DNA of 64,000 bases. It comes from Bacteroidota bacterium (GTDB lineage: Bacteria > Bacteroidota > Bacteroidia > UKL13-3). The position numbers were made by a program, and so were the translations under genes. Below, one piece after another: positions 1 through 64,000 of the stretch; within the stretch, counting starts at the first letter, position 1; each line of letters opens with the position of its first letter. Where the stretch lies: NCBI GenBank assembly GCA_947464275.1, contig CANHVU010000011.1, forward strand, positions 23,429 to 87,428, given 5' to 3'. The notes under the pieces are model-generated. The model did not search any database, was not told where the DNA came from, and saw only the letters and a program-made list of their open reading frames with translations.

Positions 1-1611
<1,611 letters not shown>

Positions 1612-1662
1612 TTAAGATTTTTTTGATTGATTGCGTAGGTAATAATTACTCTATTAACTGAC

Positions 1663-1680
1663 TCCCGATAGCTATCGGGA
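1663..1680. repeat. Perfect 18-nt palindrome tcccgatagctatcggga in the 109-nt groES-groEL spacer
   Basis: Read directly; it is self-complementary around an agct centre. It has the same architecture as gtccgaaagctttcggac at 39709-39726 and 39880-39897. It is preceded by period-7 words tgatttt/tgattta/agatttt at 1601-1621. Confidence 0.85.
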
Positions 1681-1693
1681 CACCAACTAATTG

Positions 1694-1969
1694 CTATACT
1701 ATAGCAAAAATATCGCTTTCGCGCATAATTAAATACTCTTTACCATCAACGGTAACTTCGGTTCCAGCATATTTACCGTACAATACGCTATCGCCAGGCT
1801 TAACAGTCATAGGCTCATCTTTTTTTCCTGCTCCTGCTGCCACAACAATACCTCTTTGCGGTTTTTCTTTAGCTGTGTCTGGAATAATAATTCCACCAAT
1901 TGTTTTTTCTTCTGCCGGTGCTGGCTCCACCAACACTCTGTCGGCTAATGGTTTTAATGATACTGACAT
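1694..1969 (-). CDS. groES: Co-chaperonin GroES (Cpn10)
   Basis: The 91-aa [43 protein letters not shown]... is a typical Cpn10 sequence and lies directly upstream of groEL on the same strand. Confidence 0.97.
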
Positions 1970-2253
1970 ATTATTTGTTTTAAATTTTTAGATTGTATAT
2001 TTATAAATCTTTTATTCGATTTATAAACCCACATCAGCACTAATTGTGCCATTGCCGCTAAATTGAAAATTTGGCATAAAAACCGCAACAGCTGTCTTTT
2101 TAATAAATTAAATACACTGTAAAAATGTCAAAATGTGCATTAACCCAAAAAATAGTTAAAAATTTAATAGTATTGTGCAACCGCTACCATTGGTTTATTT
2201 GACTAATGTGTAACTTAACCAAAGTTATTTTTTAAAAACTACCAAACTAAAGC

Positions 2254-2817
2254 ATGAATCTTTCTATTGAAGATATGATTTCAGGTTGCAAAGAAGGCGA
2301 CAGAAAAGCTCAAAAGGCTTTTTATGATCACTTTGCATCAAAAATGCTGGGAGTTTGCATGCGCTATGCCAAAGACAGGGCCGAAGCCGAAGATATGTTG
2401 CAAGAAAGTTTTATTAAATTATTTCAAAGCATGCATACTTACCGTGGTGAAGGCAATTTTGAAGGTTGGGTTAGGCGAGTGGTGGTTTTTAACGCCATAA
2501 ATTTATACAAACATAGGCTTCGTCATTTTAAAGAAGATTTGGATGTTAAGGATTATGACGCAAAATACGATGACGATGTAGTTTCAAAAATTTCGGTTAA
2601 GGAAATTTTAGCTTTTGTGCAGCAAATGCCCGATGGCTATAGGTTAATTTTTAACTTATATGCCATTGAAGGATTTACGCACAAAGAAATAGGCGAACAG
2701 CTTGGAATTGCTATTGGAACCAGTAAATCGCAGTACGCTCGTGCACGCGATTGGATGAAAAAAGCACTAACCAAACATTACAATATTTTAAATGAACCAT
2801 TTGAACAACCAAGATAA
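2254..2817 (+). CDS. ECF-type RNA polymerase sigma-70 family factor
   Basis: 187 aa. It has a region 2-like segment (AEDMLQESFIKLFQSMHTYRGEGNFEGWVRRVV) and a region 4 HTH (YAIEGFTHKEIGEQLGIAIGTSKSQYARARDWMKK). Confidence 0.9.
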   Translation: MNLSIEDMISGCKEGDRKAQKAFYDHFASKMLGVCMRYAKDRAEAEDMLQESFIKLFQSMHTYRGEGNFEGWVRRVVVFNAINLYKHRLRHFKEDLDVKDYDAKYDDDVVSKISVKEILAFVQQMPDGYRLIFNLYAIEGFTHKEIGEQLGIAIGTSKSQYARARDWMKKALTKHYNILNEPFEQPR

Positions 2818-4420
2818 ATTTGAAAAACAGCTAAAAGAGCAGTTCGACAGTTTTGAGGCCAAACCAAATGAGGCCTTATGGGACAATATTGCCCAAAATT
2901 TACCGGCCGATAATTTTGAAAAATCGATTGCTGCTAAATTAAATACTTTGCAGGTTGAACCTAGCGAAGGCATTTGGTTAGCTATAGAAAAACATTTACC
3001 TCAAATATCCAAATACAGCAAAAAACTGGTTTATATATGGACTTTTGCAGTATTAACTGTGGGTGTTATTGCAGGAATTTTTATCAATAAATTCACTACA
3101 GAAATTAGTCAAAACAATACATTAACTCATCCAAAAGCTTTTGTTTGGTTGGATTCGGCTACCATTGGCAATGAAAACTTAATTAGCTCAAATAATTTAT
3201 TGGCAAATACCAATAATAGCAAACAACAGTTAGCTTTAAATGTTAAAAAAGTTGAAAATAAGGCTGTTGCCCCTGACTTGCAAAATACTAATAATCATGT
3301 AAATACAAAAAGTTTAACTTCAACCAAACCTACTACACAAAATTATAGCAATCAAACAAATGCAATCAATAGTACAAAACCTATTATTGCCACTACAGTT
3401 GTTTCCGCTACAGCAATTAATGCTTCAGGTTTAAACAATATGGTAAATAATCCAATTGCTAAAAATGATGGTTTAAATAACAATGCTTTGAGTTCAAATA
3501 ATGGTGGAAGTAATAACAACAATAATACTGTCATTGCTAAAAACGATGAACCAATAAACCCTGTAATTGCTGAACAAAATAAGCCAAAAACAGTAAAAGC
3601 AATTGATAAAACAGAAATCAAAGCTGAAGCACCTTCCAAAGTTGATAGTTCTATCAATATACCCAATGTAAAAACTACCAATGCACAACAAGCATCGGAA
3701 AACGATTACATGGGACCATCCTTAAAACGCGAAAAATTAACCATAATAGCCTATGCGGGAATGGGTTATAGTTTTATGCGCTATGCTGAAGGAACCAATA
3801 AAACTAACAGTGCTGCCAACATTAATTTGCGAGAAAAAACCGAAAGTACCGAATCTGAAATTTCTGGAGGATTTTTGATTGGTTACGATATTACTAAACG
3901 TATTACTTTAAGTTCAGGAATTATCATGGCTAACTTTAAACAAATCATGAATTTTGATAGAGATATAGCCAAACAGCAAATGGGTAATTACGAGGAAAAC
4001 CTTATCTATTATAATGATACCATTCTTGCTGGAAGTAACAATTCAAAATCTTTAAAGTATTCATTTACCGAAATTCCTATTTATGTTACTTATAAAATTT
4101 TAGAAACTCCTAAATTTGAGTTAGCTGCACAAACTGGCTTGGGAATTGGCTTTTTAACAGGAATAAACACTTATGTGATTGCTCAAAACAATGTTGGCGT
4201 TTATGAAATCAGCAATAAAAACGATTATCCTGCTTTTAAAAACACTTTGTTTTTTACTTTCCAGCCTCAATTTACTTATAATTTAAGTGCCCCTGGAGTT
4301 TCCATTGGTTTTATGCCAATAATAAAAACCAGTTTAACCAATATTGTATCTGACGAAAAATGGTTGAAACAATATCCATATAACATGAGTTTCAACTTGT
4401 TTTTAAGAAAAAGATTTTAG
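2792..4420 (+). CDS. Putative anti-sigma-like membrane protein with a C-terminal outer-membrane beta-barrel-like domain
   Basis: 542 aa. Its start overlaps the sigma gene by 26 nt. It has a short N-terminal soluble part and one TM helix (LVYIWTFAVLTVGVIAGIFI). A ~230-aa Asn/Thr/Ser-rich low-complexity linker follows. The C-terminal ~220 aa has an alternating strand pattern ending FNLFLRKRF, an OMP-like terminal Phe. Confidence 0.6.
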   Translation: MNHLNNQDKFEKQLKEQFDSFEAKPNEALWDNIAQNLPADNFEKSIAAKLNTLQVEPSEGIWLAIEKHLPQISKYSKKLVYIWTFAVLTVGVIAGIFINKFTTEISQNNTLTHPKAFVWLDSATIGNENLISSNNLLANTNNSKQQLALNVKKVENKAVAPDLQNTNNHVNTKSLTSTKPTTQNYSNQTNAINSTKPIIATTVVSATAINASGLNNMVNNPIAKNDGLNNNALSSNNGGSNNNNNTVIAKNDEPINPVIAEQNKPKTVKAIDKTEIKAEAPSKVDSSINIPNVKTTNAQQASENDYMGPSLKREKLTIIAYAGMGYSFMRYAEGTNKTNSAANINLREKTESTESEISGGFLIGYDITKRITLSSGIIMANFKQIMNFDRDIAKQQMGNYEENLIYYNDTILAGSNNSKSLKYSFTEIPIYVTYKILETPKFELAAQTGLGIGFLTGINTYVIAQNNVGVYEISNKNDYPAFKNTLFFTFQPQFTYNLSAPGVSIGFMPIIKTSLTNIVSDEKWLKQYPYNMSFNLFLRKRF

Positions 4421-4424
4421 TTTT

Positions 4425-4598
4425 TAGCCACAGATTACGCAGATTTTTTATCAATTGGTCGCTGAGCTTGTCGAAGCGTTGCCATTGATTTCTCAGATAA
4501 CTTAATAAGAATAACCGTTAAGGACTCAAAGTTTTTCGCACAGCTCGCTAAGGTTTTTGCCAAAGATTTTTCAGGTAGTACTGATTTTTTATCAATTG
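4425..4598. repeat. Intergenic word island: tagccacagatt word plus a 125-nt GC-richer segment flanked by a perfect 16-nt direct repeat
   Basis: gattttttatcaattg occurs at 4442-4457 and again at 4583-4598. The enclosed 4458-4582 contains gtcgctgagcttgtcgaagcg and cgcacagctcgctaagg type words. tagccacagatt (4425-4436) has its exact reverse complement at 5828-5839. Confidence 0.8.
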
Positions 4599-4710
4599 CA
4601 GAATTTTGCCTGCGATAAAATTATTATTCAAATTCAATAATCTTTTTTACTTTTACGTTAAAGATTCAAACAATTCACTCTTTTCAGAATATTTATTCAG
4701 TAAAAATAAA

Positions 4711-5751
4711 ATGAAGTCATTTAAACAAAATATAAAAACCTTAAGTAAATACATTACATTTATTTGCTTGGTTTTAACCTTCAGCTCTGCCACTTACGGT
4801 CAAACTGGAAATGATTTACCAATAATTGAAGATTTTGAGAAAGATACTGTTTGGCATTGGAATACTTGGTTAAAAGTTGGAGAAGGATTTTCTTTAAAAA
4901 CTAAAGGTGCTGCCCATTCCAGTAATTTTGGATTATACTGCCAAAGTGGTGGAGGATTTTATAAAAGAATTGATAAAACTATTGGACTTCCTGATGAAGC
5001 TATAAGTTGGTGGACACGTTTCAATCAAAATACTAGACTTTATTTTGGAATTGGTATGAACAACACAGAAAGCGGGTATTTTTTATGTGTTGACCCAAGC
5101 ACTAATAAATTAAACTTTTCGAAGACTCCAAATTACACATATCCTCCTTTAAAAACAGTAAACCAAACCTATAAATTATATACATGGTATAGAGTTGAAG
5201 TTTTATTTAATACCTCCACCAATGTTACAGGAAAACTCTATTCAGCAGATGGTAAAACTTTACTTAATTCTATAACTACTGAAATTCATGATTTAGTGCC
5301 AGGTGGAATTGCTTTTAGAGGGTACTCTTTGTATTTAGACGATATAAGAGGAGGTACAAGAAACCTGCAAATGGATATTGACACTGATAGCTTTGCTCCC
5401 AAATTAGGAGTACCTTTAATCCTTAAAAATATTGTATTTGAAACTAACAAAAGTATTTTATTGAAAGAATCTTATACAGAATTAAATAAGTTAGTAACCT
5501 ATTTAAAGCGTAATCCGACTTTTAAAATTAATGTGGTAGGACATACAGATAATATTGGTAATGAAGTCGATAATTTAAAACTATCAAAAGATAGAGCAAA
5601 AGCAGTTGCAGATTATTTAATTGAACAAGGTATAAATACGGCTTTTATTAAATTCAATGGCTTAAGTAGTTCAAAACCAATAGCAAGTAACGATAAAGCA
5701 GATGGCAGAAAAATAAACAGACGCGTAGAATGTATCATTGATAATAAATAA
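4711..5751 (+). CDS. OmpA-family protein (unknown N-terminal domain plus C-terminal OmpA peptidoglycan-binding domain)
   Basis: The C-terminus NIVFETNKSILLKESYTELNKLVTYLKRNPTFKINVVGHTDNIGNEVDNLKLSKDRAKAVADYLIEQGI...NRRVECII is a classic OmpA_C motif. The likely start is the ATG at 4711 (MKSFKQNIKTLSKYITFICLVLTFSSATYGQ signal peptide), not the TTG at 4606 in the ORF track. Confidence 0.88.
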   Translation: MKSFKQNIKTLSKYITFICLVLTFSSATYGQTGNDLPIIEDFEKDTVWHWNTWLKVGEGFSLKTKGAAHSSNFGLYCQSGGGFYKRIDKTIGLPDEAISWWTRFNQNTRLYFGIGMNNTESGYFLCVDPSTNKLNFSKTPNYTYPPLKTVNQTYKLYTWYRVEVLFNTSTNVTGKLYSADGKTLLNSITTEIHDLVPGGIAFRGYSLYLDDIRGGTRNLQMDIDTDSFAPKLGVPLILKNIVFETNKSILLKESYTELNKLVTYLKRNPTFKINVVGHTDNIGNEVDNLKLSKDRAKAVADYLIEQGINTAFIKFNGLSSSKPIASNDKADGRKINRRVECIIDNK

Positions 5752-5898
5752 GATTTTTCAGTTTGTAAATAAGAATTCCTTTTCTAAAACAAATGAATTT
5801 CTTTATTTTTTTCAGTGTAATTAGTGAAATCTGTGGCTATTTTATTTTCAATGGCTTTTTTTCTTCAAAACCAATAATCTTTTATATTTTTGCACGCT

Positions 5899-7206
5899 AT
5901 GCAAAAAACAGTTGCGTTTTATACTTTAGGTTGTAAATTAAATTTTTCTGAAACCAGTTCAATTGGTCGCCAATTAACAGAGGCTGGAATGCAAAAGGTT
6001 GCTTTTGAGGCTGGAGCCGATGTGTATGTGGTAAACACTTGCTCAGTAACCGATAATGCCGATAAAAAATGCCAAAAAATTGTAAAAGAAGCTTTACGCC
6101 ATAACCCAAATGCTTTTGTGGCTATAGTTGGCTGCTATGCGCAATTAAAACCAAACGAAATTGCTAAAATTCCAGGTGTAGATGTGGTACTAGGTGCTGC
6201 CGAAAAATTTAATATTGAAAACTACCTGAACGATATTAGCAAACGCGAAGTAGCCATAGTTAAAGAAGGAAAAATTAAAGAAGTTTTAGATTACCATGCC
6301 AGTTATTCTATTGGGGACAGAACACGTTCGTTTTTAAAAGTGCAAGATGGTTGCGATTATTTTTGTTCGTTTTGTACCATTCCATTAGCTCGTGGTAAAA
6401 GCCGCAGCGACACCATAGCTAATATTGTAAAACAAGCAGAAGAAATAGTAAGTCAAGGAATTAAAGAAATTGTACTAACAGGCGTAAACACTGGCGATTT
6501 TGGACAAGGAACTGACGAAAATTTTTATCAATTGCTGCAAGCTTTAGAGCAAGTAAATGGTTTGGAACGTATCAGAATTTCGAGCATTGAGCCCAATTTA
6601 CTTACCGATGAAATTATAGAATTAGTGGCTAAATCAAATGTAATTGTGCCGCACTTTCATATTCCATTACAAAGCGGTAGCGATAAAATTTTACAATCCA
6701 TGCGCAGAAGGTATTTAACCGAATTATATACCTCGCGCGTTAATAAAATCAAAGCTTTAATGCCTCATTGCTGCATTGGTGTAGATGTTATTGTGGGTTA
6801 TCCGGGCGAAGAGCACGAAGATTTTATTGATACTTACAATTATTTGAACGAACTCAATATTTCGTATTTGCATGTATTTACTTATAGCGAAAGGGTGAAT
6901 ACTACAGCTTATAAATTGCCAGGAAAAGTAAATTTAAGCGAACGTGCCGACAGAAGTAAAATGCTACATATTTTAAGTGATAAAAAACGTTTGGCATTTT
7001 ATAACGAACATATTGGCAAAACCTACCCTGTACTTTGGGAAGCCGAAAACGACAATAATGTAATGTACGGATTTACCAATAATTACATTAAAGTAAAAAC
7101 CAATTACGACCCTATGTTGGTTAACGAAATAGTAGAAGTAGAAATTACTGCTATTGATCATGAAGACATGGTAGCTAAATGTAAGTTATTACAAATGGTT
7201 TATTAG
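5899..7206 (+). CDS. mtaB: Radical-SAM methylthiotransferase, MtaB-like (tRNA t6A37 methylthiotransferase)
   Basis: The N-terminal UPF0004 domain reads VAFYTLGCKLNFSETS. The radical-SAM motif is CDYFCSFC (CxxxCxxC). A TRAM-like C-terminus is present. The ATG at 5899 is preferred over the TTG at 5890. Confidence 0.85.
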   Translation: MQKTVAFYTLGCKLNFSETSSIGRQLTEAGMQKVAFEAGADVYVVNTCSVTDNADKKCQKIVKEALRHNPNAFVAIVGCYAQLKPNEIAKIPGVDVVLGAAEKFNIENYLNDISKREVAIVKEGKIKEVLDYHASYSIGDRTRSFLKVQDGCDYFCSFCTIPLARGKSRSDTIANIVKQAEEIVSQGIKEIVLTGVNTGDFGQGTDENFYQLLQALEQVNGLERIRISSIEPNLLTDEIIELVAKSNVIVPHFHIPLQSGSDKILQSMRRRYLTELYTSRVNKIKALMPHCCIGVDVIVGYPGEEHEDFIDTYNYLNELNISYLHVFTYSERVNTTAYKLPGKVNLSERADRSKMLHILSDKKRLAFYNEHIGKTYPVLWEAENDNNVMYGFTNNYIKVKTNYDPMLVNEIVEVEITAIDHEDMVAKCKLLQMVY

Positions 7207-7246
7207 TTTTGGCTAGTTCCGAGCAACCAAAAATTCACTTTATAAA

Positions 7247-7283
7247 CAAAAAACGCAAGCACTTTTGGCACTTGCGTTTTTTT
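7247..7283. terminator. Bidirectional intrinsic terminator between convergent mtaB and peroxiredoxin genes
   Basis: A-run 7247-7253, stem cgcaag (7254-7259) / cttgcg (7271-7276), T-run 7277-7283. Confidence 0.75.
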
Positions 7284-7304
7284 ATTGTTATCTAACTAAA
7301 TAAA

Positions 7305-7778
7305 TTAGTTCAATTCAGCTAAAGTAGCGTTAATTGCTTCAAAATTAGGTAAGTCGCCAGGACTTGCTAAAACTTCAGCATACTGAATAACACCTTCTTT
7401 ATCAATTACAAAAGCTGAGCGTTTTGAAACACCTTGCATACCAAAAGCAGGGAAAGTTTCGTACAATGCACCATAAGCAGCCGAAGTAGTTTTGTTAAAA
7501 TCCGATAATAAATCGAATGATAAATTTTGCTCAGTTTTAAATTTATCTAATACAAATAATGAATCAACCGAAATAGCTACCACATCGGCATTATCGTTTT
7601 TATACATAGTAATGGCATCACGCACTGTGCATAATTGTGCTGTGCAAACGCCTGTAAAAGCTAATGGAAAAAAGTGTACCACTAAGTTTTTACCTTTAAA
7701 ATCTTCTAATTTAACTTCCTTTTTTTCAGTATTTAATAATGAAAACGAAGGTGCTTTATCTCCTTTTTGTAGTGTCAT
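7305..7778 (-). CDS. Peroxiredoxin (AhpC/TSA-redoxin family)
   Basis: 157 aa. KAPSFSLLNTEKKEVKLEDFKGKNLVVHFFPLAFTGVCTAQLC carries the peroxidatic Cys context FTxVCT. Confidence 0.88.
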   Translation of the reverse strand: MTLQKGDKAPSFSLLNTEKKEVKLEDFKGKNLVVHFFPLAFTGVCTAQLCTVRDAITMYKNDNADVVAISVDSLFVLDKFKTEQNLSFDLLSDFNKTTSAAYGALYETFPAFGMQGVSKRSAFVIDKEGVIQYAEVLASPGDLPNFEAINATLAELN

Positions 7779-7845
7779 GTTATATTTTGTTGTTATAATT
7801 TTTAAACTGCAATACTAAAAAAATGTTTTGACCAATTTTAGAATA

Positions 7846-8850
7846 TTATTTTATTCTTTTCATTCCTTCAATTGCTAATTGATACTGTGGGCTGTATTTC
7901 AAAACAAATTCATAATTTAATTTTGCATTGACTTTATCTTTCAGCATCTCGTAGCAAAGCCCTCGCATATAGTAAGCTGGCAAATAATCGTTCATCATGC
8001 GCACACACAAATCAAAATTATGAATGGCTTCTTTTAAAAAACCAGTTTCAAAATTTATATAGCCCACATTATAGTAGCATTGGTAATAATTCATGTTTTT
8101 GTCAATTACCTTTTTGTAATCGCTTAAAGCCATTTTAAATTGTTTTTGACTTTGCCAAAATGTGCCTCTTGCAAAAAAGGCATCTTCATCGTTAGGCCTA
8201 ATGCTAATGGCTGCATTTATATATTCTAAAGCCAATTTGTTATTTTGAGCCATTAAAATTTTTGCCAAAATCATGTGGCTATCAAAATCATTATTATCCA
8301 ATTCAATGGCTTTTTGGAAGTTTAAAATAGCTTTAGCCGTATCGCCCACATCTTTATAATTCATGGCCCTAATATGGTAAGCGTAAGCTTTGGTTTTATC
8401 TAATGCCAAAACCGAATTGGCCAAATTAATCGACTTTTCGTGCTCTTTGGTTATATAGTATAAATCAGCAAGTTTTATTTTTGCGTCTATAAATTCTGGT
8501 GCTAATGCAATAGCTTTTTCATAGTTTTTAGAAGCTAGTAATGAACGATTTAAGCCATAATTACAACGCGCTTGCATGTAAAAATAATTGGGATTGGTTG
8601 AATCTAAGGTACAAGCATCTTTAAAATCAATTTCTGCTCTTTCTAAAATATCGGCTGCAAAATACTTTTCACCCCTTTCAAAATACAGCTCTGGGTCGCG
8701 CGGATTTTCTTGAATTTTTATCGAAACATCCTGAACACCAGCTTTTATGGCTACTGAATCTATATTGGCAGAAGTACTGGTTTTATTTGTATTGTTGCCG
8801 CAGGCAATAACAAAAAGTGCAGCAATAAAAAGGATAGTATTTTTATACAT
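7846..8850 (-). CDS. TPR-repeat lipoprotein
   Basis: 334 aa. The signal peptide and lipobox read LFIAALFVIAC. Multiple 34-aa TPR-like units are present (AYAYHIRAMNYKDVGDTAKAILNFQKAIELDNND and others). Confidence 0.8.
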   Translation of the reverse strand: MYKNTILFIAALFVIACGNNTNKTSTSANIDSVAIKAGVQDVSIKIQENPRDPELYFERGEKYFAADILERAEIDFKDACTLDSTNPNYFYMQARCNYGLNRSLLASKNYEKAIALAPEFIDAKIKLADLYYITKEHEKSINLANSVLALDKTKAYAYHIRAMNYKDVGDTAKAILNFQKAIELDNNDFDSHMILAKILMAQNNKLALEYINAAISIRPNDEDAFFARGTFWQSQKQFKMALSDYKKVIDKNMNYYQCYYNVGYINFETGFLKEAIHNFDLCVRMMNDYLPAYYMRGLCYEMLKDKVNAKLNYEFVLKYSPQYQLAIEGMKRIK

Positions 8851-8924
8851 TAATGGTAAATTTTAGCTGAAATAAATAAGTGTTTATTACAAGTCACAAA
8901 AAAACATAATTTTGTTGGCTCAAA

Positions 8925-8980
8925 AAAGTTTTAAAGTTTTAAGAAGTGTTTATGTTTTTTTAAGTGTTAAAGTGTTTATG
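8925..8980. repeat. Left word block flanking the four-helix-bundle gene (contains aagtgttaaagt)
   Basis: aagtgttaaagt at 8962-8973 is the exact reverse complement of actttaacactt at 9397-9408. agtgtttatg is repeated at 8945-8954 and 8971-8980. Confidence 0.85.
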
Positions 8981-8992
8981 TAGCTTTTGTTT

Positions 8993-9364
8993 ATGAGTAA
9001 AATTGACCGTTTTGAAGATTTAGATTGCTGGAAGAAATCAAGAGAGCTGGTGAATTTAATCTTTGATATTTGCGAAAATCAAATGAAAAACAAAGATTTT
9101 TCTACTCAAGACCAAATAAAAAGAGCAGCATTATCTACTATGAACAATATTGCAGAGGGATTTGGTAGATATAGTAATAAAGAGTTTATTCGTTTTTTGG
9201 AGTATTCAGCTTCTTCTTCAATGGAAATCAGAAGTATGTTGTATATTTTATCTGACAGAAAATATATTGATAAAAATGAATTTGAAAAATGTTACAAACT
9301 AACAAATGACCTTACCAATACTACTTTAGGTTTGATTAGATATTTAAAAACAAAAATTAACTAA
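8993..9364 (+). CDS. Four-helix-bundle protein (23S rRNA intervening-sequence protein family, TIGR02436-like)
   Basis: MSKIDRFEDLDCWKKSRELVNLIFDI...IKRAALSTMNNIAEGFGRYSNKEFIRFLEYSASSSMEIRSMLYIL is the characteristic pattern of this family. The ATG at 8993 is preferred. Confidence 0.85.
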   Translation: MSKIDRFEDLDCWKKSRELVNLIFDICENQMKNKDFSTQDQIKRAALSTMNNIAEGFGRYSNKEFIRFLEYSASSSMEIRSMLYILSDRKYIDKNEFEKCYKLTNDLTNTTLGLIRYLKTKIN

Positions 9365-9380
9365 GATAACAAGAACAAAA

Positions 9381-9437
9381 AACTTTGAACTTAAAAACTT
9401 TAACACTTGTAAAATAAAGACTTTAACACTCAAAAAC
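9381..9437. repeat. Right word block flanking the four-helix-bundle gene (actttaacact twice)
   Basis: actttaacactt at 9397-9408 and actttaacact at 9420-9430. These are inverted relative to 8962-8973. Related words occur at 53941-54030. Confidence 0.85.
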
Positions 9438-9438
9438 A

Positions 9439-10596
9439 ATGGCATTTTACCACAAACAAGGACAAATACCCGCTAAAAGACATACGCAATTCAGAAAGCC
9501 TGATGGCTCACTTTACTCAGAAGAATTGGTTTCAACCGAGGGTTTTAGTAGTTTATACTCATTGGTTTACCACTGCCATCCGCCTACATTGGTTAAGGAA
9601 ATTGGAGAACCATATAGCATAGCGCCCAAAGCTGCTATTGAAAAAAATCTGCAAAACCGTAGTTTTTTAACCTTTAAAACGACTCCTGTTGACGATTATT
9701 TAAAAAGTCGTGTGTATACGCTTTTTAATAACGATGTGTATTTGGCTTCGGCTGCGCCTCGCAAAAGCATGACAGATTATTTTTTCAAGAATGCGGATGC
9801 TGATGAAGTATTATTTATTCATGAAGGAAGCGGTGTTTTAAAAACAGTTTATGGACAAATTCCATTTGAATATGGCGATTATTTGGTAATCCCTCGAGGT
9901 ACCATTTACCAATTGCATTTTGAAACTGAGCAAAACAGGATTTTTATTACTGAATCTTTTTCTCCAATCCGCCCGCCAAAACGTTACTTAAACCAATATG
10001 GACAATTATTGGAGCACTCGCCTTATTGCGAGCGCGATATAAAGTTACCTGAACTAAAAGAAACCTTTGATGAAAAAGGCGACTTTAAGGTTTTAATTAA
10101 AAAACAGGATATGATTTTCCCATACACTTATGCCACACATCCTTTTGATGCCATAGGTTGGGATGGATTTCAGTATCCTTTTGGTTTTAGCATTCATAAC
10201 TATGAGCCAATAACAGGTCGTGTGCACATGCCACCACCAATTCATCAAACTTTTGAAGGACATAATTTTGTAATTTGTTCATTTGTTCCTCGATTGTATG
10301 ATTACCACCCGCTTTCAATTCCTGCGCCTTATAACCACAGCAATGTAGATAGTGATGAGGTTTTATATTATGTTGATGGTGATTTTATGAGCCGTAAACA
10401 CGTAGAACGTGGTATGATAAGTTTGCATCCAAAAGGTATTCCTCATGGTCCACATCCAGGAACGGTTGAAAAATCGATTGGTAAATTAGAAACCAAAGAA
10501 TTAGCTGTAATGATTGATCCATTTTATCCATTAAAAATAACTCAAGCTGCTATGGAAATGGAAGATCCTGGTTATTATAAAACGTGGGTGGAGTAG
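9439..10596 (+). CDS. hmgA: Homogentisate 1,2-dioxygenase
   Basis: 385 aa. The cupin-type core has ...HNYEPITGRVHMPPPIHQTFEGHNFVICSFVPRLYDYHP...SLHPKGIPHGPHPG. It lies in the same cluster as hppD. Confidence 0.85.
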   Translation: MAFYHKQGQIPAKRHTQFRKPDGSLYSEELVSTEGFSSLYSLVYHCHPPTLVKEIGEPYSIAPKAAIEKNLQNRSFLTFKTTPVDDYLKSRVYTLFNNDVYLASAAPRKSMTDYFFKNADADEVLFIHEGSGVLKTVYGQIPFEYGDYLVIPRGTIYQLHFETEQNRIFITESFSPIRPPKRYLNQYGQLLEHSPYCERDIKLPELKETFDEKGDFKVLIKKQDMIFPYTYATHPFDAIGWDGFQYPFGFSIHNYEPITGRVHMPPPIHQTFEGHNFVICSFVPRLYDYHPLSIPAPYNHSNVDSDEVLYYVDGDFMSRKHVERGMISLHPKGIPHGPHPGTVEKSIGKLETKELAVMIDPFYPLKITQAAMEMEDPGYYKTWVE

Positions 10597-10604
10597 AGGA
10601 ATTT

Positions 10605-10632
10605 GTTGAATGTTGGGTTTTGAATGTTGAAT
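10605..10632. repeat. Period-7 word repeat gttgaat/gttgggt/tttgaat/gttgaat directly after the hmgA stop
   Basis: Read directly. It is the reverse-complement flavour of the ttNaacaNtcaaaa words at 9397-9437. Confidence 0.8.
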
Positions 10633-10655
10633 TGGTTGGTAATGAAAAGTTGTAA

Positions 10656-11084
10656 ATGTTCTTGAATAAAATAACAAATAGTTTAATTATAATCTTAGTA
10701 TTATCAGTATTGGGCTGCAAGGAAAAAGTAAGGCCTTGCAGCATATCACCCGTTTCTACAATTTGTAAACTAATCATAAAAGACAAATTAACGAATCTGA
10801 ATATGTTTCAAAACTTTGACAGTCTAGAAATGAGAGATAAAAAAGGAAGTTCATCTTTTTATTATTTAGATTCTTTAAATGCCAGAGTAGTTTTAAATTT
10901 AAACGAAAATGATACCAAAATGATTTTATTTAAAATAAAACCTAAGAGCGATTTTGACACACTACTTTTATATTATAATTTAGGATCATGGTATAGTGAA
11001 GATTGTGGATGGCTGCCAAGTTTTAGATTTGATAGTATTTATCACAACAATGAAAAAATTGACTCAAATACAATTTATTATTAA
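10656..11084 (+). CDS. Hypothetical lipoprotein
   Basis: 142 aa. The signal peptide with lipobox reads LIIILVLSVLGC. No recognisable family. Confidence 0.6.
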   Translation: MFLNKITNSLIIILVLSVLGCKEKVRPCSISPVSTICKLIIKDKLTNLNMFQNFDSLEMRDKKGSSSFYYLDSLNARVVLNLNENDTKMILFKIKPKSDFDTLLLYYNLGSWYSEDCGWLPSFRFDSIYHNNEKIDSNTIYY

Positions 11085-11105
11085 ATTGAAATAACCCAAA
11101 AGCAT

Positions 11106-11592
11106 TTGCAAAAAAACTTATCCATACTGAAAGATATAAAAGAAATTATATCCGTTTCGAAAGACAAAGCCATTAGGGCTGTTGACAATGAGCGGGTGTT
11201 GATGTATTGGCATATTGGCAAGCGTATTTTAGAAGAAGAACAAGAAGGAAAAGAAAGAGCGGTTTATGGAGAGTATTTAATTAAAACTCTAGCAGAACAA
11301 TTAGAACCTGAATATGGAAGTGGATTTTCTTATAGGCAATTGAATTTTTTCAGGCAATTTTATAAGACTTTTCCAATTGTGAACTCAGTGCGTTCACAAT
11401 TCAGTTGGACACATTACCGCCTATTAATTTGTATTGAAAATGAGGATAAAATAAGTTTTTATATTGCTGAAAACGAAAAGTACAACAGCGGTAAACAATC
11501 AAACTATTTTTGCAAGCGAATTCCAATTATATTTGCCAACTGAAAAACAATTGATAGAAGAAATAAACAAAGAATTCGATCGAATTAAATAA
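11106..11592 (+). pseudogene. DUF1016/YhcG-type PD-(D/E)XK nuclease gene remnant with the nuclease core deleted
   Basis: The N-terminal 120 aa match the DUF1016 N-domain pattern (VLMYWHIGKRILEEEQEGKERAVYGEYLIKTLAEQLEPEYGSGFSYRQLNFFRQFYKTFP...SWTHYRLL). The frame then degenerates. A +1 frame at ~11490-11592 encodes the family-typical C-terminal tail IFASEFQLYLPTEKQLIEEINKEFDRIK*. About 200 aa of the core are missing. Confidence 0.65.
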
Positions 11593-11596
11593 AACT

Positions 11597-12724
11597 ATGA
11601 ATACAGAACAAACAACAGAAATGTTACCTCAAACTTCAGATTTCCTACCTTTACACGGAACTGATTTTATTGAATTATATGTGGGAAATGCCAAACAAGC
11701 AGCCCATTTTTACAAAACAGCTTTTGGGTTTCAAAGTTTGGCTTATGCTGGTCCTGAAACAGGTGTAAAAGATAGAGTAAGTTATGTATTGATACAAAAC
11801 AAAATGCGCTTAATGCTTACAACTCCTTTGCACTCTGATTCTCCAATTGCGGAGCACCATAAAAAACACGGTGATGGTGTTAAAGTATTAGCTTTGATGG
11901 TAAATGATGCTTACGATGCATTTGAACAAACTACCAAACGTGGCGGTGTAGCCAGTTTAGAGCCAAAAACATTAACCGATACCAATGGTGAAGTGCGCAT
12001 GAGTGGTATTAAAACTTATGGCGAAGTGGAGCATTGGTTCATTGAACGTAAAAATTACAATGGTGTGTTTATGCCTGGTTTTGTTAAGTGGGAAAGCGCT
12101 TATAATCCAGAGCCAACAGGTTTATTGTACGTTGACCATTGTGTAGGAAATGTTGATTGGAATCAAATGAATCCATGGGTAAGTTTCTACGAAAATGTAA
12201 TGGGCTTTAAAAACATCCTTTCGTTTGATGATAACGACATCAGTACTGAATACTCTGCTTTAATGAGTAAAGTAATGAGCAATGGAAACGGCTATGTGAA
12301 ATTCCCTATTAATGAGCCTGCTGAAGGTAAAAAGAAAAGCCAAGTAGAAGAATATTTAGAATTTTATGAGGGTGAAGGCGTTCAACATATTGCAATTGCT
12401 ACACTTGATATTGTTTCAACTGTTAAACAATTAATGGCTCGTGGTGTGGAGTTTTTAAAGGTTCCAAGTAGCTATTACGATGATTTATTAGATCGTGTTG
12501 GACCAATTGAAGAAGACATTGAACCATTAAAAGAATTAGGTATTTTAGTAGATAGAGATAACGAAGGTTATTTATTACAATTATTTACCAAACCTGTTGA
12601 AGACAGACCGACAATGTTCTTCGAAATTATTCAGCGTAAAGGTGCTAAGAGTTTTGGTAAAGGAAACTTTAAAGCCTTGTTTGAAGCCATAGAACGCGAA
12701 CAAGCAAATAGAGGTAACTTATAA
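11597..12724 (+). CDS. hppD: 4-hydroxyphenylpyruvate dioxygenase
   Basis: 375 aa with two VOC/glyoxalase-like domains. The conserved C-terminus reads GVQHIAIAT...FFEIIQRKGAKSFGKGNFKALFEAIEREQ. Confidence 0.92.
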   Translation: MNTEQTTEMLPQTSDFLPLHGTDFIELYVGNAKQAAHFYKTAFGFQSLAYAGPETGVKDRVSYVLIQNKMRLMLTTPLHSDSPIAEHHKKHGDGVKVLALMVNDAYDAFEQTTKRGGVASLEPKTLTDTNGEVRMSGIKTYGEVEHWFIERKNYNGVFMPGFVKWESAYNPEPTGLLYVDHCVGNVDWNQMNPWVSFYENVMGFKNILSFDDNDISTEYSALMSKVMSNGNGYVKFPINEPAEGKKKSQVEEYLEFYEGEGVQHIAIATLDIVSTVKQLMARGVEFLKVPSSYYDDLLDRVGPIEEDIEPLKELGILVDRDNEGYLLQLFTKPVEDRPTMFFEIIQRKGAKSFGKGNFKALFEAIEREQANRGNL

Positions 12725-12732
12725 GTTAGTTG

Positions 12733-12767
12733 ACCATGGTCTATAGTCTATGGACCATGGTCTATTA
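12733..12767. repeat. Period-7 word repeat accatgg/tctatag/tctatgg/accatgg/tctatta directly after the hppD stop
   Basis: Read directly. gaccatggtctat occurs twice. It contains the palindromic ccatgg and can fold. Confidence 0.85.
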
Positions 12768-12776
12768 AATTAAATT

Positions 12777-13544
12777 ATGGCAAAAAAGAGCATTTCAGAG
12801 TTAAGGGCTAAATATTCCAATAGTGAACGCAGGTTTTTAGAAGGTCCGAGAAGCCGAAGAAGAGAGTTTATATTTTCTTTTAAAGTTTTGTACGAATTTT
12901 TAAAAGGCTTTAGAGCGCTACATTTTGTGGGGCCTTGTGTTACTGTGTTTGGCAGTGCAAGGTTTAAAGAAGAGCATTTTTACTATCAAGAAGCCATGAA
13001 AATGGGTGCTGAAATAAGTAAAATTGGCTTTACTGTTATGACAGGTGGAGGGCCTGGAATTATGGAAGCTGCTAACCGTGGTGCTTTTGAAGCTAATGGA
13101 CGTTCAGTGGGTTGCAATATTGTGCTTCCTCACGAACAATCAGAAAATCCGTATGTGCAAAAATCTGTTGAGTTTAGGTACTTTTTTGTGCGTAAAACAC
13201 TTTTGCTTAAGTACTCCTATGCTTTTGTTATAATGCCTGGTGGTTGGGGTACAATGGACGAATTATTTGAGGCACTTACTTTAATTCAAACAGGTAAAAT
13301 GGAGGAATTTCCAGTTATTATTTTTGGTAAAGAATATTGGAAAAACTTAATTGATTTAATCAATGACATGATTGAAAAAGGAACTGTATCACCTGACGAT
13401 TTAAGGCATTTATTAATTACTGATTCAATTGATGAAAGCATTGAGCATTTAAAAAAATACAGTATTGAAAAATTTAGTTTGAAGCACCGAAAAAGAGTTA
13501 AAGCAATGTCTTGGTTAGGTGAGCTTATTAAATGGAAAAGGTAA
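12777..13544 (+). CDS. LOG-family (TIGR00730) Rossmann-fold nucleotide-binding protein
   Basis: Motifs GGGPGIMEAANRGA and PGGWGTMDELFE are present. Confidence 0.88.
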   Translation: MAKKSISELRAKYSNSERRFLEGPRSRRREFIFSFKVLYEFLKGFRALHFVGPCVTVFGSARFKEEHFYYQEAMKMGAEISKIGFTVMTGGGPGIMEAANRGAFEANGRSVGCNIVLPHEQSENPYVQKSVEFRYFFVRKTLLLKYSYAFVIMPGGWGTMDELFEALTLIQTGKMEEFPVIIFGKEYWKNLIDLINDMIEKGTVSPDDLRHLLITDSIDESIEHLKKYSIEKFSLKHRKRVKAMSWLGELIKWKR

Positions 13545-13550
13545 ATTATA

Positions 13551-13919
13551 GTGCTAAAATTTATAACCGATAGAATCAAATCATTTGGCCCTGCATGGAA
13601 GGGCCTTTTTTGGCTATTTAAAAATGAAGGTAATGCCCAATTTCATTTGATAGCAACTATAGTAGTAATAATTGCTGGACTCTATTTTAAGATAAGTAAT
13701 TTTGAGTGGACTTTATCATGCTTTGCAATAGGTTTGGTAATAACATCCGAAGCTTTAAATACAGCCATTGAAAAAACCATTGATTTATTACATCCTCAAA
13801 AACATGAAAAAGCAGGTTTAGTAAAAGACCTAGCAGCGGCAGGTGTTTTAATTGCTTCTATAACTGCCGTTATTATAGCCGCATTGGTTTTTGTGCCAAG
13901 AGTTTATTCCTTATTATAG
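13551..13919 (+). CDS. dgkA: Diacylglycerol kinase family membrane protein
   Basis: 122 aa with three TM segments. The SEALNTAIEKTIDL motif is typical of prokaryotic DAGK. The start is GTG in the ORF track, so the start position is uncertain. Confidence 0.7.
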   Translation: MLKFITDRIKSFGPAWKGLFWLFKNEGNAQFHLIATIVVIIAGLYFKISNFEWTLSCFAIGLVITSEALNTAIEKTIDLLHPQKHEKAGLVKDLAAAGVLIASITAVIIAALVFVPRVYSLL

Positions 13920-13927
13920 TAACGCTA

Positions 13928-14536
13928 TTAATTAATAAATTTATACCCCACTGTAAACTGCAACATAGATGCTCTAGAGCTAAAATCTACATTTTGAGTA
14001 TTTACAGCACTTGCAGCATTACCAATACTGTTAATACTAAAATCATAACGAGCATCAAAACACAATTTCCAAACATCAAAACCTACTCCTATTTGTGCAC
14101 CAACCACAAAATCGTTATAGTTTCCAGTAGCTAAATTAGATGCATTGGTTGCCGACAAATCTTGATTAACCAAAAACTGAAAATTAGGACCAGCGCAAAC
14201 ATTGATTACTCCTAGCACCTTTTTTCCAAATAAAATGGGGACATCAATATAATTTAGCTTGGTAGCCGCACTCGATGGACTAGTGGTTCCATTGCTATTA
14301 ACGGTAAAATTTAAATTTCGGAAAGATATTTCGGGTTGAACAAACATACTCGCAAAACCAATTCGACTAAAGGCACCAATTAATATCCCATTTGATGAAG
14401 AAGGAACTTCAAAATTTTTGAAATCAGATCCAATAATTTGGGTATTGGTTAAACCTGCTTTTATACCCAATTGAAATGTTTGCGCATGAACATTTAAAGC
14501 AAACAATACTATTAAAACTATAAATATTTTTTTCAT
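13928..14536 (-). CDS. Small outer-membrane beta-barrel protein (PorT/OMP_b-brl_2-like)
   Basis: 202 aa. The signal peptide is MKKIFIVLIVLFALNVHAQ. The sequence shows an alternating strand pattern and a C-terminal aromatic stretch ...FTVGYKFIN. Confidence 0.7.
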   Translation of the reverse strand: MKKIFIVLIVLFALNVHAQTFQLGIKAGLTNTQIIGSDFKNFEVPSSSNGILIGAFSRIGFASMFVQPEISFRNLNFTVNSNGTTSPSSAATKLNYIDVPILFGKKVLGVINVCAGPNFQFLVNQDLSATNASNLATGNYNDFVVGAQIGVGFDVWKLCFDARYDFSINSIGNAASAVNTQNVDFSSRASMLQFTVGYKFIN

Positions 14537-14587
14537 AATAATTTATTTTGGTGCAAATTATATAATTCTAAATAAATTTTATTGCAT

Positions 14588-14624
14588 AAAAAAACCTGTT
14601 ACTTGTATAAATAACAGGTTTTGT
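14588..14624 (-). terminator. Intrinsic terminator downstream of atpC
   Basis: Stem acctgtta (14594-14601) / taacaggt (14612-14619). An A-run on the plus strand (14587-14593) gives the U-run on the minus transcript. Confidence 0.75.
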
Positions 14625-14644
14625 AAATATTATTTGATAACAAC

Positions 14645-14878
14645 CTAAGCTAAAACTACTACTTTATTGTTTAATATTTCAACAATACCGCCAGTAATAT
14701 CAAAAGATTGATTACCATTTTCAGTGCCTTTAACCACTACTTGTCCTTTAATTAAGCTACTTACTAAGGCTGCGTGACCTTTCAAAATTTGAAAAGTACC
14801 GTCAGTTCCTGGTAAAGTAACCATTTCAATTTCACCACTAAAAAGTGTTTTATCGGCTGTTATTATATCTAATTGCAT
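14645..14878 (-). CDS. atpC: F0F1 ATP synthase subunit epsilon
   Basis: 77 aa. MQLDIITADKTLFSGEIEMVTLPGTDGTFQILKGHAALVSSL is the typical epsilon N-domain. It lies downstream of atpD. Confidence 0.9.
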   Translation of the reverse strand: MQLDIITADKTLFSGEIEMVTLPGTDGTFQILKGHAALVSSLIKGQVVVKGTENGNQSFDITGGIVEILNNKVVVLA

Positions 14879-14880
14879 AC

Positions 14881-14970
14881 AGTTTAGTTCTTAGTTTTTA
14901 GTTCCTAGTTCTTAGTTTTTAAATAGTTATTATAACTAAGTACTAAAAACTAAGAACTGAAAACTATATT
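14881..14970. repeat. Heptamer-built inverted repeat inserted between atpD and atpC
   Basis: The left arm is agtttag/ttcttag/tttttag/ttcctag/ttcttag (14881-14915). The right arm is the complement ctaagta/ctaaaaa/ctaagaa/ctgaaaa (14936-14963). 17 nt, agttcttagtttttagt, are exactly complementary between the arms. A related half-copy lies at 39627-39665. Confidence 0.9.
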
Positions 14971-14972
14971 TA

Positions 14973-16550
<1,578 letters not shown>

Positions 16551-16661
16551 TTAAAATTGATAGTGTGATTTTAAGCATTAAATAAATTTACCAATTGGTT
16601 TTTAAACCTAATTTTTATTTTGAGTGAAGATATTTTATAAAAATAATTATGTCAAAATGAA

Positions 16662-17534
16662 TTATTGTTTTATAAATTTCAATACTTGGGTTTGGTTGTT
16701 GGTGCTAACTATTTTTAAAACATAAACTCCATTCAATAAATGGCTAATGTCTATTTCAGATTTTAAAAGCCCTTCATCTATTTCTTGCCCTAATAAATTG
16801 GTAATGGTATAACAATTGTTTTGCTCGAAATTATTTTCAATAAATAACTTTTCACTTGCAGGATTAGGATAAATGTTTAAAGAATTCGAATTGATTTGAG
16901 AAATCGAGGTGTACTTAAAATTTAAACTATCAAAATCACATGTTGGTTTTACTGTATCAGGCTCAAAAAAATTATCGCCATTGTACCAAAACACTAATTT
17001 ATTGTTTCTGCAAATTGCTTGTAATTTTGGACCTTGTGGAACAAATGATGCATCGTCTCTCATCCAACCCGTTCTGCTATCGCCTAACCCTTTAATCCAA
17101 ACAAGATTTCCCGCTCCCGCTTGCTTAGAACTTAAAAACCAATGCATGTAGAAGTTACCATCCAAAAGTTGAATTGATTTTAAAGAATCAACCACATACA
17201 AATAATTAAAATAACCTCTGTTTATTTTATCGTTTACTTTTAAATTAAAATCAAAGTACAAGATGGTATCCACTTTGCTATTTGGAAATTTTTTAATTTT
17301 ATAATAAACCTTATTTCCGTTAACAAGCATACTTTCACCAGACATTATAATGTATTCAATATCGGTATCTTTTGCATTCGAAAGGTTAATATCAATAACA
17401 AGAAATTTTCTTATATTCTGAACATCTCTTGATAGGTACATGTAACTGACGTTCGACATCATGACTTGAGCATTGATAAACTGAACCCTAACCAATATTT
17501 GGCTAATGATTAATAATAATTTTATGGTTTTCAT
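16662..17534 (-). CDS. Secreted protein with a T9SS C-terminal sorting domain
   Basis: It has a signal peptide. The C-terminus LNIYPNPASEKLFIEN...LLNGVYVLKIVSTNNQTQVLKFIKQ is a type A T9SS CTD pattern. Confidence 0.75.
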   Translation of the reverse strand: MKTIKLLLIISQILVRVQFINAQVMMSNVSYMYLSRDVQNIRKFLVIDINLSNAKDTDIEYIIMSGESMLVNGNKVYYKIKKFPNSKVDTILYFDFNLKVNDKINRGYFNYLYVVDSLKSIQLLDGNFYMHWFLSSKQAGAGNLVWIKGLGDSRTGWMRDDASFVPQGPKLQAICRNNKLVFWYNGDNFFEPDTVKPTCDFDSLNFKYTSISQINSNSLNIYPNPASEKLFIENNFEQNNCYTITNLLGQEIDEGLLKSEIDISHLLNGVYVLKIVSTNNQTQVLKFIKQ

Positions 17535-17858
17535 GATAGTAATATTTTAAGTTTTATTTAAAAATTATAAGCCCAATTTATCCAATCGCCAACAAAATAT
17601 GTGAAATTGGCTTATTTGATTGAAAAACTAAAGTTTATTTTTAATTGTATTTCCAAATATCAAAAAAATAAAACAATAATCCTAAAGTTTCACTGAAATT
17701 TTTTGACTCAATTATACTGTATTTCAGCATAATTAAATTCTCGACTAGGCTCTTAAACAGCAATTTCAAAAATTTATGTTCCACAAACAATCAACATTGT
17801 TTTGAAAGGCAAAATTTAACGTTTTTATTTGAACCTTAAATCAGTGCAATAATTTTTT

Positions 17859-18350
17859 ATGAGCAACGATCAAATTAAGGAAGAAGTAAAGCAAAAATTC
17901 ATTGTTTTTTTAGAACAAAACGAGCAGCGTAAAACGCCAGAACGTTTTGCTATATTAGATGAAATTTATAGTAATAAAGAGCATTTTGATGTAGAAACGC
18001 TATTTGAACACATGAAAAAACGCAATTACCGCGTTAGCCGAGCTACTGTTTATAATACCCTTGATTTGCTGTTGGATTGTGGATTGGTTATAAAACACCA
18101 ATTTGGTAAAAACTTGGCTCGTTTTGAACGTTCATACGGATTTAGGCAACATGACCACATGATTTGCAATGTGTGTAGCAATATTTTAGAGTTTTGCGAC
18201 CCAAGAATTCATCAAATAAAAACCATGATGGGCGATTTGATGCAGTTTGAAGTTACCAACCACTCGTTATACCTTTTTGGAAACCCCAAAATGGACGAAA
18301 ATAGAAATTGCTTAACATGTAATAAAGTGGTTCCAAAACCTGATTATTAG
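17859..18350 (+). CDS. fur: Fur-family transcriptional regulator
   Basis: 163 aa. A winged helix is present (RVSRATVYNTLDLLLDCGLV), with HDHMICNVC and a CxxC pair near the C-terminus. The fur-purA adjacency is common in Bacteroidota. Confidence 0.8.
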   Translation: MSNDQIKEEVKQKFIVFLEQNEQRKTPERFAILDEIYSNKEHFDVETLFEHMKKRNYRVSRATVYNTLDLLLDCGLVIKHQFGKNLARFERSYGFRQHDHMICNVCSNILEFCDPRIHQIKTMMGDLMQFEVTNHSLYLFGNPKMDENRNCLTCNKVVPKPDY

Positions 18351-18471
18351 TTGCCCTTCGACTTCGCTCAGTGTGACAAATGGTTGATAGGGTTTATTAG
18401 TTAATAAAGTTAAGTATTTATGAATAGCCGTTGTGCTTTAGCCAACGGTATGAAAAGTAAAAAATATAAAA

Positions 18472-19737
18472 ATGATAGATGTAGTATTAGGCCTGCAATG
18501 GGGCGATGAAGGTAAAGGTAAAATTGTGGATGTACTTACCCCTCAGTACGATGTGGTGGCAAGGTTCCAAGGTGGACCAAATGCTGGTCACTCGTTAGAG
18601 TTTAACGGACAAAAGCATGTTTTAAACACCATTCCTTCTGGTATTTTTCACAAACATTGCATCAATATTATTGGCAGTGGTGTAGTAATTGACCCCATTA
18701 CCTTTAAAAAAGAAATTGAAAAAATTACATTGGGTGGTGCTGAACCATTGGTTAATTTATACATTTCGGAAAAAGCACATTTAATTTTACCCACTCACCG
18801 TTTGGTAGATGCAGCAAGCGAAGCCAATAAAGGTGAACATAAAATTGGTTCAACTTTGCGTGGAATTAGCCCAACATATCAAGATAAAATTGGTAGAAGT
18901 GGCTTACGTGTTGGCGATATTTTAGCAGCTAATTTTAACCAAAAGTATGAAGTAGTGGCAGCAAACCACAGAACTTTATTGGATAGGTTTTTACATCCAT
19001 ACAATATGGAGGACCATGAGCCATCATTTTTTGAAGCCATTGAGTTTTTAAAACAATTTAAAATAGTAAATACCGAATATTTCTTGGATGATTTAATGAA
19101 ACAAGGTAAAAAGGTATTGGCCGAAGGCGCTCAAGGTACTTTGCTAGATATTGATTATGGAACTTATCCTTTTGTAACTTCATCAAATACCATAACTGGT
19201 GGTGTTTGTAATGGTTTGGGTGTTGCTCCGCAAAAAATAAAAAGAGTTTACGGAATTTTTAAAGCTTATTGTACCCGCGTTGGTAGCGGCCCCTTCCCTA
19301 CTGAACAAGATAATGAGCAAGGAGAAGAATTACGCCAACTTGGACATGAATTTGGAGCTACTACTGGCCGCCCTCGCAGAACTGGCTGGTTAGATTTACC
19401 AACTTTAAAATACAGCATTATGCTAAATGGTGTAACTGATTTAATTTGTACCAAAAGCGATGTATTAAGTGGATTAGGCGAAATTCCTGTTTGCTATGCC
19501 TACGAAATTGACGGAAAAGTAAGTGATAAAATTCCTTACAGCTTGGTAGATGCCAATATTAATCCTCAATACCAAGGCTTTAAAGGTTGGACTGGCGATT
19601 TAAGTAAAATAAAAAACTACCAAGATTTACCTGAAACTTTTAAAACTTATATGCAATTTGTAGAAGAGCAAATAGGAATTAAAGTAGATACCATTTCGGT
19701 TGGACCAGATAGAGATGAAACAATTATGAGAAAATAA
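18472..19737 (+). CDS. purA: Adenylosuccinate synthase
   Basis: MIDVVLGLQWGDEGKGKIVD P-loop and GATTGRPRRTGWLD motif. Confidence 0.97.
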   Translation: MIDVVLGLQWGDEGKGKIVDVLTPQYDVVARFQGGPNAGHSLEFNGQKHVLNTIPSGIFHKHCINIIGSGVVIDPITFKKEIEKITLGGAEPLVNLYISEKAHLILPTHRLVDAASEANKGEHKIGSTLRGISPTYQDKIGRSGLRVGDILAANFNQKYEVVAANHRTLLDRFLHPYNMEDHEPSFFEAIEFLKQFKIVNTEYFLDDLMKQGKKVLAEGAQGTLLDIDYGTYPFVTSSNTITGGVCNGLGVAPQKIKRVYGIFKAYCTRVGSGPFPTEQDNEQGEELRQLGHEFGATTGRPRRTGWLDLPTLKYSIMLNGVTDLICTKSDVLSGLGEIPVCYAYEIDGKVSDKIPYSLVDANINPQYQGFKGWTGDLSKIKNYQDLPETFKTYMQFVEEQIGIKVDTISVGPDRDETIMRK

Positions 19738-19740
19738 TTT

Positions 19741-19782
19741 CAATTGGCAATTGACAATGAGCAATTGCCAATTGCCAATCCA
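19741..19782. repeat. Period-7 word repeat caattgg/caattga/caatgag/caattgc/caattgc/caatcca directly after the purA stop
   Basis: Read directly. caattggcaattg (19741-19753) and caattgccaattg (19762-19774) are reverse complements, giving a 13-bp hairpin. Confidence 0.9.
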
Positions 19783-19826
19783 ACAATTTGTTGTACTGAG
19801 CTTGCCTCTGGCAAAATAATTTTTCT

Positions 19827-19859
19827 AAAACCTGCTTTAGCAATAAGGCAGGTTTTTTT
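19827..19859 (+). terminator. Intrinsic terminator of purA
   Basis: Stem cctgcttt / aaggcagg with one mismatch, followed by a T-run at 19853-19859. Confidence 0.7.
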
Positions 19860-19933
19860 ATGTGGTTTTGTAAAATTCTTAATATCGGTAAGGTGTATTT
19901 TTTATTTTTACCGATAAATAATATATTTGTGGG

Positions 19934-20902
19934 GTGGAATGGAAAAATTATAATTATGCATTTGAAGGAATTGAGAAATACCTTAAGCGCATAGCCGATA
20001 AAAAAAGTCAGCTCGATGCTTTGCGCCCTTTTCCTGCTGCTGCTCTTAAAAATATAAAGGAGAGTTTAACCATGGAGTGGACTTACAACTCCAACAGCAT
20101 AGAAGGAAATACGCTTACTCTTCAAGAAACCAAAATGGTTATTGAAGAAGGATTTACCATTAAAGGGAAATCGCTACGCGAACATTTTGAGGCAGTTAAC
20201 CACCACGATGCCATTGATTTTGTAGAAAGTTTAGTGAGTAGCAACTATATTTTAACCGATAAAGATATTTTAACGGTTCATGGATTGGTATTGCAAAAAA
20301 TTGAAAAAGAATATGCAGGCCGATATAGAAATGCTGGTGTCAGAATTTCAGGAGCTAATTTTAACCCACCAAATGCTTTAAAGGTTGATACTTATATGAT
20401 GGACTTAATTGAGTGGTTAAACAATGAAACTATTCCAATTAATTCGGTAGTTAAGGCTGCCATTTTTCATCACAGGTTTGTGTGGATTCATCCATTTTTT
20501 GATGGCAATGGAAGAACAGTAAGACTTATTTTCAATTTGTATTTGATGAAATTAGGGTTTCCACCTGCCATTATTTTAAAAAAAGACAGGAAAAAATATT
20601 ACGATGCATTGAACAAAGCCAATAATGGCGATTATTCCAAAATAGTACTAATGGTTTTGCAAGCTTTGGAGCGCTCAATAGATATTTACCTAAGTAATTT
20701 AACCAATACTTACGATGATTACCAACCTATATCGAGTATAGTGAGCGAACCCGATGTGCCTTATGGCCAAGAGTATGTTAGTTTATTAGCTAGGCAAGGA
20801 AAAATAGATGCTTTTAAAGAAGGCAAAAATTGGTACACGAGCAAGGATGCCTTGAATAGTTATATCAATAAACGTGAGCGAAAGAGAATCGTAAAAATAT
20901 AA
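19934..20902 (+). CDS. Fic-family protein (AMPylase-type) with an N-terminal inhibitory motif and a C-terminal HTH-like tail
   Basis: The Fic motif is HPFFDGNGRTVRL. The SxxxEG inhibitory motif occurs in YNSNSIEGN. The only in-frame start in this region is the GTG at 19934. Confidence 0.85.
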   Translation: MEWKNYNYAFEGIEKYLKRIADKKSQLDALRPFPAAALKNIKESLTMEWTYNSNSIEGNTLTLQETKMVIEEGFTIKGKSLREHFEAVNHHDAIDFVESLVSSNYILTDKDILTVHGLVLQKIEKEYAGRYRNAGVRISGANFNPPNALKVDTYMMDLIEWLNNETIPINSVVKAAIFHHRFVWIHPFFDGNGRTVRLIFNLYLMKLGFPPAIILKKDRKKYYDALNKANNGDYSKIVLMVLQALERSIDIYLSNLTNTYDDYQPISSIVSEPDVPYGQEYVSLLARQGKIDAFKEGKNWYTSKDALNSYINKRERKRIVKI

Positions 20903-21004
20903 AAATAAGTTTATATTGATTCTTAACCTATCTAAAATACAAACTAGTTACCTATTGAGGTTAGGATTGACAATTTATTTATAAAAAATGCTTTATTTGT
21001 AATT

Positions 21005-21484
21005 ATGATTTCAGTGTTATTTGTGTGTTTAGGAAATATTTGCAGATCCCCTCTTGCAGAGGCATTATTTATGCAACATGTTAACAAACAACTTTTAAAT
21101 GATAGGTTTAAAGCAGATTCTGCAGGAACTGCTTCTTATCACCTAGGAGAACTGCCGGATATTCGCACACGTAATACTGCTTTAAGAATAAGTAATTTAA
21201 AGTTAACACATAAAGCTAGGCAATTTAATTCTGGAGATTTTCTGTTATTCGATTATATAGTTGCTATGGATAAAACCAATTTTCAAAATATTATGAAACT
21301 TCGCCCAGACAACGCTAAAGCCGAAGTGTTATTAATGAGACATTTTGATAGCATGATACAAAATGAAGATACCATTCCTGACCCCTATTATGGTACAGAA
21401 ATTGATTTTGAAGAGGTCCATTACATGTTACTTGACTGTACTCAAACGTTTTTAAAAAAATTAAGTGCTAAAAACAATAATTAA
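21005..21484 (+). CDS. Low-molecular-weight protein-tyrosine phosphatase
   Basis: VLFVCLGNICRSPLAEALF is a CX5R(S) P-loop. DPYYG is present near the C-terminus. Confidence 0.92.
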   Translation: MISVLFVCLGNICRSPLAEALFMQHVNKQLLNDRFKADSAGTASYHLGELPDIRTRNTALRISNLKLTHKARQFNSGDFLLFDYIVAMDKTNFQNIMKLRPDNAKAEVLLMRHFDSMIQNEDTIPDPYYGTEIDFEEVHYMLLDCTQTFLKKLSAKNNN

Positions 21485-21534
21485 AGCTTTCTTCCCTTTC
21501 AGTTCATTTAAATAAAAAGTTTGATCAAATAAGA

Positions 21535-24450
21535 ATGAAATCACGAAAAATTATTTTTTATCATTTGCCCTTTTTATTTCTTTTAACTTTTTTTTCTATC
21601 CATGTAATTGCGCAGTACCCCGCCTATATTTCGTTAGAAAATGAGAATATTTTGTCCTCAAAACAAACCTATGACTTATTTCTAGACAAAAAAGGATTTG
21701 TTTGGATAGGCCATGATAAAGGAATTACAAAATATTCAGGCTATAATTCTAAATATTACTCTCATCCTAAAATGAATAGCTTTGAATTAAGTAACATTTT
21801 AGAAGATGATAATGGCATAATATGGTGTTCAAATTTTATAGGACAAATATTTTATGTAAAAAACGACTCGCTCAATTTATTGAATGACAAACCTAAGTAT
21901 AACTTCTTTGGAAAATCAGGTTTAACTTATGGAAATAAACATATTTATTTTGTTGAAAACAATGAGTTAAACGAAGTAGATATCAATAATTATAAAATAG
22001 CCAAAATTCCTTTCTATAAGGATTTGAAAATTTATTCATATAGTTTTAACCAAAAATTAGGTTTATTACTTTATACCAAAAATGGCATATATGCATTTAA
22101 AAATAAAAAAATTTTATTAATTTCAAAATGCTATGACGCACAAAAATCAATCTATTTAAAGTGTATTGATGATAAAATACTTGGCGTTGACATTATTAAA
22201 AGAACGGTATATCAACTTATAAATAATACTTGGCAATACTTCCTTTCTTCAAAAAAATCATCTGCCGATATAACTACCATTAATAAAATTAACAATAAAA
22301 TTTATTGTAATACCTATAATGGAATCATAATCCAAGATTTAAAAACGAAGAGGATTGAACATTTTTTTAAAGATTACTCTTTTAGTGATGAAATAATTGA
22401 CAATCAAGGAAATTTGTGGGTTAGTACATTAACAAGTGGGGTTTTCATTGTTCCTGAAAGCAAAAACATCAAACAATTTTTAGAACGAGTAGACAATATT
22501 ACCTCTATATGCTTGATTAACGAAAAAAACATGATTGCTTTAGGCACTAAAAATGGAAAAATTTATTTGCTTAATAAATCAACTTTGGAAATAATTAAAC
22601 AAATTAACTTAACTGAAATAAAAAATGTAGAAAACATTTATTACAACCCTAAAACAAACGAATTAAATGTTTCTACATTAAACCACACAGTAATTAACTT
22701 AGACAATTATTCACTTAAAACTATTCCTCAAATTCATAATGCCAAAAGCATTATTGAATATAATAACCAATATGTTTTTGTTAACTCTAATACCCTTTCA
22801 GTAGTTAATACAAATGGTAGTGATATAGAAAAAGCAGTGGCTAATTGGCCTTTTTCAGTGGAAGAACAACAAAGCAGAAAAAGAATTGATTTAGTATCAA
22901 ATGAACGATTTTTTAAAATTCAATATTTTGAAAAACGAAAACTCTTTATTACATCTAGTATCAATAATATTTATTGGTTAAGCAATAAAAAAATTGGAAC
23001 AATAAAATACAATGGCAATCCAATTTCCGCTAAACAAATGTTAATTTATAATAATACTATTTTTGCATCTCAAACAAATAAAGGTTTATTCATAATTACA
23101 GACACTAATAAGGTAACTTTAATGAATAATGAATCACTAAAATCAATAAATAATTTTTGTATTAGTGGTAACCATTTAATACTTAATACCAATTACGGTT
23201 TATATAGTTTCAACATAAAAACTAACCAAATTACAAATCTATCAAAAAACATCAACTACCCCACCCAATCATTAGAACTTATAGAAGGTGACAATAACTA
23301 TATTTATGCTACTGACATGAATACAATTGTAAAACTAAGCAATAAAATTATATTTAACAAATCATATAAAACACCTCTTTATATTAACAAAATACTTGTC
23401 AATAACTTGCTTAACAATGACTTATTAAATCTTAATCATACTGATAATAATATTACCATATTTTTTGACATTATTAACTATAAACTTCCTAAGGAAATTC
23501 TAATAAAATACAGGTTGAACTCTAATGATGATTGGAAAGTTGTAAATGCAAATCAAGGATTTATAAATTTTAGTTTGTTACCTGGACAGGATTATAACAT
23601 AGAAATTCAATTAGCTAACACCGAAGGAGCAAATAGTACTTTAGTAAAAATCAGAATAGCACCACCCTATTACAAATCATGGTGGTTTATTGTACTTATT
23701 GTTTTATTCAGTGCCGGTATAGCATTACTCATTATGTTTATACGAATAAAAAATTTAAAGTATAAAAACAAACTCATAATTGAGAAGGTGATGCTCGAAA
23801 AAGATTTGAGGCAATCGCTTTTAACAAGCATTAGAACTCAAATGAATCCTCATTTTATATTCAATGCGCTCAACACTATTCACAGCTTTATATATACAAA
23901 CGACAAAAAAAATGCATCAGACTATTTGGTGAAATTTAGTGATTTAACAAGGCTTGTACTTGAAATGAGTGAAAAGGAAGCTGTTACTCTGAAAGAGGAA
24001 ATAAAAGCGCTAGAACTATACCTTAGTTTAGAAAATGTAAGATTAAATGAAATGCTTGATTATAATTTTATAATAGATTCAAGTATAGTTAAAGATTATA
24101 TTAGAATACCACCCATGATTATTCAACCATATGTAGAAAACGCTGTTAAACATGGCTTGCTTCACAAGAAAGGCGAAAAGAAATTATTCATTTATTTTAC
24201 CCTCAATAAACATTTAATTACAATTACCATTGAAGACAATGGAGTTGGCAGAGGGAAAAGTAAAGAGATAAATTTGATTAAGGCAAAATCACATAAATCA
24301 TTTTCGACCAATGCCAATAAAAAACGAATAGAAATTTTAAATCTATCGCAAGAAGGTAAAAAAACGGGTGTTGATATTGTTGATTTATTTGATGAAAACA
24401 AAATACCTATTGGAACAAGAGTAATAATTGAAATACCTATAGTAGTTTAA
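21535..24450 (+). CDS. Sensor histidine kinase, LytS/YehU type, with a large periplasmic propeller/Y_Y_Y-like sensor
   Basis: 971 aa with an N-terminal signal or TM segment. Repeated GxxWxG-type motifs are present (KGFVWIGHDKGITKY, GIIWCSNFIGQIFY, GNLWVSTLTSGVFIV). A TM helix lies at WWFIVLIVLFSAGIALLIMFI. The His_kinase motif is MNPHFIFNALNTI, and HATPase N and G boxes follow (ENAVKHG, DNGVG). Confidence 0.88.
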   Translation: MKSRKIIFYHLPFLFLLTFFSIHVIAQYPAYISLENENILSSKQTYDLFLDKKGFVWIGHDKGITKYSGYNSKYYSHPKMNSFELSNILEDDNGIIWCSNFIGQIFYVKNDSLNLLNDKPKYNFFGKSGLTYGNKHIYFVENNELNEVDINNYKIAKIPFYKDLKIYSYSFNQKLGLLLYTKNGIYAFKNKKILLISKCYDAQKSIYLKCIDDKILGVDIIKRTVYQLINNTWQYFLSSKKSSADITTINKINNKIYCNTYNGIIIQDLKTKRIEHFFKDYSFSDEIIDNQGNLWVSTLTSGVFIVPESKNIKQFLERVDNITSICLINEKNMIALGTKNGKIYLLNKSTLEIIKQINLTEIKNVENIYYNPKTNELNVSTLNHTVINLDNYSLKTIPQIHNAKSIIEYNNQYVFVNSNTLSVVNTNGSDIEKAVANWPFSVEEQQSRKRIDLVSNERFFKIQYFEKRKLFITSSINNIYWLSNKKIGTIKYNGNPISAKQMLIYNNTIFASQTNKGLFIITDTNKVTLMNNESLKSINNFCISGNHLILNTNYGLYSFNIKTNQITNLSKNINYPTQSLELIEGDNNYIYATDMNTIVKLSNKIIFNKSYKTPLYINKILVNNLLNNDLLNLNHTDNNITIFFDIINYKLPKEILIKYRLNSNDDWKVVNANQGFINFSLLPGQDYNIEIQLANTEGANSTLVKIRIAPPYYKSWWFIVLIVLFSAGIALLIMFIRIKNLKYKNKLIIEKVMLEKDLRQSLLTSIRTQMNPHFIFNALNTIHSFIYTNDKKNASDYLVKFSDLTRLVLEMSEKEAVTLKEEIKALELYLSLENVRLNEMLDYNFIIDSSIVKDYIRIPPMIIQPYVENAVKHGLLHKKGEKKLFIYFTLNKHLITITIEDNGVGRGKSKEINLIKAKSHKSFSTNANKKRIEILNLSQEGKKTGVDIVDLFDENKIPIGTRVIIEIPIVV

Positions 24451-24456
24451 TAAAAA

Positions 24457-25227
24457 ATGAATTTGAACGCAATAATAATTGATGACGAGAAAATGGCACA
24501 AAACCTACTTTATGCCATGTTACAAGACAATTGTCCGGACATTAAAGTGCTCGAACGTTGCAATGATTTATCTAGCGGTATAACAGCTATTAATAAACAT
24601 AAACCAGATGTGGTATTCTTAGATATTGAAATGCCAGAACACAGTGGACTTGAAATTCTTACTTTCTTTAAGGAAGAGGAGCTTTTTTTTGATATTGTTT
24701 TTGTTACTGCTTATAGTGAATTTGCAGTTGATGCTTTTAAACTTTCTGCTGCAGACTATTTACTCAAACCTATCAACTCTGAAAACTTAATAAAAGCCAT
24801 TAAAAGACTTCAAAAAAGAAAAGAAAAAACAGGGGGGCAAACGCAGGTTTTAAGCACCTTAAAAAATAATTTAGACGCTCAAAGTATTAAAAAAATTGCC
24901 ATTACAGTTGGGCAGGGTGTAAAGCTAATTGAATTGTGCGAATTGGTTTACATGAAAGCTGACAGATCTTACACTGAAGTTGTTTTAAAAAATAATCAGT
25001 TATTTATAGTAAGCAAAAACTTGGGACAGTTTGAAGAAGCCCTAGAACCTTGTAGCAATTTTATTAGAATAAATAAATCATACATTGTTAATTTAGATTT
25101 TATTACTGAAATTAATAAAAGTGATGGTGGATTTATTATGTTAGACAATAAGCACGAAATAGCCATCAGCCTGGAAAAAAGAGATGCCATTATGAAACTA
25201 ATTGAACAAAAAATATACAAAGTTTAA
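24457..25227 (+). CDS. LytTR-family response regulator
   Basis: The receiver domain has IIDDE and DVVFLDIEMP. The C-terminal LytTR domain reads IELCELVYMKADRSYTEVVL. It starts 6 nt after the kinase stop. Confidence 0.92.
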   Translation: MNLNAIIIDDEKMAQNLLYAMLQDNCPDIKVLERCNDLSSGITAINKHKPDVVFLDIEMPEHSGLEILTFFKEEELFFDIVFVTAYSEFAVDAFKLSAADYLLKPINSENLIKAIKRLQKRKEKTGGQTQVLSTLKNNLDAQSIKKIAITVGQGVKLIELCELVYMKADRSYTEVVLKNNQLFIVSKNLGQFEEALEPCSNFIRINKSYIVNLDFITEINKSDGGFIMLDNKHEIAISLEKRDAIMKLIEQKIYKV

Positions 25228-25235
25228 TACCAATT

Positions 25236-25583
25236 ATGAATAAAATTTATACCTCCTATTTTTATCTTTTTTTAGCCGTAGTTGGCGGTTCTATTACATT
25301 CTATTATGTTATGTTAGGCACCATGGCAGAGCATGGTAATTTTAACGTAATCGAATTTATTCAAAGCACTTGGGTAGATAGTTATTATGCCAAAAGTTTA
25401 ACTGTTGATTTTTGGACAGGAGCCATTGCGGGAACTTTTTTTGTATTGGTAGAAGGAAACAGACTAAAAATGAAACTTTTTTGGTTGTTTCCTATTGTAA
25501 TTATTTTAATAGGTTTTGCCTTTGGTTTTCCATTGTTTTTATATTTTAGGCATAAAAAGATTATTGCTGAAAATAATCTTTAA
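25236..25583 (+). CDS. Small integral membrane protein (DUF2834-like, tentative)
   Basis: 115 aa with three or four hydrophobic helices. Its 3' end overlaps the convergent uvrC 3' end by 23 nt. Confidence 0.55.
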   Translation: MNKIYTSYFYLFLAVVGGSITFYYVMLGTMAEHGNFNVIEFIQSTWVDSYYAKSLTVDFWTGAIAGTFFVLVEGNRLKMKLFWLFPIVIILIGFAFGFPLFLYFRHKKIIAENNL

Positions 25584-27357
25584 CTAATTTGGCCTTGGCC
25601 GCACCAATAATATCTGTTAGTAATTCCATACTTGCCTCCTGAATTTTTTTTACCGATTTCAATTCCTTTAAAAGCATTTTAGCTGTTTCAGGGCCAATAC
25701 CTTTAATATTTTCAAGTTCGGTTACAAAAGTATTTTTGCTACGTCTATTTCGGTGGTTGGTTATTCCAAATCTATGGGCTTCATCACGCAAGTGTTGAAT
25801 AATTCTTAATGTTTCTGATTTTTTATCTAAATACAATGGAAATTCATCGTCAGGATAATACAACTCTTCTAATCTTTTGGCAATGCCAATAACCGGTATT
25901 TTACCATATAAATTAAGTTTTACTAAACTGCTAATAGCCGAACTTAACTGGCCTTTTCCACCATCAATAATTATTAAGTTTGGTAGTGGCTGCTCCTCTT
26001 CCAATAAACGTTTATAGCGCCTATAAATAACTTCCTCCATGGTGGCAAAATCATCTGGGCCTTCCACCGTTTTTACATTAAAAATACGGTAATCCTTTTT
26101 ACTTGGTTTTGCATCTTTGAATACCACACAAGCCGAAACCGGGTTTGTACCTTGTAAATTGGAGTTATCAAAACATTCAATATGATGAGGTAAATCTTTT
26201 AAACGCAAATCGTTTTTCATTTGTGTTAATACCCTATCTACTTTCAGCTCAGGATTAACAGCCTCATATTTGGTTAATTTATCTTTTTTATAATAAAGTG
26301 CATTTTTAAGTGATAAGTCTAATAACTTTTTTCTATCGCCTGCCTTAGGAACAGTGATTTCTATTTTTTCGGTACTCCAATCTAGCTCAAATGGAACAAT
26401 AATTTCTTTACTAGTACTGTGGTATTCATCTCTTACCTCGGCAATGGCAAAACTCAATAATTCCGCATCGGTTTCTTCCATTTTTTTCTTTACCTCAAAA
26501 GTTTGCGTTTGAATAATAATTCCATTCGATACTTTTAAATAATTGATAAAGGCAAATTTTTCATCACTAACTACACTAAATACATCTACATCATTCAAAA
26601 TACTAGAAACTATGGAAGATTTTCCTTGATAATTTTCCAAGGCATCCAACTTACGTTTGTAACGTGCGGCATCTTCAAATTTAAGTTCTTCGGCCGCAGC
26701 TTGCATAAACTGGCGCAAATGAGTTTTAACCTCTCCTAAGTTTCCTCGCAAAATACTTTTTATATTTTTTATATTTTGAGAGTATTCCTCTTCTTTCATT
26801 AATCCCACACAAGGCGCTTTGCAGTTGCCAATATCAAACTCCAAACACGTTTTAAATTTAAATTCATTTATATTTTTTTCTGACAAATTGAAATTGCAAT
26901 TTCGCAGTGGATAAATGGTTTTTATTAAATCTAAAATGGTATACATCATATTTCCAGAAGCATAAGGACCAAAATATTCACTTCCATCTTTTATATGATT
27001 TCTAGTTGGAAAAATTCTTGGAAAACGTTCTTGCTTTACACAAATAAATGGATATGTTTTATCGTCTCTTAAGCTAATATTGAACTTCGGCTTGTATTTT
27101 TTGATTAATGAATTTTCTAATATTAAAGCATCAATTTCTGTTTCTACTAATGTAAACTCAATATTACAAATGCGGCTAACCAACATTTCTGTTTTGCGAC
27201 TATCGTGGTGGTTTTTGTTAAAATAGCTGCTTACACGTTTTTTTAAACTTTTGGCTTTGCCAATATAAATAAGCGTTCCATCTTTATCAAAATACTTATA
27301 GATACCTGGCGTTTCGGGTAATGATGAAATGATTTCTTTTAAATGTGGTGTTTGCAT
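25561..27357 (-). CDS. uvrC: Excinuclease ABC subunit C
   Basis: 598 aa. It has a GIY-YIG N-terminus (PGIYKYFDKDGTLIYIGKAKSLKKRV), a UVR domain, the endonuclease V-like region and C-terminal HhH motifs. Confidence 0.96.
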   Translation of the reverse strand: MQTPHLKEIISSLPETPGIYKYFDKDGTLIYIGKAKSLKKRVSSYFNKNHHDSRKTEMLVSRICNIEFTLVETEIDALILENSLIKKYKPKFNISLRDDKTYPFICVKQERFPRIFPTRNHIKDGSEYFGPYASGNMMYTILDLIKTIYPLRNCNFNLSEKNINEFKFKTCLEFDIGNCKAPCVGLMKEEEYSQNIKNIKSILRGNLGEVKTHLRQFMQAAAEELKFEDAARYKRKLDALENYQGKSSIVSSILNDVDVFSVVSDEKFAFINYLKVSNGIIIQTQTFEVKKKMEETDAELLSFAIAEVRDEYHSTSKEIIVPFELDWSTEKIEITVPKAGDRKKLLDLSLKNALYYKKDKLTKYEAVNPELKVDRVLTQMKNDLRLKDLPHHIECFDNSNLQGTNPVSACVVFKDAKPSKKDYRIFNVKTVEGPDDFATMEEVIYRRYKRLLEEEQPLPNLIIIDGGKGQLSSAISSLVKLNLYGKIPVIGIAKRLEELYYPDDEFPLYLDKKSETLRIIQHLRDEAHRFGITNHRNRRSKNTFVTELENIKGIGPETAKMLLKELKSVKKIQEASMELLTDIIGAAKAKLVKDYFQQ

Positions 27358-27372
27358 TGCTGCGCAAATGTA
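27324..27372 (-). repeat. Copy 1 of a 49-nt duplication (uvrC first 11 codons plus upstream -7 box)
   Basis: 44 of 49 nt are identical to 27901-27949. It contains the uvrC ATG (27357-27355) and TACATTTG on the minus strand (27372-27365). Confidence 0.9.
27365..27372 (-). promoter_or_regulatory. Candidate Bacteroidota sigma-A -7 box TAcaTTTG for uvrC
   Basis: The minus-strand sequence TACATTTG matches the TAnnTTTG consensus. It lies 7 nt upstream of the uvrC ATG, which would give a near-leaderless mRNA. An identical box with identical spacing sits at 27949-27942 upstream of the duplicated ATG. Confidence 0.5.
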
Positions 27373-27403
27373 AATTAATTAAATCCAATATGTTTGTGTC
27401 ATA

Positions 27404-27934
27404 TTACTTTTGAAAAATACTTCTATAATTCAACAAGTCAATCCTTAAGGAATCACAATCACTATTTTCAATAAAACAGCAACGAGTACAATATTGTACT
27501 AGGTAAAAATTATTCTTTAAATAAAAAGAGGATATTGATTTGGGTCCAAAACAAACACAAGATTGAATTTTTAACCAATTTTTCAATTTTGATGAAAATG
27601 TTTTCTTTAATTTAGTTGAATCAAAAACTTTAAAACAAACTTTTAAAGATGTATCTTTTTTGTTAATGAATTCTAATCCGCCACAAACATTTTCATCTAA
27701 AAATTTATATGATTTATTATTATAACATACATCCCATGATTTGCTTTTGAAATTAGTCCAATTATTTGTAAAACTTTGAGCATTCATTGAATTAGTAAAT
27801 TGAAAGAATATAATAAAGAAAACTATTTTCATAAATAATTGACCAATAAAGACTTCAATACTTAAGAATCTCCTTTTCAATCTAAACATGTTTGAAATAG
27901 GTGAAATGATTTCTTTTAGATGAGGTGTTTGCAT
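27404..27934 (-). CDS. Small Cys-rich secreted protein; the ORF is fused in frame to a duplicated uvrC N-terminus
   Basis: The ORF begins MQTPHLKEIIS, identical to the uvrC start. Alternative starts are M16 (27889) and M35 (27832; MKIVFFIIFFQFTNSMNAQ signal peptide). The mature part has 9 Cys. No family was recognised. Confidence 0.6.
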   Translation of the reverse strand: MQTPHLKEIISPISNMFRLKRRFLSIEVFIGQLFMKIVFFIIFFQFTNSMNAQSFTNNWTNFKSKSWDVCYNNKSYKFLDENVCGGLEFINKKDTSLKVCFKVFDSTKLKKTFSSKLKNWLKIQSCVCFGPKSISSFYLKNNFYLVQYCTRCCFIENSDCDSLRIDLLNYRSIFQK

Positions 27935-27949
27935 TATTGCGCAAATGTA
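27901..27949 (-). repeat. Copy 2 of the 49-nt uvrC 5' duplication
   Basis: gtgaaatgatttcttttagatgaggtgtttgcattattgcgcaaatgta compared with atgaaatgatttcttttaaatgtggtgtttgcattgctgcgcaaatgta at 27324-27372. Confidence 0.9.
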
Positions 27950-28096
27950 TACAAAAGGAATGAAGAGAATTAACTGGAATAACTATTTATACTCGTCTAA
28001 AAAAACTAATTCATAGCTTAATAGAGTTAGAAGGTTTTTGGAAAAAAACTTTTACACACTCCTTAAATATAAAAAATAAAGTATTTTATTTGCCAC

Positions 28097-28480
28097 ATGG
28101 ATTTGAAAGGAAAAGTAATTTTAACCATGCCATTAGTTACTGGCGAAGGTAAAAATGGCCAATGGCGCAAACAAGAGTTTGTTATAGAAACAGGCGATCA
28201 ATACCCTAAAAAAGTATTATTTAGTTTAATGGGTGCTAAAATTGACCAAAACCCTGTAGTACTCGGACAAGAAGTAGTAGTGAGTTTTGATGCTGAAAGT
28301 AGAGAGTACAATGGAAAATATTATACTAATCTGAATGCATGGAAAGTAAGTGCGGTAGGTGCTAGCAATAGTGCACCTCAAAACAATTTCCAACCAAGTG
28401 CACCTCAAAACAACTTTGAAGCACCTGCAAACATGTCGTTTAGTGGTGATGATAGCGCCTCAGACGATTTACCATTTTAA
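28097..28480 (+). CDS. DUF3127-like OB-fold protein with an SSB-type acidic C-terminal tip
   Basis: 127 aa. The N-terminus reads GKVILTMPLVTGEGKNGQWRKQEFVIET...YYTNLNAWKV. A tandem linker SAPQNNFQP/SAPQNNFEAP follows. The C-terminus is DDSASDDLPF. Confidence 0.7.
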   Translation: MDLKGKVILTMPLVTGEGKNGQWRKQEFVIETGDQYPKKVLFSLMGAKIDQNPVVLGQEVVVSFDAESREYNGKYYTNLNAWKVSAVGASNSAPQNNFQPSAPQNNFEAPANMSFSGDDSASDDLPF

Positions 28481-28504
28481 TAACTAAAAATTAGTCGTAT
28501 AGCT

Positions 28505-28534
28505 AAGGCTACCTTTTAAAGGTGGCCTTTTTTA
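28505..28534 (+). terminator. Intrinsic terminator
   Basis: Stem ggctacc (28507-28513) / ggtggcc (28521-28527) with one G.U pair, followed by a T-run at 28528-28533. Confidence 0.7.
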
Positions 28535-28598
28535 TTTTATTACCACTAATTTTTTAGCAGTAATAAAATGCTGCTTTTATATAAATTGCACCCACTAA

Positions 28599-29843
28599 AT
28601 GAAACCAACTGATATAGTAATTATAGGCGCAGGACCAGCAGGTTGCAGCACATCGCTTTTTTTAGCTAAAAATAAAATTCCGCATACCATTATTGACAAG
28701 GCTTTGTTTCCACGCGATAAAGTTTGTGGTGATGCTTTGAGCGGAAAAGTGGTATATGTAATGAAACAGCTTAACGAGCAAATGATTTATGATTACAACC
28801 AAAACAGCAATCAGTTTTTGCCTAGTTGGGGTGTAAAATTTGTAGCTCCTAATGGTAAATCAATTGATATTCCTTTTAAAAACGATATTAGCAAAGAAAC
28901 GCACGCGCCTGGTTTTATTAGCAAACGCATTGATTTTGATGCCAGTTTATTTAACAGATTAGACCGAAATTATGCGCAAGTATTTGATGGTACTGAGCTT
29001 ATAAATGTAGAAAAAACCAATATTGGCATTACTCTTCAACTTAAAAATAATACTGAAGAATTTGAAATTAAAGATGTAAAAATGCTGATTGGTGCTGAAG
29101 GCGATCGCTCTATTGTAGCTAAAAAACTATCGAACATAAAAAAGGAAAACGACCATTACTGTGCTGGAATTAGGGCCTATTACGAAGGTGTTACCGAATT
29201 ACATGCTCAAAATTTTATAGAACTACACTTTTTGGAAGAACTGCTGCCAGGTTATTTTTGGATTTTCCCATTACCAAACGGACAAGCCAATGTGGGTGCG
29301 GGCATGTTAAGTTCATCTGTTAGTGCTAAAAAAGTAAATTTAAAAGAAGATATGTTACGCGCCATTGCCAATAATCCTAAAATAAAACACCGTTTTGCCA
29401 ATGCTAATTTGGTGGGTAAAATTCAAGGTTGGGGATTGCCTTTAGGTAGCAAAAAACGTGTAATAAGTGGCGATAACTTTTTACTTACTGGCGATGCAGC
29501 AAGTTTAATTGATCCATTTACTGGTGAGGGAATAGGAAATGCTATGTATAGCGGTATGTTAGCTGCTGCGCATATTCAAAATTGTATTACACAAAATAAC
29601 TTTAGCGCTAGCTTTAACCAACAATACGACACTGCCTTTTACGACAGACAATGGGATGAATTAAAACTGAGCCATACCATGCAAAAGTTATGTAAATACC
29701 CATGGTTATTTAATTTTGTTGTAAACAAAGCCAATAAAAACAGAGCTTTACGCGAAACCATTAGTTGTATGTTTGAAGACCTAGATTTGAGAGCAAAATT
29801 GCGTAATCCTTTATTTTATGCAAAATTGCTTATTAACGATTAA
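28599..29843 (+). CDS. Geranylgeranyl reductase-family FAD-dependent oxidoreductase
   Basis: The FAD-binding motif is DIVIIGAGPAGCS. GDAASLIDPFTGEGIGNAM is also present. Confidence 0.85.
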   Translation: MKPTDIVIIGAGPAGCSTSLFLAKNKIPHTIIDKALFPRDKVCGDALSGKVVYVMKQLNEQMIYDYNQNSNQFLPSWGVKFVAPNGKSIDIPFKNDISKETHAPGFISKRIDFDASLFNRLDRNYAQVFDGTELINVEKTNIGITLQLKNNTEEFEIKDVKMLIGAEGDRSIVAKKLSNIKKENDHYCAGIRAYYEGVTELHAQNFIELHFLEELLPGYFWIFPLPNGQANVGAGMLSSSVSAKKVNLKEDMLRAIANNPKIKHRFANANLVGKIQGWGLPLGSKKRVISGDNFLLTGDAASLIDPFTGEGIGNAMYSGMLAAAHIQNCITQNNFSASFNQQYDTAFYDRQWDELKLSHTMQKLCKYPWLFNFVVNKANKNRALRETISCMFEDLDLRAKLRNPLFYAKLLIND

Positions 29844-29857
29844 TCAAATTAAAAATT

Positions 29858-30391
29858 ATGTTTGATAATATTAAGAACTTCATTGGGAAAATAATTTTAA
29901 GCAATCAGGTAAGTGCTAAAAAAAATAGGCATTTATTTATGCCTTTTGATAAAGCGCAAGAAATTGGAATTATTTATAATGCTAGTGAAGGCAACAACGA
30001 ACAAAAGATCCAACAGTTTGCTAGCGACCTAAGAAATGAAGGAAAAAAAGTTTACTTACTAGGATTTGTTAATGAAAAAGAATTAAGTTACAAAAAAGTA
30101 CCACATATTAGCAGCGAATTCTATTGGAAAGAAAAACTTAATTTTTTCAATTTACCTAGTGCTGAAAAAATTGGCAGGTTCATTGATACCCCCTTTGATT
30201 TGCTTTTTAATGTTTACCATGAAGAAAATATATCACTTCAAGGTGTTTCGGTTTTAAGTAAAGCCAAATATCAGCTAGGAGCGCAAATGAACCTTGCCAC
30301 CCAATTATTTGACATAACCATAGATACTGGAGAAAATAAAGATTTATATTATTTAGCCAAACAAATGGAGTTTTATTTAAAGGCAATTTGA
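29858..30391 (+). CDS. Hypothetical protein
   Basis: 177-aa ORF that starts 14 nt after the preceding stop. No family recognised. Confidence 0.5.
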   Translation: MFDNIKNFIGKIILSNQVSAKKNRHLFMPFDKAQEIGIIYNASEGNNEQKIQQFASDLRNEGKKVYLLGFVNEKELSYKKVPHISSEFYWKEKLNFFNLPSAEKIGRFIDTPFDLLFNVYHEENISLQGVSVLSKAKYQLGAQMNLATQLFDITIDTGENKDLYYLAKQMEFYLKAI

Positions 30392-30447
30392 CAAAAAAAT
30401 GCCAATTAAAATTATTCAATTCTAGTTTATAAGATATATTTGTACCT

Positions 30448-31221
30448 ATGTTAAAAAGCAACCATACGTTGTTATTGATTTTATTATTGATTAGTAATCT
30501 GTCATTTGCACAAAAAAAAGGTAATGATTACAGTAATAAAATTTTTAACTTTCAGTTTATATACAATGGACAAAACCCAAGTGGTGATTGGTCAAAGATG
30601 TATGGTATCAGTCATGGCTTAGGCTTTGGTGTAAATTATAAAAGTCAATCAAATTGGGTTTTAAGTACCGAAGGCAGTTTTATGCTTTCTGGAAATATTA
30701 AAAGTGAAGCCGTTAATTTGATTAATTTAACAAACAGTAATAATTATACTTTTAACTCAAACAATGGAACCCCGGCAACTGTTGATATTACAATGAGGGG
30801 ATTTAATGGGTTTGTAAAAGTTGGAAAGGTTTTTCCAATAGCAAGGTTCAATAAAAATCATGGCTTTTTTGTTCAGGCAGGCGCTGGTTATTTAATGCAT
30901 TATATAAACTTTAATATTCCTCAAAGTACAGTTGTTCAGCTAAATGAAACTAACCAGCGAGGCTATGATAGATTGCATGCAGGACCAGCCACCAATCAAT
31001 TTATTGGCTACTTTTACCAATCAGAAAATAGATTAATTAACTTTTACATAGGTGTTGACTTCACACAAGCATTCACCAAAAATTTAAGAGAATTTAATTA
31101 CGACACAAAACAATACGACACGGGCAGCAAACAAGATAATATAACTGCTTTTCGATTTGCATGGATGATACCAATTTATTTAAGTAACAAAAATGATGAG
31201 TTTAATTTTGAAACAAAATAA
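30448..31221 (+). CDS. Hypothetical secreted or outer-membrane protein
   Basis: 257 aa. The signal peptide is LLLILLLISNLSFAQ. The composition is strand-rich. Confidence 0.55.
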   Translation: MLKSNHTLLLILLLISNLSFAQKKGNDYSNKIFNFQFIYNGQNPSGDWSKMYGISHGLGFGVNYKSQSNWVLSTEGSFMLSGNIKSEAVNLINLTNSNNYTFNSNNGTPATVDITMRGFNGFVKVGKVFPIARFNKNHGFFVQAGAGYLMHYINFNIPQSTVVQLNETNQRGYDRLHAGPATNQFIGYFYQSENRLINFYIGVDFTQAFTKNLREFNYDTKQYDTGSKQDNITAFRFAWMIPIYLSNKNDEFNFETK

Positions 31222-31223
31222 AC

Positions 31224-32492
31224 ATGTGGTATCTAGGTTATTTACTTTATCTCATAAGCACCAATAGTTATTTTTTAGTAATTAAAATAATTTCACCATT
31301 TAATAAAAGGGCAAAATTATTTGTAGAAGGCCGAAAAGATTTAATTGAGTTAATCACAAAAAAAATTGTTCATGATAGTAGAAAAAGTATTTGGTTTCAT
31401 GTGTCATCTTTAGGCGAATTTGAGCAAGGCCGTCCTGTAATAGAAGAATTAAAACTAATTTACCCTTATCATAAAATAATCGTTACTGTTTTTTCACCAT
31501 CAGGATACGAACCACGAAAAAATGATTCCATAGCAGATTACATTTTTTACTTACCTAACGACTCTCAAAAAAATGCACAAGCCTTGGTCAAACTTTTTAA
31601 ACCTTCGATAGTTTTTTGGGTAAAATACGATTTTTGGTATCACTATTTAATACAGTTAAAAAATAATAATATCCCTACTTTTCTTATTGCAGCTAGCTTT
31701 CATTCTAATCAAATTTATTTTAAAAAATATGCTGTATTTTACAAACAATTACTAAGTGACTTTAGCTTTATTTTTACCCAAAACGAAACAAGTACTAAGT
31801 TGCTAAATACTATAAATATTAATCATGTTCAAACCACCGGAGACACAAGATTTGACAGGGTTTTTAATACACTTAAACAAACTGAAAATCTACCATTAAT
31901 TGAGTTATTTAAAGGTGATAATTTATTAATAGTTATAGGAAGTAGTTACAAATTAGAAGAGGAAATGTTAACTAGTTTTTTAAATAAATATCAAGGAAAA
32001 AATTACAAGTTAATAATAGCACCTCATTTTATTAACGAGGAGCGATTGTTAGAAATAGAAAAAATAGTTCCTAAAAAAACAATAAGATATAGCAATGCCA
32101 ATGCAACTAATATTTCTAATTACCAATCACTTGTAATTGATAATATAGGCATGTTAAATAAAATATATAAATATGCTGATATATCATTTGTTGGTGGTGG
32201 TTTTAAAAACAAAGGATTACATAATATTTTGGAAGCTGCAACCTTTGGTAATGCCATTATTTTTGGAAATAAAATAGGGTATTTCCCTGAGGCAATAGAA
32301 TTTGTAAAAATTAAAGGTGCTTTATGCGTATCAAACCAAGAAGAGTTTAACAATTATTTTAATAAATTACTTACAGATGACCTTTGGAGAAATGAATTAG
32401 GAGGTATAGCAAAGCAACAAATTACTGCAAATATTGGGGCAACTGAAAAAATAATTAAATATATATCAAAAGCTTATTTACATTTGAATTAA
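31224..32492 (+). CDS. waaA: 3-deoxy-D-manno-octulosonic acid (Kdo) transferase
   Basis: 422 aa. The N-terminal Glycos_transf_N pattern reads IWFHVSSLGEFEQGRPVIEEL, and a C-terminal GT-B half reads SFVGGGF...HNILEAATFG. Confidence 0.85.
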   Translation: MWYLGYLLYLISTNSYFLVIKIISPFNKRAKLFVEGRKDLIELITKKIVHDSRKSIWFHVSSLGEFEQGRPVIEELKLIYPYHKIIVTVFSPSGYEPRKNDSIADYIFYLPNDSQKNAQALVKLFKPSIVFWVKYDFWYHYLIQLKNNNIPTFLIAASFHSNQIYFKKYAVFYKQLLSDFSFIFTQNETSTKLLNTININHVQTTGDTRFDRVFNTLKQTENLPLIELFKGDNLLIVIGSSYKLEEEMLTSFLNKYQGKNYKLIIAPHFINEERLLEIEKIVPKKTIRYSNANATNISNYQSLVIDNIGMLNKIYKYADISFVGGGFKNKGLHNILEAATFGNAIIFGNKIGYFPEAIEFVKIKGALCVSNQEEFNNYFNKLLTDDLWRNELGGIAKQQITANIGATEKIIKYISKAYLHLN

Positions 32493-32503
32493 ACAATACC
32501 ATT

Positions 32504-33229
32504 ATGAAAAAAATTTATTTACTTACTTTATTAACTTTTTCTGCCTTCTTGGGCTATGCTCAATGTACACCTGACCCAAATTGGAATACCAATGGAATAA
32601 GTCCTAGTATATTGCCGAATGGCAATGTAAATACCGAATATTCAACCATTATTTCATTTAAAACACCAAAAGATACTTCATTGGTATACTCGGGTCAACA
32701 ATACAATGCTACCATAGATTCTGCCAGAGCTGAAACAATAAAAAATGTCCCTCCGGGATTTACTTGGGCATGTAATGTTTCAAACTGCACTTGGAAAGGT
32801 GGAGATAAAGGTTGTGCTTTACTTTCAGGGAAAGCTGATTCAACAAATTTAAAATACTATGAAATTAAAGTTTATGTACGGTCATGGATTACTGTTCAAG
32901 GTTTGGGCTTTCAGTTAGAGCGTCTTGATTCAAGCACCATTGATTTTTACATAACAGGTGGAAAAAACAGCGTTCAAAACATTGCATCTGCCCCTAAATT
33001 TACTTTTTACCCTAATCCAGTAAAAAATACATTACAAATTGAAACTCAAAACTTAATTGAGAAAAAGACAATTGTTACCATTACAGATTTGGCGGGTAAA
33101 GTATTAACAACAAAAACTTTACAAGTTAACAATGGCACTATTGATGTAGCAGATTTGCCAAAAGGATTGCATTTAATTAACTTTAAAAACAGCAATTATT
33201 CACATACTCAAAAATTGGTAATTGAGTAA
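32504..33229 (+). CDS. Secreted protein with a T9SS C-terminal sorting domain
   Basis: It has a signal peptide. The C-terminus reads FTFYPNPVKNTLQIETQ...GLHLINFKNSNYSHTQKLVIE. Confidence 0.75.
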   Translation: MKKIYLLTLLTFSAFLGYAQCTPDPNWNTNGISPSILPNGNVNTEYSTIISFKTPKDTSLVYSGQQYNATIDSARAETIKNVPPGFTWACNVSNCTWKGGDKGCALLSGKADSTNLKYYEIKVYVRSWITVQGLGFQLERLDSSTIDFYITGGKNSVQNIASAPKFTFYPNPVKNTLQIETQNLIEKKTIVTITDLAGKVLTTKTLQVNNGTIDVADLPKGLHLINFKNSNYSHTQKLVIE

Positions 33230-33335
33230 TATAAAGCAGTTTTAAAATTTGCGATAAACAATTAATTTGCGCTTTTATAATTATTTTAAAAATAATAGCA
33301 AACAAATTTTAAAAAGTATCGTTTGTTAATACAAC

Positions 33336-35258
33336 ATGGAAATAAAAGCCGGACAATATTTAGACCCCATTAAATTTCCAGCTGATTTACGTAAAGTAGA
33401 TGAAGCTGATTTAGTTAATGTTTGTGCAGATTTACGTCAGTATATAATTGATACTGTTTCAGTTTATGGTGGACACTTTGGTGCAAGTTTAGGCGTAGTG
33501 GAGCTTTCGGTAGCTTTGCATTATGCTTTTAACACCCCATACGACCAATTGGTTTGGGACGTTGGTCACCAAGCTTATGGACATAAAATATTAACTGGTA
33601 GAAGAGATAAATTTTACACCAATAGGGTTTATAAAGGCATTTCAGGATTTCCAAAGCGTGCTGAAAGTGAATATGATACTTTTGGCGTAGGCCATTCATC
33701 AACTTCTATTTCGGCTGCATTGGGCATGGCTGTAGCTTCGCGCTTAAAAGGCGAACTTGATAGACAACATATTGCTATAATTGGTGATGGTGCCATGACA
33801 GCTGGTTTGGCTTTTGAAGGATTAAATCATGCAGGTGTTGAAAACAGCAATATCATTGTAATTTTAAATGATAATTGCATGAGCATTGACCCAAATGTGG
33901 GTGCTTTAAAAGAATATTTAACTGATATTACTACTAGTCCAACATACAATAAATTTAAAGATGATGTTTGGAAAGCTTTAAATAAACTAGACAAAGTTGG
34001 CAAGTTTTCGAGCGATGTAATTTCAAAAATTCACGATACTTTAAAATCGGGTTTATTGCGCCAAAGCAATATGTTTGAATCGTTAAGATTCAGGTATTTT
34101 GGCCCGGTAGATGGACACGATGTAAACCATTTGGTTAAAGTTTTGGAAGATTTAAAAAAGATTCCAGGACCTAAATTATTGCATTGTGTAACGGTTAAAG
34201 GAAAAGGTTATGCCTTAGCCGAAAAAGACCAAACCAAATGGCATGCTCCAGGTTTGTTTGATAAAGTTACTGGCGAAATTTTTAAAACAGTTTCAGAAAA
34301 ACCACAACCACCAAAATACCAAGATGTATTTGGAAATACTTTAGTAGAACTAGCTGAAGAAAATAAAAAAATAGTAGGTATTACTCCTGCTATGCCTTCG
34401 GGTTCATCGTTAAATATTATGATGAAAGCTATGCCTGATAGAGCTTTTGATGTGGGAATTGCAGAGCAACATGCTGTAACATTTTCGGCAGGATTAGCGA
34501 CTCAAGGTTTAGTTCCTTTTTGTAATATTTACTCATCGTTTATGCAACGTGCTTACGACCAAGTAGTGCACGATGTAGCTTTGCAAAACTTACATGTAGT
34601 TTTCTGTATGGACAGAGCGGGTTTAGCTGGTGCCGATGGACAAACACACCATGGAATGATTGATATTCCTTACATGCGTTGTGTACCAAATATGGTAGTT
34701 TCAGCACCAATGAACGAAGAAGAATTACGTAACTTAATGTACACTGCTTCTTTAGATAAAAATGCAGGACCATTCTCTATACGTTATCCTCGCGGAAATG
34801 GCACCACTCCTAATTGGAAAACACCATTACAAGAATTACCAATAGGTAAAGGCCGTAAGTTAAAGGATGGTGATGATGTTGCCATTGTATCGTTTGGAAC
34901 AGCTGGAAATTTAGCAACTGAAGCTATTGAAAAACTAACCGAGGAAGGCATTAATGTAGCTCATTACGATTTACGTTTTGTAAAGCCAATTGATACAGAA
35001 ATGTTGCATGAGGTTTTTGGAAAATACAGTAAAGTTATCACTGTAGAAGATGGAACCATAGTAGGTGGAGCAGGAAGTGCTATTTTAGAATTTATGGCTG
35101 AAAATAATTACCACGCATCGGTTAAAATGCTAGGTATGCCTGATAAAATAACTGAACATGGCGAACAACCAGAACTGTATGCTGAATGCGGTTTTGATGC
35201 AAAATCAATTAGAATACAAGTTAGGAAAATGCTGCTTGAAAATGCAGTAAACGCTTAA
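33336..35258 (+). CDS. dxs: 1-deoxy-D-xylulose-5-phosphate synthase
   Basis: 640 aa. The TPP-binding motif is GDGAMTAGLAFEGLNHAG, and the sequence is conserved throughout. Confidence 0.97.
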   Translation: MEIKAGQYLDPIKFPADLRKVDEADLVNVCADLRQYIIDTVSVYGGHFGASLGVVELSVALHYAFNTPYDQLVWDVGHQAYGHKILTGRRDKFYTNRVYKGISGFPKRAESEYDTFGVGHSSTSISAALGMAVASRLKGELDRQHIAIIGDGAMTAGLAFEGLNHAGVENSNIIVILNDNCMSIDPNVGALKEYLTDITTSPTYNKFKDDVWKALNKLDKVGKFSSDVISKIHDTLKSGLLRQSNMFESLRFRYFGPVDGHDVNHLVKVLEDLKKIPGPKLLHCVTVKGKGYALAEKDQTKWHAPGLFDKVTGEIFKTVSEKPQPPKYQDVFGNTLVELAEENKKIVGITPAMPSGSSLNIMMKAMPDRAFDVGIAEQHAVTFSAGLATQGLVPFCNIYSSFMQRAYDQVVHDVALQNLHVVFCMDRAGLAGADGQTHHGMIDIPYMRCVPNMVVSAPMNEEELRNLMYTASLDKNAGPFSIRYPRGNGTTPNWKTPLQELPIGKGRKLKDGDDVAIVSFGTAGNLATEAIEKLTEEGINVAHYDLRFVKPIDTEMLHEVFGKYSKVITVEDGTIVGGAGSAILEFMAENNYHASVKMLGMPDKITEHGEQPELYAECGFDAKSIRIQVRKMLLENAVNA

Positions 35259-35275
35259 CCTCAATATCATTCAAT

Positions 35276-35311
35276 AAAAAAACCTGCACTTTAAAAATGC
35301 AGGTTTTTTTA
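35276..35311 (+). terminator. Intrinsic terminator of dxs
   Basis: Stem aacctgca (35281-35288) / tgcaggtt (35298-35305), then a T-run. Confidence 0.85.
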
Positions 35312-35412
35312 TGTTTTTAAAAATAAACTGATTTTATTTATTGTAGCATTTTTTATTGTTGTAAAACAATACTTTTGAAAATTACTTTTTACTATAAACT
35401 ACTTATTATAAA

Positions 35413-37098
35413 ATGACAAAACATACAGATTTACACGCTGCCACTGGCAATACATTAAGTTGCAAAGGTTGGGTTCAAGAAGCTGCTTTGCGCATGCTAT
35501 ACAATAATCTAGACCCTGATGTGGCCGAAAAGCCAGACGATTTAGTGGTATATGGTGGCATAGGAAAAGCTGCCCGCAATTGGGAAAGTTTTGATTTAAT
35601 AGTAAAAGCTTTACAAGATTTAGAGGAGGACGAAACACTTTTAATCCAAAGTGGTAAGCCAGTTGGTATTTTGCCTACCCATAAAGATGCACCAAGAGTT
35701 TTAATTTCAAACTCTATGCTAGTGCCTAAATGGGCTAATTGGGAAACTTTTCATGAGTTAGATAAAAAAGGTTTAATGATGTACGGCCAAATGACAGCCG
35801 GAAGTTGGATTTACATTGGTTCACAAGGAATTGTACAAGGAACTTACGAAACCTTTGCCGAAGCGGCTCGTCAACATTTTGGAGGTACTTTAAAAGGAAC
35901 TTTAACCGTAACTGCAGGTTTAGGTGGTATGGGTGGAGCTCAACCGCTTTCTGTAACCATGTGCGATGGTGTTTGTTTGGCTGCCGAAATGGTGGAATGG
36001 CGTATTAAAAAACGTATTGAAACCCGTTACTTAGATGTAATGAGCCGTGATATTGACCAAGCAATTGACATGGCCTTAAAAGCCAAAGCTGAAGGCAAGC
36101 GCCTTTCAATTGGTGTGCTTTGCAATGTGATTGATTTATTGGAACGTTTAATAGAACGTAATATCACTCCTGACTTATTAACTGATCAAACTTCTGCTCA
36201 CGATCCATTGAACGGTTATTACCCTGAAGGAATAGCTGAGGAAGTAGCCGACCATATGCGTAAAGTTGAGCCAGATAAATATGTAGAAAAATCGTTAGAT
36301 ACTATGGCTCATCATGTAAAATTAATGATTGAGTTACAACAAAAAGGTGCCATTGTGTTTGATTATGGAAATAACTTACGCGGACAAGCAAAAGATCAAC
36401 GCCATGTAGAAAATGCATTTTCATTCCCAGGTTTTGTGCCTGCATATATTCGTCCTTTGTTTTGCGAAGGAAAAGGCCCTTTCCGTTGGGTGGCTTTAAG
36501 TGGCGACCCTAATGATATTTACGTAACCGATCAAGTAATGAAAGATTTATTTCCTGAAAATACTTCATTGCACCGTTGGTTAGATATGGCCCAAGAGCGT
36601 ATTGCCTTCCAAGGTTTACCAGCACGTATTTGTTGGATAGGACAAGGTGATAGAGAAAAAGCTGCTTTAGCATTTAACGAATTAGTAAGAACTGGAAAAG
36701 TAAAAGGTCCAATTGTTATTGGAAGAGATCATTTAGATACGGGTTCTGTAGCTTCTCCAAACAGAGAAACTGAAGCCATGAAAGATGGAAGTGATGCAGT
36801 GGCTGATTGGCCTATTTTAAACTCATTAATCAATACCGCTGGTGGTGCTAGTTGGGTTTCAATCCATCATGGTGGAGGCGTAGGAATGGGTTATAGCATT
36901 CATGCAGGAATGGTTATTGTAGCTGACGGAACAGAAGATGCTGCACGCAGGTTAAAACGTGTATTGCACAACGACCCTGCAATGGGTGTAATTCGCCATG
37001 CTGATGCTGGTTACGACATTGCCATTGATACTGCTAGAAAACATCGCCTTGACATAAAAGAAAGATTGAAAGATAAAGAAGATAAGCCTGGTTACTAA
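35413..37098 (+). CDS. hutU: Urocanate hydratase
   Basis: 561 aa. [39 protein letters not shown] and the conserved GGMGGAQP are present. Confidence 0.95.
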
Positions 37099-37115
37099 TA
37101 ATCAGTAATAAAAAC

Positions 37116-37149
37116 AAAAATCCCGTTCATTTTTGAACGGGATTTTTTT
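37116..37149 (+). terminator. Intrinsic terminator of hutU
   Basis: Stem tcccgttca (37121-37129) / tgaacggga (37134-37142), then a T-run at 37143-37149. Confidence 0.85.
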
Positions 37150-37276
37150 ATGAAAACAAATTTCAAATTAGCCATAAAAAGACATTATTTTAGCCTAATT
37201 GGATCCTAAATCTTAATTTCTAAAACTTGCATTATCAATATCAAATTAGACTTGAGAGTTAAATATCAAGTAAATC

Positions 37277-38827
37277 TTACAAAGCCAACGCTTCTTTATT
37301 TTTATTAATCAAGCATTTGCCATCCATTTCTTTGGGTTGGTTTATACCAATTAATGCTAAAATAGTTGGAGCTAAATCGGCTAATTTTCCATTATTCAAA
37401 TGGTGCGTATGTTCTGTTTCTACTAGAATACAAGGCACTTCGTTGGTGGTATGCGCTGTATTGGCAGAACCATCATCGTTAAGCATAAATTCACCATTAC
37501 CATGGTCGGCTGTAATTAAAAACGAGTAGCCATTTTTTAAACCTTCAGGAACTATGCGACCTAAACATTCATCCACTTTTTCAACAGCTTTTATTTCGGC
37601 ACTGATTACACCTGTATGTCCCACCATATCAGGATTTGCAAAATTTACCACCATAAAATCAGCTTCATTTTTAGCTATTTCGTCCAAGGTAAATTGGCAA
37701 ACACCTTCGGCATTCATTTCAGGTTTAAAATCGTAGGTTGGAACATCCTTTGGCGAAGGTGCCATGTGGCGAGTTTCTCCCGTAAACTCTTTTTCTTGTC
37801 CACCACTGAAAAAGAAAGTTACATGCGGATATTTTTCGGTTTCGGCTATGCGTACTTGCTTTTTATTGTTGGTTTCCAATACTTCGCCTAAAGTGTTGTT
37901 CAACTCAATATCGGCAAACATTACCTCTACGTTTTTAAAGTTTTTATCGTAAGCCGTAAGTGTAATGTATTTTAAAGGCAGTTTTTTCATTTGCTGTTCA
38001 GCAAAATCTTCTTGTGTTAAAGCTTGTGTAATCTCGCGTCCTCTATCGGTTCTGAAATTAAAACAAATTACTACATCATCAGGACTAATAGTAGCTAAAG
38101 CATTGTTATTTTCATCTACACAAACCAATGGTTTTAAAAACTCATCGGTTTCGCCTGCATCGTATTTTTGCTGAATGGTATTTAAAACATCGTTGGTTTT
38201 TTCGCCTGCTCCATTCACCATTAAATCGTAAGCCAGCTTTACTCTTTCCCAACGCTTATCGCGGTCCATGGCATAATAACGTCCAATAACACTTGCCAAT
38301 TTTCCATCGGTTTTTTCTAAATGTTGTAAAGTATCTTTTAAATAATTGATGCCATTATTAGGGTCAGTATCGCGGCCATCAGTAAAAGCATGTAAGTAAA
38401 AATTACTAAAATTAGCTTCTTTGAAAATATTGCATAATCCTTTTAAATGATTCAAGCTACTATGCACGCCACCATCGCTTAACAAACCCATTAAATGAAT
38501 TTTTTTGTTATTAGTTTTGGCGTATTCAATGGCATTTTTTAACACAGCAATTTCTGCCACTTTATTTTCGCGAAACATTTTATCAATCAATACTAATTGT
38601 TGGTAAACCACTCTGCCCGCGCCAATATTCATGTGGCCAACTTCGCTGTTTCCCATTTGTCCATCGGGCAATCCAACCGATTCGCCACTGGTTTTTAACA
38701 AACAATGAGGATTGGTTTTTATTAAATTGTCAAAGTTTGGAGTATTGGCTAATTCAATAGCATTACCAGGGTATTTGGTTCCTTGTCCCCAGCCATCTAA
38801 AATTAAAAGTATAACACGCTTATTCAT
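37277..38827 (-). CDS. gpmI: 2,3-bisphosphoglycerate-independent phosphoglycerate mutase
   Basis: 516 aa. ILDGWG, GNSEVGHMNIGAGR and ITADHGN motifs are present. Confidence 0.96.
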   Translation of the reverse strand: MNKRVILLILDGWGQGTKYPGNAIELANTPNFDNLIKTNPHCLLKTSGESVGLPDGQMGNSEVGHMNIGAGRVVYQQLVLIDKMFRENKVAEIAVLKNAIEYAKTNNKKIHLMGLLSDGGVHSSLNHLKGLCNIFKEANFSNFYLHAFTDGRDTDPNNGINYLKDTLQHLEKTDGKLASVIGRYYAMDRDKRWERVKLAYDLMVNGAGEKTNDVLNTIQQKYDAGETDEFLKPLVCVDENNNALATISPDDVVICFNFRTDRGREITQALTQEDFAEQQMKKLPLKYITLTAYDKNFKNVEVMFADIELNNTLGEVLETNNKKQVRIAETEKYPHVTFFFSGGQEKEFTGETRHMAPSPKDVPTYDFKPEMNAEGVCQFTLDEIAKNEADFMVVNFANPDMVGHTGVISAEIKAVEKVDECLGRIVPEGLKNGYSFLITADHGNGEFMLNDDGSANTAHTTNEVPCILVETEHTHHLNNGKLADLAPTILALIGINQPKEMDGKCLINKNKEALAL

Positions 38828-39067
38828 GCTGCAATTTAATTATTATTTTAATGATTGAACAAGGATATTTGTTACAAAATTCCTATTTAAAAGCCAATAT
38901 TAAAGTTGATTAAGGTAATCATTTTAGTAGAATCTGTTATAAATTGTTTTTCACCCTCCTATTGTATTACTGTTTTAATTATTGAGATATTAAGCAAATG
39001 AACTACCATATTAATTATTGATTTTAAAACTTTCTGGTTAGTTAATTTCATTCAAACAAATTTGCTT

Positions 39068-39619
39068 TTAATCAATAATAATGGGGTATTTTAACAATAA
39101 ACCCGACAAACCTGAGGAAGCAAAACGGGCATTTTTCACCTTGTTTACTTCCAAGTCAATTCCATAATTATAAGCTTTTCTAAAATCTACTTTTTCTAAA
39201 ATACTTTGTTGGAATACAGCCAATGTTAAATCGCATTCCACAAACCTAGATTCGGTTAAATCGCTCTCGTTAAAATCAACTTCTTTTATACTGCAATTTT
39301 TAAAAATGGTTTTCTTTATTTTCTTTTGATAAAACGAGGCAAAGTCTAAAATACATGTATCGAAACTAAATGATAATAAAAAGTCTTTGCACCTGCTAAA
39401 ATCAATGCCTAACAATTTACAATTGATAAACTGTGCATTGTTAAATGCAGTATTATTAACCTTAACCAAACTCATATCGCAGGTTTTAAAAGTACAATCA
39501 ATGAAGGATATGTTCGATAAATCGGCTTTGGAGAAATTACAATCAGCAAACAGCACCGAATCGTATTCCATATTTGATAATTTGCCATTCGAAAAATCTT
39601 TTCCTTGTATTGTTTCCAT
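39068..39619 (-). CDS. Pentapeptide-repeat protein
   Basis: 183 aa of consecutive A(D/N)LxX-type pentapeptides, for example FADCNFSKADLSNISFIDCTFKTCDMSLVKV. Confidence 0.85.
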   Translation of the reverse strand: METIQGKDFSNGKLSNMEYDSVLFADCNFSKADLSNISFIDCTFKTCDMSLVKVNNTAFNNAQFINCKLLGIDFSRCKDFLLSFSFDTCILDFASFYQKKIKKTIFKNCSIKEVDFNESDLTESRFVECDLTLAVFQQSILEKVDFRKAYNYGIDLEVNKVKNARFASSGLSGLLLKYPIIID

Positions 39620-39626
39620 GTTTTTT

Positions 39627-39660
39627 TAGTTCTTAGTTCTTAGTTCTCAGTACTTAGTTT
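39627..39660. repeat. Period-7 word repeat tagttct x3/cagtact/tagttta
   Basis: Read directly. It uses the same word family as 14881-14970; agtacttagtt is shared. Confidence 0.9.
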
Positions 39661-39665
39661 ATTAT

Positions 39666-39930
39666 TTCATCCACAGGCTAAAGCCATGTGGCAATTAATT
39701 TATGCTTCGTCCGAAAGCTTTCGGACTCCGCTCAGCAACCATAATTCAGCATTCATAATCTAACATTCATAATTCATAATTTCATCCATAGGCTAAAGCC
39801 ATGTGGCAATTCATTCAGCATTCATAATTCATAATTCATAATTCATAATTCATAATTCATAATTCATAATTCATGCTTCGTCCGAAAGCTTTCGGACTCC
39901 GCTCAGCAACCATAATTCAGCATTCATAAT
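39666..39930. repeat. Composite duplicated intergenic element: hairpin unit X twice and a 58-nt unit Y twice
   Basis: Unit X is ttcatcca[c/t]aggctaaagccatgtggcaatt at 39666-39696 and 39781-39811. Unit Y is atgcttcgtccgaaagctttcggactccgctcagcaaccataattcagcattcataat at 39702-39759 and 39873-39930, with 58 of 58 nt identical. Each Y contains the perfect 18-nt palindrome gtccgaaagctttcggac. Y2 overlaps the last codons of the ABC ATPase gene. Confidence 0.92.
39823..39871. repeat. Heptanucleotide microsatellite (cataatt) x7
   Basis: Seven perfect tandem units were read directly. A shorter run of the same word lies at 39765-39783. Confidence 0.95.
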
Positions 39931-40604
39931 TTAACTATGCGTCCATCTTCCATTTCAATAATGCGGTCGGTGCTGTTGGCAAATTCGTTATCGTGGGTTA
40001 CAATTAATAAAGTTTGCTTAAACTCTTGTGCCAGTTCTTGAAAAATATCGAATACAATTTTACCATTTTTTTTGTCCAAATTTCCGGTTGGTTCATCACC
40101 CATAATTATCAATGGATCGTTAATCAAGGCGCGGGCTATGGCTACACGTTGTTTTTGTCCGCCCGAAAGTTGATTGGCCATTTTCAATGCTTCGTTTTCA
40201 ATACCTAAAATCTTCAATTTTTGCATGGCTCTATGTTCTACTTCTTCTTCCGAGTATTTGCCCAATTTTAATCCAGGCAACATTACATTGCGCAGCACAC
40301 TAAACTCGTTTAACAAATAATGAAACTGAAATACAAAACCAATTTTTTCATTGCGCACCAAAGCCAACTGACCTTCTTTTTTATTCTTAGTGCTTTCGCC
40401 ATCTATTAATAATTCGCCCTGAAAATCGGTATCCATGGTAGATAAAATATAGAGCAAGGTTGACTTGCCACAACCTGATTTTCCTATAACCGACACAAAC
40501 TCACCTTTATTAACCGTAAAATTGATGTCTTTTAAAATTTGAATGGTAATTGGGTCATGAAAACTTTTATTAATTCCCTTTGCTTGTAATACTATTTGGC
40601 TCAT
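39924..40604 (-). CDS. ABC transporter ATP-binding protein (MacB/LolD type)
   Basis: Walker [10 protein letters not shown], signature [15 protein letters not shown], Walker B IIMGDEPT. Confidence 0.93.
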
Positions 40605-40605
40605 G

Positions 40606-41865
40606 TTATTTTCCTCTTATTATTACTACAGGGTCTATTTTACTGGCTTTGCGCGCAGGAAATAAACCAGCAAAGTAGGTGGTGATTAACGAAAAGGTAA
40701 TGCCTATGGTATAAAACTTAGGATTGTAATTAATAGGATAAGTTTTAATAGTAGGTAATGATGCTGTATTAAACGGAATTTGATCAATAAGAGACGACAG
40801 CCCAAAGCCAAACAAAAGCCCTACCAAACCACCAAAAAAGCCGATGCTTAAAGCTATTACCACAAATATGGTATTTACATCTTTACCCGAAAAACCTGTG
40901 GCTTTTAAAATGGCAATGGAATCCATTTTTTCGTAAATCATCATGTTTAAAATATTGTAAATACCAAAACCTGCCACTATTAAAAGCGTTATTCCTACTG
41001 CATACGAAATCAATGTTCTTATTGAACTTCCGGTTTCAAACTGTGAGTTAGCTGTTTGAATATCTTCGGCATCTATTCCAAACGTATTAGCATATTCTTT
41101 AGCCAATACAGGTGCAGTGGTCATATCGTTTAGTTTAACTTGAATATCGGTAATGTAATTACTGGACTTACCTAATAATTTTTGAGTGGTAGTTAACGAG
41201 CAATAACTTTGTACTTTATCTAACTCAACCAACCCCGATTGAAAAAAGCCAACTACTTTAAGCTGAATTCTGTCGCCTTTTGGAGTTGTAATTTGTATTA
41301 CATCGCCAATATTAGCCAACATTTTTTCAGCAGCTCCTTTACCTAAAATTATGCTATTGGGCACATTCAGTAAATCAATATAATTACCCGCAGTTACATA
41401 ATCGTTAAAGAAAAATAACTTATTTTCGGCTTCTACATCTATTCCATTTATAACGCCTGTAATATCAATAGCACCCACATTATAAAACACTTGCGCTATA
41501 ATTTTAGGTGCAATTCCTTTTACCCTTTTATCGCTGTGCAATGCTTTTAAAATGGCGCCATTATTATAAATCTCTTGCCTGGCATTACTTGGTTTTATAG
41601 AATGTATAAAATGATAACTGCTTTTAAATTTATCCGATAAATCAATAGGTTGGTCTTTGGTGGCTTTTATTTCGTTAAACAATTTAATATGCGCAGTTCG
41701 GTTTAAAATCAAACCATCCAACAAATCGTTAAGGCCGCTCATAAAACTAAGCAAAGTAATAAACATGGTAATACTAAAAGTAACTCCAATAGCTGCTACC
41801 AATGTTTGTCGCCACCGCGCTAATAAAAGCGATTTGGCTATGGTTAAAAGTAATTTGAAGTTCAT
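40606..41865 (-). CDS. ABC transporter permease, FtsX/MacB family
   Basis: 419 aa. It has an N-terminal TM helix, a large periplasmic domain and a C-terminal FtsX-like 3-TM bundle. It is tightly packed with the ATPase gene. Confidence 0.85.
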   Translation of the reverse strand: MNFKLLLTIAKSLLLARWRQTLVAAIGVTFSITMFITLLSFMSGLNDLLDGLILNRTAHIKLFNEIKATKDQPIDLSDKFKSSYHFIHSIKPSNARQEIYNNGAILKALHSDKRVKGIAPKIIAQVFYNVGAIDITGVINGIDVEAENKLFFFNDYVTAGNYIDLLNVPNSIILGKGAAEKMLANIGDVIQITTPKGDRIQLKVVGFFQSGLVELDKVQSYCSLTTTQKLLGKSSNYITDIQVKLNDMTTAPVLAKEYANTFGIDAEDIQTANSQFETGSSIRTLISYAVGITLLIVAGFGIYNILNMMIYEKMDSIAILKATGFSGKDVNTIFVVIALSIGFFGGLVGLLFGFGLSSLIDQIPFNTASLPTIKTYPINYNPKFYTIGITFSLITTYFAGLFPARKASKIDPVVIIRGK

Positions 41866-42947
41866 TATTTGGCAGGCACTATTAATTCGTCAGCTACTGA
41901 AACACCACTTAAAATTTCAACCATTTTGTAATCTTTCAAACCAATTTTTACCGCTATTTTATCGCCTTTGGCATTGGTTACAAAACCATCATCGCTTACC
42001 ATATTGCGAGGCAGGGTAATTACATTTTTTTTAGTTTGAATTACAATATTGGCTTCGGCAGTAAGATTAGGATACAATGTTTGGGGCTTTTTGGTAAACT
42101 TAGCTTCTACTAAAAAAGTTTTGGTTCTTTCGTTCATAATGGGGTTAATTTTACTAACCGTAGCCTCATACACTTGGCCTTTGTAACTATCTAACGATAT
42201 TAAAACCAATTGCCCTAATTGCACCTTTACTATATCGTATTCATCAATTTGTAGTTCTAGTTTAAAATCGTTGGCCGACCCAATAATGGCAATGGGTGTT
42301 TGGGTATTTACCATTTCACCTTTTTCTTTTAAAATGCTATACACCTTGCCTTCTATTTCACTTTTCACTACAAAATCGTTGAGCTGTTTTTGGGCAATGC
42401 TTAAGTTTTTTTGCGCCTGTTGCGATGTAAACTGTAACTGACGTTTTAAATCTTGGTACTTAATTAAAGCTGATAAATACGTGGTTTTTGAATTTTGAAA
42501 AGCCAATTCGCGTTGGTCTAAATCGTTTTGAGAGCCTACTTGCTGTTTCCATAAATTTTGCTGACGCACATATAACGATGAATCGGTTAAAAACTTAGCC
42601 TTAGTTAAATCTATGGTGTTTTTTAAATCGTTTAGCTTGCTTTGGTTAGCGCTAAAATCGTTAAAGCCTGCGGCTAGTTTGGCATTTTCTGAATTTAATT
42701 TTGAGGTTTCGTTTTGAACCGAAACTAAAGGCGTGTTGAGCTTTACCAAACTACCTTCTGTTACCATTATTTGATTGATAATGCCACTAACGGTAGCATA
42801 AACTTGGTATTGGTTTTCGGCCTTAATGGTGCCCGATGCATATACCGATTCTGTAATGTCTTGCTGAATTGGTTTAATCTTTTCAACCTTTTTTTTGCAA
42901 GCCGTAAAAGCGGAAACTATAACTATTGCAAATACCCATTTTTTCAT
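41865..42947 (-). CDS. Efflux periplasmic adaptor (HlyD/MFP family) lipoprotein
   Basis: 360 aa. The lipobox is VSAFTAC. A coiled-coil middle region and a barrel-sandwich C-terminus are present. There is a 1-nt overlap with the permease start. Confidence 0.85.
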   Translation of the reverse strand: MKKWVFAIVIVSAFTACKKKVEKIKPIQQDITESVYASGTIKAENQYQVYATVSGIINQIMVTEGSLVKLNTPLVSVQNETSKLNSENAKLAAGFNDFSANQSKLNDLKNTIDLTKAKFLTDSSLYVRQQNLWKQQVGSQNDLDQRELAFQNSKTTYLSALIKYQDLKRQLQFTSQQAQKNLSIAQKQLNDFVVKSEIEGKVYSILKEKGEMVNTQTPIAIIGSANDFKLELQIDEYDIVKVQLGQLVLISLDSYKGQVYEATVSKINPIMNERTKTFLVEAKFTKKPQTLYPNLTAEANIVIQTKKNVITLPRNMVSDDGFVTNAKGDKIAVKIGLKDYKMVEILSGVSVADELIVPAK

Positions 42948-43079
42948 AGTTCAAATGTATAGTTTAGTTTTAAATAGCAGTATGATGTGGGTCAGTAAAA
43001 AAGCGTATGTTGGATTTTGGCTGCTAGCTGCTGACTAGGCCATAAAGAGGAACAGCCTGTCACACCAACAATAATGAAA

Positions 43080-43431
43080 GTCATGCCGGAGGCAACTTCT
43101 TGGCTTTAACTAATTGCTTTCTATTAACATTAACTTTGTCAACATCAAACGTCATTGCGATCGCAGAGAAGCAATCTCAAGCGAGCTTTTACATTTCATA
43201 ACTTGAGATCGCTTCGTTCCTCGCGATGACGCTAAATGCAACACCTATCATCCAAAATTCCACACGCAGTCATGCCGAAGGCATCTTCCTTTATTAACAA
43301 ACACCTTTCCTTTTAGCCTTTCACCAATGGAAGCAATTCACCTAGACCAAACGAAGTTTTGTATCGATTATTCAACTACTTTGTAGTTGCTTTTGTTGCG
43401 TGTTTCATTGTACCACGAATTTAATTCGTGG
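43080..43431. repeat. Cluster of GC-richer palindromic word elements in an 815-nt non-coding gap
   Basis: gtcatgccgGaggcaActtcT (43080-43100) and gtcatgccgAaggcaTcttcC (43269-43289) match at 18 of 21 nt. An imperfect ~30-nt inverted repeat pairs gtcattgcgatcgcagagaagcaatctcaag (43151-43181) with cttgagatcgcttcgttcctcgcgatgac (43202-43230). A 19-nt palindrome ccacgaatttaattcgtgg lies at 43413-43431. Confidence 0.85.
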
Positions 43432-43762
43432 CTATTAAAATTAAACCCCTTCAGGGTTTTTGTAACCTTACTTTTTTCATTTAAAACCGAATTCTTATTC
43501 CGCATTCAATATTTCGAACTTCGCATTCCTTTGTTTTCTATAATAACATGTAAGCCAAACCAACCACCATTTAAACTAGCTAAATGTGCTTTAATAAAAA
43601 CTAAAATTAACTTGTTTTAATAGGTGTAATAAATATGTTTGTAATACTAAAAATAAAACAAACATCCGCATAACTGCCAAAATTAGCGAGATATGCACTA
43701 TAAAGTATTGCATATCTACAAGTTGGTGACAAGCTTACAAGAAACAGCAAAAATAATAGAAC

Positions 43763-44620
43763 ATGAAAGGAAAATGTGCTTTATATGATATTGAATCGGA
43801 ATTGAAATTAAGTCACATTATTCCAAAGTTTGCTTTCGATTATTTAAAACGAACTGGAGGAAAATATTTGAGAACTTATGAAAACCCAGATCAAAGAGTT
43901 CAAGATGGCCCAAAACAATATTTATTATGCGAAAAAGCCGAACAAGAATTTGGCAAAAGAGAAAGATGGTTTTCACATAATATCTTCCTGCCATACTTAA
44001 AAGACAGCAAAATGGAGTTTGATTACGATGAGAACTTTGCATATTTCATGATCTCTATATTGTGGAGAGTTTTAGTTGATCAAACCAAATATGAGGACGT
44101 AAAAGCAGAAAAAAGATTAGATTTTTTAGAAGACGTAAAATCCGAGTGGAAAAGTTTTTTGGCGGATTCAATTTATCCCCAAAATTTTAACGACCTCAAT
44201 ATTTTATTAACTGATAGGATTACTTAACACAATACAAATGGAATAAATGTCGATTTGTATATGTCAAGAATAATTGATGCAACAATAGTTCATAATGAGA
44301 AATATACAACAGTTGCTGTTTATGTAAAATTTTTGCGTTTTATTATTTGGAGTGTGGTTAAAGGAAATCCAAATGATTGTGAAGATGTAAAAATTAAATT
44401 CACTCCTAATAAATTAAAAACACCACAAAAACTTCGTGATAATTTCTTTGGAGGTTTCATAATGAATCGCATTCAAGAAATAGACAATAAACCTAAAACA
44501 AGTGAAAAAGAACAAGAAATAATAGTCAAAGAAGTATTAAAAAATGAAGAAGAATTTTGGAATAGTGATGTTGGTAAATCATTAATCAATGATTATGAGA
44601 AAAGCAAAGCCATCCAATAA
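43763..44620 (+). pseudogene. Degenerate HNH-like (tentative) gene interrupted by a single in-frame TAA
   Basis: ORFs 43763-44227 and 44255-44620 share one frame. The only stop between them is the TAA at 44225-44227. The N-terminus KCALYD...LKLSHIIPKF...LLCEKAEQEFG loosely resembles the HNH_5-type layout. Confidence 0.5.
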
Positions 44621-44700
44621 AAATGCTAAAACTCATGGCTAGCTTTTTGGTAAATTGTCCGTTTCTTTTTCCTAGCTTAGCTCATACTAGGCTGAAAAAA

Positions 44701-44794
44701 TCCGCACTCGCTCCCATCCCACTAATGAGCATTTCAAAAGGCCTATAGTAAAAATAACTTAACCGCTTTAGCCAAAACCTAAAGCGGTTTTTTC
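44701..44794 (+). repeat. Cassette module copy A (hairpin 1 degenerate, terminator intact)
   Basis: tccgcactcgctcccatcc...gagcatttcaaaagg...aaccgctttagccaaaacctaaagcggtttttt. Hairpin 2 pairs ccgctttag (44763-44771) with ctaaagcgg (44779-44787) as a perfect 9-bp stem plus a T-run. Confidence 0.75.
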
Positions 44795-45071
44795 TTTATT
44801 TATAACTTATTTAAAAAAAAGTTTATAAATGATTCAAACACCACACTAAAAGAAATAAAGCAGAAAGTTTTTTAAAATAGGCGCATCTTTTGAGAAAGTG
44901 GTTAAGGTTTTGGAGTTAATGGCAACTTTTAGTTGATTTAAAAACCGCCATTTTTTTTGAATGATGAACCAAAACTAAGGGTTTATCAATTCGATCTAAG
45001 GTTTGATATATTCATCAATATATGGAGGGTTTAGCATTATAGTTTTGCCTTATCATTTAATCCTTAAAATC

Positions 45072-46598
45072 ATGAATATAAAAAACCACCAATTCAATTT
45101 GAATCAAATTTTAGCATTACTTTTATTTTTGTCGGCTACTTTTGTTCAAGCTCAAAATTGCAGAAAAGATACTATTACCAAGTATAGTGTAAATGCTACA
45201 AACGTAAAAACACCTTATTATATTATTATAAACGAATTTAATGCTACCAATGCTGTAATAAAACAAACCGAAAAAAACAGAGTAAGCAATGCTTGGGTAA
45301 ATTATAAAGAAGTTTCATATACTTATAATTCAAGTAATAAGCAAACAATGATTATTGAAAAAAGATGGGTAAACGAAGTTTGGGAAAACTTTTCAAAATC
45401 TGAGTTTATTTTTAATACTTCTAATTTACCATTAGAAACAAATACCTACACTTGGAACAACTCTAATAATACTTGGATGCCTAATCAAAGTGTGGTTAAA
45501 ACTTTTGATGTTAATGGAAATGAAAAATCGGTAATTTATAAAAATGCAGTATTAACTAATTGGGTTAACAATACAAAGGCTGAAATGGAATATGATGCCA
45601 ATAACAACAAAACTTTAAACACCAATTCTTTATGGGACAATACCAATATGTTATGGTTAAAACAAAATCAGCAAGCCATGACTTATACTGCAAGTAACAA
45701 GTTGGCAACTGTAGAAAGAAAAAACTGGAATTCAGGAAACAGTAGTTTCTCCCCACAACTTAAAGAAAGCTATACTTATAATAGCAGCGATTTAGAAACA
45801 ATATTATTAACTCAAAGTTGGGATGGCAGTTCATGGATTAACAATATTAGAACACTTAGAAGCTATCAAAACAGTAAACTTTCGAGCAAAACAAATCAAT
45901 CATATTTTGGACCAACTGAGGGTTTTAAATCAACCAATGTTGAATATTATGTTTACAATTCGGATGGTTTACTAACTGAAAAACTTCTTAAAAACTTTGT
46001 GGTGCCTAGCACTACAGAGGTAAATGTGAACAAAGAAAATTACACCTACAATACAGATAAATTAATTACCAAATTTGAAAAATATAATTGGAATACTTCA
46101 ACTACGAGGTATGCCATTAGTAATTCGGTAAATTACGGTTATAATACTGCTAAGAAAAAAACACTTGAAGAGAGTTTAAGTTACAACGCAACCTACATGT
46201 CTATGCTTCCTAATGAAAAACAAACATACGAATTTGATTCCAATGGTGTGGAAGTTGCATACGAAAATTCATTTAATTTTAGTCCTAGCCAAGGCCGATA
46301 CCAAACAATAAATAGGGAAGAATATGCATGTGGCAAAGCAAGTTCAACATCAATAAAACCATTAACTGTTAAAGAGTCGCTTGTTTACCCTAATCCTGCT
46401 TCAAACAGGGTAAATTTGGAAATTATGAAAAAAAGTGAGGTTTATATTTTTAACAATTTTGGCAAATTGATGTTTTCAAGCCAAGCAGAAAATGAACTAT
46501 TAAATATTGATTTATCTAATTATATCGATGGTATTTATTTTGTTCAAATTAAAAATGAATTTGGGTCTATTACTCAAAAACTAAATATAGTAAAGTAG
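45072..46598 (+). CDS. Secreted repeat protein with a T9SS C-terminal sorting domain
   Basis: The start is taken at MNIKNHQFNLNQILALLLFLSATFVQAQ. About 45-aa W/N/Y-rich units recur (W.N....E..YTYN..N). The C-terminus reads LVYPNPASNRVNLEI...GIYFVQIKNEFGSITQKLNIVK. Confidence 0.75.
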   Translation: MNIKNHQFNLNQILALLLFLSATFVQAQNCRKDTITKYSVNATNVKTPYYIIINEFNATNAVIKQTEKNRVSNAWVNYKEVSYTYNSSNKQTMIIEKRWVNEVWENFSKSEFIFNTSNLPLETNTYTWNNSNNTWMPNQSVVKTFDVNGNEKSVIYKNAVLTNWVNNTKAEMEYDANNNKTLNTNSLWDNTNMLWLKQNQQAMTYTASNKLATVERKNWNSGNSSFSPQLKESYTYNSSDLETILLTQSWDGSSWINNIRTLRSYQNSKLSSKTNQSYFGPTEGFKSTNVEYYVYNSDGLLTEKLLKNFVVPSTTEVNVNKENYTYNTDKLITKFEKYNWNTSTTRYAISNSVNYGYNTAKKKTLEESLSYNATYMSMLPNEKQTYEFDSNGVEVAYENSFNFSPSQGRYQTINREEYACGKASSTSIKPLTVKESLVYPNPASNRVNLEIMKKSEVYIFNNFGKLMFSSQAENELLNIDLSNYIDGIYFVQIKNEFGSITQKLNIVK

Positions 46599-46620
46599 TT
46601 TTCTTTTTTCATGTGTAGAA

Positions 46621-46651
46621 GTCGTAAGTTTAATTACTTGCGGCTTTTTTT
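46621..46651 (+). terminator. Intrinsic terminator
   Basis: Stem gtcgtaagt (46621-46629) / acttgcggc (46636-46644) with two G.U pairs, then a T-run at 46645-46651. Confidence 0.65.
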
Positions 46652-46672
46652 ATGAGCACATTTAGGCGAATT

Positions 46673-46838
46673 TTCTACACACGCTCGCATCTTGCGAGTG
46701 TTCATTTAACTAAGCCTCTAGCTTGTATAAACTTCAACTGCTTAAGCTAAAACTTAAGCGGTTTTTTTTGTGTTTTTTAATTCAAACAAACTATTATTTT
46801 TCCTTTGTTTTTTTAGGTTTTATGTAGATGTTTACAAC
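46673..46838 (+). repeat. Cassette module copy B (complete: hairpin 1, terminator hairpin 2, AT box)
   Basis: Hairpin 1 pairs acgctcgca (46681-46689) with tgcgagtgt (46693-46701). Hairpin 2 pairs ctgcttaag (46738-46746) with cttaagcgg (46753-46761) and is followed by a T8 run. The AT box attatttttcctttgtttttttaggttttatgtagatgtttacaa ends at 46837. The copy is about 85% identical to copy C over ~160 nt. Confidence 0.9.
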
Positions 46839-46885
46839 AAGTTTGAAATAACTATAAATAAAATTTAAAGCAAGAATTTAAAAGG

Positions 46886-47677
46886 ATGTTTTTCAAAAAA
46901 AAGAAACTAACCGAAACAGAATTTGCAAAAAAGTTTGCAAATCAAATAACTGAATCAATAAGCGGTTTGCAAATTATTTCAATTAATGAACTTGAAATAA
47001 AAACGGAATTTAATGATTCGAAGGAAATTACTCACTACTTAGACAATTGCTATAGTGAGTATTTGAATGACCCAAAAGATATAAAAGAAATTATGAATAG
47101 GTATTTAAATGCAGCTAAGTCGCTTTATCTACCAAAGGAACCAATAAATACAGACAGAATTGTACCCGTTATAAAAGACCATAGATTTGTAAGTCAGTTG
47201 AAAGAATTAAATTCAAGCTTTGAAGACAACCATGTTTATGAAAAATACAATTCTGAATTATATTTGTTTTTTGCAGAAGATAAAGAACATAGTATAAACT
47301 ACATAACTCAAGACGATTTTAAATCACTTGCAATATCTTATGAAAGTTTAAAATCAAAGGCTATTGAAAACTTAGAAAACATGATTTCAATAGAATGTCA
47401 TGGAGAAAATGGTTATTTTATGCTAGTTGCTGGCGGAAATTATGAAACAAGTTTAATTTTACTCGACATTTGGGATAAAGATAATTTTGATGTAAAAGGT
47501 GAAATAATTATTGGAATACCCTCCCGCGATTTATTAATTATTACTGGTAAAGACGATTCAGAAAACAAGGAAAAACTTCAAAATATTATTACCGAAATAA
47601 ATGAATCTGGAGACCATTTAGTATCAAAAGAAATGTTTGAATACATCAATGGAAAATTTGAGAAAATACTAGCATAA
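46886..47677 (+). CDS. Cytoplasmic protein, DUF1444/YtpQ-like (tentative)
   Basis: 263 aa with no signal peptide. The layout and motifs (VPVIKDHRF..., LYLFFAEDKEHSINYITQDDFKSL...AIENL, GIPSRDLLII) resemble the DUF1444 family by eye. Confidence 0.5.
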   Translation: MFFKKKKLTETEFAKKFANQITESISGLQIISINELEIKTEFNDSKEITHYLDNCYSEYLNDPKDIKEIMNRYLNAAKSLYLPKEPINTDRIVPVIKDHRFVSQLKELNSSFEDNHVYEKYNSELYLFFAEDKEHSINYITQDDFKSLAISYESLKSKAIENLENMISIECHGENGYFMLVAGGNYETSLILLDIWDKDNFDVKGEIIIGIPSRDLLIITGKDDSENKEKLQNIITEINESGDHLVSKEMFEYINGKFEKILA

Positions 47678-47690
47678 GTGTTAGCTTATG

Positions 47691-47796
47691 GTGCTCATAT
47701 TTCATAATAAATTTAACCTCCAATATCTATTGTAGCTTATAAAACCATCATTTATTTTTACTTTGTTTTTTTTAGGTTTTATATAGATGTTCACAA
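47691..47796 (+). repeat. Cassette module copy F (front half degenerate, AT box conserved)
   Basis: The AT box atttatttttactttgttttttttaggttttatatagatgttcacaa lies at 47750-47796. The upstream part matches the module only loosely (tgtagcttataaaacc versus tggcttgtataaatttt aacc), and there is no terminator hairpin. Confidence 0.7.
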
Positions 47797-48007
47797 AAGA
47801 TGGTATGAATACATCGGGATACACACACTGACGTTAAGCATAACCAAAAAAACTCACAATTATAAGTAATTCTTAAATACTCAAAATGAATGGAAATATT
47901 TACAGCTTTACAAGGAGATAAGTATCCATTACATTACAAAAAATGGAAATTAAATTTGAAGAATTTAGCCATTATATGTTTAGTTTTGTTATACATTTCA
48001 ACTTTCA

Positions 48008-49411
48008 ATGAAACGATTATTTTTAATTGCTATCCTATTTTTTAATGCTTTGTGTAATTCTTTTGCGCAATATGTAGTTGCTCCTGATAGTGTTATCCAT
48101 AAAGCCTTAGAGTGCTTTCAACCAAATAGAAAACTACCTGTTTTTTATTATGATAAAGGTAAAAGTACAAAGGCTGTTACCGATACTTTCTGGATTTGGA
48201 ATACCACCAAACGAGATATTTCTGTTTATTTAAACCCATATTACCACAAAGATTGGAATATGCCCAGCATAGTAAAAGCCAATAGTAAAGTTCCCTTGGT
48301 GTACTACGAAGTATTTGAAAATTTTGAAGGTTACTATTATCCTATTAATAAAATAGCAAGAATAGAATATGGCAATGAAAATTTAACTGTTACTCTATAC
48401 ACTCAACTCGTAAATAAAAATGCTACTAAGCGTAAAATGCCTGATGGTAGTTTGCAATTTACCTTTCCGTTAGAAAGTTTAAAGCACAATTATTTATATA
48501 CTTTTCCAAATGGTATAATGAAAGAAGCTGGCTGCAAACTAAATGCAGATAGCAGTAAAATTGGAGGAATTACCACAAAAGCAAGATTTGGCGATGGCTA
48601 TGATGTAGCATATCATGGTAAAGAATTTAGCTTCGAATTAATGAATGCAGACATCAAGGATTGTAAAGTATATTATAGAAATGAGTTGCATGCAAAAGAC
48701 TATCCTATTTATATAACAAGCAATAAATTCAAATACCTATTTCCTGAAAAAGCCAGCGAACTAAAAATAGTAAAAGATAGTAGCAGTGTTATATACCCTT
48801 TGGTAGATGGGGCAAATAATAGAACTTTTCAATTGTACCTTATTAAACCTAACGAACCTTATGCGATTGTAGATCATATAAAACGACCTTTGGATTACAA
48901 ACACCATCAATATGCTGTATTTTATAATGCGCTGCCTAGTATAGAAAAGAACAAAACCACTTTTCGTGATTATCAAAAAGGCTACCCCGATTTAAAAATA
49001 TACAATATCCACTCCAAAACCGTTTTTGATTTAGAAAATTTAAGTGAGAACAGCAGAATAAAAATCTTGCAAGAGTTGCAAAATGATAGCTTAGTAAGAT
49101 GTATTATTAAACTAATTACTAAAACAGATGGCAAAGATAATTTTCAAATTTTTGATAATAGCATATACTGTTTTTTCCCAACTACTGTGCAACAAGAAAA
49201 TTTAATAGAAAAAGCAAAACGGTTTAATTTTGATTATATGACAACCGAATTCATAACTGAATATAAACACTGTTTTAAATACGGTAGTAAATTGTGGGAC
49301 GAAAAAGCAATGCAACAATTTGTTAAGTTTTACGAAAGTTATCCCTATTACGATTTTAAAATTAACTATTATATAATTGCAGAACCCGACATAAACAATT
49401 TAGAAAAATAA
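48008..49411 (+). CDS. Hypothetical secreted protein
   Basis: 467 aa. The signal peptide is MKRLFLIAILFFNALCNSFAQ. No family recognised. Confidence 0.6.
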   Translation: MKRLFLIAILFFNALCNSFAQYVVAPDSVIHKALECFQPNRKLPVFYYDKGKSTKAVTDTFWIWNTTKRDISVYLNPYYHKDWNMPSIVKANSKVPLVYYEVFENFEGYYYPINKIARIEYGNENLTVTLYTQLVNKNATKRKMPDGSLQFTFPLESLKHNYLYTFPNGIMKEAGCKLNADSSKIGGITTKARFGDGYDVAYHGKEFSFELMNADIKDCKVYYRNELHAKDYPIYITSNKFKYLFPEKASELKIVKDSSSVIYPLVDGANNRTFQLYLIKPNEPYAIVDHIKRPLDYKHHQYAVFYNALPSIEKNKTTFRDYQKGYPDLKIYNIHSKTVFDLENLSENSRIKILQELQNDSLVRCIIKLITKTDGKDNFQIFDNSIYCFFPTTVQQENLIEKAKRFNFDYMTTEFITEYKHCFKYGSKLWDEKAMQQFVKFYESYPYYDFKINYYIIAEPDINNLEK

Positions 49412-49431
49412 TAAACATTTTTGGCACTCAC

Positions 49432-49500
49432 TATCCGCAGAGTTAGCAAAGCTATAATAAGGCTTGAAAAATAATTTTACTTTGTATTTTTAGGTTGAAT
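49432..49500 (+). repeat. Cassette module copy E (short relic)
   Basis: ctatccgcagagttagcaaagctataataaggcttgaaaaataattttactttgtatttttaggttgaat retains the ccgcag start, the ggcttg word and a shortened AT box. Confidence 0.6.
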
Positions 49501-49574
49501 AGGCATACCTTAGCGGTTAATTAATTGCAAAAGTTTAATATATCGAACTACGAAAAAAAAAATATTAAGTGACG

Positions 49575-49787
49575 ATGAAAAAAACAATTTCACATTGGTT
49601 AATAGCGATAATTTTAATGCTTTCATTATCGCAATGTACAAAGGACGGCTGCATTGAAAATAACAAGAGTTGCAATTGCACCAAACAATATGATCCTGTT
49701 TGCGGGTGCAACGATAAAACGTATGGCAATTCGTGTGAAGCTGAATGCAAAGGAATAACTAATTATACAAAAGGAGCCTGCAAATAA
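49575..49787 (+). CDS. Small Kazal-type protease-inhibitor domain protein (probable lipoprotein)
   Basis: CNCTKQYDPVCGCNDKTYGNSCEAECKGITNYTKGAC fits the Kazal pattern C-x-C-x6-PVCG-x4-TY-x-N-x-C-x3-C-x(n)-C. The N-terminal signal ends LSLSQC. The ATG at 49575 is preferred over the GTG at 49569. Confidence 0.8.
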   Translation: MKKTISHWLIAIILMLSLSQCTKDGCIENNKSCNCTKQYDPVCGCNDKTYGNSCEAECKGITNYTKGACK

Positions 49788-49810
49788 AAACAATTAATAA
49801 ATCACTTCAA

Positions 49811-49979
49811 TTCTCCGCAGTCGCTCGCATCTTGCGAGTGAGCATTTTATAAAGTCTCTGGCTTGTATAAATTTTAACCGCTTAAACAAAAACTAAAGCG
49901 GTTTTTTTAAGTGTTTTTGTATTTCAAGCAAACAATTATTTTTACTTTGTTTTTTTAGGTTTTATGTAGATGTTTACAA
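49811..49979 (+). repeat. Cassette module copy C (complete)
   Basis: Hairpin 1 pairs tcgctcgca (49821-49829) with tgcgagtga (49833-49841). Hairpin 2 is ccgctt...aagcgg followed by a T7 run (to ~49908). The AT box attatttttactttgtttttttaggttttatgtagatgtttacaa ends at 49979. Confidence 0.9.
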
Positions 49980-50064
49980 TAGGATTTTGAATAACAAACT
50001 AGAGAAATAAAACAGCTATGACATAAAGCTCATAGCAGCTTAAAAATAGAACTAAAAGAAAAAC

Positions 50065-50634
50065 ATGAAACTAAATAAAAGAATTATAGCTTTACTGATA
50101 GGGTTCGCGGTTATTGGGTCACTAACTTACTATGTTCTCACAAGTGAAAAAGAAAAGGCAGCAGTTACAACCGAAACACCTATTACCAATCCGGAGCAAG
50201 ATACAGTTGCTACTGCTCAGGTAATTCAGGAAGATACCATGTCGTTCGAAAAAATTCAAAAAGCGCTGAACATTGATGGTGAAGAATTTAAACTAACCAA
50301 AGTTAAAGGAGTTTATACCAATTCAGCTAAAGACAAAGTGCTGATTATAAAGGAAGATGTATGGAAAAAGATGATTCAAAAAATACAGGAAAAACTTCCA
50401 GTGATAGCCGAAGATTGTAATTCAAAAGAGAAAATGCCAAACTTAAAAGAATATAAATTTGTTGGATTACTCACCTACTTTACCGATAGTAAAGACAGTA
50501 AAATAACCACTGCATACAAAGCGATTGAAATTAGAAATGGCAAAGCAAAAACATTTGCAGGTGGCGGAATTTGTTGCGATTGTGAGGGAGAACCTCTTAT
50601 AACGCAACAAACAGATGCAGTAATTGATAAGTAA
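50065..50634 (+). CDS. Hypothetical membrane-anchored protein
   Basis: 189 aa. The N-terminal TM helix is IIALLIGFAVIGSLTYYVL. The C-terminus has a Cys cluster, GGGICCDCEGE. Confidence 0.55.
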   Translation: MKLNKRIIALLIGFAVIGSLTYYVLTSEKEKAAVTTETPITNPEQDTVATAQVIQEDTMSFEKIQKALNIDGEEFKLTKVKGVYTNSAKDKVLIIKEDVWKKMIQKIQEKLPVIAEDCNSKEKMPNLKEYKFVGLLTYFTDSKDSKITTAYKAIEIRNGKAKTFAGGGICCDCEGEPLITQQTDAVIDK

Positions 50635-50641
50635 TTTCACC

Positions 50642-51775
50642 ATGAAAAAGTATTTCCCCTCCATACATTTTTTTACTTTATGTGCCTTATTAATTTTTGC
50701 CACTGCTTGTAACGAAGCAGTTAAAAAAGATGCACTAAAAGAAAAGGAACATCCTAAATTGATAAAAACCATTGGAGACCCAAAGTATGGTAATGTTCAA
50801 TGCATTTTGGAAGATAAAGCCGGTAACCTTTGGTTTGGTACTACCGAAAATGGACTTTATAAATTTGATGGAAAAATATTTAGTAGGTATTTAGTGAACG
50901 ATGGCCTAAACAGCAATAATATTTCTTGTATTTTAGAAGATAAAGAAGGAAAAATTTGGATAGGTACACACGCAGGACTTTGTATTTACAATCCATCCGC
51001 TTCTATAAAAAAAGGTGATAAACTATTTACCGAAATAAAAATTCCTTTACCTAAAAACCTACCACTTAATAAAAACGAATACTACCTAAACTCGCATTGG
51101 GTATTTAATATGATGCAAGCAAAAAACGGAAAAATTTGGTTTGCAACCATAGATGGTGTTTATATTTACGATGGTAAAACATTTACACATTTTCCAATTA
51201 ACAAGGCCTCGGGTGGCTTTTTAAGCAGCAATTATAATATGGAACGTATATTTGAAGACAATGCTGGTAATATTTGGTTTGGAGGACGAGGAAATGAAGG
51301 TGTTTATAGATACGATGGTAAAACTATCACCAACTTTAAATTAGAAGACTTATTCCAAAATGGACCAAAGCCAAAACCGCATCATTGGGCTTGGCCTCAA
51401 TTGCAAGATAAAAATGGAAATATTTGGTTCAGCAATTGGGGTGGTGTTTACCGCTATAATCCTTCGGGTTTGGCAAATAAAGAAGTTAATCCATTTACCA
51501 GTTTTACTAAAAAAGATGGATTATCTGGTGGCGTTACCAAAATAATAGAAGATAAAAACGGAAACCTCTGGCTTGGCGGTGATGCAGGCTCTGGCCTTAG
51601 CCGTTATGATGGAAAATCTTTTACTCGATTTACAAAAAAAGATGGCTTACTTAATAATAGCATTTGGTCTATTTTAGAAGATAAAAACGGAAATATTTGG
51701 GTAGGTACAAGAGAAACAGGCTTATACCTTTTTGACGGAAAATCATTTATTACTTATTCGGAATACAAAGAGTAA
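50642..51775 (+). CDS. Lipoprotein with two-component-regulator-propeller type repeats
   Basis: The start is MKKYFPSIHFFTLCALLIFATAC (lipobox). Six or more repeats of the GN(I/L)WFGT..GLY.(F/Y)DGK.F type are present. Confidence 0.75.
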   Translation: MKKYFPSIHFFTLCALLIFATACNEAVKKDALKEKEHPKLIKTIGDPKYGNVQCILEDKAGNLWFGTTENGLYKFDGKIFSRYLVNDGLNSNNISCILEDKEGKIWIGTHAGLCIYNPSASIKKGDKLFTEIKIPLPKNLPLNKNEYYLNSHWVFNMMQAKNGKIWFATIDGVYIYDGKTFTHFPINKASGGFLSSNYNMERIFEDNAGNIWFGGRGNEGVYRYDGKTITNFKLEDLFQNGPKPKPHHWAWPQLQDKNGNIWFSNWGGVYRYNPSGLANKEVNPFTSFTKKDGLSGGVTKIIEDKNGNLWLGGDAGSGLSRYDGKSFTRFTKKDGLLNNSIWSILEDKNGNIWVGTRETGLYLFDGKSFITYSEYKE

Positions 51776-51852
51776 GTTAAGTAGTGGATTGGTTTATTGC
51801 CTATAGGTTCATCAAAACAAGCTTTTTAAACCTTACCAAATAATAGAAAATT

Positions 51853-52386
51853 ATGGAAACACTTTCAACCTTATTAAATTATACATTTTATGCTTTTACT
51901 CTGTTGGCAATTTTGCTTTTTATAGGTTATTGGATTGTTCCAACTTACAGACCAACTATTAGCAAATTAATTAAACTATCATACATTTATCTATTGATTA
52001 CTTCACTCATTTACCTAGGGCAATCTATCTTTCAATTTATTACTTATTTGGGAGAAAATGACGAATGGGAACAATATGCGTTTACCAACCGACTCTTTGG
52101 ACCTTTTTGGTTTGCCTATTGGGGTGCGTTGTTTTGTAAAGGTTTCATACCTCAAATTTTATGGATAAAAAAAATCAGACAAAACATTTGGACAGCTATT
52201 ATACTAGTTCCATTCTTACTCTTTAATTTTTATATACCATGGCTTTATTTGTTAAGCACAGATTCACCGTCATCAATTGGTATCATTAATCTTGACTTTA
52301 CTAAGGTGTTTATTTTCTTTATCATTTCTACAATTTTATTGGTGGTTTCATTTTTTATTATTGAAAAAAAAGTAATCAATAAGTAA
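51853..52386 (+). CDS. Hypothetical polytopic membrane protein
   Basis: 177 aa with five hydrophobic helices. No family recognised. Confidence 0.55.
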   Translation: METLSTLLNYTFYAFTLLAILLFIGYWIVPTYRPTISKLIKLSYIYLLITSLIYLGQSIFQFITYLGENDEWEQYAFTNRLFGPFWFAYWGALFCKGFIPQILWIKKIRQNIWTAIILVPFLLFNFYIPWLYLLSTDSPSSIGIINLDFTKVFIFFIISTILLVVSFFIIEKKVINK

Positions 52387-52420
52387 GATTATGATGTTTA
52401 AAAAACTTTAATTAATCGAA

Positions 52421-52936
52421 TTAATACTCTATTTGCTTTACTCTTAACCATTCACTTTTATTTATTTCATTGGTATCAATTGGAGTTGCATACCTAAAAT
52501 AAGGCGTAAAATTACTTACTTTAAAAAAACCTGGAGTTGAAGGACTGCTATCGTTAGCACCGCAGCCAAAACTACGTTTTTCAATTTTAATAGTTGATTG
52601 CTGTTTATGTTCAAACAAAACTTTATCGGTGGTCCAAGCACACATTCCTCCTACAAATATCATGATAGTCATTATAGCAATAGAACCAAAACAAGCAAAA
52701 ATGGTAAGTATTATTTTAGAAATTATTTCAACCCAAGATTCTTTCTTTTTTATAGTTCCAGTTAAGGTAAAAACTATGGCAATTGGTACCCCATAAAACC
52801 TAATGGAATAATACAAATGTTCAACCTTTTGCGAAGCAAATTCTAAAGGAACAAAATTACTTAATACTGCAGCTCCTAGCCAAAAGATTAGCATAAACAA
52901 GGCTGTTCTATAAATTACTTTTAACAATAGCTGCAT
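52421..52936 (-). CDS. Hypothetical membrane protein
   Basis: 171 aa with four hydrophobic helices and then a soluble C-terminal part. It is convergent with 51853-52386. Confidence 0.5.
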   Translation of the reverse strand: MQLLLKVIYRTALFMLIFWLGAAVLSNFVPLEFASQKVEHLYYSIRFYGVPIAIVFTLTGTIKKKESWVEIISKIILTIFACFGSIAIMTIMIFVGGMCAWTTDKVLFEHKQQSTIKIEKRSFGCGANDSSPSTPGFFKVSNFTPYFRYATPIDTNEINKSEWLRVKQIEY

Positions 52937-53227
52937 GGGTTAATTTTGAGGTATTAAATACTCTATTTCAAAAAATAAATGATTATCTAATAAATATTTT
53001 TACTTCTAAATTCTTGGGTTGTTTTTAACCCTTAAAATTGATTTTTTCCTTTGATTAAATAAGATAATTCAAGCATAATTATAGCTTATTTTATTCAATA
53101 TTATTAATAGTATCCAAACAATTTTTTGATAGTTTGAATACGTTTTTTTATACGATAATACACTAGATTCAAAACATGTATACTACAGTATTTTATGATA
53201 CCTTTTGTTAATTGATTAAAAAACAGA

Positions 53228-53632
53228 CTAACGAATTGGTTGTTTTATAGCATTCATTTTTATTTTGATTGACTCATACAATTCCATGGTTTTATTATCC
53301 ATTTTACTTTTTGCTGAATCCAAATGTTGCTCCATTGAATTGTATTTATTTAATGTTTGTAATGAATTGTTATTCCAATGGTTTGTAGTATCTAATAAAT
53401 TTGAATGTTTTTCAATAATGGTATCAACAACAACTTCATCGGGCTCTGTTGGCGATTTAGGCACTTCCATAAATAGGGTATCAACTCCTGTTAAATACTC
53501 AGTATTAGCAGCCAATATGGAGTCAGTATATGCCTTGAAAGAATTTACTTCATCAATAATTTCATTTTTTTCGGTTCCACAAGCAAAAATTAAAGTAATA
53601 ACTGCAATTGCTAAATGATTTGTATTTTTCAT
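53228..53632 (-). CDS. Hypothetical lipoprotein
   Basis: 134 aa. The lipobox is AIAVITLIFAC. The rest is predicted to be helical. Confidence 0.55.
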   Translation of the reverse strand: MKNTNHLAIAVITLIFACGTEKNEIIDEVNSFKAYTDSILAANTEYLTGVDTLFMEVPKSPTEPDEVVVDTIIEKHSNLLDTTNHWNNNSLQTLNKYNSMEQHLDSAKSKMDNKTMELYESIKIKMNAIKQPIR

Positions 53633-53702
53633 AGTTTGTATTTTTTAACTAATTGCAAATAAGTCAAAATAAATTTTAGGGCAAGCAAAAAAATTAGTTT
53701 CC

Positions 53703-53786
53703 AAACTCGCTCGCATCTTGTGAGTGAGCATTTCATCAAGCTTATGGCTTAAAACAGCCTCAGCTAAAACTTAATCGGTTTTTTTA
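53703..53786 (+). repeat. Cassette module copy D (hairpin 1 intact, terminator stem degenerate, no AT box)
   Basis: Hairpin 1 pairs ctcgctcgca (53706-53715) with tgtgagtgag (53719-53728), 10 bp including two G.U pairs. It continues catttcatcaagcttatggctt...ctaaaacttaatcggttttttt. Confidence 0.8.
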
Positions 53787-53940
53787 CAAAAACGCTTCCT
53801 ACTATCAATAAATTAATCAATATGACTTTTTAATCCTAAAGGTATCGTACAAGTATAGTGGCAGCGCATTTCGACAAGGTCAATGTCCGACCTTTAACAA
53901 ATCAATCGCGCCTTGCGTGATAACAATACAACAGTTCAAC

Positions 53941-54030
53941 CATCCAACAATTAAAACTTCAACACCTCGAACTTCCAAACATCAACATATCAAACTTTAA
54001 CACTTTAAAAACTTCAACACTCAAAATCAT
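53941..54030. repeat. Word repeat block (aacttcaacac / actttaacac family)
   Basis: aaacttcaacacctcgaacttccaaacatcaacatatcaaactttaacactttaaaaacttcaacactcaaaatc. It uses the same word family and orientation as 9397-9437. Confidence 0.8.
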
Positions 54031-54129
54031 TAACAATTTGATTAAACTATATTAATGTATTAGTTACTCAGTGTTAACCATTCGATTTTATTAAAACCCT
54101 CTTTTTGCAGTTCATAATTAACATAAAAT

Positions 54130-57100
54130 ATGAACAACTCTATTTACAAATTATTGGGTTTAATGCTGTTTTCGTTATGCAGTATTTTAACCAAAGCGCA
54201 AATCAATGCGCAATTTTTAGGGCGATATTCTATTGGAACCTATAATTCCAATGGCGGTGTAGCCGAAATCTCTGCTTTCGATCCTGCATCCAAACGCATG
54301 TTTGTGATTAACGGACCCGACACCACTGTTAAAATTGTAAACATTGCCAATCCTGCAAGTCCAGTTTTAATAGCTACACTTTCTATTAAACCTTATGGTA
54401 TTGATATCAATTCAATTGCTTGTAATAAAAAGGGTTTAATAGCCATGGCTGTAGTTGACTCGAACGGAAAAACCAATCCAAGTAGTATAGTATTTACCGA
54501 CATTAACGGAAACTTTATTAGCAAGGTAAAAGCAGGTGCCAATACCGATCATATCATTTTTACTTCTGACGGAAAAAAATTATTATGTGCCAACGAAGGC
54601 GAACCAAATAATGGTTACACCATTGACCCAGAAGGTTCAATCTCTATTATTGATTTAAGCAATGGAGCTGCTAATTTAACGCAAGCCAGTGTACAAACTG
54701 CTGGTTTCACTGCTTTTAATGCTCCAGCAACCATTGATTCTAAAATAAAAATTACTGGCCGAATACAATCTGGAGGCAGTTTTTTACGCAACTCTACCGT
54801 AGCTGAAGATATAGAACCCGAATATATTGCCATATCTGAAGATAATTCAACTGCTTGGGTTACTTGCCAAGAAAACAATGCCTTGGCTGTGGTTAATATT
54901 AACACTGCAACCGTTACTTCATTATTACGTTTAGGATTTAAAAACCATAATTTATCAGGCAATGGATTAGACCCTTCAGACCAATCAGGTGCAGGTAATA
55001 CCGCTTCAATTAGTATTGCTAATTGGCCAGTATTTGGCATGTACCAACCAGATGGAATTTCTAGCTACAGAGTTGGTGGTCAAACTTTTTTAGTTACTGC
55101 CAATGAAGGTGATGCCCGCGCAGATTGGGGAGCAGCCAATAATGAAGAAGTACGTGTTAACAATGCTTCTTTTATATTAGATACCGTTAAATTTGGTGGT
55201 GCTTCAAATGTGAGTGCTTTAAAAGCAAATGCTGGTTTAGGCAGACTAAATGTTACAAACCGCTATGGCGATTTTAACAACGATGGTAAATTTGATAGCA
55301 TATTTACTTTTGGTGCACGTTCATTTTCTATTTGGGATGGTGCTACTGGTGCATTGGTTTGGGATAGTAAGGACGATTTTGAACAACGCACTGCTGCTAT
55401 GTTTCCAAGCAATTTTAATGCTGGACATACAACTAATTCATTAGATGATAGAAGTGATAACAAAGGACCTGAACCAGAAAGTGTAACAATTGGTAAAATA
55501 TTAGATAGTACTTATGCATTTGTAGGCCTTGAGCGTATTGGTGGTTTTTTTGTTTATAATATCACCAATCCCAATTCACCTTATTTTGTTCAATATATAA
55601 ATACCCGTAATTTTAGTGTAACTCCTAACCAAGCTAATTTAGCCACTGTTGGCGATTTAGGACCTGAGGGAATTGTTTTCATTCCGAGAAACGAAAGTCC
55701 AAATGGAAAAGATTTAATCTTGTTATCAAATGAAGTTTCAGGTACAGTTGCAATTTATCAGGTTAACTCACGCAGTGCATTCCAAATGCAAGTATTACAT
55801 GCATCAGATATGGAAAGCGGATTAGATGCACCCATTGATGCACCTAACTTTGCTGCTGTTTTAGATACTTTAGAAGGTACATACCCAAATACAGTAAAAC
55901 TAGCATCAGGCGATTGCTTTATTCCTAGTCCATTTTTAAGTGCTGGTGAAGATCCAAGCATGCAAACTCCTTTACGCAATACTGCATCGTTTTATTACAG
56001 CGGTTCGCAAGCTGTTAGAGCTGCTATTGGAAGAACCGATGTTGCCATGATGAATATTATGGGTTTTCAAGGTTCGGCCTTTGGTAACCATGAGTTTGAT
56101 TTAGGTACTTCGGAAGTAAACAGCATTATTGGTGTTGATATAAGAAGTAATGGTGCCGACAAACGTTGGATTGGTGCTCAATTTCCTTATTTGAGTGCTA
56201 ACTTAAACTTTAGTAACGATGTTAATTTAAGCTATTTAACCACCACACAACGTTTATCGGTTGATAGTTTTAAAACTTCTCCAACCATTACAAATAATAA
56301 CCAAAAGAAAGGTATTGCGCCTTCTGCAATTATTGAAATGAATGGCGAAAGAGTAGGTATAGTTGGTGCCACTACACAGGTATTAGCCTCTATTTCATCT
56401 CCAGGTGCTACTACAGTTATAAGTGGTGGAAGTGATAATATGCCAGCATTGGCAGCGGTATTACAACCAGTTATTGACTCATTAAAAGCAATGGGTATCA
56501 ATAAAATTATTGTAATGAGCCATTTGCAACAATTAGCTAATGAAAAAGCTTTAGCACCGTTATTGAAAGGTGTTGACATTATTATTGCTGGTGGTTCACA
56601 TTCATTATGTGCCGATGGCAATGACAGATTAAGAGCTGGAATTCCAGTTGCAGATAGATATCCAATTTTAACTGTTAACAACGATAATGAACCATTGGCT
56701 ATTTTAAACACAACTAGTGAGTGGAAATACATTGGTCGTTTTGTTTGCGATTTTGATTCATTAGGAAGATTATTACCAAACTTATTAGATTCAAACATAA
56801 ATGGTGCATATGCTGCCGATACAGCTATGGTTACTAGCTTATGGGGAACATACAGTGCTGCCTTTGCAAACGGAACAAAAGCAGGTGCAGTAAGAACTTT
56901 AACTACTGCTATTTCGGCTGTAATTAACTCAAAAGATGGTAACAAATTTGGTAAGTCAAATGTGTTTTTAGAAGGTAGAAGAAACTTAGTAAGAACAGAA
57001 GAGACCAACTTTGGAAATTTAACTGCCGATGCCAACCTATGGTATGCTCGTCAGTATGATAACCAAGTAAGAATTTCTATAAAAAATGGTGGCGGTATTC

Positions 57101-60096
57101 GTTCGGCAATTGGAAATGTAAATGCAGTTGGTACAACTACTATTTTAGAAAATACTGTTGCCAATCCTTCGGCAGGTAAAGTACGTGGCGATATTTCACA
57201 ATTAGATATTGAAAACTCATTACGCTTTAATAATGGTTTAGTAATTGGTTCAGTAAATGCTGCTGGTTTAAAAAGAATTTTTGAACATGCTATTTCTGCA
57301 ACCGCTCCAAGTGCTACTCCAGGACAATTTCCTCAAGTTGGTGGTGTAATGTTCAGTTACGACACCACAAAAGCCAGAGGCAGTGAAATCATATCATTAG
57401 TTGTTACCGATTCAGCTTTAAACCGCTTAGATACAATTGTAAGAAACGGATTATTAGTAGGTGATACTTCAAGGATATTTAAATTTGTTACCCTTGACTT
57501 TTTATATACTGGTGGTGATAGTTATCCTTTCCCGTCAAATGCATTTAATAGAGTTAATTTAGATACAGCTATTAAAACTACTGGTATTGCTACCTTTACT
57601 ACTACTGGTAAAGAGCAAGATGCTTTTGCTGAATATATGGGAACATTCCATAATACAAACCCATATAACATCAAAGATACCTCACTATTGGGTGATAGAA
57701 GAATTCAATTAAGAAATACCCGTAATGAAAATATTTTCCCAGAGACAAACCCAGCCATTACCATTGCACAGGCAAGGGCTATAGCTGCTCCAAATCTGGT
57801 TAGAATAAGGGGAATTGTTACCCGCGCGTGGGGTAGGTTTATTTACATCCAGGATGACAATGCAGGCCTAGGCATTCGTCAGGCAGCTGGTGCCATGGTT
57901 GACTCAATTGCCGCTGGCAGATTAAAAGAAGGTGATAGTGTGGAAGTAATAGGCCCACGCAATGATTTTAGCAATTATGCACAAGTGCAATTGGCTAGTG
58001 GTGCCTATAACAATACCAACACCGTAATTGTATTGGCATCAAACAGAACAGCAACGCCAATTACTTTAACCGTAAAACAAATTAACCAAAATGGCGAACA
58101 GTTTGAAAGCCGCTTAGTAAGGATAGTTGGCTTAAGAACCAATGCAACAGGAACTTTTGCAGCAAGCAGCAACAATACCGTATGGGATGGCACCACCTTA
58201 GGCGACACCACCATATTACGTGTAATTGCGGCAGCTGATACTGAAATTGATGATGTTCCTGCAACTTCTGTTCCTCAAGGCACCTTTGTGTTTGAAGGAA
58301 TCTTAGCCCAATTCTGCTCATCGCCAACTAATGGTTGTAATAGTGGCTACCAATTGTATGCTGTTCGCAAAAAAGACATTGTAGAAATGCCTTTATCTGC
58401 ATTTAACTTATTAAATCCAGCAAACAATGATAGAGTAGTAACGGATAGTGCAAGTAATAACGCAATAAATATTAATTGGAACAGCTCGTTTAACGCTGCT
58501 AAATACAAATGGATGCTAACTACCGAAACAGGTAATTTTACTACTCCATTATTAACTTTTTTATCTAACAATGCAGGAGTTGATACATTATTAACTTTAA
58601 CATCTGGTGGAGTTGATGCCATTTTAGCAAGCTTAAATATAGCCAAAAGCGATTCAGTAAAAACCAAATGGACCGTATTTGCTTACAAAGGAACTAGCGA
58701 CTCATTACAAGCTACTCAAATATTTAACTTAACATTAGTAAGAAACAAACCGACTTTAAGTGCATTTAGTTTAATTGCTCCTGCTAATAATGCAAGAATA
58801 GAAGTAACAGAAGCAAGCAATGCTTTGGTTAATGTAAATTGGAATAAATCAACCAATGCTACCAACTACAAATGGTTTGTTACTACTCCAAATGGTAGTT
58901 TCTCGGCACCTTTATTACGCTTAAATTCTAATAACAATGGAACTGATTCTTTAATAACTTTAACAAGCGGAACTATTGATAATGTATTAAGCACTTTAGG
59001 TATTAAACGTACTGATTCAATTACTTTAAAATGGACCGTTTATGCTTACTTAAATAACGACTCGTTAAAAGCAAACCAAGATTGGAATATTACGTTGATA
59101 CGCAAACGCATTTTAGGTGCATTTAACTTAACAGCTCCAAGCAATAATGCCAGAGTGGAAGTTGTTCAGAACAGCGCTTCTACAGTATCCATTTCATGGT
59201 CGGGAGCAAATGCTGCTACTAAATATGTTTGGAAAGCAACTACTTTAAATGGTAATTTTGGTAATCCATTATTGAATTTAAATTCAGATAATTCAGGAAC
59301 TAATAATAACCTTACTTTAACCAGTGGTGCTATTGATGCTATTTTAGCTTCAAAAGGAATAAAACGTGGCGATTCAATTACTTTACAATGGACTGTTTAT
59401 GCTTTTGAAACAACTGATTCATTAAAAGCTACTGAAACATTTAATATTACTTTGGTACGCAAACGTATTTTAGGTTCATTTAATTTATCGAACCCAATTA
59501 ACAATGCACGATTAGTAGTAACACCTAACAGCACCTCTCCAATTATTATTAATTGGACAGCAGCTGCAAATGCAGTTACTTACAAATGGAAAGCAGCTAC
59601 ATTAACAGGTAATTTTACCAATCCTTTATTAAACTTAGCTTCAGATAATACTGGTGTTGATACAAAATTAACATTATCTCACGATGCGTTAGATGCAGTT
59701 TTAGCAAGTAATGGTATTGCCAAAGGCGATTCAATAAAATTACAATGGACAGTGTTTGCTTTTGAAACAACTGATTCATTAAAAGCTAACGAAACATTTA
59801 ACATTACCTTGGTTCGTGGCGCAGGTGTTGGTGTAAACAATATTGATTTTAAAAATAATTTCAATGTTTATCCTAATCCAACTCAAACTGAGTTAAATAT
59901 TAAGAGCAATGACTTAATTGGTACTTTGGATGTTAAGTTGTATTCAATTACAGGCAAATTATTAATAAATGAAAACATGGAAGCTTCAACCAATAACAAA
60001 ATAGATGTAAGCCATTTACAAGATGGAGTTTACATGTTATCAATTGAATGTAAAAATGGTAAAACCGCTACTATAAAAGTAGTAGTGGCTCACTAA
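54130..60096 (+). CDS. Giant T9SS-secreted multidomain phosphoesterase: N-terminal propeller-like (choice-of-anchor-I-like) domain, metallophosphatase/5'-nucleotidase, OB-like domain, 4 tandem ~119-aa repeats, T9SS CTD
   Basis: 1988 aa with a signal peptide. The metallophosphatase motifs are VLHASDMESG, ASGDCF and FGNHEFDLG. The 5'-nucleotidase C-domain reads NFGNLTADANLWYAR...GGIRS. An OB-like segment reads ITIAQARA...VRIRGIVTRAWGRFIYIQDDNAGLGI. The C-terminus reads FNVYPNPTQTELNIKS...GVYMLSIECKNGKTATIKVVVAH. Confidence 0.85.
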   Translation: MNNSIYKLLGLMLFSLCSILTKAQINAQFLGRYSIGTYNSNGGVAEISAFDPASKRMFVINGPDTTVKIVNIANPASPVLIATLSIKPYGIDINSIACNKKGLIAMAVVDSNGKTNPSSIVFTDINGNFISKVKAGANTDHIIFTSDGKKLLCANEGEPNNGYTIDPEGSISIIDLSNGAANLTQASVQTAGFTAFNAPATIDSKIKITGRIQSGGSFLRNSTVAEDIEPEYIAISEDNSTAWVTCQENNALAVVNINTATVTSLLRLGFKNHNLSGNGLDPSDQSGAGNTASISIANWPVFGMYQPDGISSYRVGGQTFLVTANEGDARADWGAANNEEVRVNNASFILDTVKFGGASNVSALKANAGLGRLNVTNRYGDFNNDGKFDSIFTFGARSFSIWDGATGALVWDSKDDFEQRTAAMFPSNFNAGHTTNSLDDRSDNKGPEPESVTIGKILDSTYAFVGLERIGGFFVYNITNPNSPYFVQYINTRNFSVTPNQANLATVGDLGPEGIVFIPRNESPNGKDLILLSNEVSGTVAIYQVNSRSAFQMQVLHASDMESGLDAPIDAPNFAAVLDTLEGTYPNTVKLASGDCFIPSPFLSAGEDPSMQTPLRNTASFYYSGSQAVRAAIGRTDVAMMNIMGFQGSAFGNHEFDLGTSEVNSIIGVDIRSNGADKRWIGAQFPYLSANLNFSNDVNLSYLTTTQRLSVDSFKTSPTITNNNQKKGIAPSAIIEMNGERVGIVGATTQVLASISSPGATTVISGGSDNMPALAAVLQPVIDSLKAMGINKIIVMSHLQQLANEKALAPLLKGVDIIIAGGSHSLCADGNDRLRAGIPVADRYPILTVNNDNEPLAILNTTSEWKYIGRFVCDFDSLGRLLPNLLDSNINGAYAADTAMVTSLWGTYSAAFANGTKAGAVRTLTTAISAVINSKDGNKFGKSNVFLEGRRNLVRTEETNFGNLTADANLWYARQYDNQVRISIKNGGGIRSAIGNVNAVGTTTILENTVANPSAGKVRGDISQLDIENSLRFNNGLVIGSVNAAGLKRIFEHAISATAPSATPGQFPQVGGVMFSYDTTKARGSEIISLVVTDSALNRLDTIVRNGLLVGDTSRIFKFVTLDFLYTGGDSYPFPSNAFNRVNLDTAIKTTGIATFTTTGKEQDAFAEYMGTFHNTNPYNIKDTSLLGDRRIQLRNTRNENIFPETNPAITIAQARAIAAPNLVRIRGIVTRAWGRFIYIQDDNAGLGIRQAAGAMVDSIAAGRLKEGDSVEVIGPRNDFSNYAQVQLASGAYNNTNTVIVLASNRTATPITLTVKQINQNGEQFESRLVRIVGLRTNATGTFAASSNNTVWDGTTLGDTTILRVIAAADTEIDDVPATSVPQGTFVFEGILAQFCSSPTNGCNSGYQLYAVRKKDIVEMPLSAFNLLNPANNDRVVTDSASNNAININWNSSFNAAKYKWMLTTETGNFTTPLLTFLSNNAGVDTLLTLTSGGVDAILASLNIAKSDSVKTKWTVFAYKGTSDSLQATQIFNLTLVRNKPTLSAFSLIAPANNARIEVTEASNALVNVNWNKSTNATNYKWFVTTPNGSFSAPLLRLNSNNNGTDSLITLTSGTIDNVLSTLGIKRTDSITLKWTVYAYLNNDSLKANQDWNITLIRKRILGAFNLTAPSNNARVEVVQNSASTVSISWSGANAATKYVWKATTLNGNFGNPLLNLNSDNSGTNNNLTLTSGAIDAILASKGIKRGDSITLQWTVYAFETTDSLKATETFNITLVRKRILGSFNLSNPINNARLVVTPNSTSPIIINWTAAANAVTYKWKAATLTGNFTNPLLNLASDNTGVDTKLTLSHDALDAVLASNGIAKGDSIKLQWTVFAFETTDSLKANETFNITLVRGAGVGVNNIDFKNNFNVYPNPTQTELNIKSNDLIGTLDVKLYSITGKLLINENMEASTNNKIDVSHLQDGVYMLSIECKNGKTATIKVVVAH
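58393..59820 (+). repeat. Four in-frame tandem repeats (~357-362 nt each) inside the giant CDS
   Basis: The units start at about 58393, 58755, 59113 and 59470. The consensus is L(S/G)AFNL..P.NNAR..V......V.I.W....NAT.YKW..TT..GNF..PLL.L.S.N.G....LTLTSG.ID..L...GI.RGDSI.L.WTV.A......DSLKA...FNITL(V/I)R. Confidence 0.9.
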
Positions 60097-60116
60097 AATT
60101 CCATTAATTAATCAAA

Positions 60117-60158
60117 CAAAACGGGTAGGTATTTTAAATGCCTATCCGTTTTTTTTAT
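60117..60158 (+). terminator. Intrinsic terminator of the giant CDS
   Basis: Stem aacgggtagg (60121-60130) / cctatccgtt (60142-60151) with one G.U pair, followed by a T-run. Confidence 0.85.
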
Positions 60159-60382
60159 TTCAAAATAGTAAAAATCAAGTCCGATAAACTTAGGCATAAA
60201 ACAAAAATGGACTTGACTTGAAAAAGCTTAATTGTAAAAATTATTTTGGAGAATTAATTGATAAAGGAAATTTTAACAATAACGTTTAAGTTCTTTACAT
60301 ACTTATTCAATAAAAATACTAAATAACCACAAATAAGATTTTAATAGATTACATACAGAAACTTTATTTAGCAGTATTAAAC

Positions 60383-60418
60383 AAAAAAAGCCAAGACATT
60401 TATTAATTGTCTTGGCTT
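60383..60418 (-). terminator. Intrinsic terminator of the M49 peptidase gene
   Basis: Stem agccaagaca (60389-60398) / tgtcttggct (60409-60418). The plus-strand A-run at 60383-60388 gives the U-run on the minus transcript. Confidence 0.85.
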
Positions 60419-60441
60419 TCTTAATTACTATATTAGTTTAA

Positions 60442-62532
60442 CTAGTTAACTGCTGGTAAAAAACCATACTTTTTCCCTAATTCCAATTGGTTTTTCAAGA
60501 AATTATTTGGATAAGTTACTGTTACATTTACTACTTTTCCATCTTTAATAACTGGCACTAAACTAGGTTGAATAAATCCTTTATAAGGCGCTACATTTAA
60601 TTTAGTGAAACGTTCCTTTACTTCTCTTAATAAATCTTGGTCAACCTTTACACCATAATCCTCTACAAGTTTGGCACCTGCCGTAAAGTCACCTTCCGAT
60701 TTTATTCTTTGTATTTCTTTCAATAATTGTCCAAACAAATCACGTAACTTATTATAATCATTTACTCTTACATAAGTTTTTCCATCACGTTTAACAAACT
60801 CTATAACATTGTCTTTTTTACCCATTTCGTAAGCCCATTTTGCATTTAATTGGCGGTTACGCATGTGTGCTTCTTCTAAATTTTCGCCTATATTCAATCG
60901 AGTTAATTGCGTAATTAATCCATTCATTATATAACCATCGTATTCTGCCATGCCTACTTCTAAACTTGGCATAACACCCATATCAATTAATTTTTGATCA
61001 AGCACATAATATAACGCTACCAAATCCGCACGTGCCTCTTCTAAGGTACTTGCATAATTTTTCAATGTTTGGTCTGGATCGCCTACACCTTTATTTATTT
61101 GTCCGCTAGCATGTCCAATTACTTCATGCATATCAGTATGCAAATCACCCGCTAATGAACCATATAATTTAGCTCTTTCAATTTGTTTAGCATTTTCGGC
61201 AAACTCTTTTAACATAGGGCTTTTGGCTCCTACTATATTATAACTATGAACTATATTTCCCAAAGAAACAGACTTACTTCCATGTTTTTGACGAATCCAA
61301 TTAGCATTAGGTAAGTTAATACCTATTGGTGTAGATTGGGCACTAGCACCCGACTCTTGAACCACTGTGATAACTTTGGCTGTAATACCTTTTACTTCTG
61401 TTTTTTTATGATTAGGTGCTATTGGAGAATTGTCTTCAAACCATTGAGCTTCTTTGGCAATTTTTGCAATCATTTTTGTAGCTTCCAAGTCTTTTATAGA
61501 AACAACACTTTCAAAACTAGCACGCTTGCCAATAGCATCATCGTACACCTCAATAAAACCATTTACCACATCAATTCTTGAATTAACATCAGCCACCCAA
61601 GCAATATTATATTCGTCCCATTTTTTCAAATCACCAGTTTTATAATACTCCACAAGCAACTTTAAAGCAGTTTTTTGGTTTTCATTTTCGGCAACATTAA
61701 CAGCCTTTTCTAACCAATAAACAATTTTTGAAATAGCTTGACCATACATGCCCTCTACTTTCCAAACCTTTTCCACTATCTCGCCATTTACTTTGGTCAT
61801 TTTACTATTTAAACCCCATGAAATAGGCTCTTCATCATCTTTTTTCATTCTAGCCTCATAATACTCTTCAACTTCTTTTTGAGTTACGCCTTCATAAAAA
61901 TTATTTGCTGATGCTTTTACGTTATCAATTCCCGAACCTAAATCAACGGTTTTATTTTCAAAATTGGGGTCGAATATTATTGGTCTTAATTTAGATAAAA
62001 AACCTTCTACAGACAAACCGTTCAATGGCAATAATTTAGCATTACTTGTATTAACTAATTCTGAAAAATATTCAAAACTAAATTCAGGAATAAATTTAAT
62101 ATTAGAGTAATGATGATGGATTCCATTCGAGAAAAAAACTCGTTTTGCATAAGTTTCAAACTTCTTAAACTCTTCATTATCCCTAACCCCATTATAACTT
62201 TCAAAAATTGCTTCAATCGTTTTACGTATGGTTAGGTTATGTTTATACTTTTGATCGTAAATAATATCACGACCAGCATTTGCCGCTTCGAATAAGTAAT
62301 AAGCCAACTCTTTTTGCTTAGGCGTTAATTCGTTAAAACCTTCTATTTCGTATCTAAGCACTTGTAAGTCGGCAAAATTATCGCACTCAACTTCAAATTT
62401 TTTGTCCATTTGCTTATTGGTTTTGGGAGCCGTTTTTTTCTGATTTTTTTGTGCATAGCTGGTTAAAACCAAACTTGAACTTGCTACTACGGTTAAAATA
62501 AATCTACTTATTTTCATTACCCTAATTTTCAA
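60442..62532 (-). CDS. Dipeptidyl-peptidase III family (M49) zinc metallopeptidase, secreted
   Basis: The zinc motifs are HEVIGH and EEARADL. A signal peptide is present. An alternative start at the second Met (62517) would remove the 11-nt overlap with the upstream gene. Confidence 0.85.
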   Translation of the reverse strand: MKIRVMKISRFILTVVASSSLVLTSYAQKNQKKTAPKTNKQMDKKFEVECDNFADLQVLRYEIEGFNELTPKQKELAYYLFEAANAGRDIIYDQKYKHNLTIRKTIEAIFESYNGVRDNEEFKKFETYAKRVFFSNGIHHHYSNIKFIPEFSFEYFSELVNTSNAKLLPLNGLSVEGFLSKLRPIIFDPNFENKTVDLGSGIDNVKASANNFYEGVTQKEVEEYYEARMKKDDEEPISWGLNSKMTKVNGEIVEKVWKVEGMYGQAISKIVYWLEKAVNVAENENQKTALKLLVEYYKTGDLKKWDEYNIAWVADVNSRIDVVNGFIEVYDDAIGKRASFESVVSIKDLEATKMIAKIAKEAQWFEDNSPIAPNHKKTEVKGITAKVITVVQESGASAQSTPIGINLPNANWIRQKHGSKSVSLGNIVHSYNIVGAKSPMLKEFAENAKQIERAKLYGSLAGDLHTDMHEVIGHASGQINKGVGDPDQTLKNYASTLEEARADLVALYYVLDQKLIDMGVMPSLEVGMAEYDGYIMNGLITQLTRLNIGENLEEAHMRNRQLNAKWAYEMGKKDNVIEFVKRDGKTYVRVNDYNKLRDLFGQLLKEIQRIKSEGDFTAGAKLVEDYGVKVDQDLLREVKERFTKLNVAPYKGFIQPSLVPVIKDGKVVNVTVTYPNNFLKNQLELGKKYGFLPAVN

Positions 62533-63319
62533 TAATTAATTTTTGAGTGAATATTAAATCTGTATTTGTTCTTAATTTTATAAAATATATTCCATTTCTT
62601 AAATTAGAAACATCAATAATATTATTTTCGTTTATTAACTCATTTTTCACCAACGCCCCTTTCAAATCAAATATTTCTAACTGCGTATTGTTAGGTAGTC
62701 CATTAATTTTTATTTCCCCTTTTGATGGATTTGGATAAACTTGGAATGAAGGATTACTAGTTAATTTTGAAACAGAAATGGTTTCAACTTTTGCCTCGTT
62801 GCCGGTAGCTAAAGGTATATTTGCCTCATTTTCGAAACCACATTTTATAATGTTTAATTCTGTTCCTGCAGCATTTAATTCTACTAAAACCCAATAATAC
62901 AAAGTATCAGGCGTGCCTGTAAAATTCAATTTTCCACCTATATACTGTTTTCCTTTTCCTTTAAAATCAGTATAGCCTATTGCCGAATTATGAATAAAAA
63001 TTCCAGTCGATTTCCAAGTGGTTTGATTTTCAAAAGTGCTATTATTCTTTAACTTAATTGGATAATTATTACTTCCACTAATGGCACCTGTAGCCATATA
63101 AAATGAATTTCCATTTCCAATACGTGGGGTTACACTCATCGCTCCATTTGCTTCAAAAAAATTAAAAGTTAAATCAAATCCACCATCTCCAGTTACATCT
63201 ATTTGAACATTGGAATTGGTAACATTTAAAGTTTTATTCAAATCGGTAATAACGACCGAAGCGAAACTAAATTGTGCTATTACTAATAAGCTGATAATTG
63301 TAAAAATCTTTTTTTTCAT
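62522..63319 (-). CDS. Secreted protein with a T9SS C-terminal sorting domain
   Basis: The signal peptide is MKKKIFTIISLLVIAQFSFA. The C-terminus reads FQVYPNPSKGEIKINGL...GIYFIKLRTNTDLIFTQKLIIEN. Confidence 0.75.
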   Translation of the reverse strand: MKKKIFTIISLLVIAQFSFASVVITDLNKTLNVTNSNVQIDVTGDGGFDLTFNFFEANGAMSVTPRIGNGNSFYMATGAISGSNNYPIKLKNNSTFENQTTWKSTGIFIHNSAIGYTDFKGKGKQYIGGKLNFTGTPDTLYYWVLVELNAAGTELNIIKCGFENEANIPLATGNEAKVETISVSKLTSNPSFQVYPNPSKGEIKINGLPNNTQLEIFDLKGALVKNELINENNIIDVSNLRNGIYFIKLRTNTDLIFTQKLIIEN

Positions 63320-63551
63320 TTCTTTATATATTGTTTTTGCGAATTAAGTTTAATTATTTCATTTAAAAAATGGTTCAAATCATTCTCATAAACTCAATAA
63401 TTTTAAAATATGCAACTCAATAATAAAGGAAAAGCTCGTCATTTTTTTTTAAACTCTTCATACCAAAAATCATTCTAAAATTTACTTTTATAAACTTATT
63501 ATTGCGAGCATTTATAATTGATACCAATCGTAAATTTCAAATATTTACCCC

Positions 63552-64000
63552 ATGAAAATAGACGTTCACGCACATATTTTACCTGAATTTATGCCAAACC
63601 TTAAAGAAAAATATGGTTATGGCGATGAGTTCATTTATTTAGATCATTTTCAGCCAGGTAGAGCTAATATGATGAAAGCCGATGGTACTTTTTTTAGAAC
63701 CATTGACGATTTGTGTTGGGACCCAAAACGCATTATTGCCCATATGGACGAACATGGCGTTGATATCATGGCACTTTCGCCTATTCCAGTTTTGTTTTAT
63801 TATTGGGCCAAACCAGAACACACACACGATTGGGCCAAATATTACAATAATTATTTAGCCAAGATTCAAGATGAAAATCCAACACGCTTATTGGGCTTAG
63901 CAACTTTGCCAATGCAGAACGTTGAGTTAGCCATTGAGGAAATGTTGCGTTGCAAATACGAGTTAGGTTTAGCTGGAGTTGAAATTGGCACTCATATAGA
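63552..64000 (+). CDS. Amidohydrolase_2 family protein, ACMSD-like decarboxylase (3' end beyond the window)
   Basis: The translation from the ATG at 63552 reads MKIDVHAHILPEFMPNLKEKYGYG...DEHGVDIMALSPIPVLFYYWAKPE...LGLATLPMQ. The frame is open to the window end. Confidence 0.8.
   Translation, partial: MKIDVHAHILPEFMPNLKEKYGYGDEFIYLDHFQPGRANMMKADGTFFRTIDDLCWDPKRIIAHMDEHGVDIMALSPIPVLFYYWAKPEHTHDWAKYYNNYLAKIQDENPTRLLGLATLPMQNVELAIEEMLRCKYELGLAGVEIGTHI

Follow-up and report, generated by a model that had tools for sequence, protein, structure and literature searches.

The accessory block described here is best explained as an array of cassettes separated by a repeated module that acts as transcriptional punctuation, the copies of which, as direct repeats, double as homology through which cassettes are gained, lost and exchanged by RecA-type recombination; we hold this reading with roughly even confidence. 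The module copies lie at 44.7-53.8 kb of the window, i.e. the whole 64-kb stretch of DNA analysed, in the interval that separates a MacAB-type efflux operon from the giant gene of a T9SS-secreted nucleotidase in an uncultured, low-GC, T9SS-bearing Bacteroidota species (Table 1).

Table 1. Features of the island and its flanks (window coordinates).
Feature	Position	Strand	Remarks
Left non-coding flank	42948..43611	.	many REP-like palindromes; 77-88% conserved among same-species variants
P_left	43612..43641	+	exact match to Bacteroidetes-type promoter, TTG-N19-TAtgTTTG, directed into island
Leader	43642..43725	+	common to L027 and L036, ahead of three different first genes
First unit ORF	43763..44620	+	single in-frame TAA at 44225-44227; no family match
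Module A (A-type)	44701..44794	+	80 bits; TCCGCA edge and terminator intact; hairpins 1 and 2 decayed; no AT box
T9SS-sorted repeat protein (Por_Secre_tail)	45072..46598	+	
Module B, complete	46674..46842	+	111 bits; hairpin 1, hairpin 2, terminator, AT box
DUF1444-like protein	46886..47677	+	
Module F	47691..47800	+	5' part decayed relics only; AT box intact, 47744-47800
467-aa secreted protein	48008..49411	+	no family match
Module E (E-type)	49434..49517	+	TCCGCA kept; hairpin 1 5' arm and loop lost; terminator lost; AT box degenerate
70-aa Kazal-domain lipoprotein	49575..49787	+	
Module C, complete, consensus type	49814..49983	+	115 bits; 95-97% identical to two L027 copies
189-aa membrane-anchored protein	50065..50634	+	only cargo gene common to another variant (L027, 92.5% nt identity)
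Reg_prop lipoprotein	50642-51775	+	
177-aa membrane protein	51853-52386	+	
171-aa ORF, probable gene	52421-52936	-	
Segment	53034..53140	+	homologous to 3' trailer directly after 189-aa gene in L027/L002
134-aa lipoprotein-like, probable gene	53228..53632	-	ahead of copy D
Module D, terminal copy	53700..53786	+	90 bits; no AT box; orthologous to last module of L001 and L027
Right non-coding flank	53787..54129	+	shared with L001 (84%) and L027; runs to nucleotidase gene start

That the repeat is real, and far beyond chance, was confirmed in several ways. With filters off, a covariance model built from the module, a check proposed in the initial annotation, scored the four hairpin/terminator copies (A-D) at 80-115 bits, the next-best match in the 64 kb reaching 21 bits; an HMM of the AT box matched four copies (B, C, F and E) and nothing else in the window, and all matches of both kinds are on the plus strand at the positions first reported. 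The hairpin core CGCTCGCATCTTGCGAGTG occurs, with at most one mismatch, at 46682, 49822 and 53708, and the AT-box core at 46798, 49475 and 49940, the shuffle expectation being 0 in each case; the AT box of F, which has one extra T, was detected by nhmmer. Copies B and C, originally put at about 85% identity, are 87.3% identical over 158 nt. A full module spans ~170 nt and has sharp ends (TCCGCA ... TTTACAA), and many modules are hybrid, truncated or converted. All six of the copies or relics first proposed were found, but A and D are without the AT box, and the 5' parts of E and F are degraded.

The plus-strand RNA of the module folds into three hairpins (z = -3.5 to -5.2, compared with -1.5 for the minus strand). 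The hairpin, terminator and AT box of the anatomy initially proposed hold for B and C; the supposed spacer, by contrast, is a second conserved stem-loop (AAGCC-UCU-GGCUU), extendable to 11 bp. In hairpin 1 a 10-bp stem closes a UCU loop, and hairpin 3 is the intrinsic terminator. Double changes affect seven of the ten pairs of hairpin 1, a level of covariation reached by none of 500 shuffles; a G·U pair is kept in 10 of 11 copies. The C>T change in hairpin 1 of module D leaves a G·U pair, and a pair that L012 has compensated to A-U is present in copy L027-M as the C·U intermediate. The covariation and G·U pairs fit the plus strand only.

Such an RNA would end the upstream transcript after two conserved stem-loops, and hairpins 1 and 2 may themselves have a role in 3'-end protection or protein binding. 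Terminator-like matches coincide with hairpin 3 of A and B. Some 25 nt past the terminator, a local promoter of the -33/-7 type (TTTG-N19-GAtgTTTA) would restart transcription for the next unit. Promoter activity of the AT box is suggested by its gapless alignment with P_left, a canonical Bacteroidetes promoter of the same architecture that marks the island's left edge; all variants conserve P_left, and in L019 it is duplicated. Moreover, homology among module copies ends right after the putative -7 box. The AT box differs from the TAnnTTTG -7 element at two positions, and its link to P_left was not recovered by nhmmer. Ahead of module B, the T9SS gene is followed by a terminator of its own (46620-52), and a canonical TAnnTTTG box belonging to this gene lies 32 nt upstream of it; the 467-aa gene has two such boxes, 27 and 57 nt upstream. 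The -7 mismatches and the boxes belonging to these two downstream genes were counted against the punctuation reading.

The block itself, called accessory in the initial annotation, is a strain-variable insertion hot spot with fast-changing contents. Its GC content is 27-33%, against 33-40% in the flanks. At least six gene contents, almost wholly different, occupy the site among strains with efflux genes that are ~95% identical in nucleotides; in more distant relatives, with an adaptor protein 73-84% identical, the site is empty and the two genes between which the block is inserted lie adjacent, 170-310 nt apart. The interval is not invariant across related genomes, an outcome that would have refuted the initial proposal. 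Three other variants (L001, L012 and L027) also have the module at gene boundaries; it is absent from the first 5 kb, the part available, of the island type represented by L019/L021/L022. The cargo was described as eight plus-strand ORFs, which is largely correct, except that the 171-aa and 134-aa ORFs are probable minus-strand genes. No cargo gene matched an immunity or defence family.

Outside the island the module is scarce. Neither covariance model nor HMM detected a copy in the remaining 53 kb of the window, as first noted, and ~130 kb of related loci searched in the same way gave no further copies except two weak relatives of hairpins 1 and 2 at non-island loci (L015 1586-1672 and L034 5596-5728). 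That in L015, a diverged copy behind a core cytochrome c/peroxidase operon, has six compensated pairs and retains both the G·U position and the loop. Exact-pattern scans of GTDB representative genomes and JGI metagenomes matched only L001 and L002, both variants of the same island, which does not fit with a module dispersed genome-wide, though the genome-wide count depends on an exact 22-nt pattern, which misses diverged copies, and on ~200 kb of lineage read. Neither the plasmid and phage collections nor Rfam gave a module match.

The copies, as direct repeats of 100-170 nt, therefore offer homology for ordinary RecA-type recombination. A crossover between two copies would delete or circularise a unit, a single crossover at any copy would insert a unit bearing one copy, and gene conversion would homogenise copies, the outcome being an integron-like array without an integrase. 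The expectation that strains differ by whole units with breakpoints inside the module was borne out in part: some breakpoints are at module edges or inside, others lie elsewhere, and there is no one fixed module position. Junctions within the module occur in the hairpin 1 5' arm, after hairpin 2 and after the T-run. The 134-aa gene is an insertion relative to L027, and its site coincides exactly with the 5' boundary of the terminal module; by contrast, the Reg_prop/177-aa/171-aa block (2.4 kb, 50642..52936), also an insertion relative to L027, is not module-bounded, and first-gene replacements are likewise outside any module. Left-edge breakpoints vary too (43643 in L019, 43663 in L012 and ~43725 in others).

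Other features cited in support of homologous recombination, which these variable breakpoints and the lack of a recombinase suggest as the exchange mechanism, are a chimeric A-type/consensus module in L027, a Campbell-like duplication of a 300-nt P_left segment flanking an inserted operon in L019, and, in L001, a tandem duplicate relic (hairpin 3 plus 17 nt) beside the terminal module. Three variants have orthologous terminal modules, but in the L001 copy the hairpin 2-3 part is of consensus type, which points to conversion. Homologous recombination would shuffle module-bearing units; it explains neither the first joining of unrelated genes to the module nor why at least 10 copies share a 5' edge within ~3 nt.

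A rival proposal, which we regard as unlikely, is that the island is a dedicated cassette-capture system in which the module, especially its TCCGCA edge and the hairpin-1 palindrome, is the attachment site of a site-specific recombinase encoded elsewhere in the genome; such a system would operate in the manner of integrons, of CALINs serviced in trans or of Xer-dependent dif modules. The sharp 5' edge is common to copies of four subtypes, all co-oriented, and hairpin 1 forms a 10-3-10 palindrome in which a mismatch is conserved; the high similarity and species specificity of the array recall the Vibrio cholerae repeats. The 5' parts of both A-type and E-type follow unrelated genes in different strains (that of E, which is derived, does so in L001), the 134-aa insertion fits the terminal module edge, and a 35-nt E-type core is common to two strains although the sequence to its left and right is unrelated, which looks more like a discrete recombination site. 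However, a search for integrase, transposase and resolvase domains found none in window ORFs of at least 100 aa, in agreement with the initial annotation, nor was a recombinase present among the called genes of the complete L027 island. The scattered junctions and left-edge breakpoints also argue against capture, G·U pairs function on one strand only, and a terminator and promoter within the site are the reverse of attC logic. In L012 and L015 the two arms of the hairpin vary freely in concert, which suits base pairing better than a protein-binding sequence. Of the two roles first suggested, cassette capture or shared regulation, the terminator-plus-promoter half is the better supported, and nothing found points to a dedicated capture machinery.

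Somewhat less probable again is that hairpin 1, hairpin 2 and the terminator constitute a 3'-UTR-derived small RNA or protein-binding 3' element with sibling copies, the neighbours of which turn over for unrelated reasons. The strand-specific covarying fold, the conserved UCU loops, the compensated L015 copy and the 95-97% identity of consensus-type copies are all consistent with this, and it could hold alongside the punctuation and recombination reading. On the other hand, several copies persist despite the loss of their hairpins, namely A, E, F and, in L027, D; there is no shared promoter ahead of the module, and Rfam gave no match; module D has no plus-strand gene directly ahead, being preceded by a minus-strand gene, and so may be untranscribed. 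The AT box and the co-location with cassette boundaries would also be left unexplained. A selfish dispersed repeat (REP, MITE or Correia-like), locally amplified by happenstance, would account for the discrete ends and the L015 and L034 relics, and further REP-like palindromes are carried by the genome; it is nevertheless improbable given the single orientation throughout, the restriction to the island in the window, related loci and genome collections, the lack of plasmid or phage matches, and copies that read without terminal inverted repeats or target duplications. Although the window is a MEGAHIT metagenome contig, chance similarity or an assembly artefact is extremely improbable, as shuffles give no matches, the same structure is seen in independent assemblies (JGI 3300071516 and Logan runs) and module copies are present in four further assemblies.

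The island resembles integron arrays and CALINs (attC clusters without an integrase) in its unrelated, mostly orphan and mainly co-oriented genes, parted by a species-specific, highly similar structured repeat, in its rapid strain-to-strain turnover and in having a promoter at one end. By contrast with integrons, which are very rare in Bacteroidetes (PMC9024848), it lacks IntI, its units carry terminator and promoter signals, and its crossover positions are not fixed. The repeat is not attC, as first suspected: instead of a single long imperfect palindrome it forms three separate hairpins, and it has no RYYYAAC/GTTRRRY cores. The rAID-1 clusters of Bacteroidales, for which gene acquisition has been suggested (bioRxiv 10.1101/471110), are similar in their Bacteroidota host, co-directional low-GC genes and repetitive intergenic sequences. 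Identity with them was rejected because the defining 5' XerD-like tyrosine recombinase is missing; the island also differs in lacking immunity or defence cargo and in a host that is not a gut Bacteroidales.

In the Xer-dependent dif modules of Acinetobacter plasmids, gene modules lie between short conserved sites and the housekeeping recombinase is encoded elsewhere. The island likewise has discrete gene modules with conserved bounding sites, but hairpin 1 does not resemble the 28-bp XerC/XerD site, and the island sites are co-oriented rather than alternating, and ~170 nt long including transcription signals. Neisseria minimal mobile elements comprise differing gene sets between the same two conserved genes, exchanged presumably by homologous recombination. 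They share with the island a core-gene-flanked hot spot and no mobility genes; whereas those elements have no internal punctuation, the island is subdivided by an internal repeat that is conserved across variants.

Among genomes whose efflux genes are ~95% identical at the nucleotide level, the accessory island between the MacAB-type efflux operon and the gene for the giant T9SS-secreted nucleotidase has at least six different contents (table). Relatives were collected by way of the adaptor protein encoded in the efflux operon; in those with 73-84% identical adaptors the site is empty, with a nucleotidase-type gene lying 170-310 nt from the adaptor gene. All-against-all BLAST reveals that the variants have in common only the flanks, the modules, a unit carrying a 189-aa gene (window and L027) and a methyltransferase unit (L001 and L012). 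The GC content is 27-33% within the island compared with 33-40% outside it. The interval is thus not syntenic and invariant in relatives; had it been so, the proposal of the initial annotation would, by its own terms, have failed. With its conserved flanks, cargo that differs between strains and an empty site in relatives, the locus is a core-gene-flanked hot spot of the minimal-mobile-element type, to which an internal conserved punctuation repeat is added. The window corresponds to contig k141_834099 of the metagenome assembly ENA ERZ27263775; Logan contigs and an independent JGI assembly show the same arrangement.

Module copies in the window and contents of the island in related loci
Feature	Locus	Positions	Description	Basis
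Module A	window	44701-44794	copy of one unit	repeat finding and alignment
Module B	window	46674-46842	copy of one unit	repeat finding and alignment
Module C	window	49814-49983	copy of one unit	repeat finding and alignment
Module D	window	53700-53786	copy of one unit	repeat finding and alignment
Island content 1	window		own cargo	
Island content 2	L027		gene X, 189-aa gene, 41-nt tandem array	
Island content 3	L001		816-aa methyltransferase-like gene, 187-aa and 97-aa genes, CDF transporter	
Island content 4	L012		methyl-directed restriction enzyme, split methyltransferase, YkuD	
Island content 5	L019/L021/L022		TM2-DUF2752-MamF-M48, 136-aa gene, IS fragment	
Island content 6	L034-L036		Reg_prop lipoprotein	

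Most of the cargo is orphan, and in Pfam, NCBIfam and PADLOC none of it matches immunity functions, the type of cargo known from rAID-1 clusters. The first island ORF (43763-44620) is split by a single in-frame TAA (44225-44227) into parts of 154 and 121 aa, a split that is also called in independent assemblies. The CDF/HMA cation transporter of L001 (3057-3854) has ~80% amino-acid-identical homologues in MAGs labelled Bacteroidota, Ignavibacteria, Chitinophagaceae and others, a distribution that suggests a widely transferred metal-resistance gene. A homologue search with this transporter gave no long contig extending the L001 island, and one with the nucleotidase N terminus, for right-hand island ends, returned three proteins, none informative. 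The GTDB title of L001 (CAZGVO010000002.1), 'uncultured Bifidobacterium sp.', looks wrong given its low GC content and a T9SS-sorted nucleotidase orthologous to that of the window.

The repeat between the units is real and lies where the initial annotation placed it. The hairpin core CGCTCGCATCTTGCGAGTG is found at three sites (46682, 49822 and 53708, with at most one mismatch), as is the AT-box core (46798, 49475 and 49940), the expectation from shuffles being 0 in both cases; repeat finding and alignment also identify the AT box, the putative promoter at the 3' end of the module, as common to copies B, F, E and C. A covariance model built from nine copies and run unfiltered over the whole window scores A-D at 80-115 bits and everything else at 21 bits or below, and an AT-box HMM matches only B, C, F and E in the window, so that within the 64 kb the motif is limited to the island, as proposed. 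Over 158 nt, copies B and C agree at 87% of positions, close to the ~85% claimed. The four-part structure ascribed to the module holds for B and C, but A is without hairpins 1 and 2 and the AT box, and D is without the AT box; in copy E both the terminator and the 5' arm of hairpin 1 have been lost, and of the 5' part of copy F no more than relics are left. The spacer described as conserved is so, but folds as a second stem-loop. Nor are all the genes on the plus strand, as had been thought, since two probable minus-strand genes (52421-52936 and 53228-53632) precede D.

Beyond the window, an exact 22-nt pattern, which diverged copies escape, was found at a single locus (L001) when one genome per GTDB species was searched and on a single contig (L002) in JGI metagenomes. 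Both are other versions of the window's island: the end of L001 is formed by the module D orthologue together with the nucleotidase gene, and L002 covers part of the island that was recovered complete as L027. The covariance model, which covered the window and ~130 kb of non-redundant related loci, finds strong copies in the latter only within the island (two in L001, four in L027 and one in L012), together with two weak relics outside it, one behind a cytochrome c/peroxidase operon in a relative's locus (L015 1586-1672, 34 bits) and one at a second variable intergenic site (L034 5596-5728, 32 bits). Since strong copies are confined to the island and the other matches are two weak relics, the module is not a generic genome-wide repeat, an outcome that would have refuted the initial proposal; the hairpin family, however, is not absolutely exclusive to the island. 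A dispersed REP or MITE family, with copies scattered in both orientations, is very unlikely: there are no extra copies in the window, the 22-nt pattern scan of the genome collection found island copies only, and inspection of 12 copies and their flanks revealed neither terminal inverted repeats nor target-site duplications. BLASTN of module C in distant mode against plasmid and phage collections gave no match; two matches of the 17-nt hairpin core in viral collections lie inside high-GC phage coding sequence and are ascribed to chance.

On the plus strand the 5' part of the module folds into three hairpins, i.e. hairpin 1 (CUCGCUCGCA-UCU-UGCGAGUGAG), hairpin 2 (AAGCC-UCU-GGCUU, extendable to 11 bp) and hairpin 3, a stem followed by a U-run, with fold z-scores of -3.5 to -5.2 compared with -1.5 for the reverse strand. 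Changes on both sides are seen in 7 of the 10 pairs of hairpin 1 (12 distinct copies), a level reached by none of 500 shuffles and one that collapses in slid controls, although the alignment was fitted to the model, with L012 and L015 supplying the greater part of the signal. In 10 of 11 copies a G·U pair occupies one position of hairpin 1, the only hairpin change in module D (C>T) makes another G·U, and copy L027-M shows C·U, an intermediate state, at a pair for which L012 has A-U. Since G·U pairs are functional only in the plus-strand sequence, selection has acted on the sense RNA or on the top strand of the DNA. Rfam covariance models gave nothing at gathering score in the window and nothing at E≤1 in the island, and a tRNA/tmRNA search found nothing, so an attachment site at a tRNA 3' end has no support. 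Attenuators of the ANTAR or riboswitch type were considered for the hairpins and rejected, as the loops have 3 nt, not 6, and the fold offers no visible alternative partner for the terminator. Hairpins 1 and 2 may act as an RNA element at the 3' end of transcripts; the phylum Bacteroidota is not known to have Hfq or ProQ, and in such a setting the two conserved UCU-loop hairpins are a candidate for a new element of this kind.

A GC-containing stem with a T-run on the coding strand, characteristic of intrinsic terminators, is flagged by a scan at hairpin 3 of A and B, and the same pattern occurs in the folds of C, L001b and L027b, the stem of D being weakened. Promoters of the Bacteroidetes primary sigma factor consist of -33 TTG and -7 TAnnTTTG elements spaced by ~19 nt; P_left, at the left edge of the island (43612-43641), is an exact match (TTG-N19-TAtgTTTG) that is kept in all variants. 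Several core genes of the window have a TAnnTTTG box 12-25 nt in front of them, which suggests that the organism uses promoters of this type. The AT box (TTTG-N19-GAtgTTTA) has 6 of the 8 positions of the -7 element and aligns with P_left gaplessly and in register, though nhmmer links neither to the other, and similarity between AT-box copies ends directly after the putative -7 element. From the terminator-like hairpin 3 and the promoter-like AT box, we infer that the module is a predicted terminator plus promoter, i.e. transcriptional punctuation. A 7-bp hairpin (GCTATGA...TCATAGC, 50015-50036) in the leader of the 189-aa gene is kept in L027 and is marked by the scan as terminator-like on the minus strand.

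In having co-oriented heterogeneous units with a conserved repeat between them, the island resembles integrons and CALINs, but there is no adjacent IntI tyrosine recombinase. An attC site is a single imperfect palindrome with R''/L''-L'/R' boxes and RYYYAAC/GTTRRRY cores, whereas the module has three separate hairpins and inspection of the copies found no GTTRRRY or RYYYAAC at its edges; the difference from attC suspected from the outset is thus upheld. Further, integron cassettes are mostly promoterless and served by a common Pc; the island does have a common P_left, but its units are separated by intrinsic terminators and have promoter-like boxes as well. In Bacteroidetes, integrons are very rare (PMC9024848). 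The rAID-1 clusters of Bacteroidales are defined by a 5' XerD-like recombinase (10.1101/471110); the island shares with them at least two co-directional low-GC downstream genes and repetitive intergenic sequence, but no recombinase domain is present in it.

The best explanation, to which we give about an even chance, is that the island is a strain-variable hot spot in which a terminator-promoter module between units would also supply homology for host recombination. Unit junctions fall at varying positions in the module. The window, L001 and L027 have orthologous terminal modules; the hairpin 2-3 part is of a distinct 'cagctaaaacttaatcg' version in the window and L027 but of the consensus type in L001, which points to conversion. 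In L027 a fragment of the A-type (a derived 5' part) is fused to a consensus module, and in L001 a relic of hairpin 3 plus 17 nt stands in tandem with the terminal module. A ~300-nt P_left segment occurs twice in direct orientation in L019 (1075-1365 and 4070-4450), around the TM2-DUF2752-MamF-M48 operon; this would be the exact product expected from single-crossover insertion of a circle. The spread of junctions, the hybrid modules and the duplications together argue for ordinary homologous recombination between copies.

It may be that a more specific process is also acting, as all copies have the same 5' edge at TCCGCA, E-type and A-type derived 5' parts stand behind unrelated genes in different strains, and a minus-strand 134-aa gene is inserted exactly at the terminal-module edge relative to L027. 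A recombinase encoded elsewhere and acting at the module is, in our estimation, unlikely. The absence of a recombinase in view has been borne out: Pfam finds no integrase, transposase or resolvase domains in window ORFs of ≥100 aa or among the genes of L027's complete island, and there is no integrase domain in the precomputed Pfam results for 30-60 kb. The initial annotation had asked whether strains differ by whole units with breakpoints inside the module; some breakpoints are at the module, but their positions vary and some differences lie outside modules. Thus a 2.4-kb Reg_prop/177/171 block is inserted directly after the stop codon of the 189-aa gene without involvement of the module, and behind a common leader the first gene has been exchanged, the left breakpoint falling at three different positions. 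Rather improbable, too, is that the array is a previously undescribed Bacteroidota gene-capture platform, in which whole transcription units would move in and out at a structured ~170-nt site by an unlinked recombinase or a host pathway recognising the TCCGCA/hairpin-1 end. Were it so, the array would be analogous to an integron without being related to IntI or attC, each unit having its own promoter and terminator; the only comparable Bacteroidota arrays are rAID-1, which depend on a linked recombinase.

The observation in the initial annotation is confirmed and its interpretation partly supported. Near-complete turnover of cargo at ~95% efflux-gene identity, with one module and no recombinase, suggests either that simple direct repeats of transcription signals suffice for an integron-like platform via host recombination, or that the phylum has an unknown recombination system; either bears on the organisation and insulation of accessory genes in environmental Bacteroidota.

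At the nucleotide level the nucleotidase gene (54130-60096) has just 79-81% identity with its L027 and L001 orthologues, compared with ~95% for the efflux operon on the other side of the island, and it encodes a hypervariable T9SS surface protein adjoining the hot spot, with internal 357-nt repeats at 58392-59816. The left flank (42948-43600) has many REP-like palindromes, GTCATGCCGAAGGCATCTTCC occurring twice, and a long inverted repeat at ~43151-43235; in L023 (125-1084) it is interrupted by an IS110-family (DEDD) element, which is unrelated to the module. A 41-nt unit, cactttttagcaaattgtaagcttacactgagcgttttttt, is repeated ~12 times in tandem on the minus strand of L027 (6800-7290), the array running from the T-run of one module to the next module, and one stretch like it lies 3' of the Reg_prop gene in L036 (1-60). 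Between the ABC ATPase and pentapeptide genes, two 69-nt direct repeats (97% identical) surround a TTCATAA microsatellite (39696-39935); the same intergenic site in L034 (4981-6467) has different genes, a 203-aa gene and a PIN-domain gene, and carries a weak module-like relic (tcgcatcttacgagtga). Further away, small accessory insertions (8987-9364 and 11106-11543) interrupt a catabolic cluster between the genes for homogentisate dioxygenase and HPPD; they consist of a gene for a 23S-rRNA-intervening-sequence protein and an N-terminal DUF1016 fragment.
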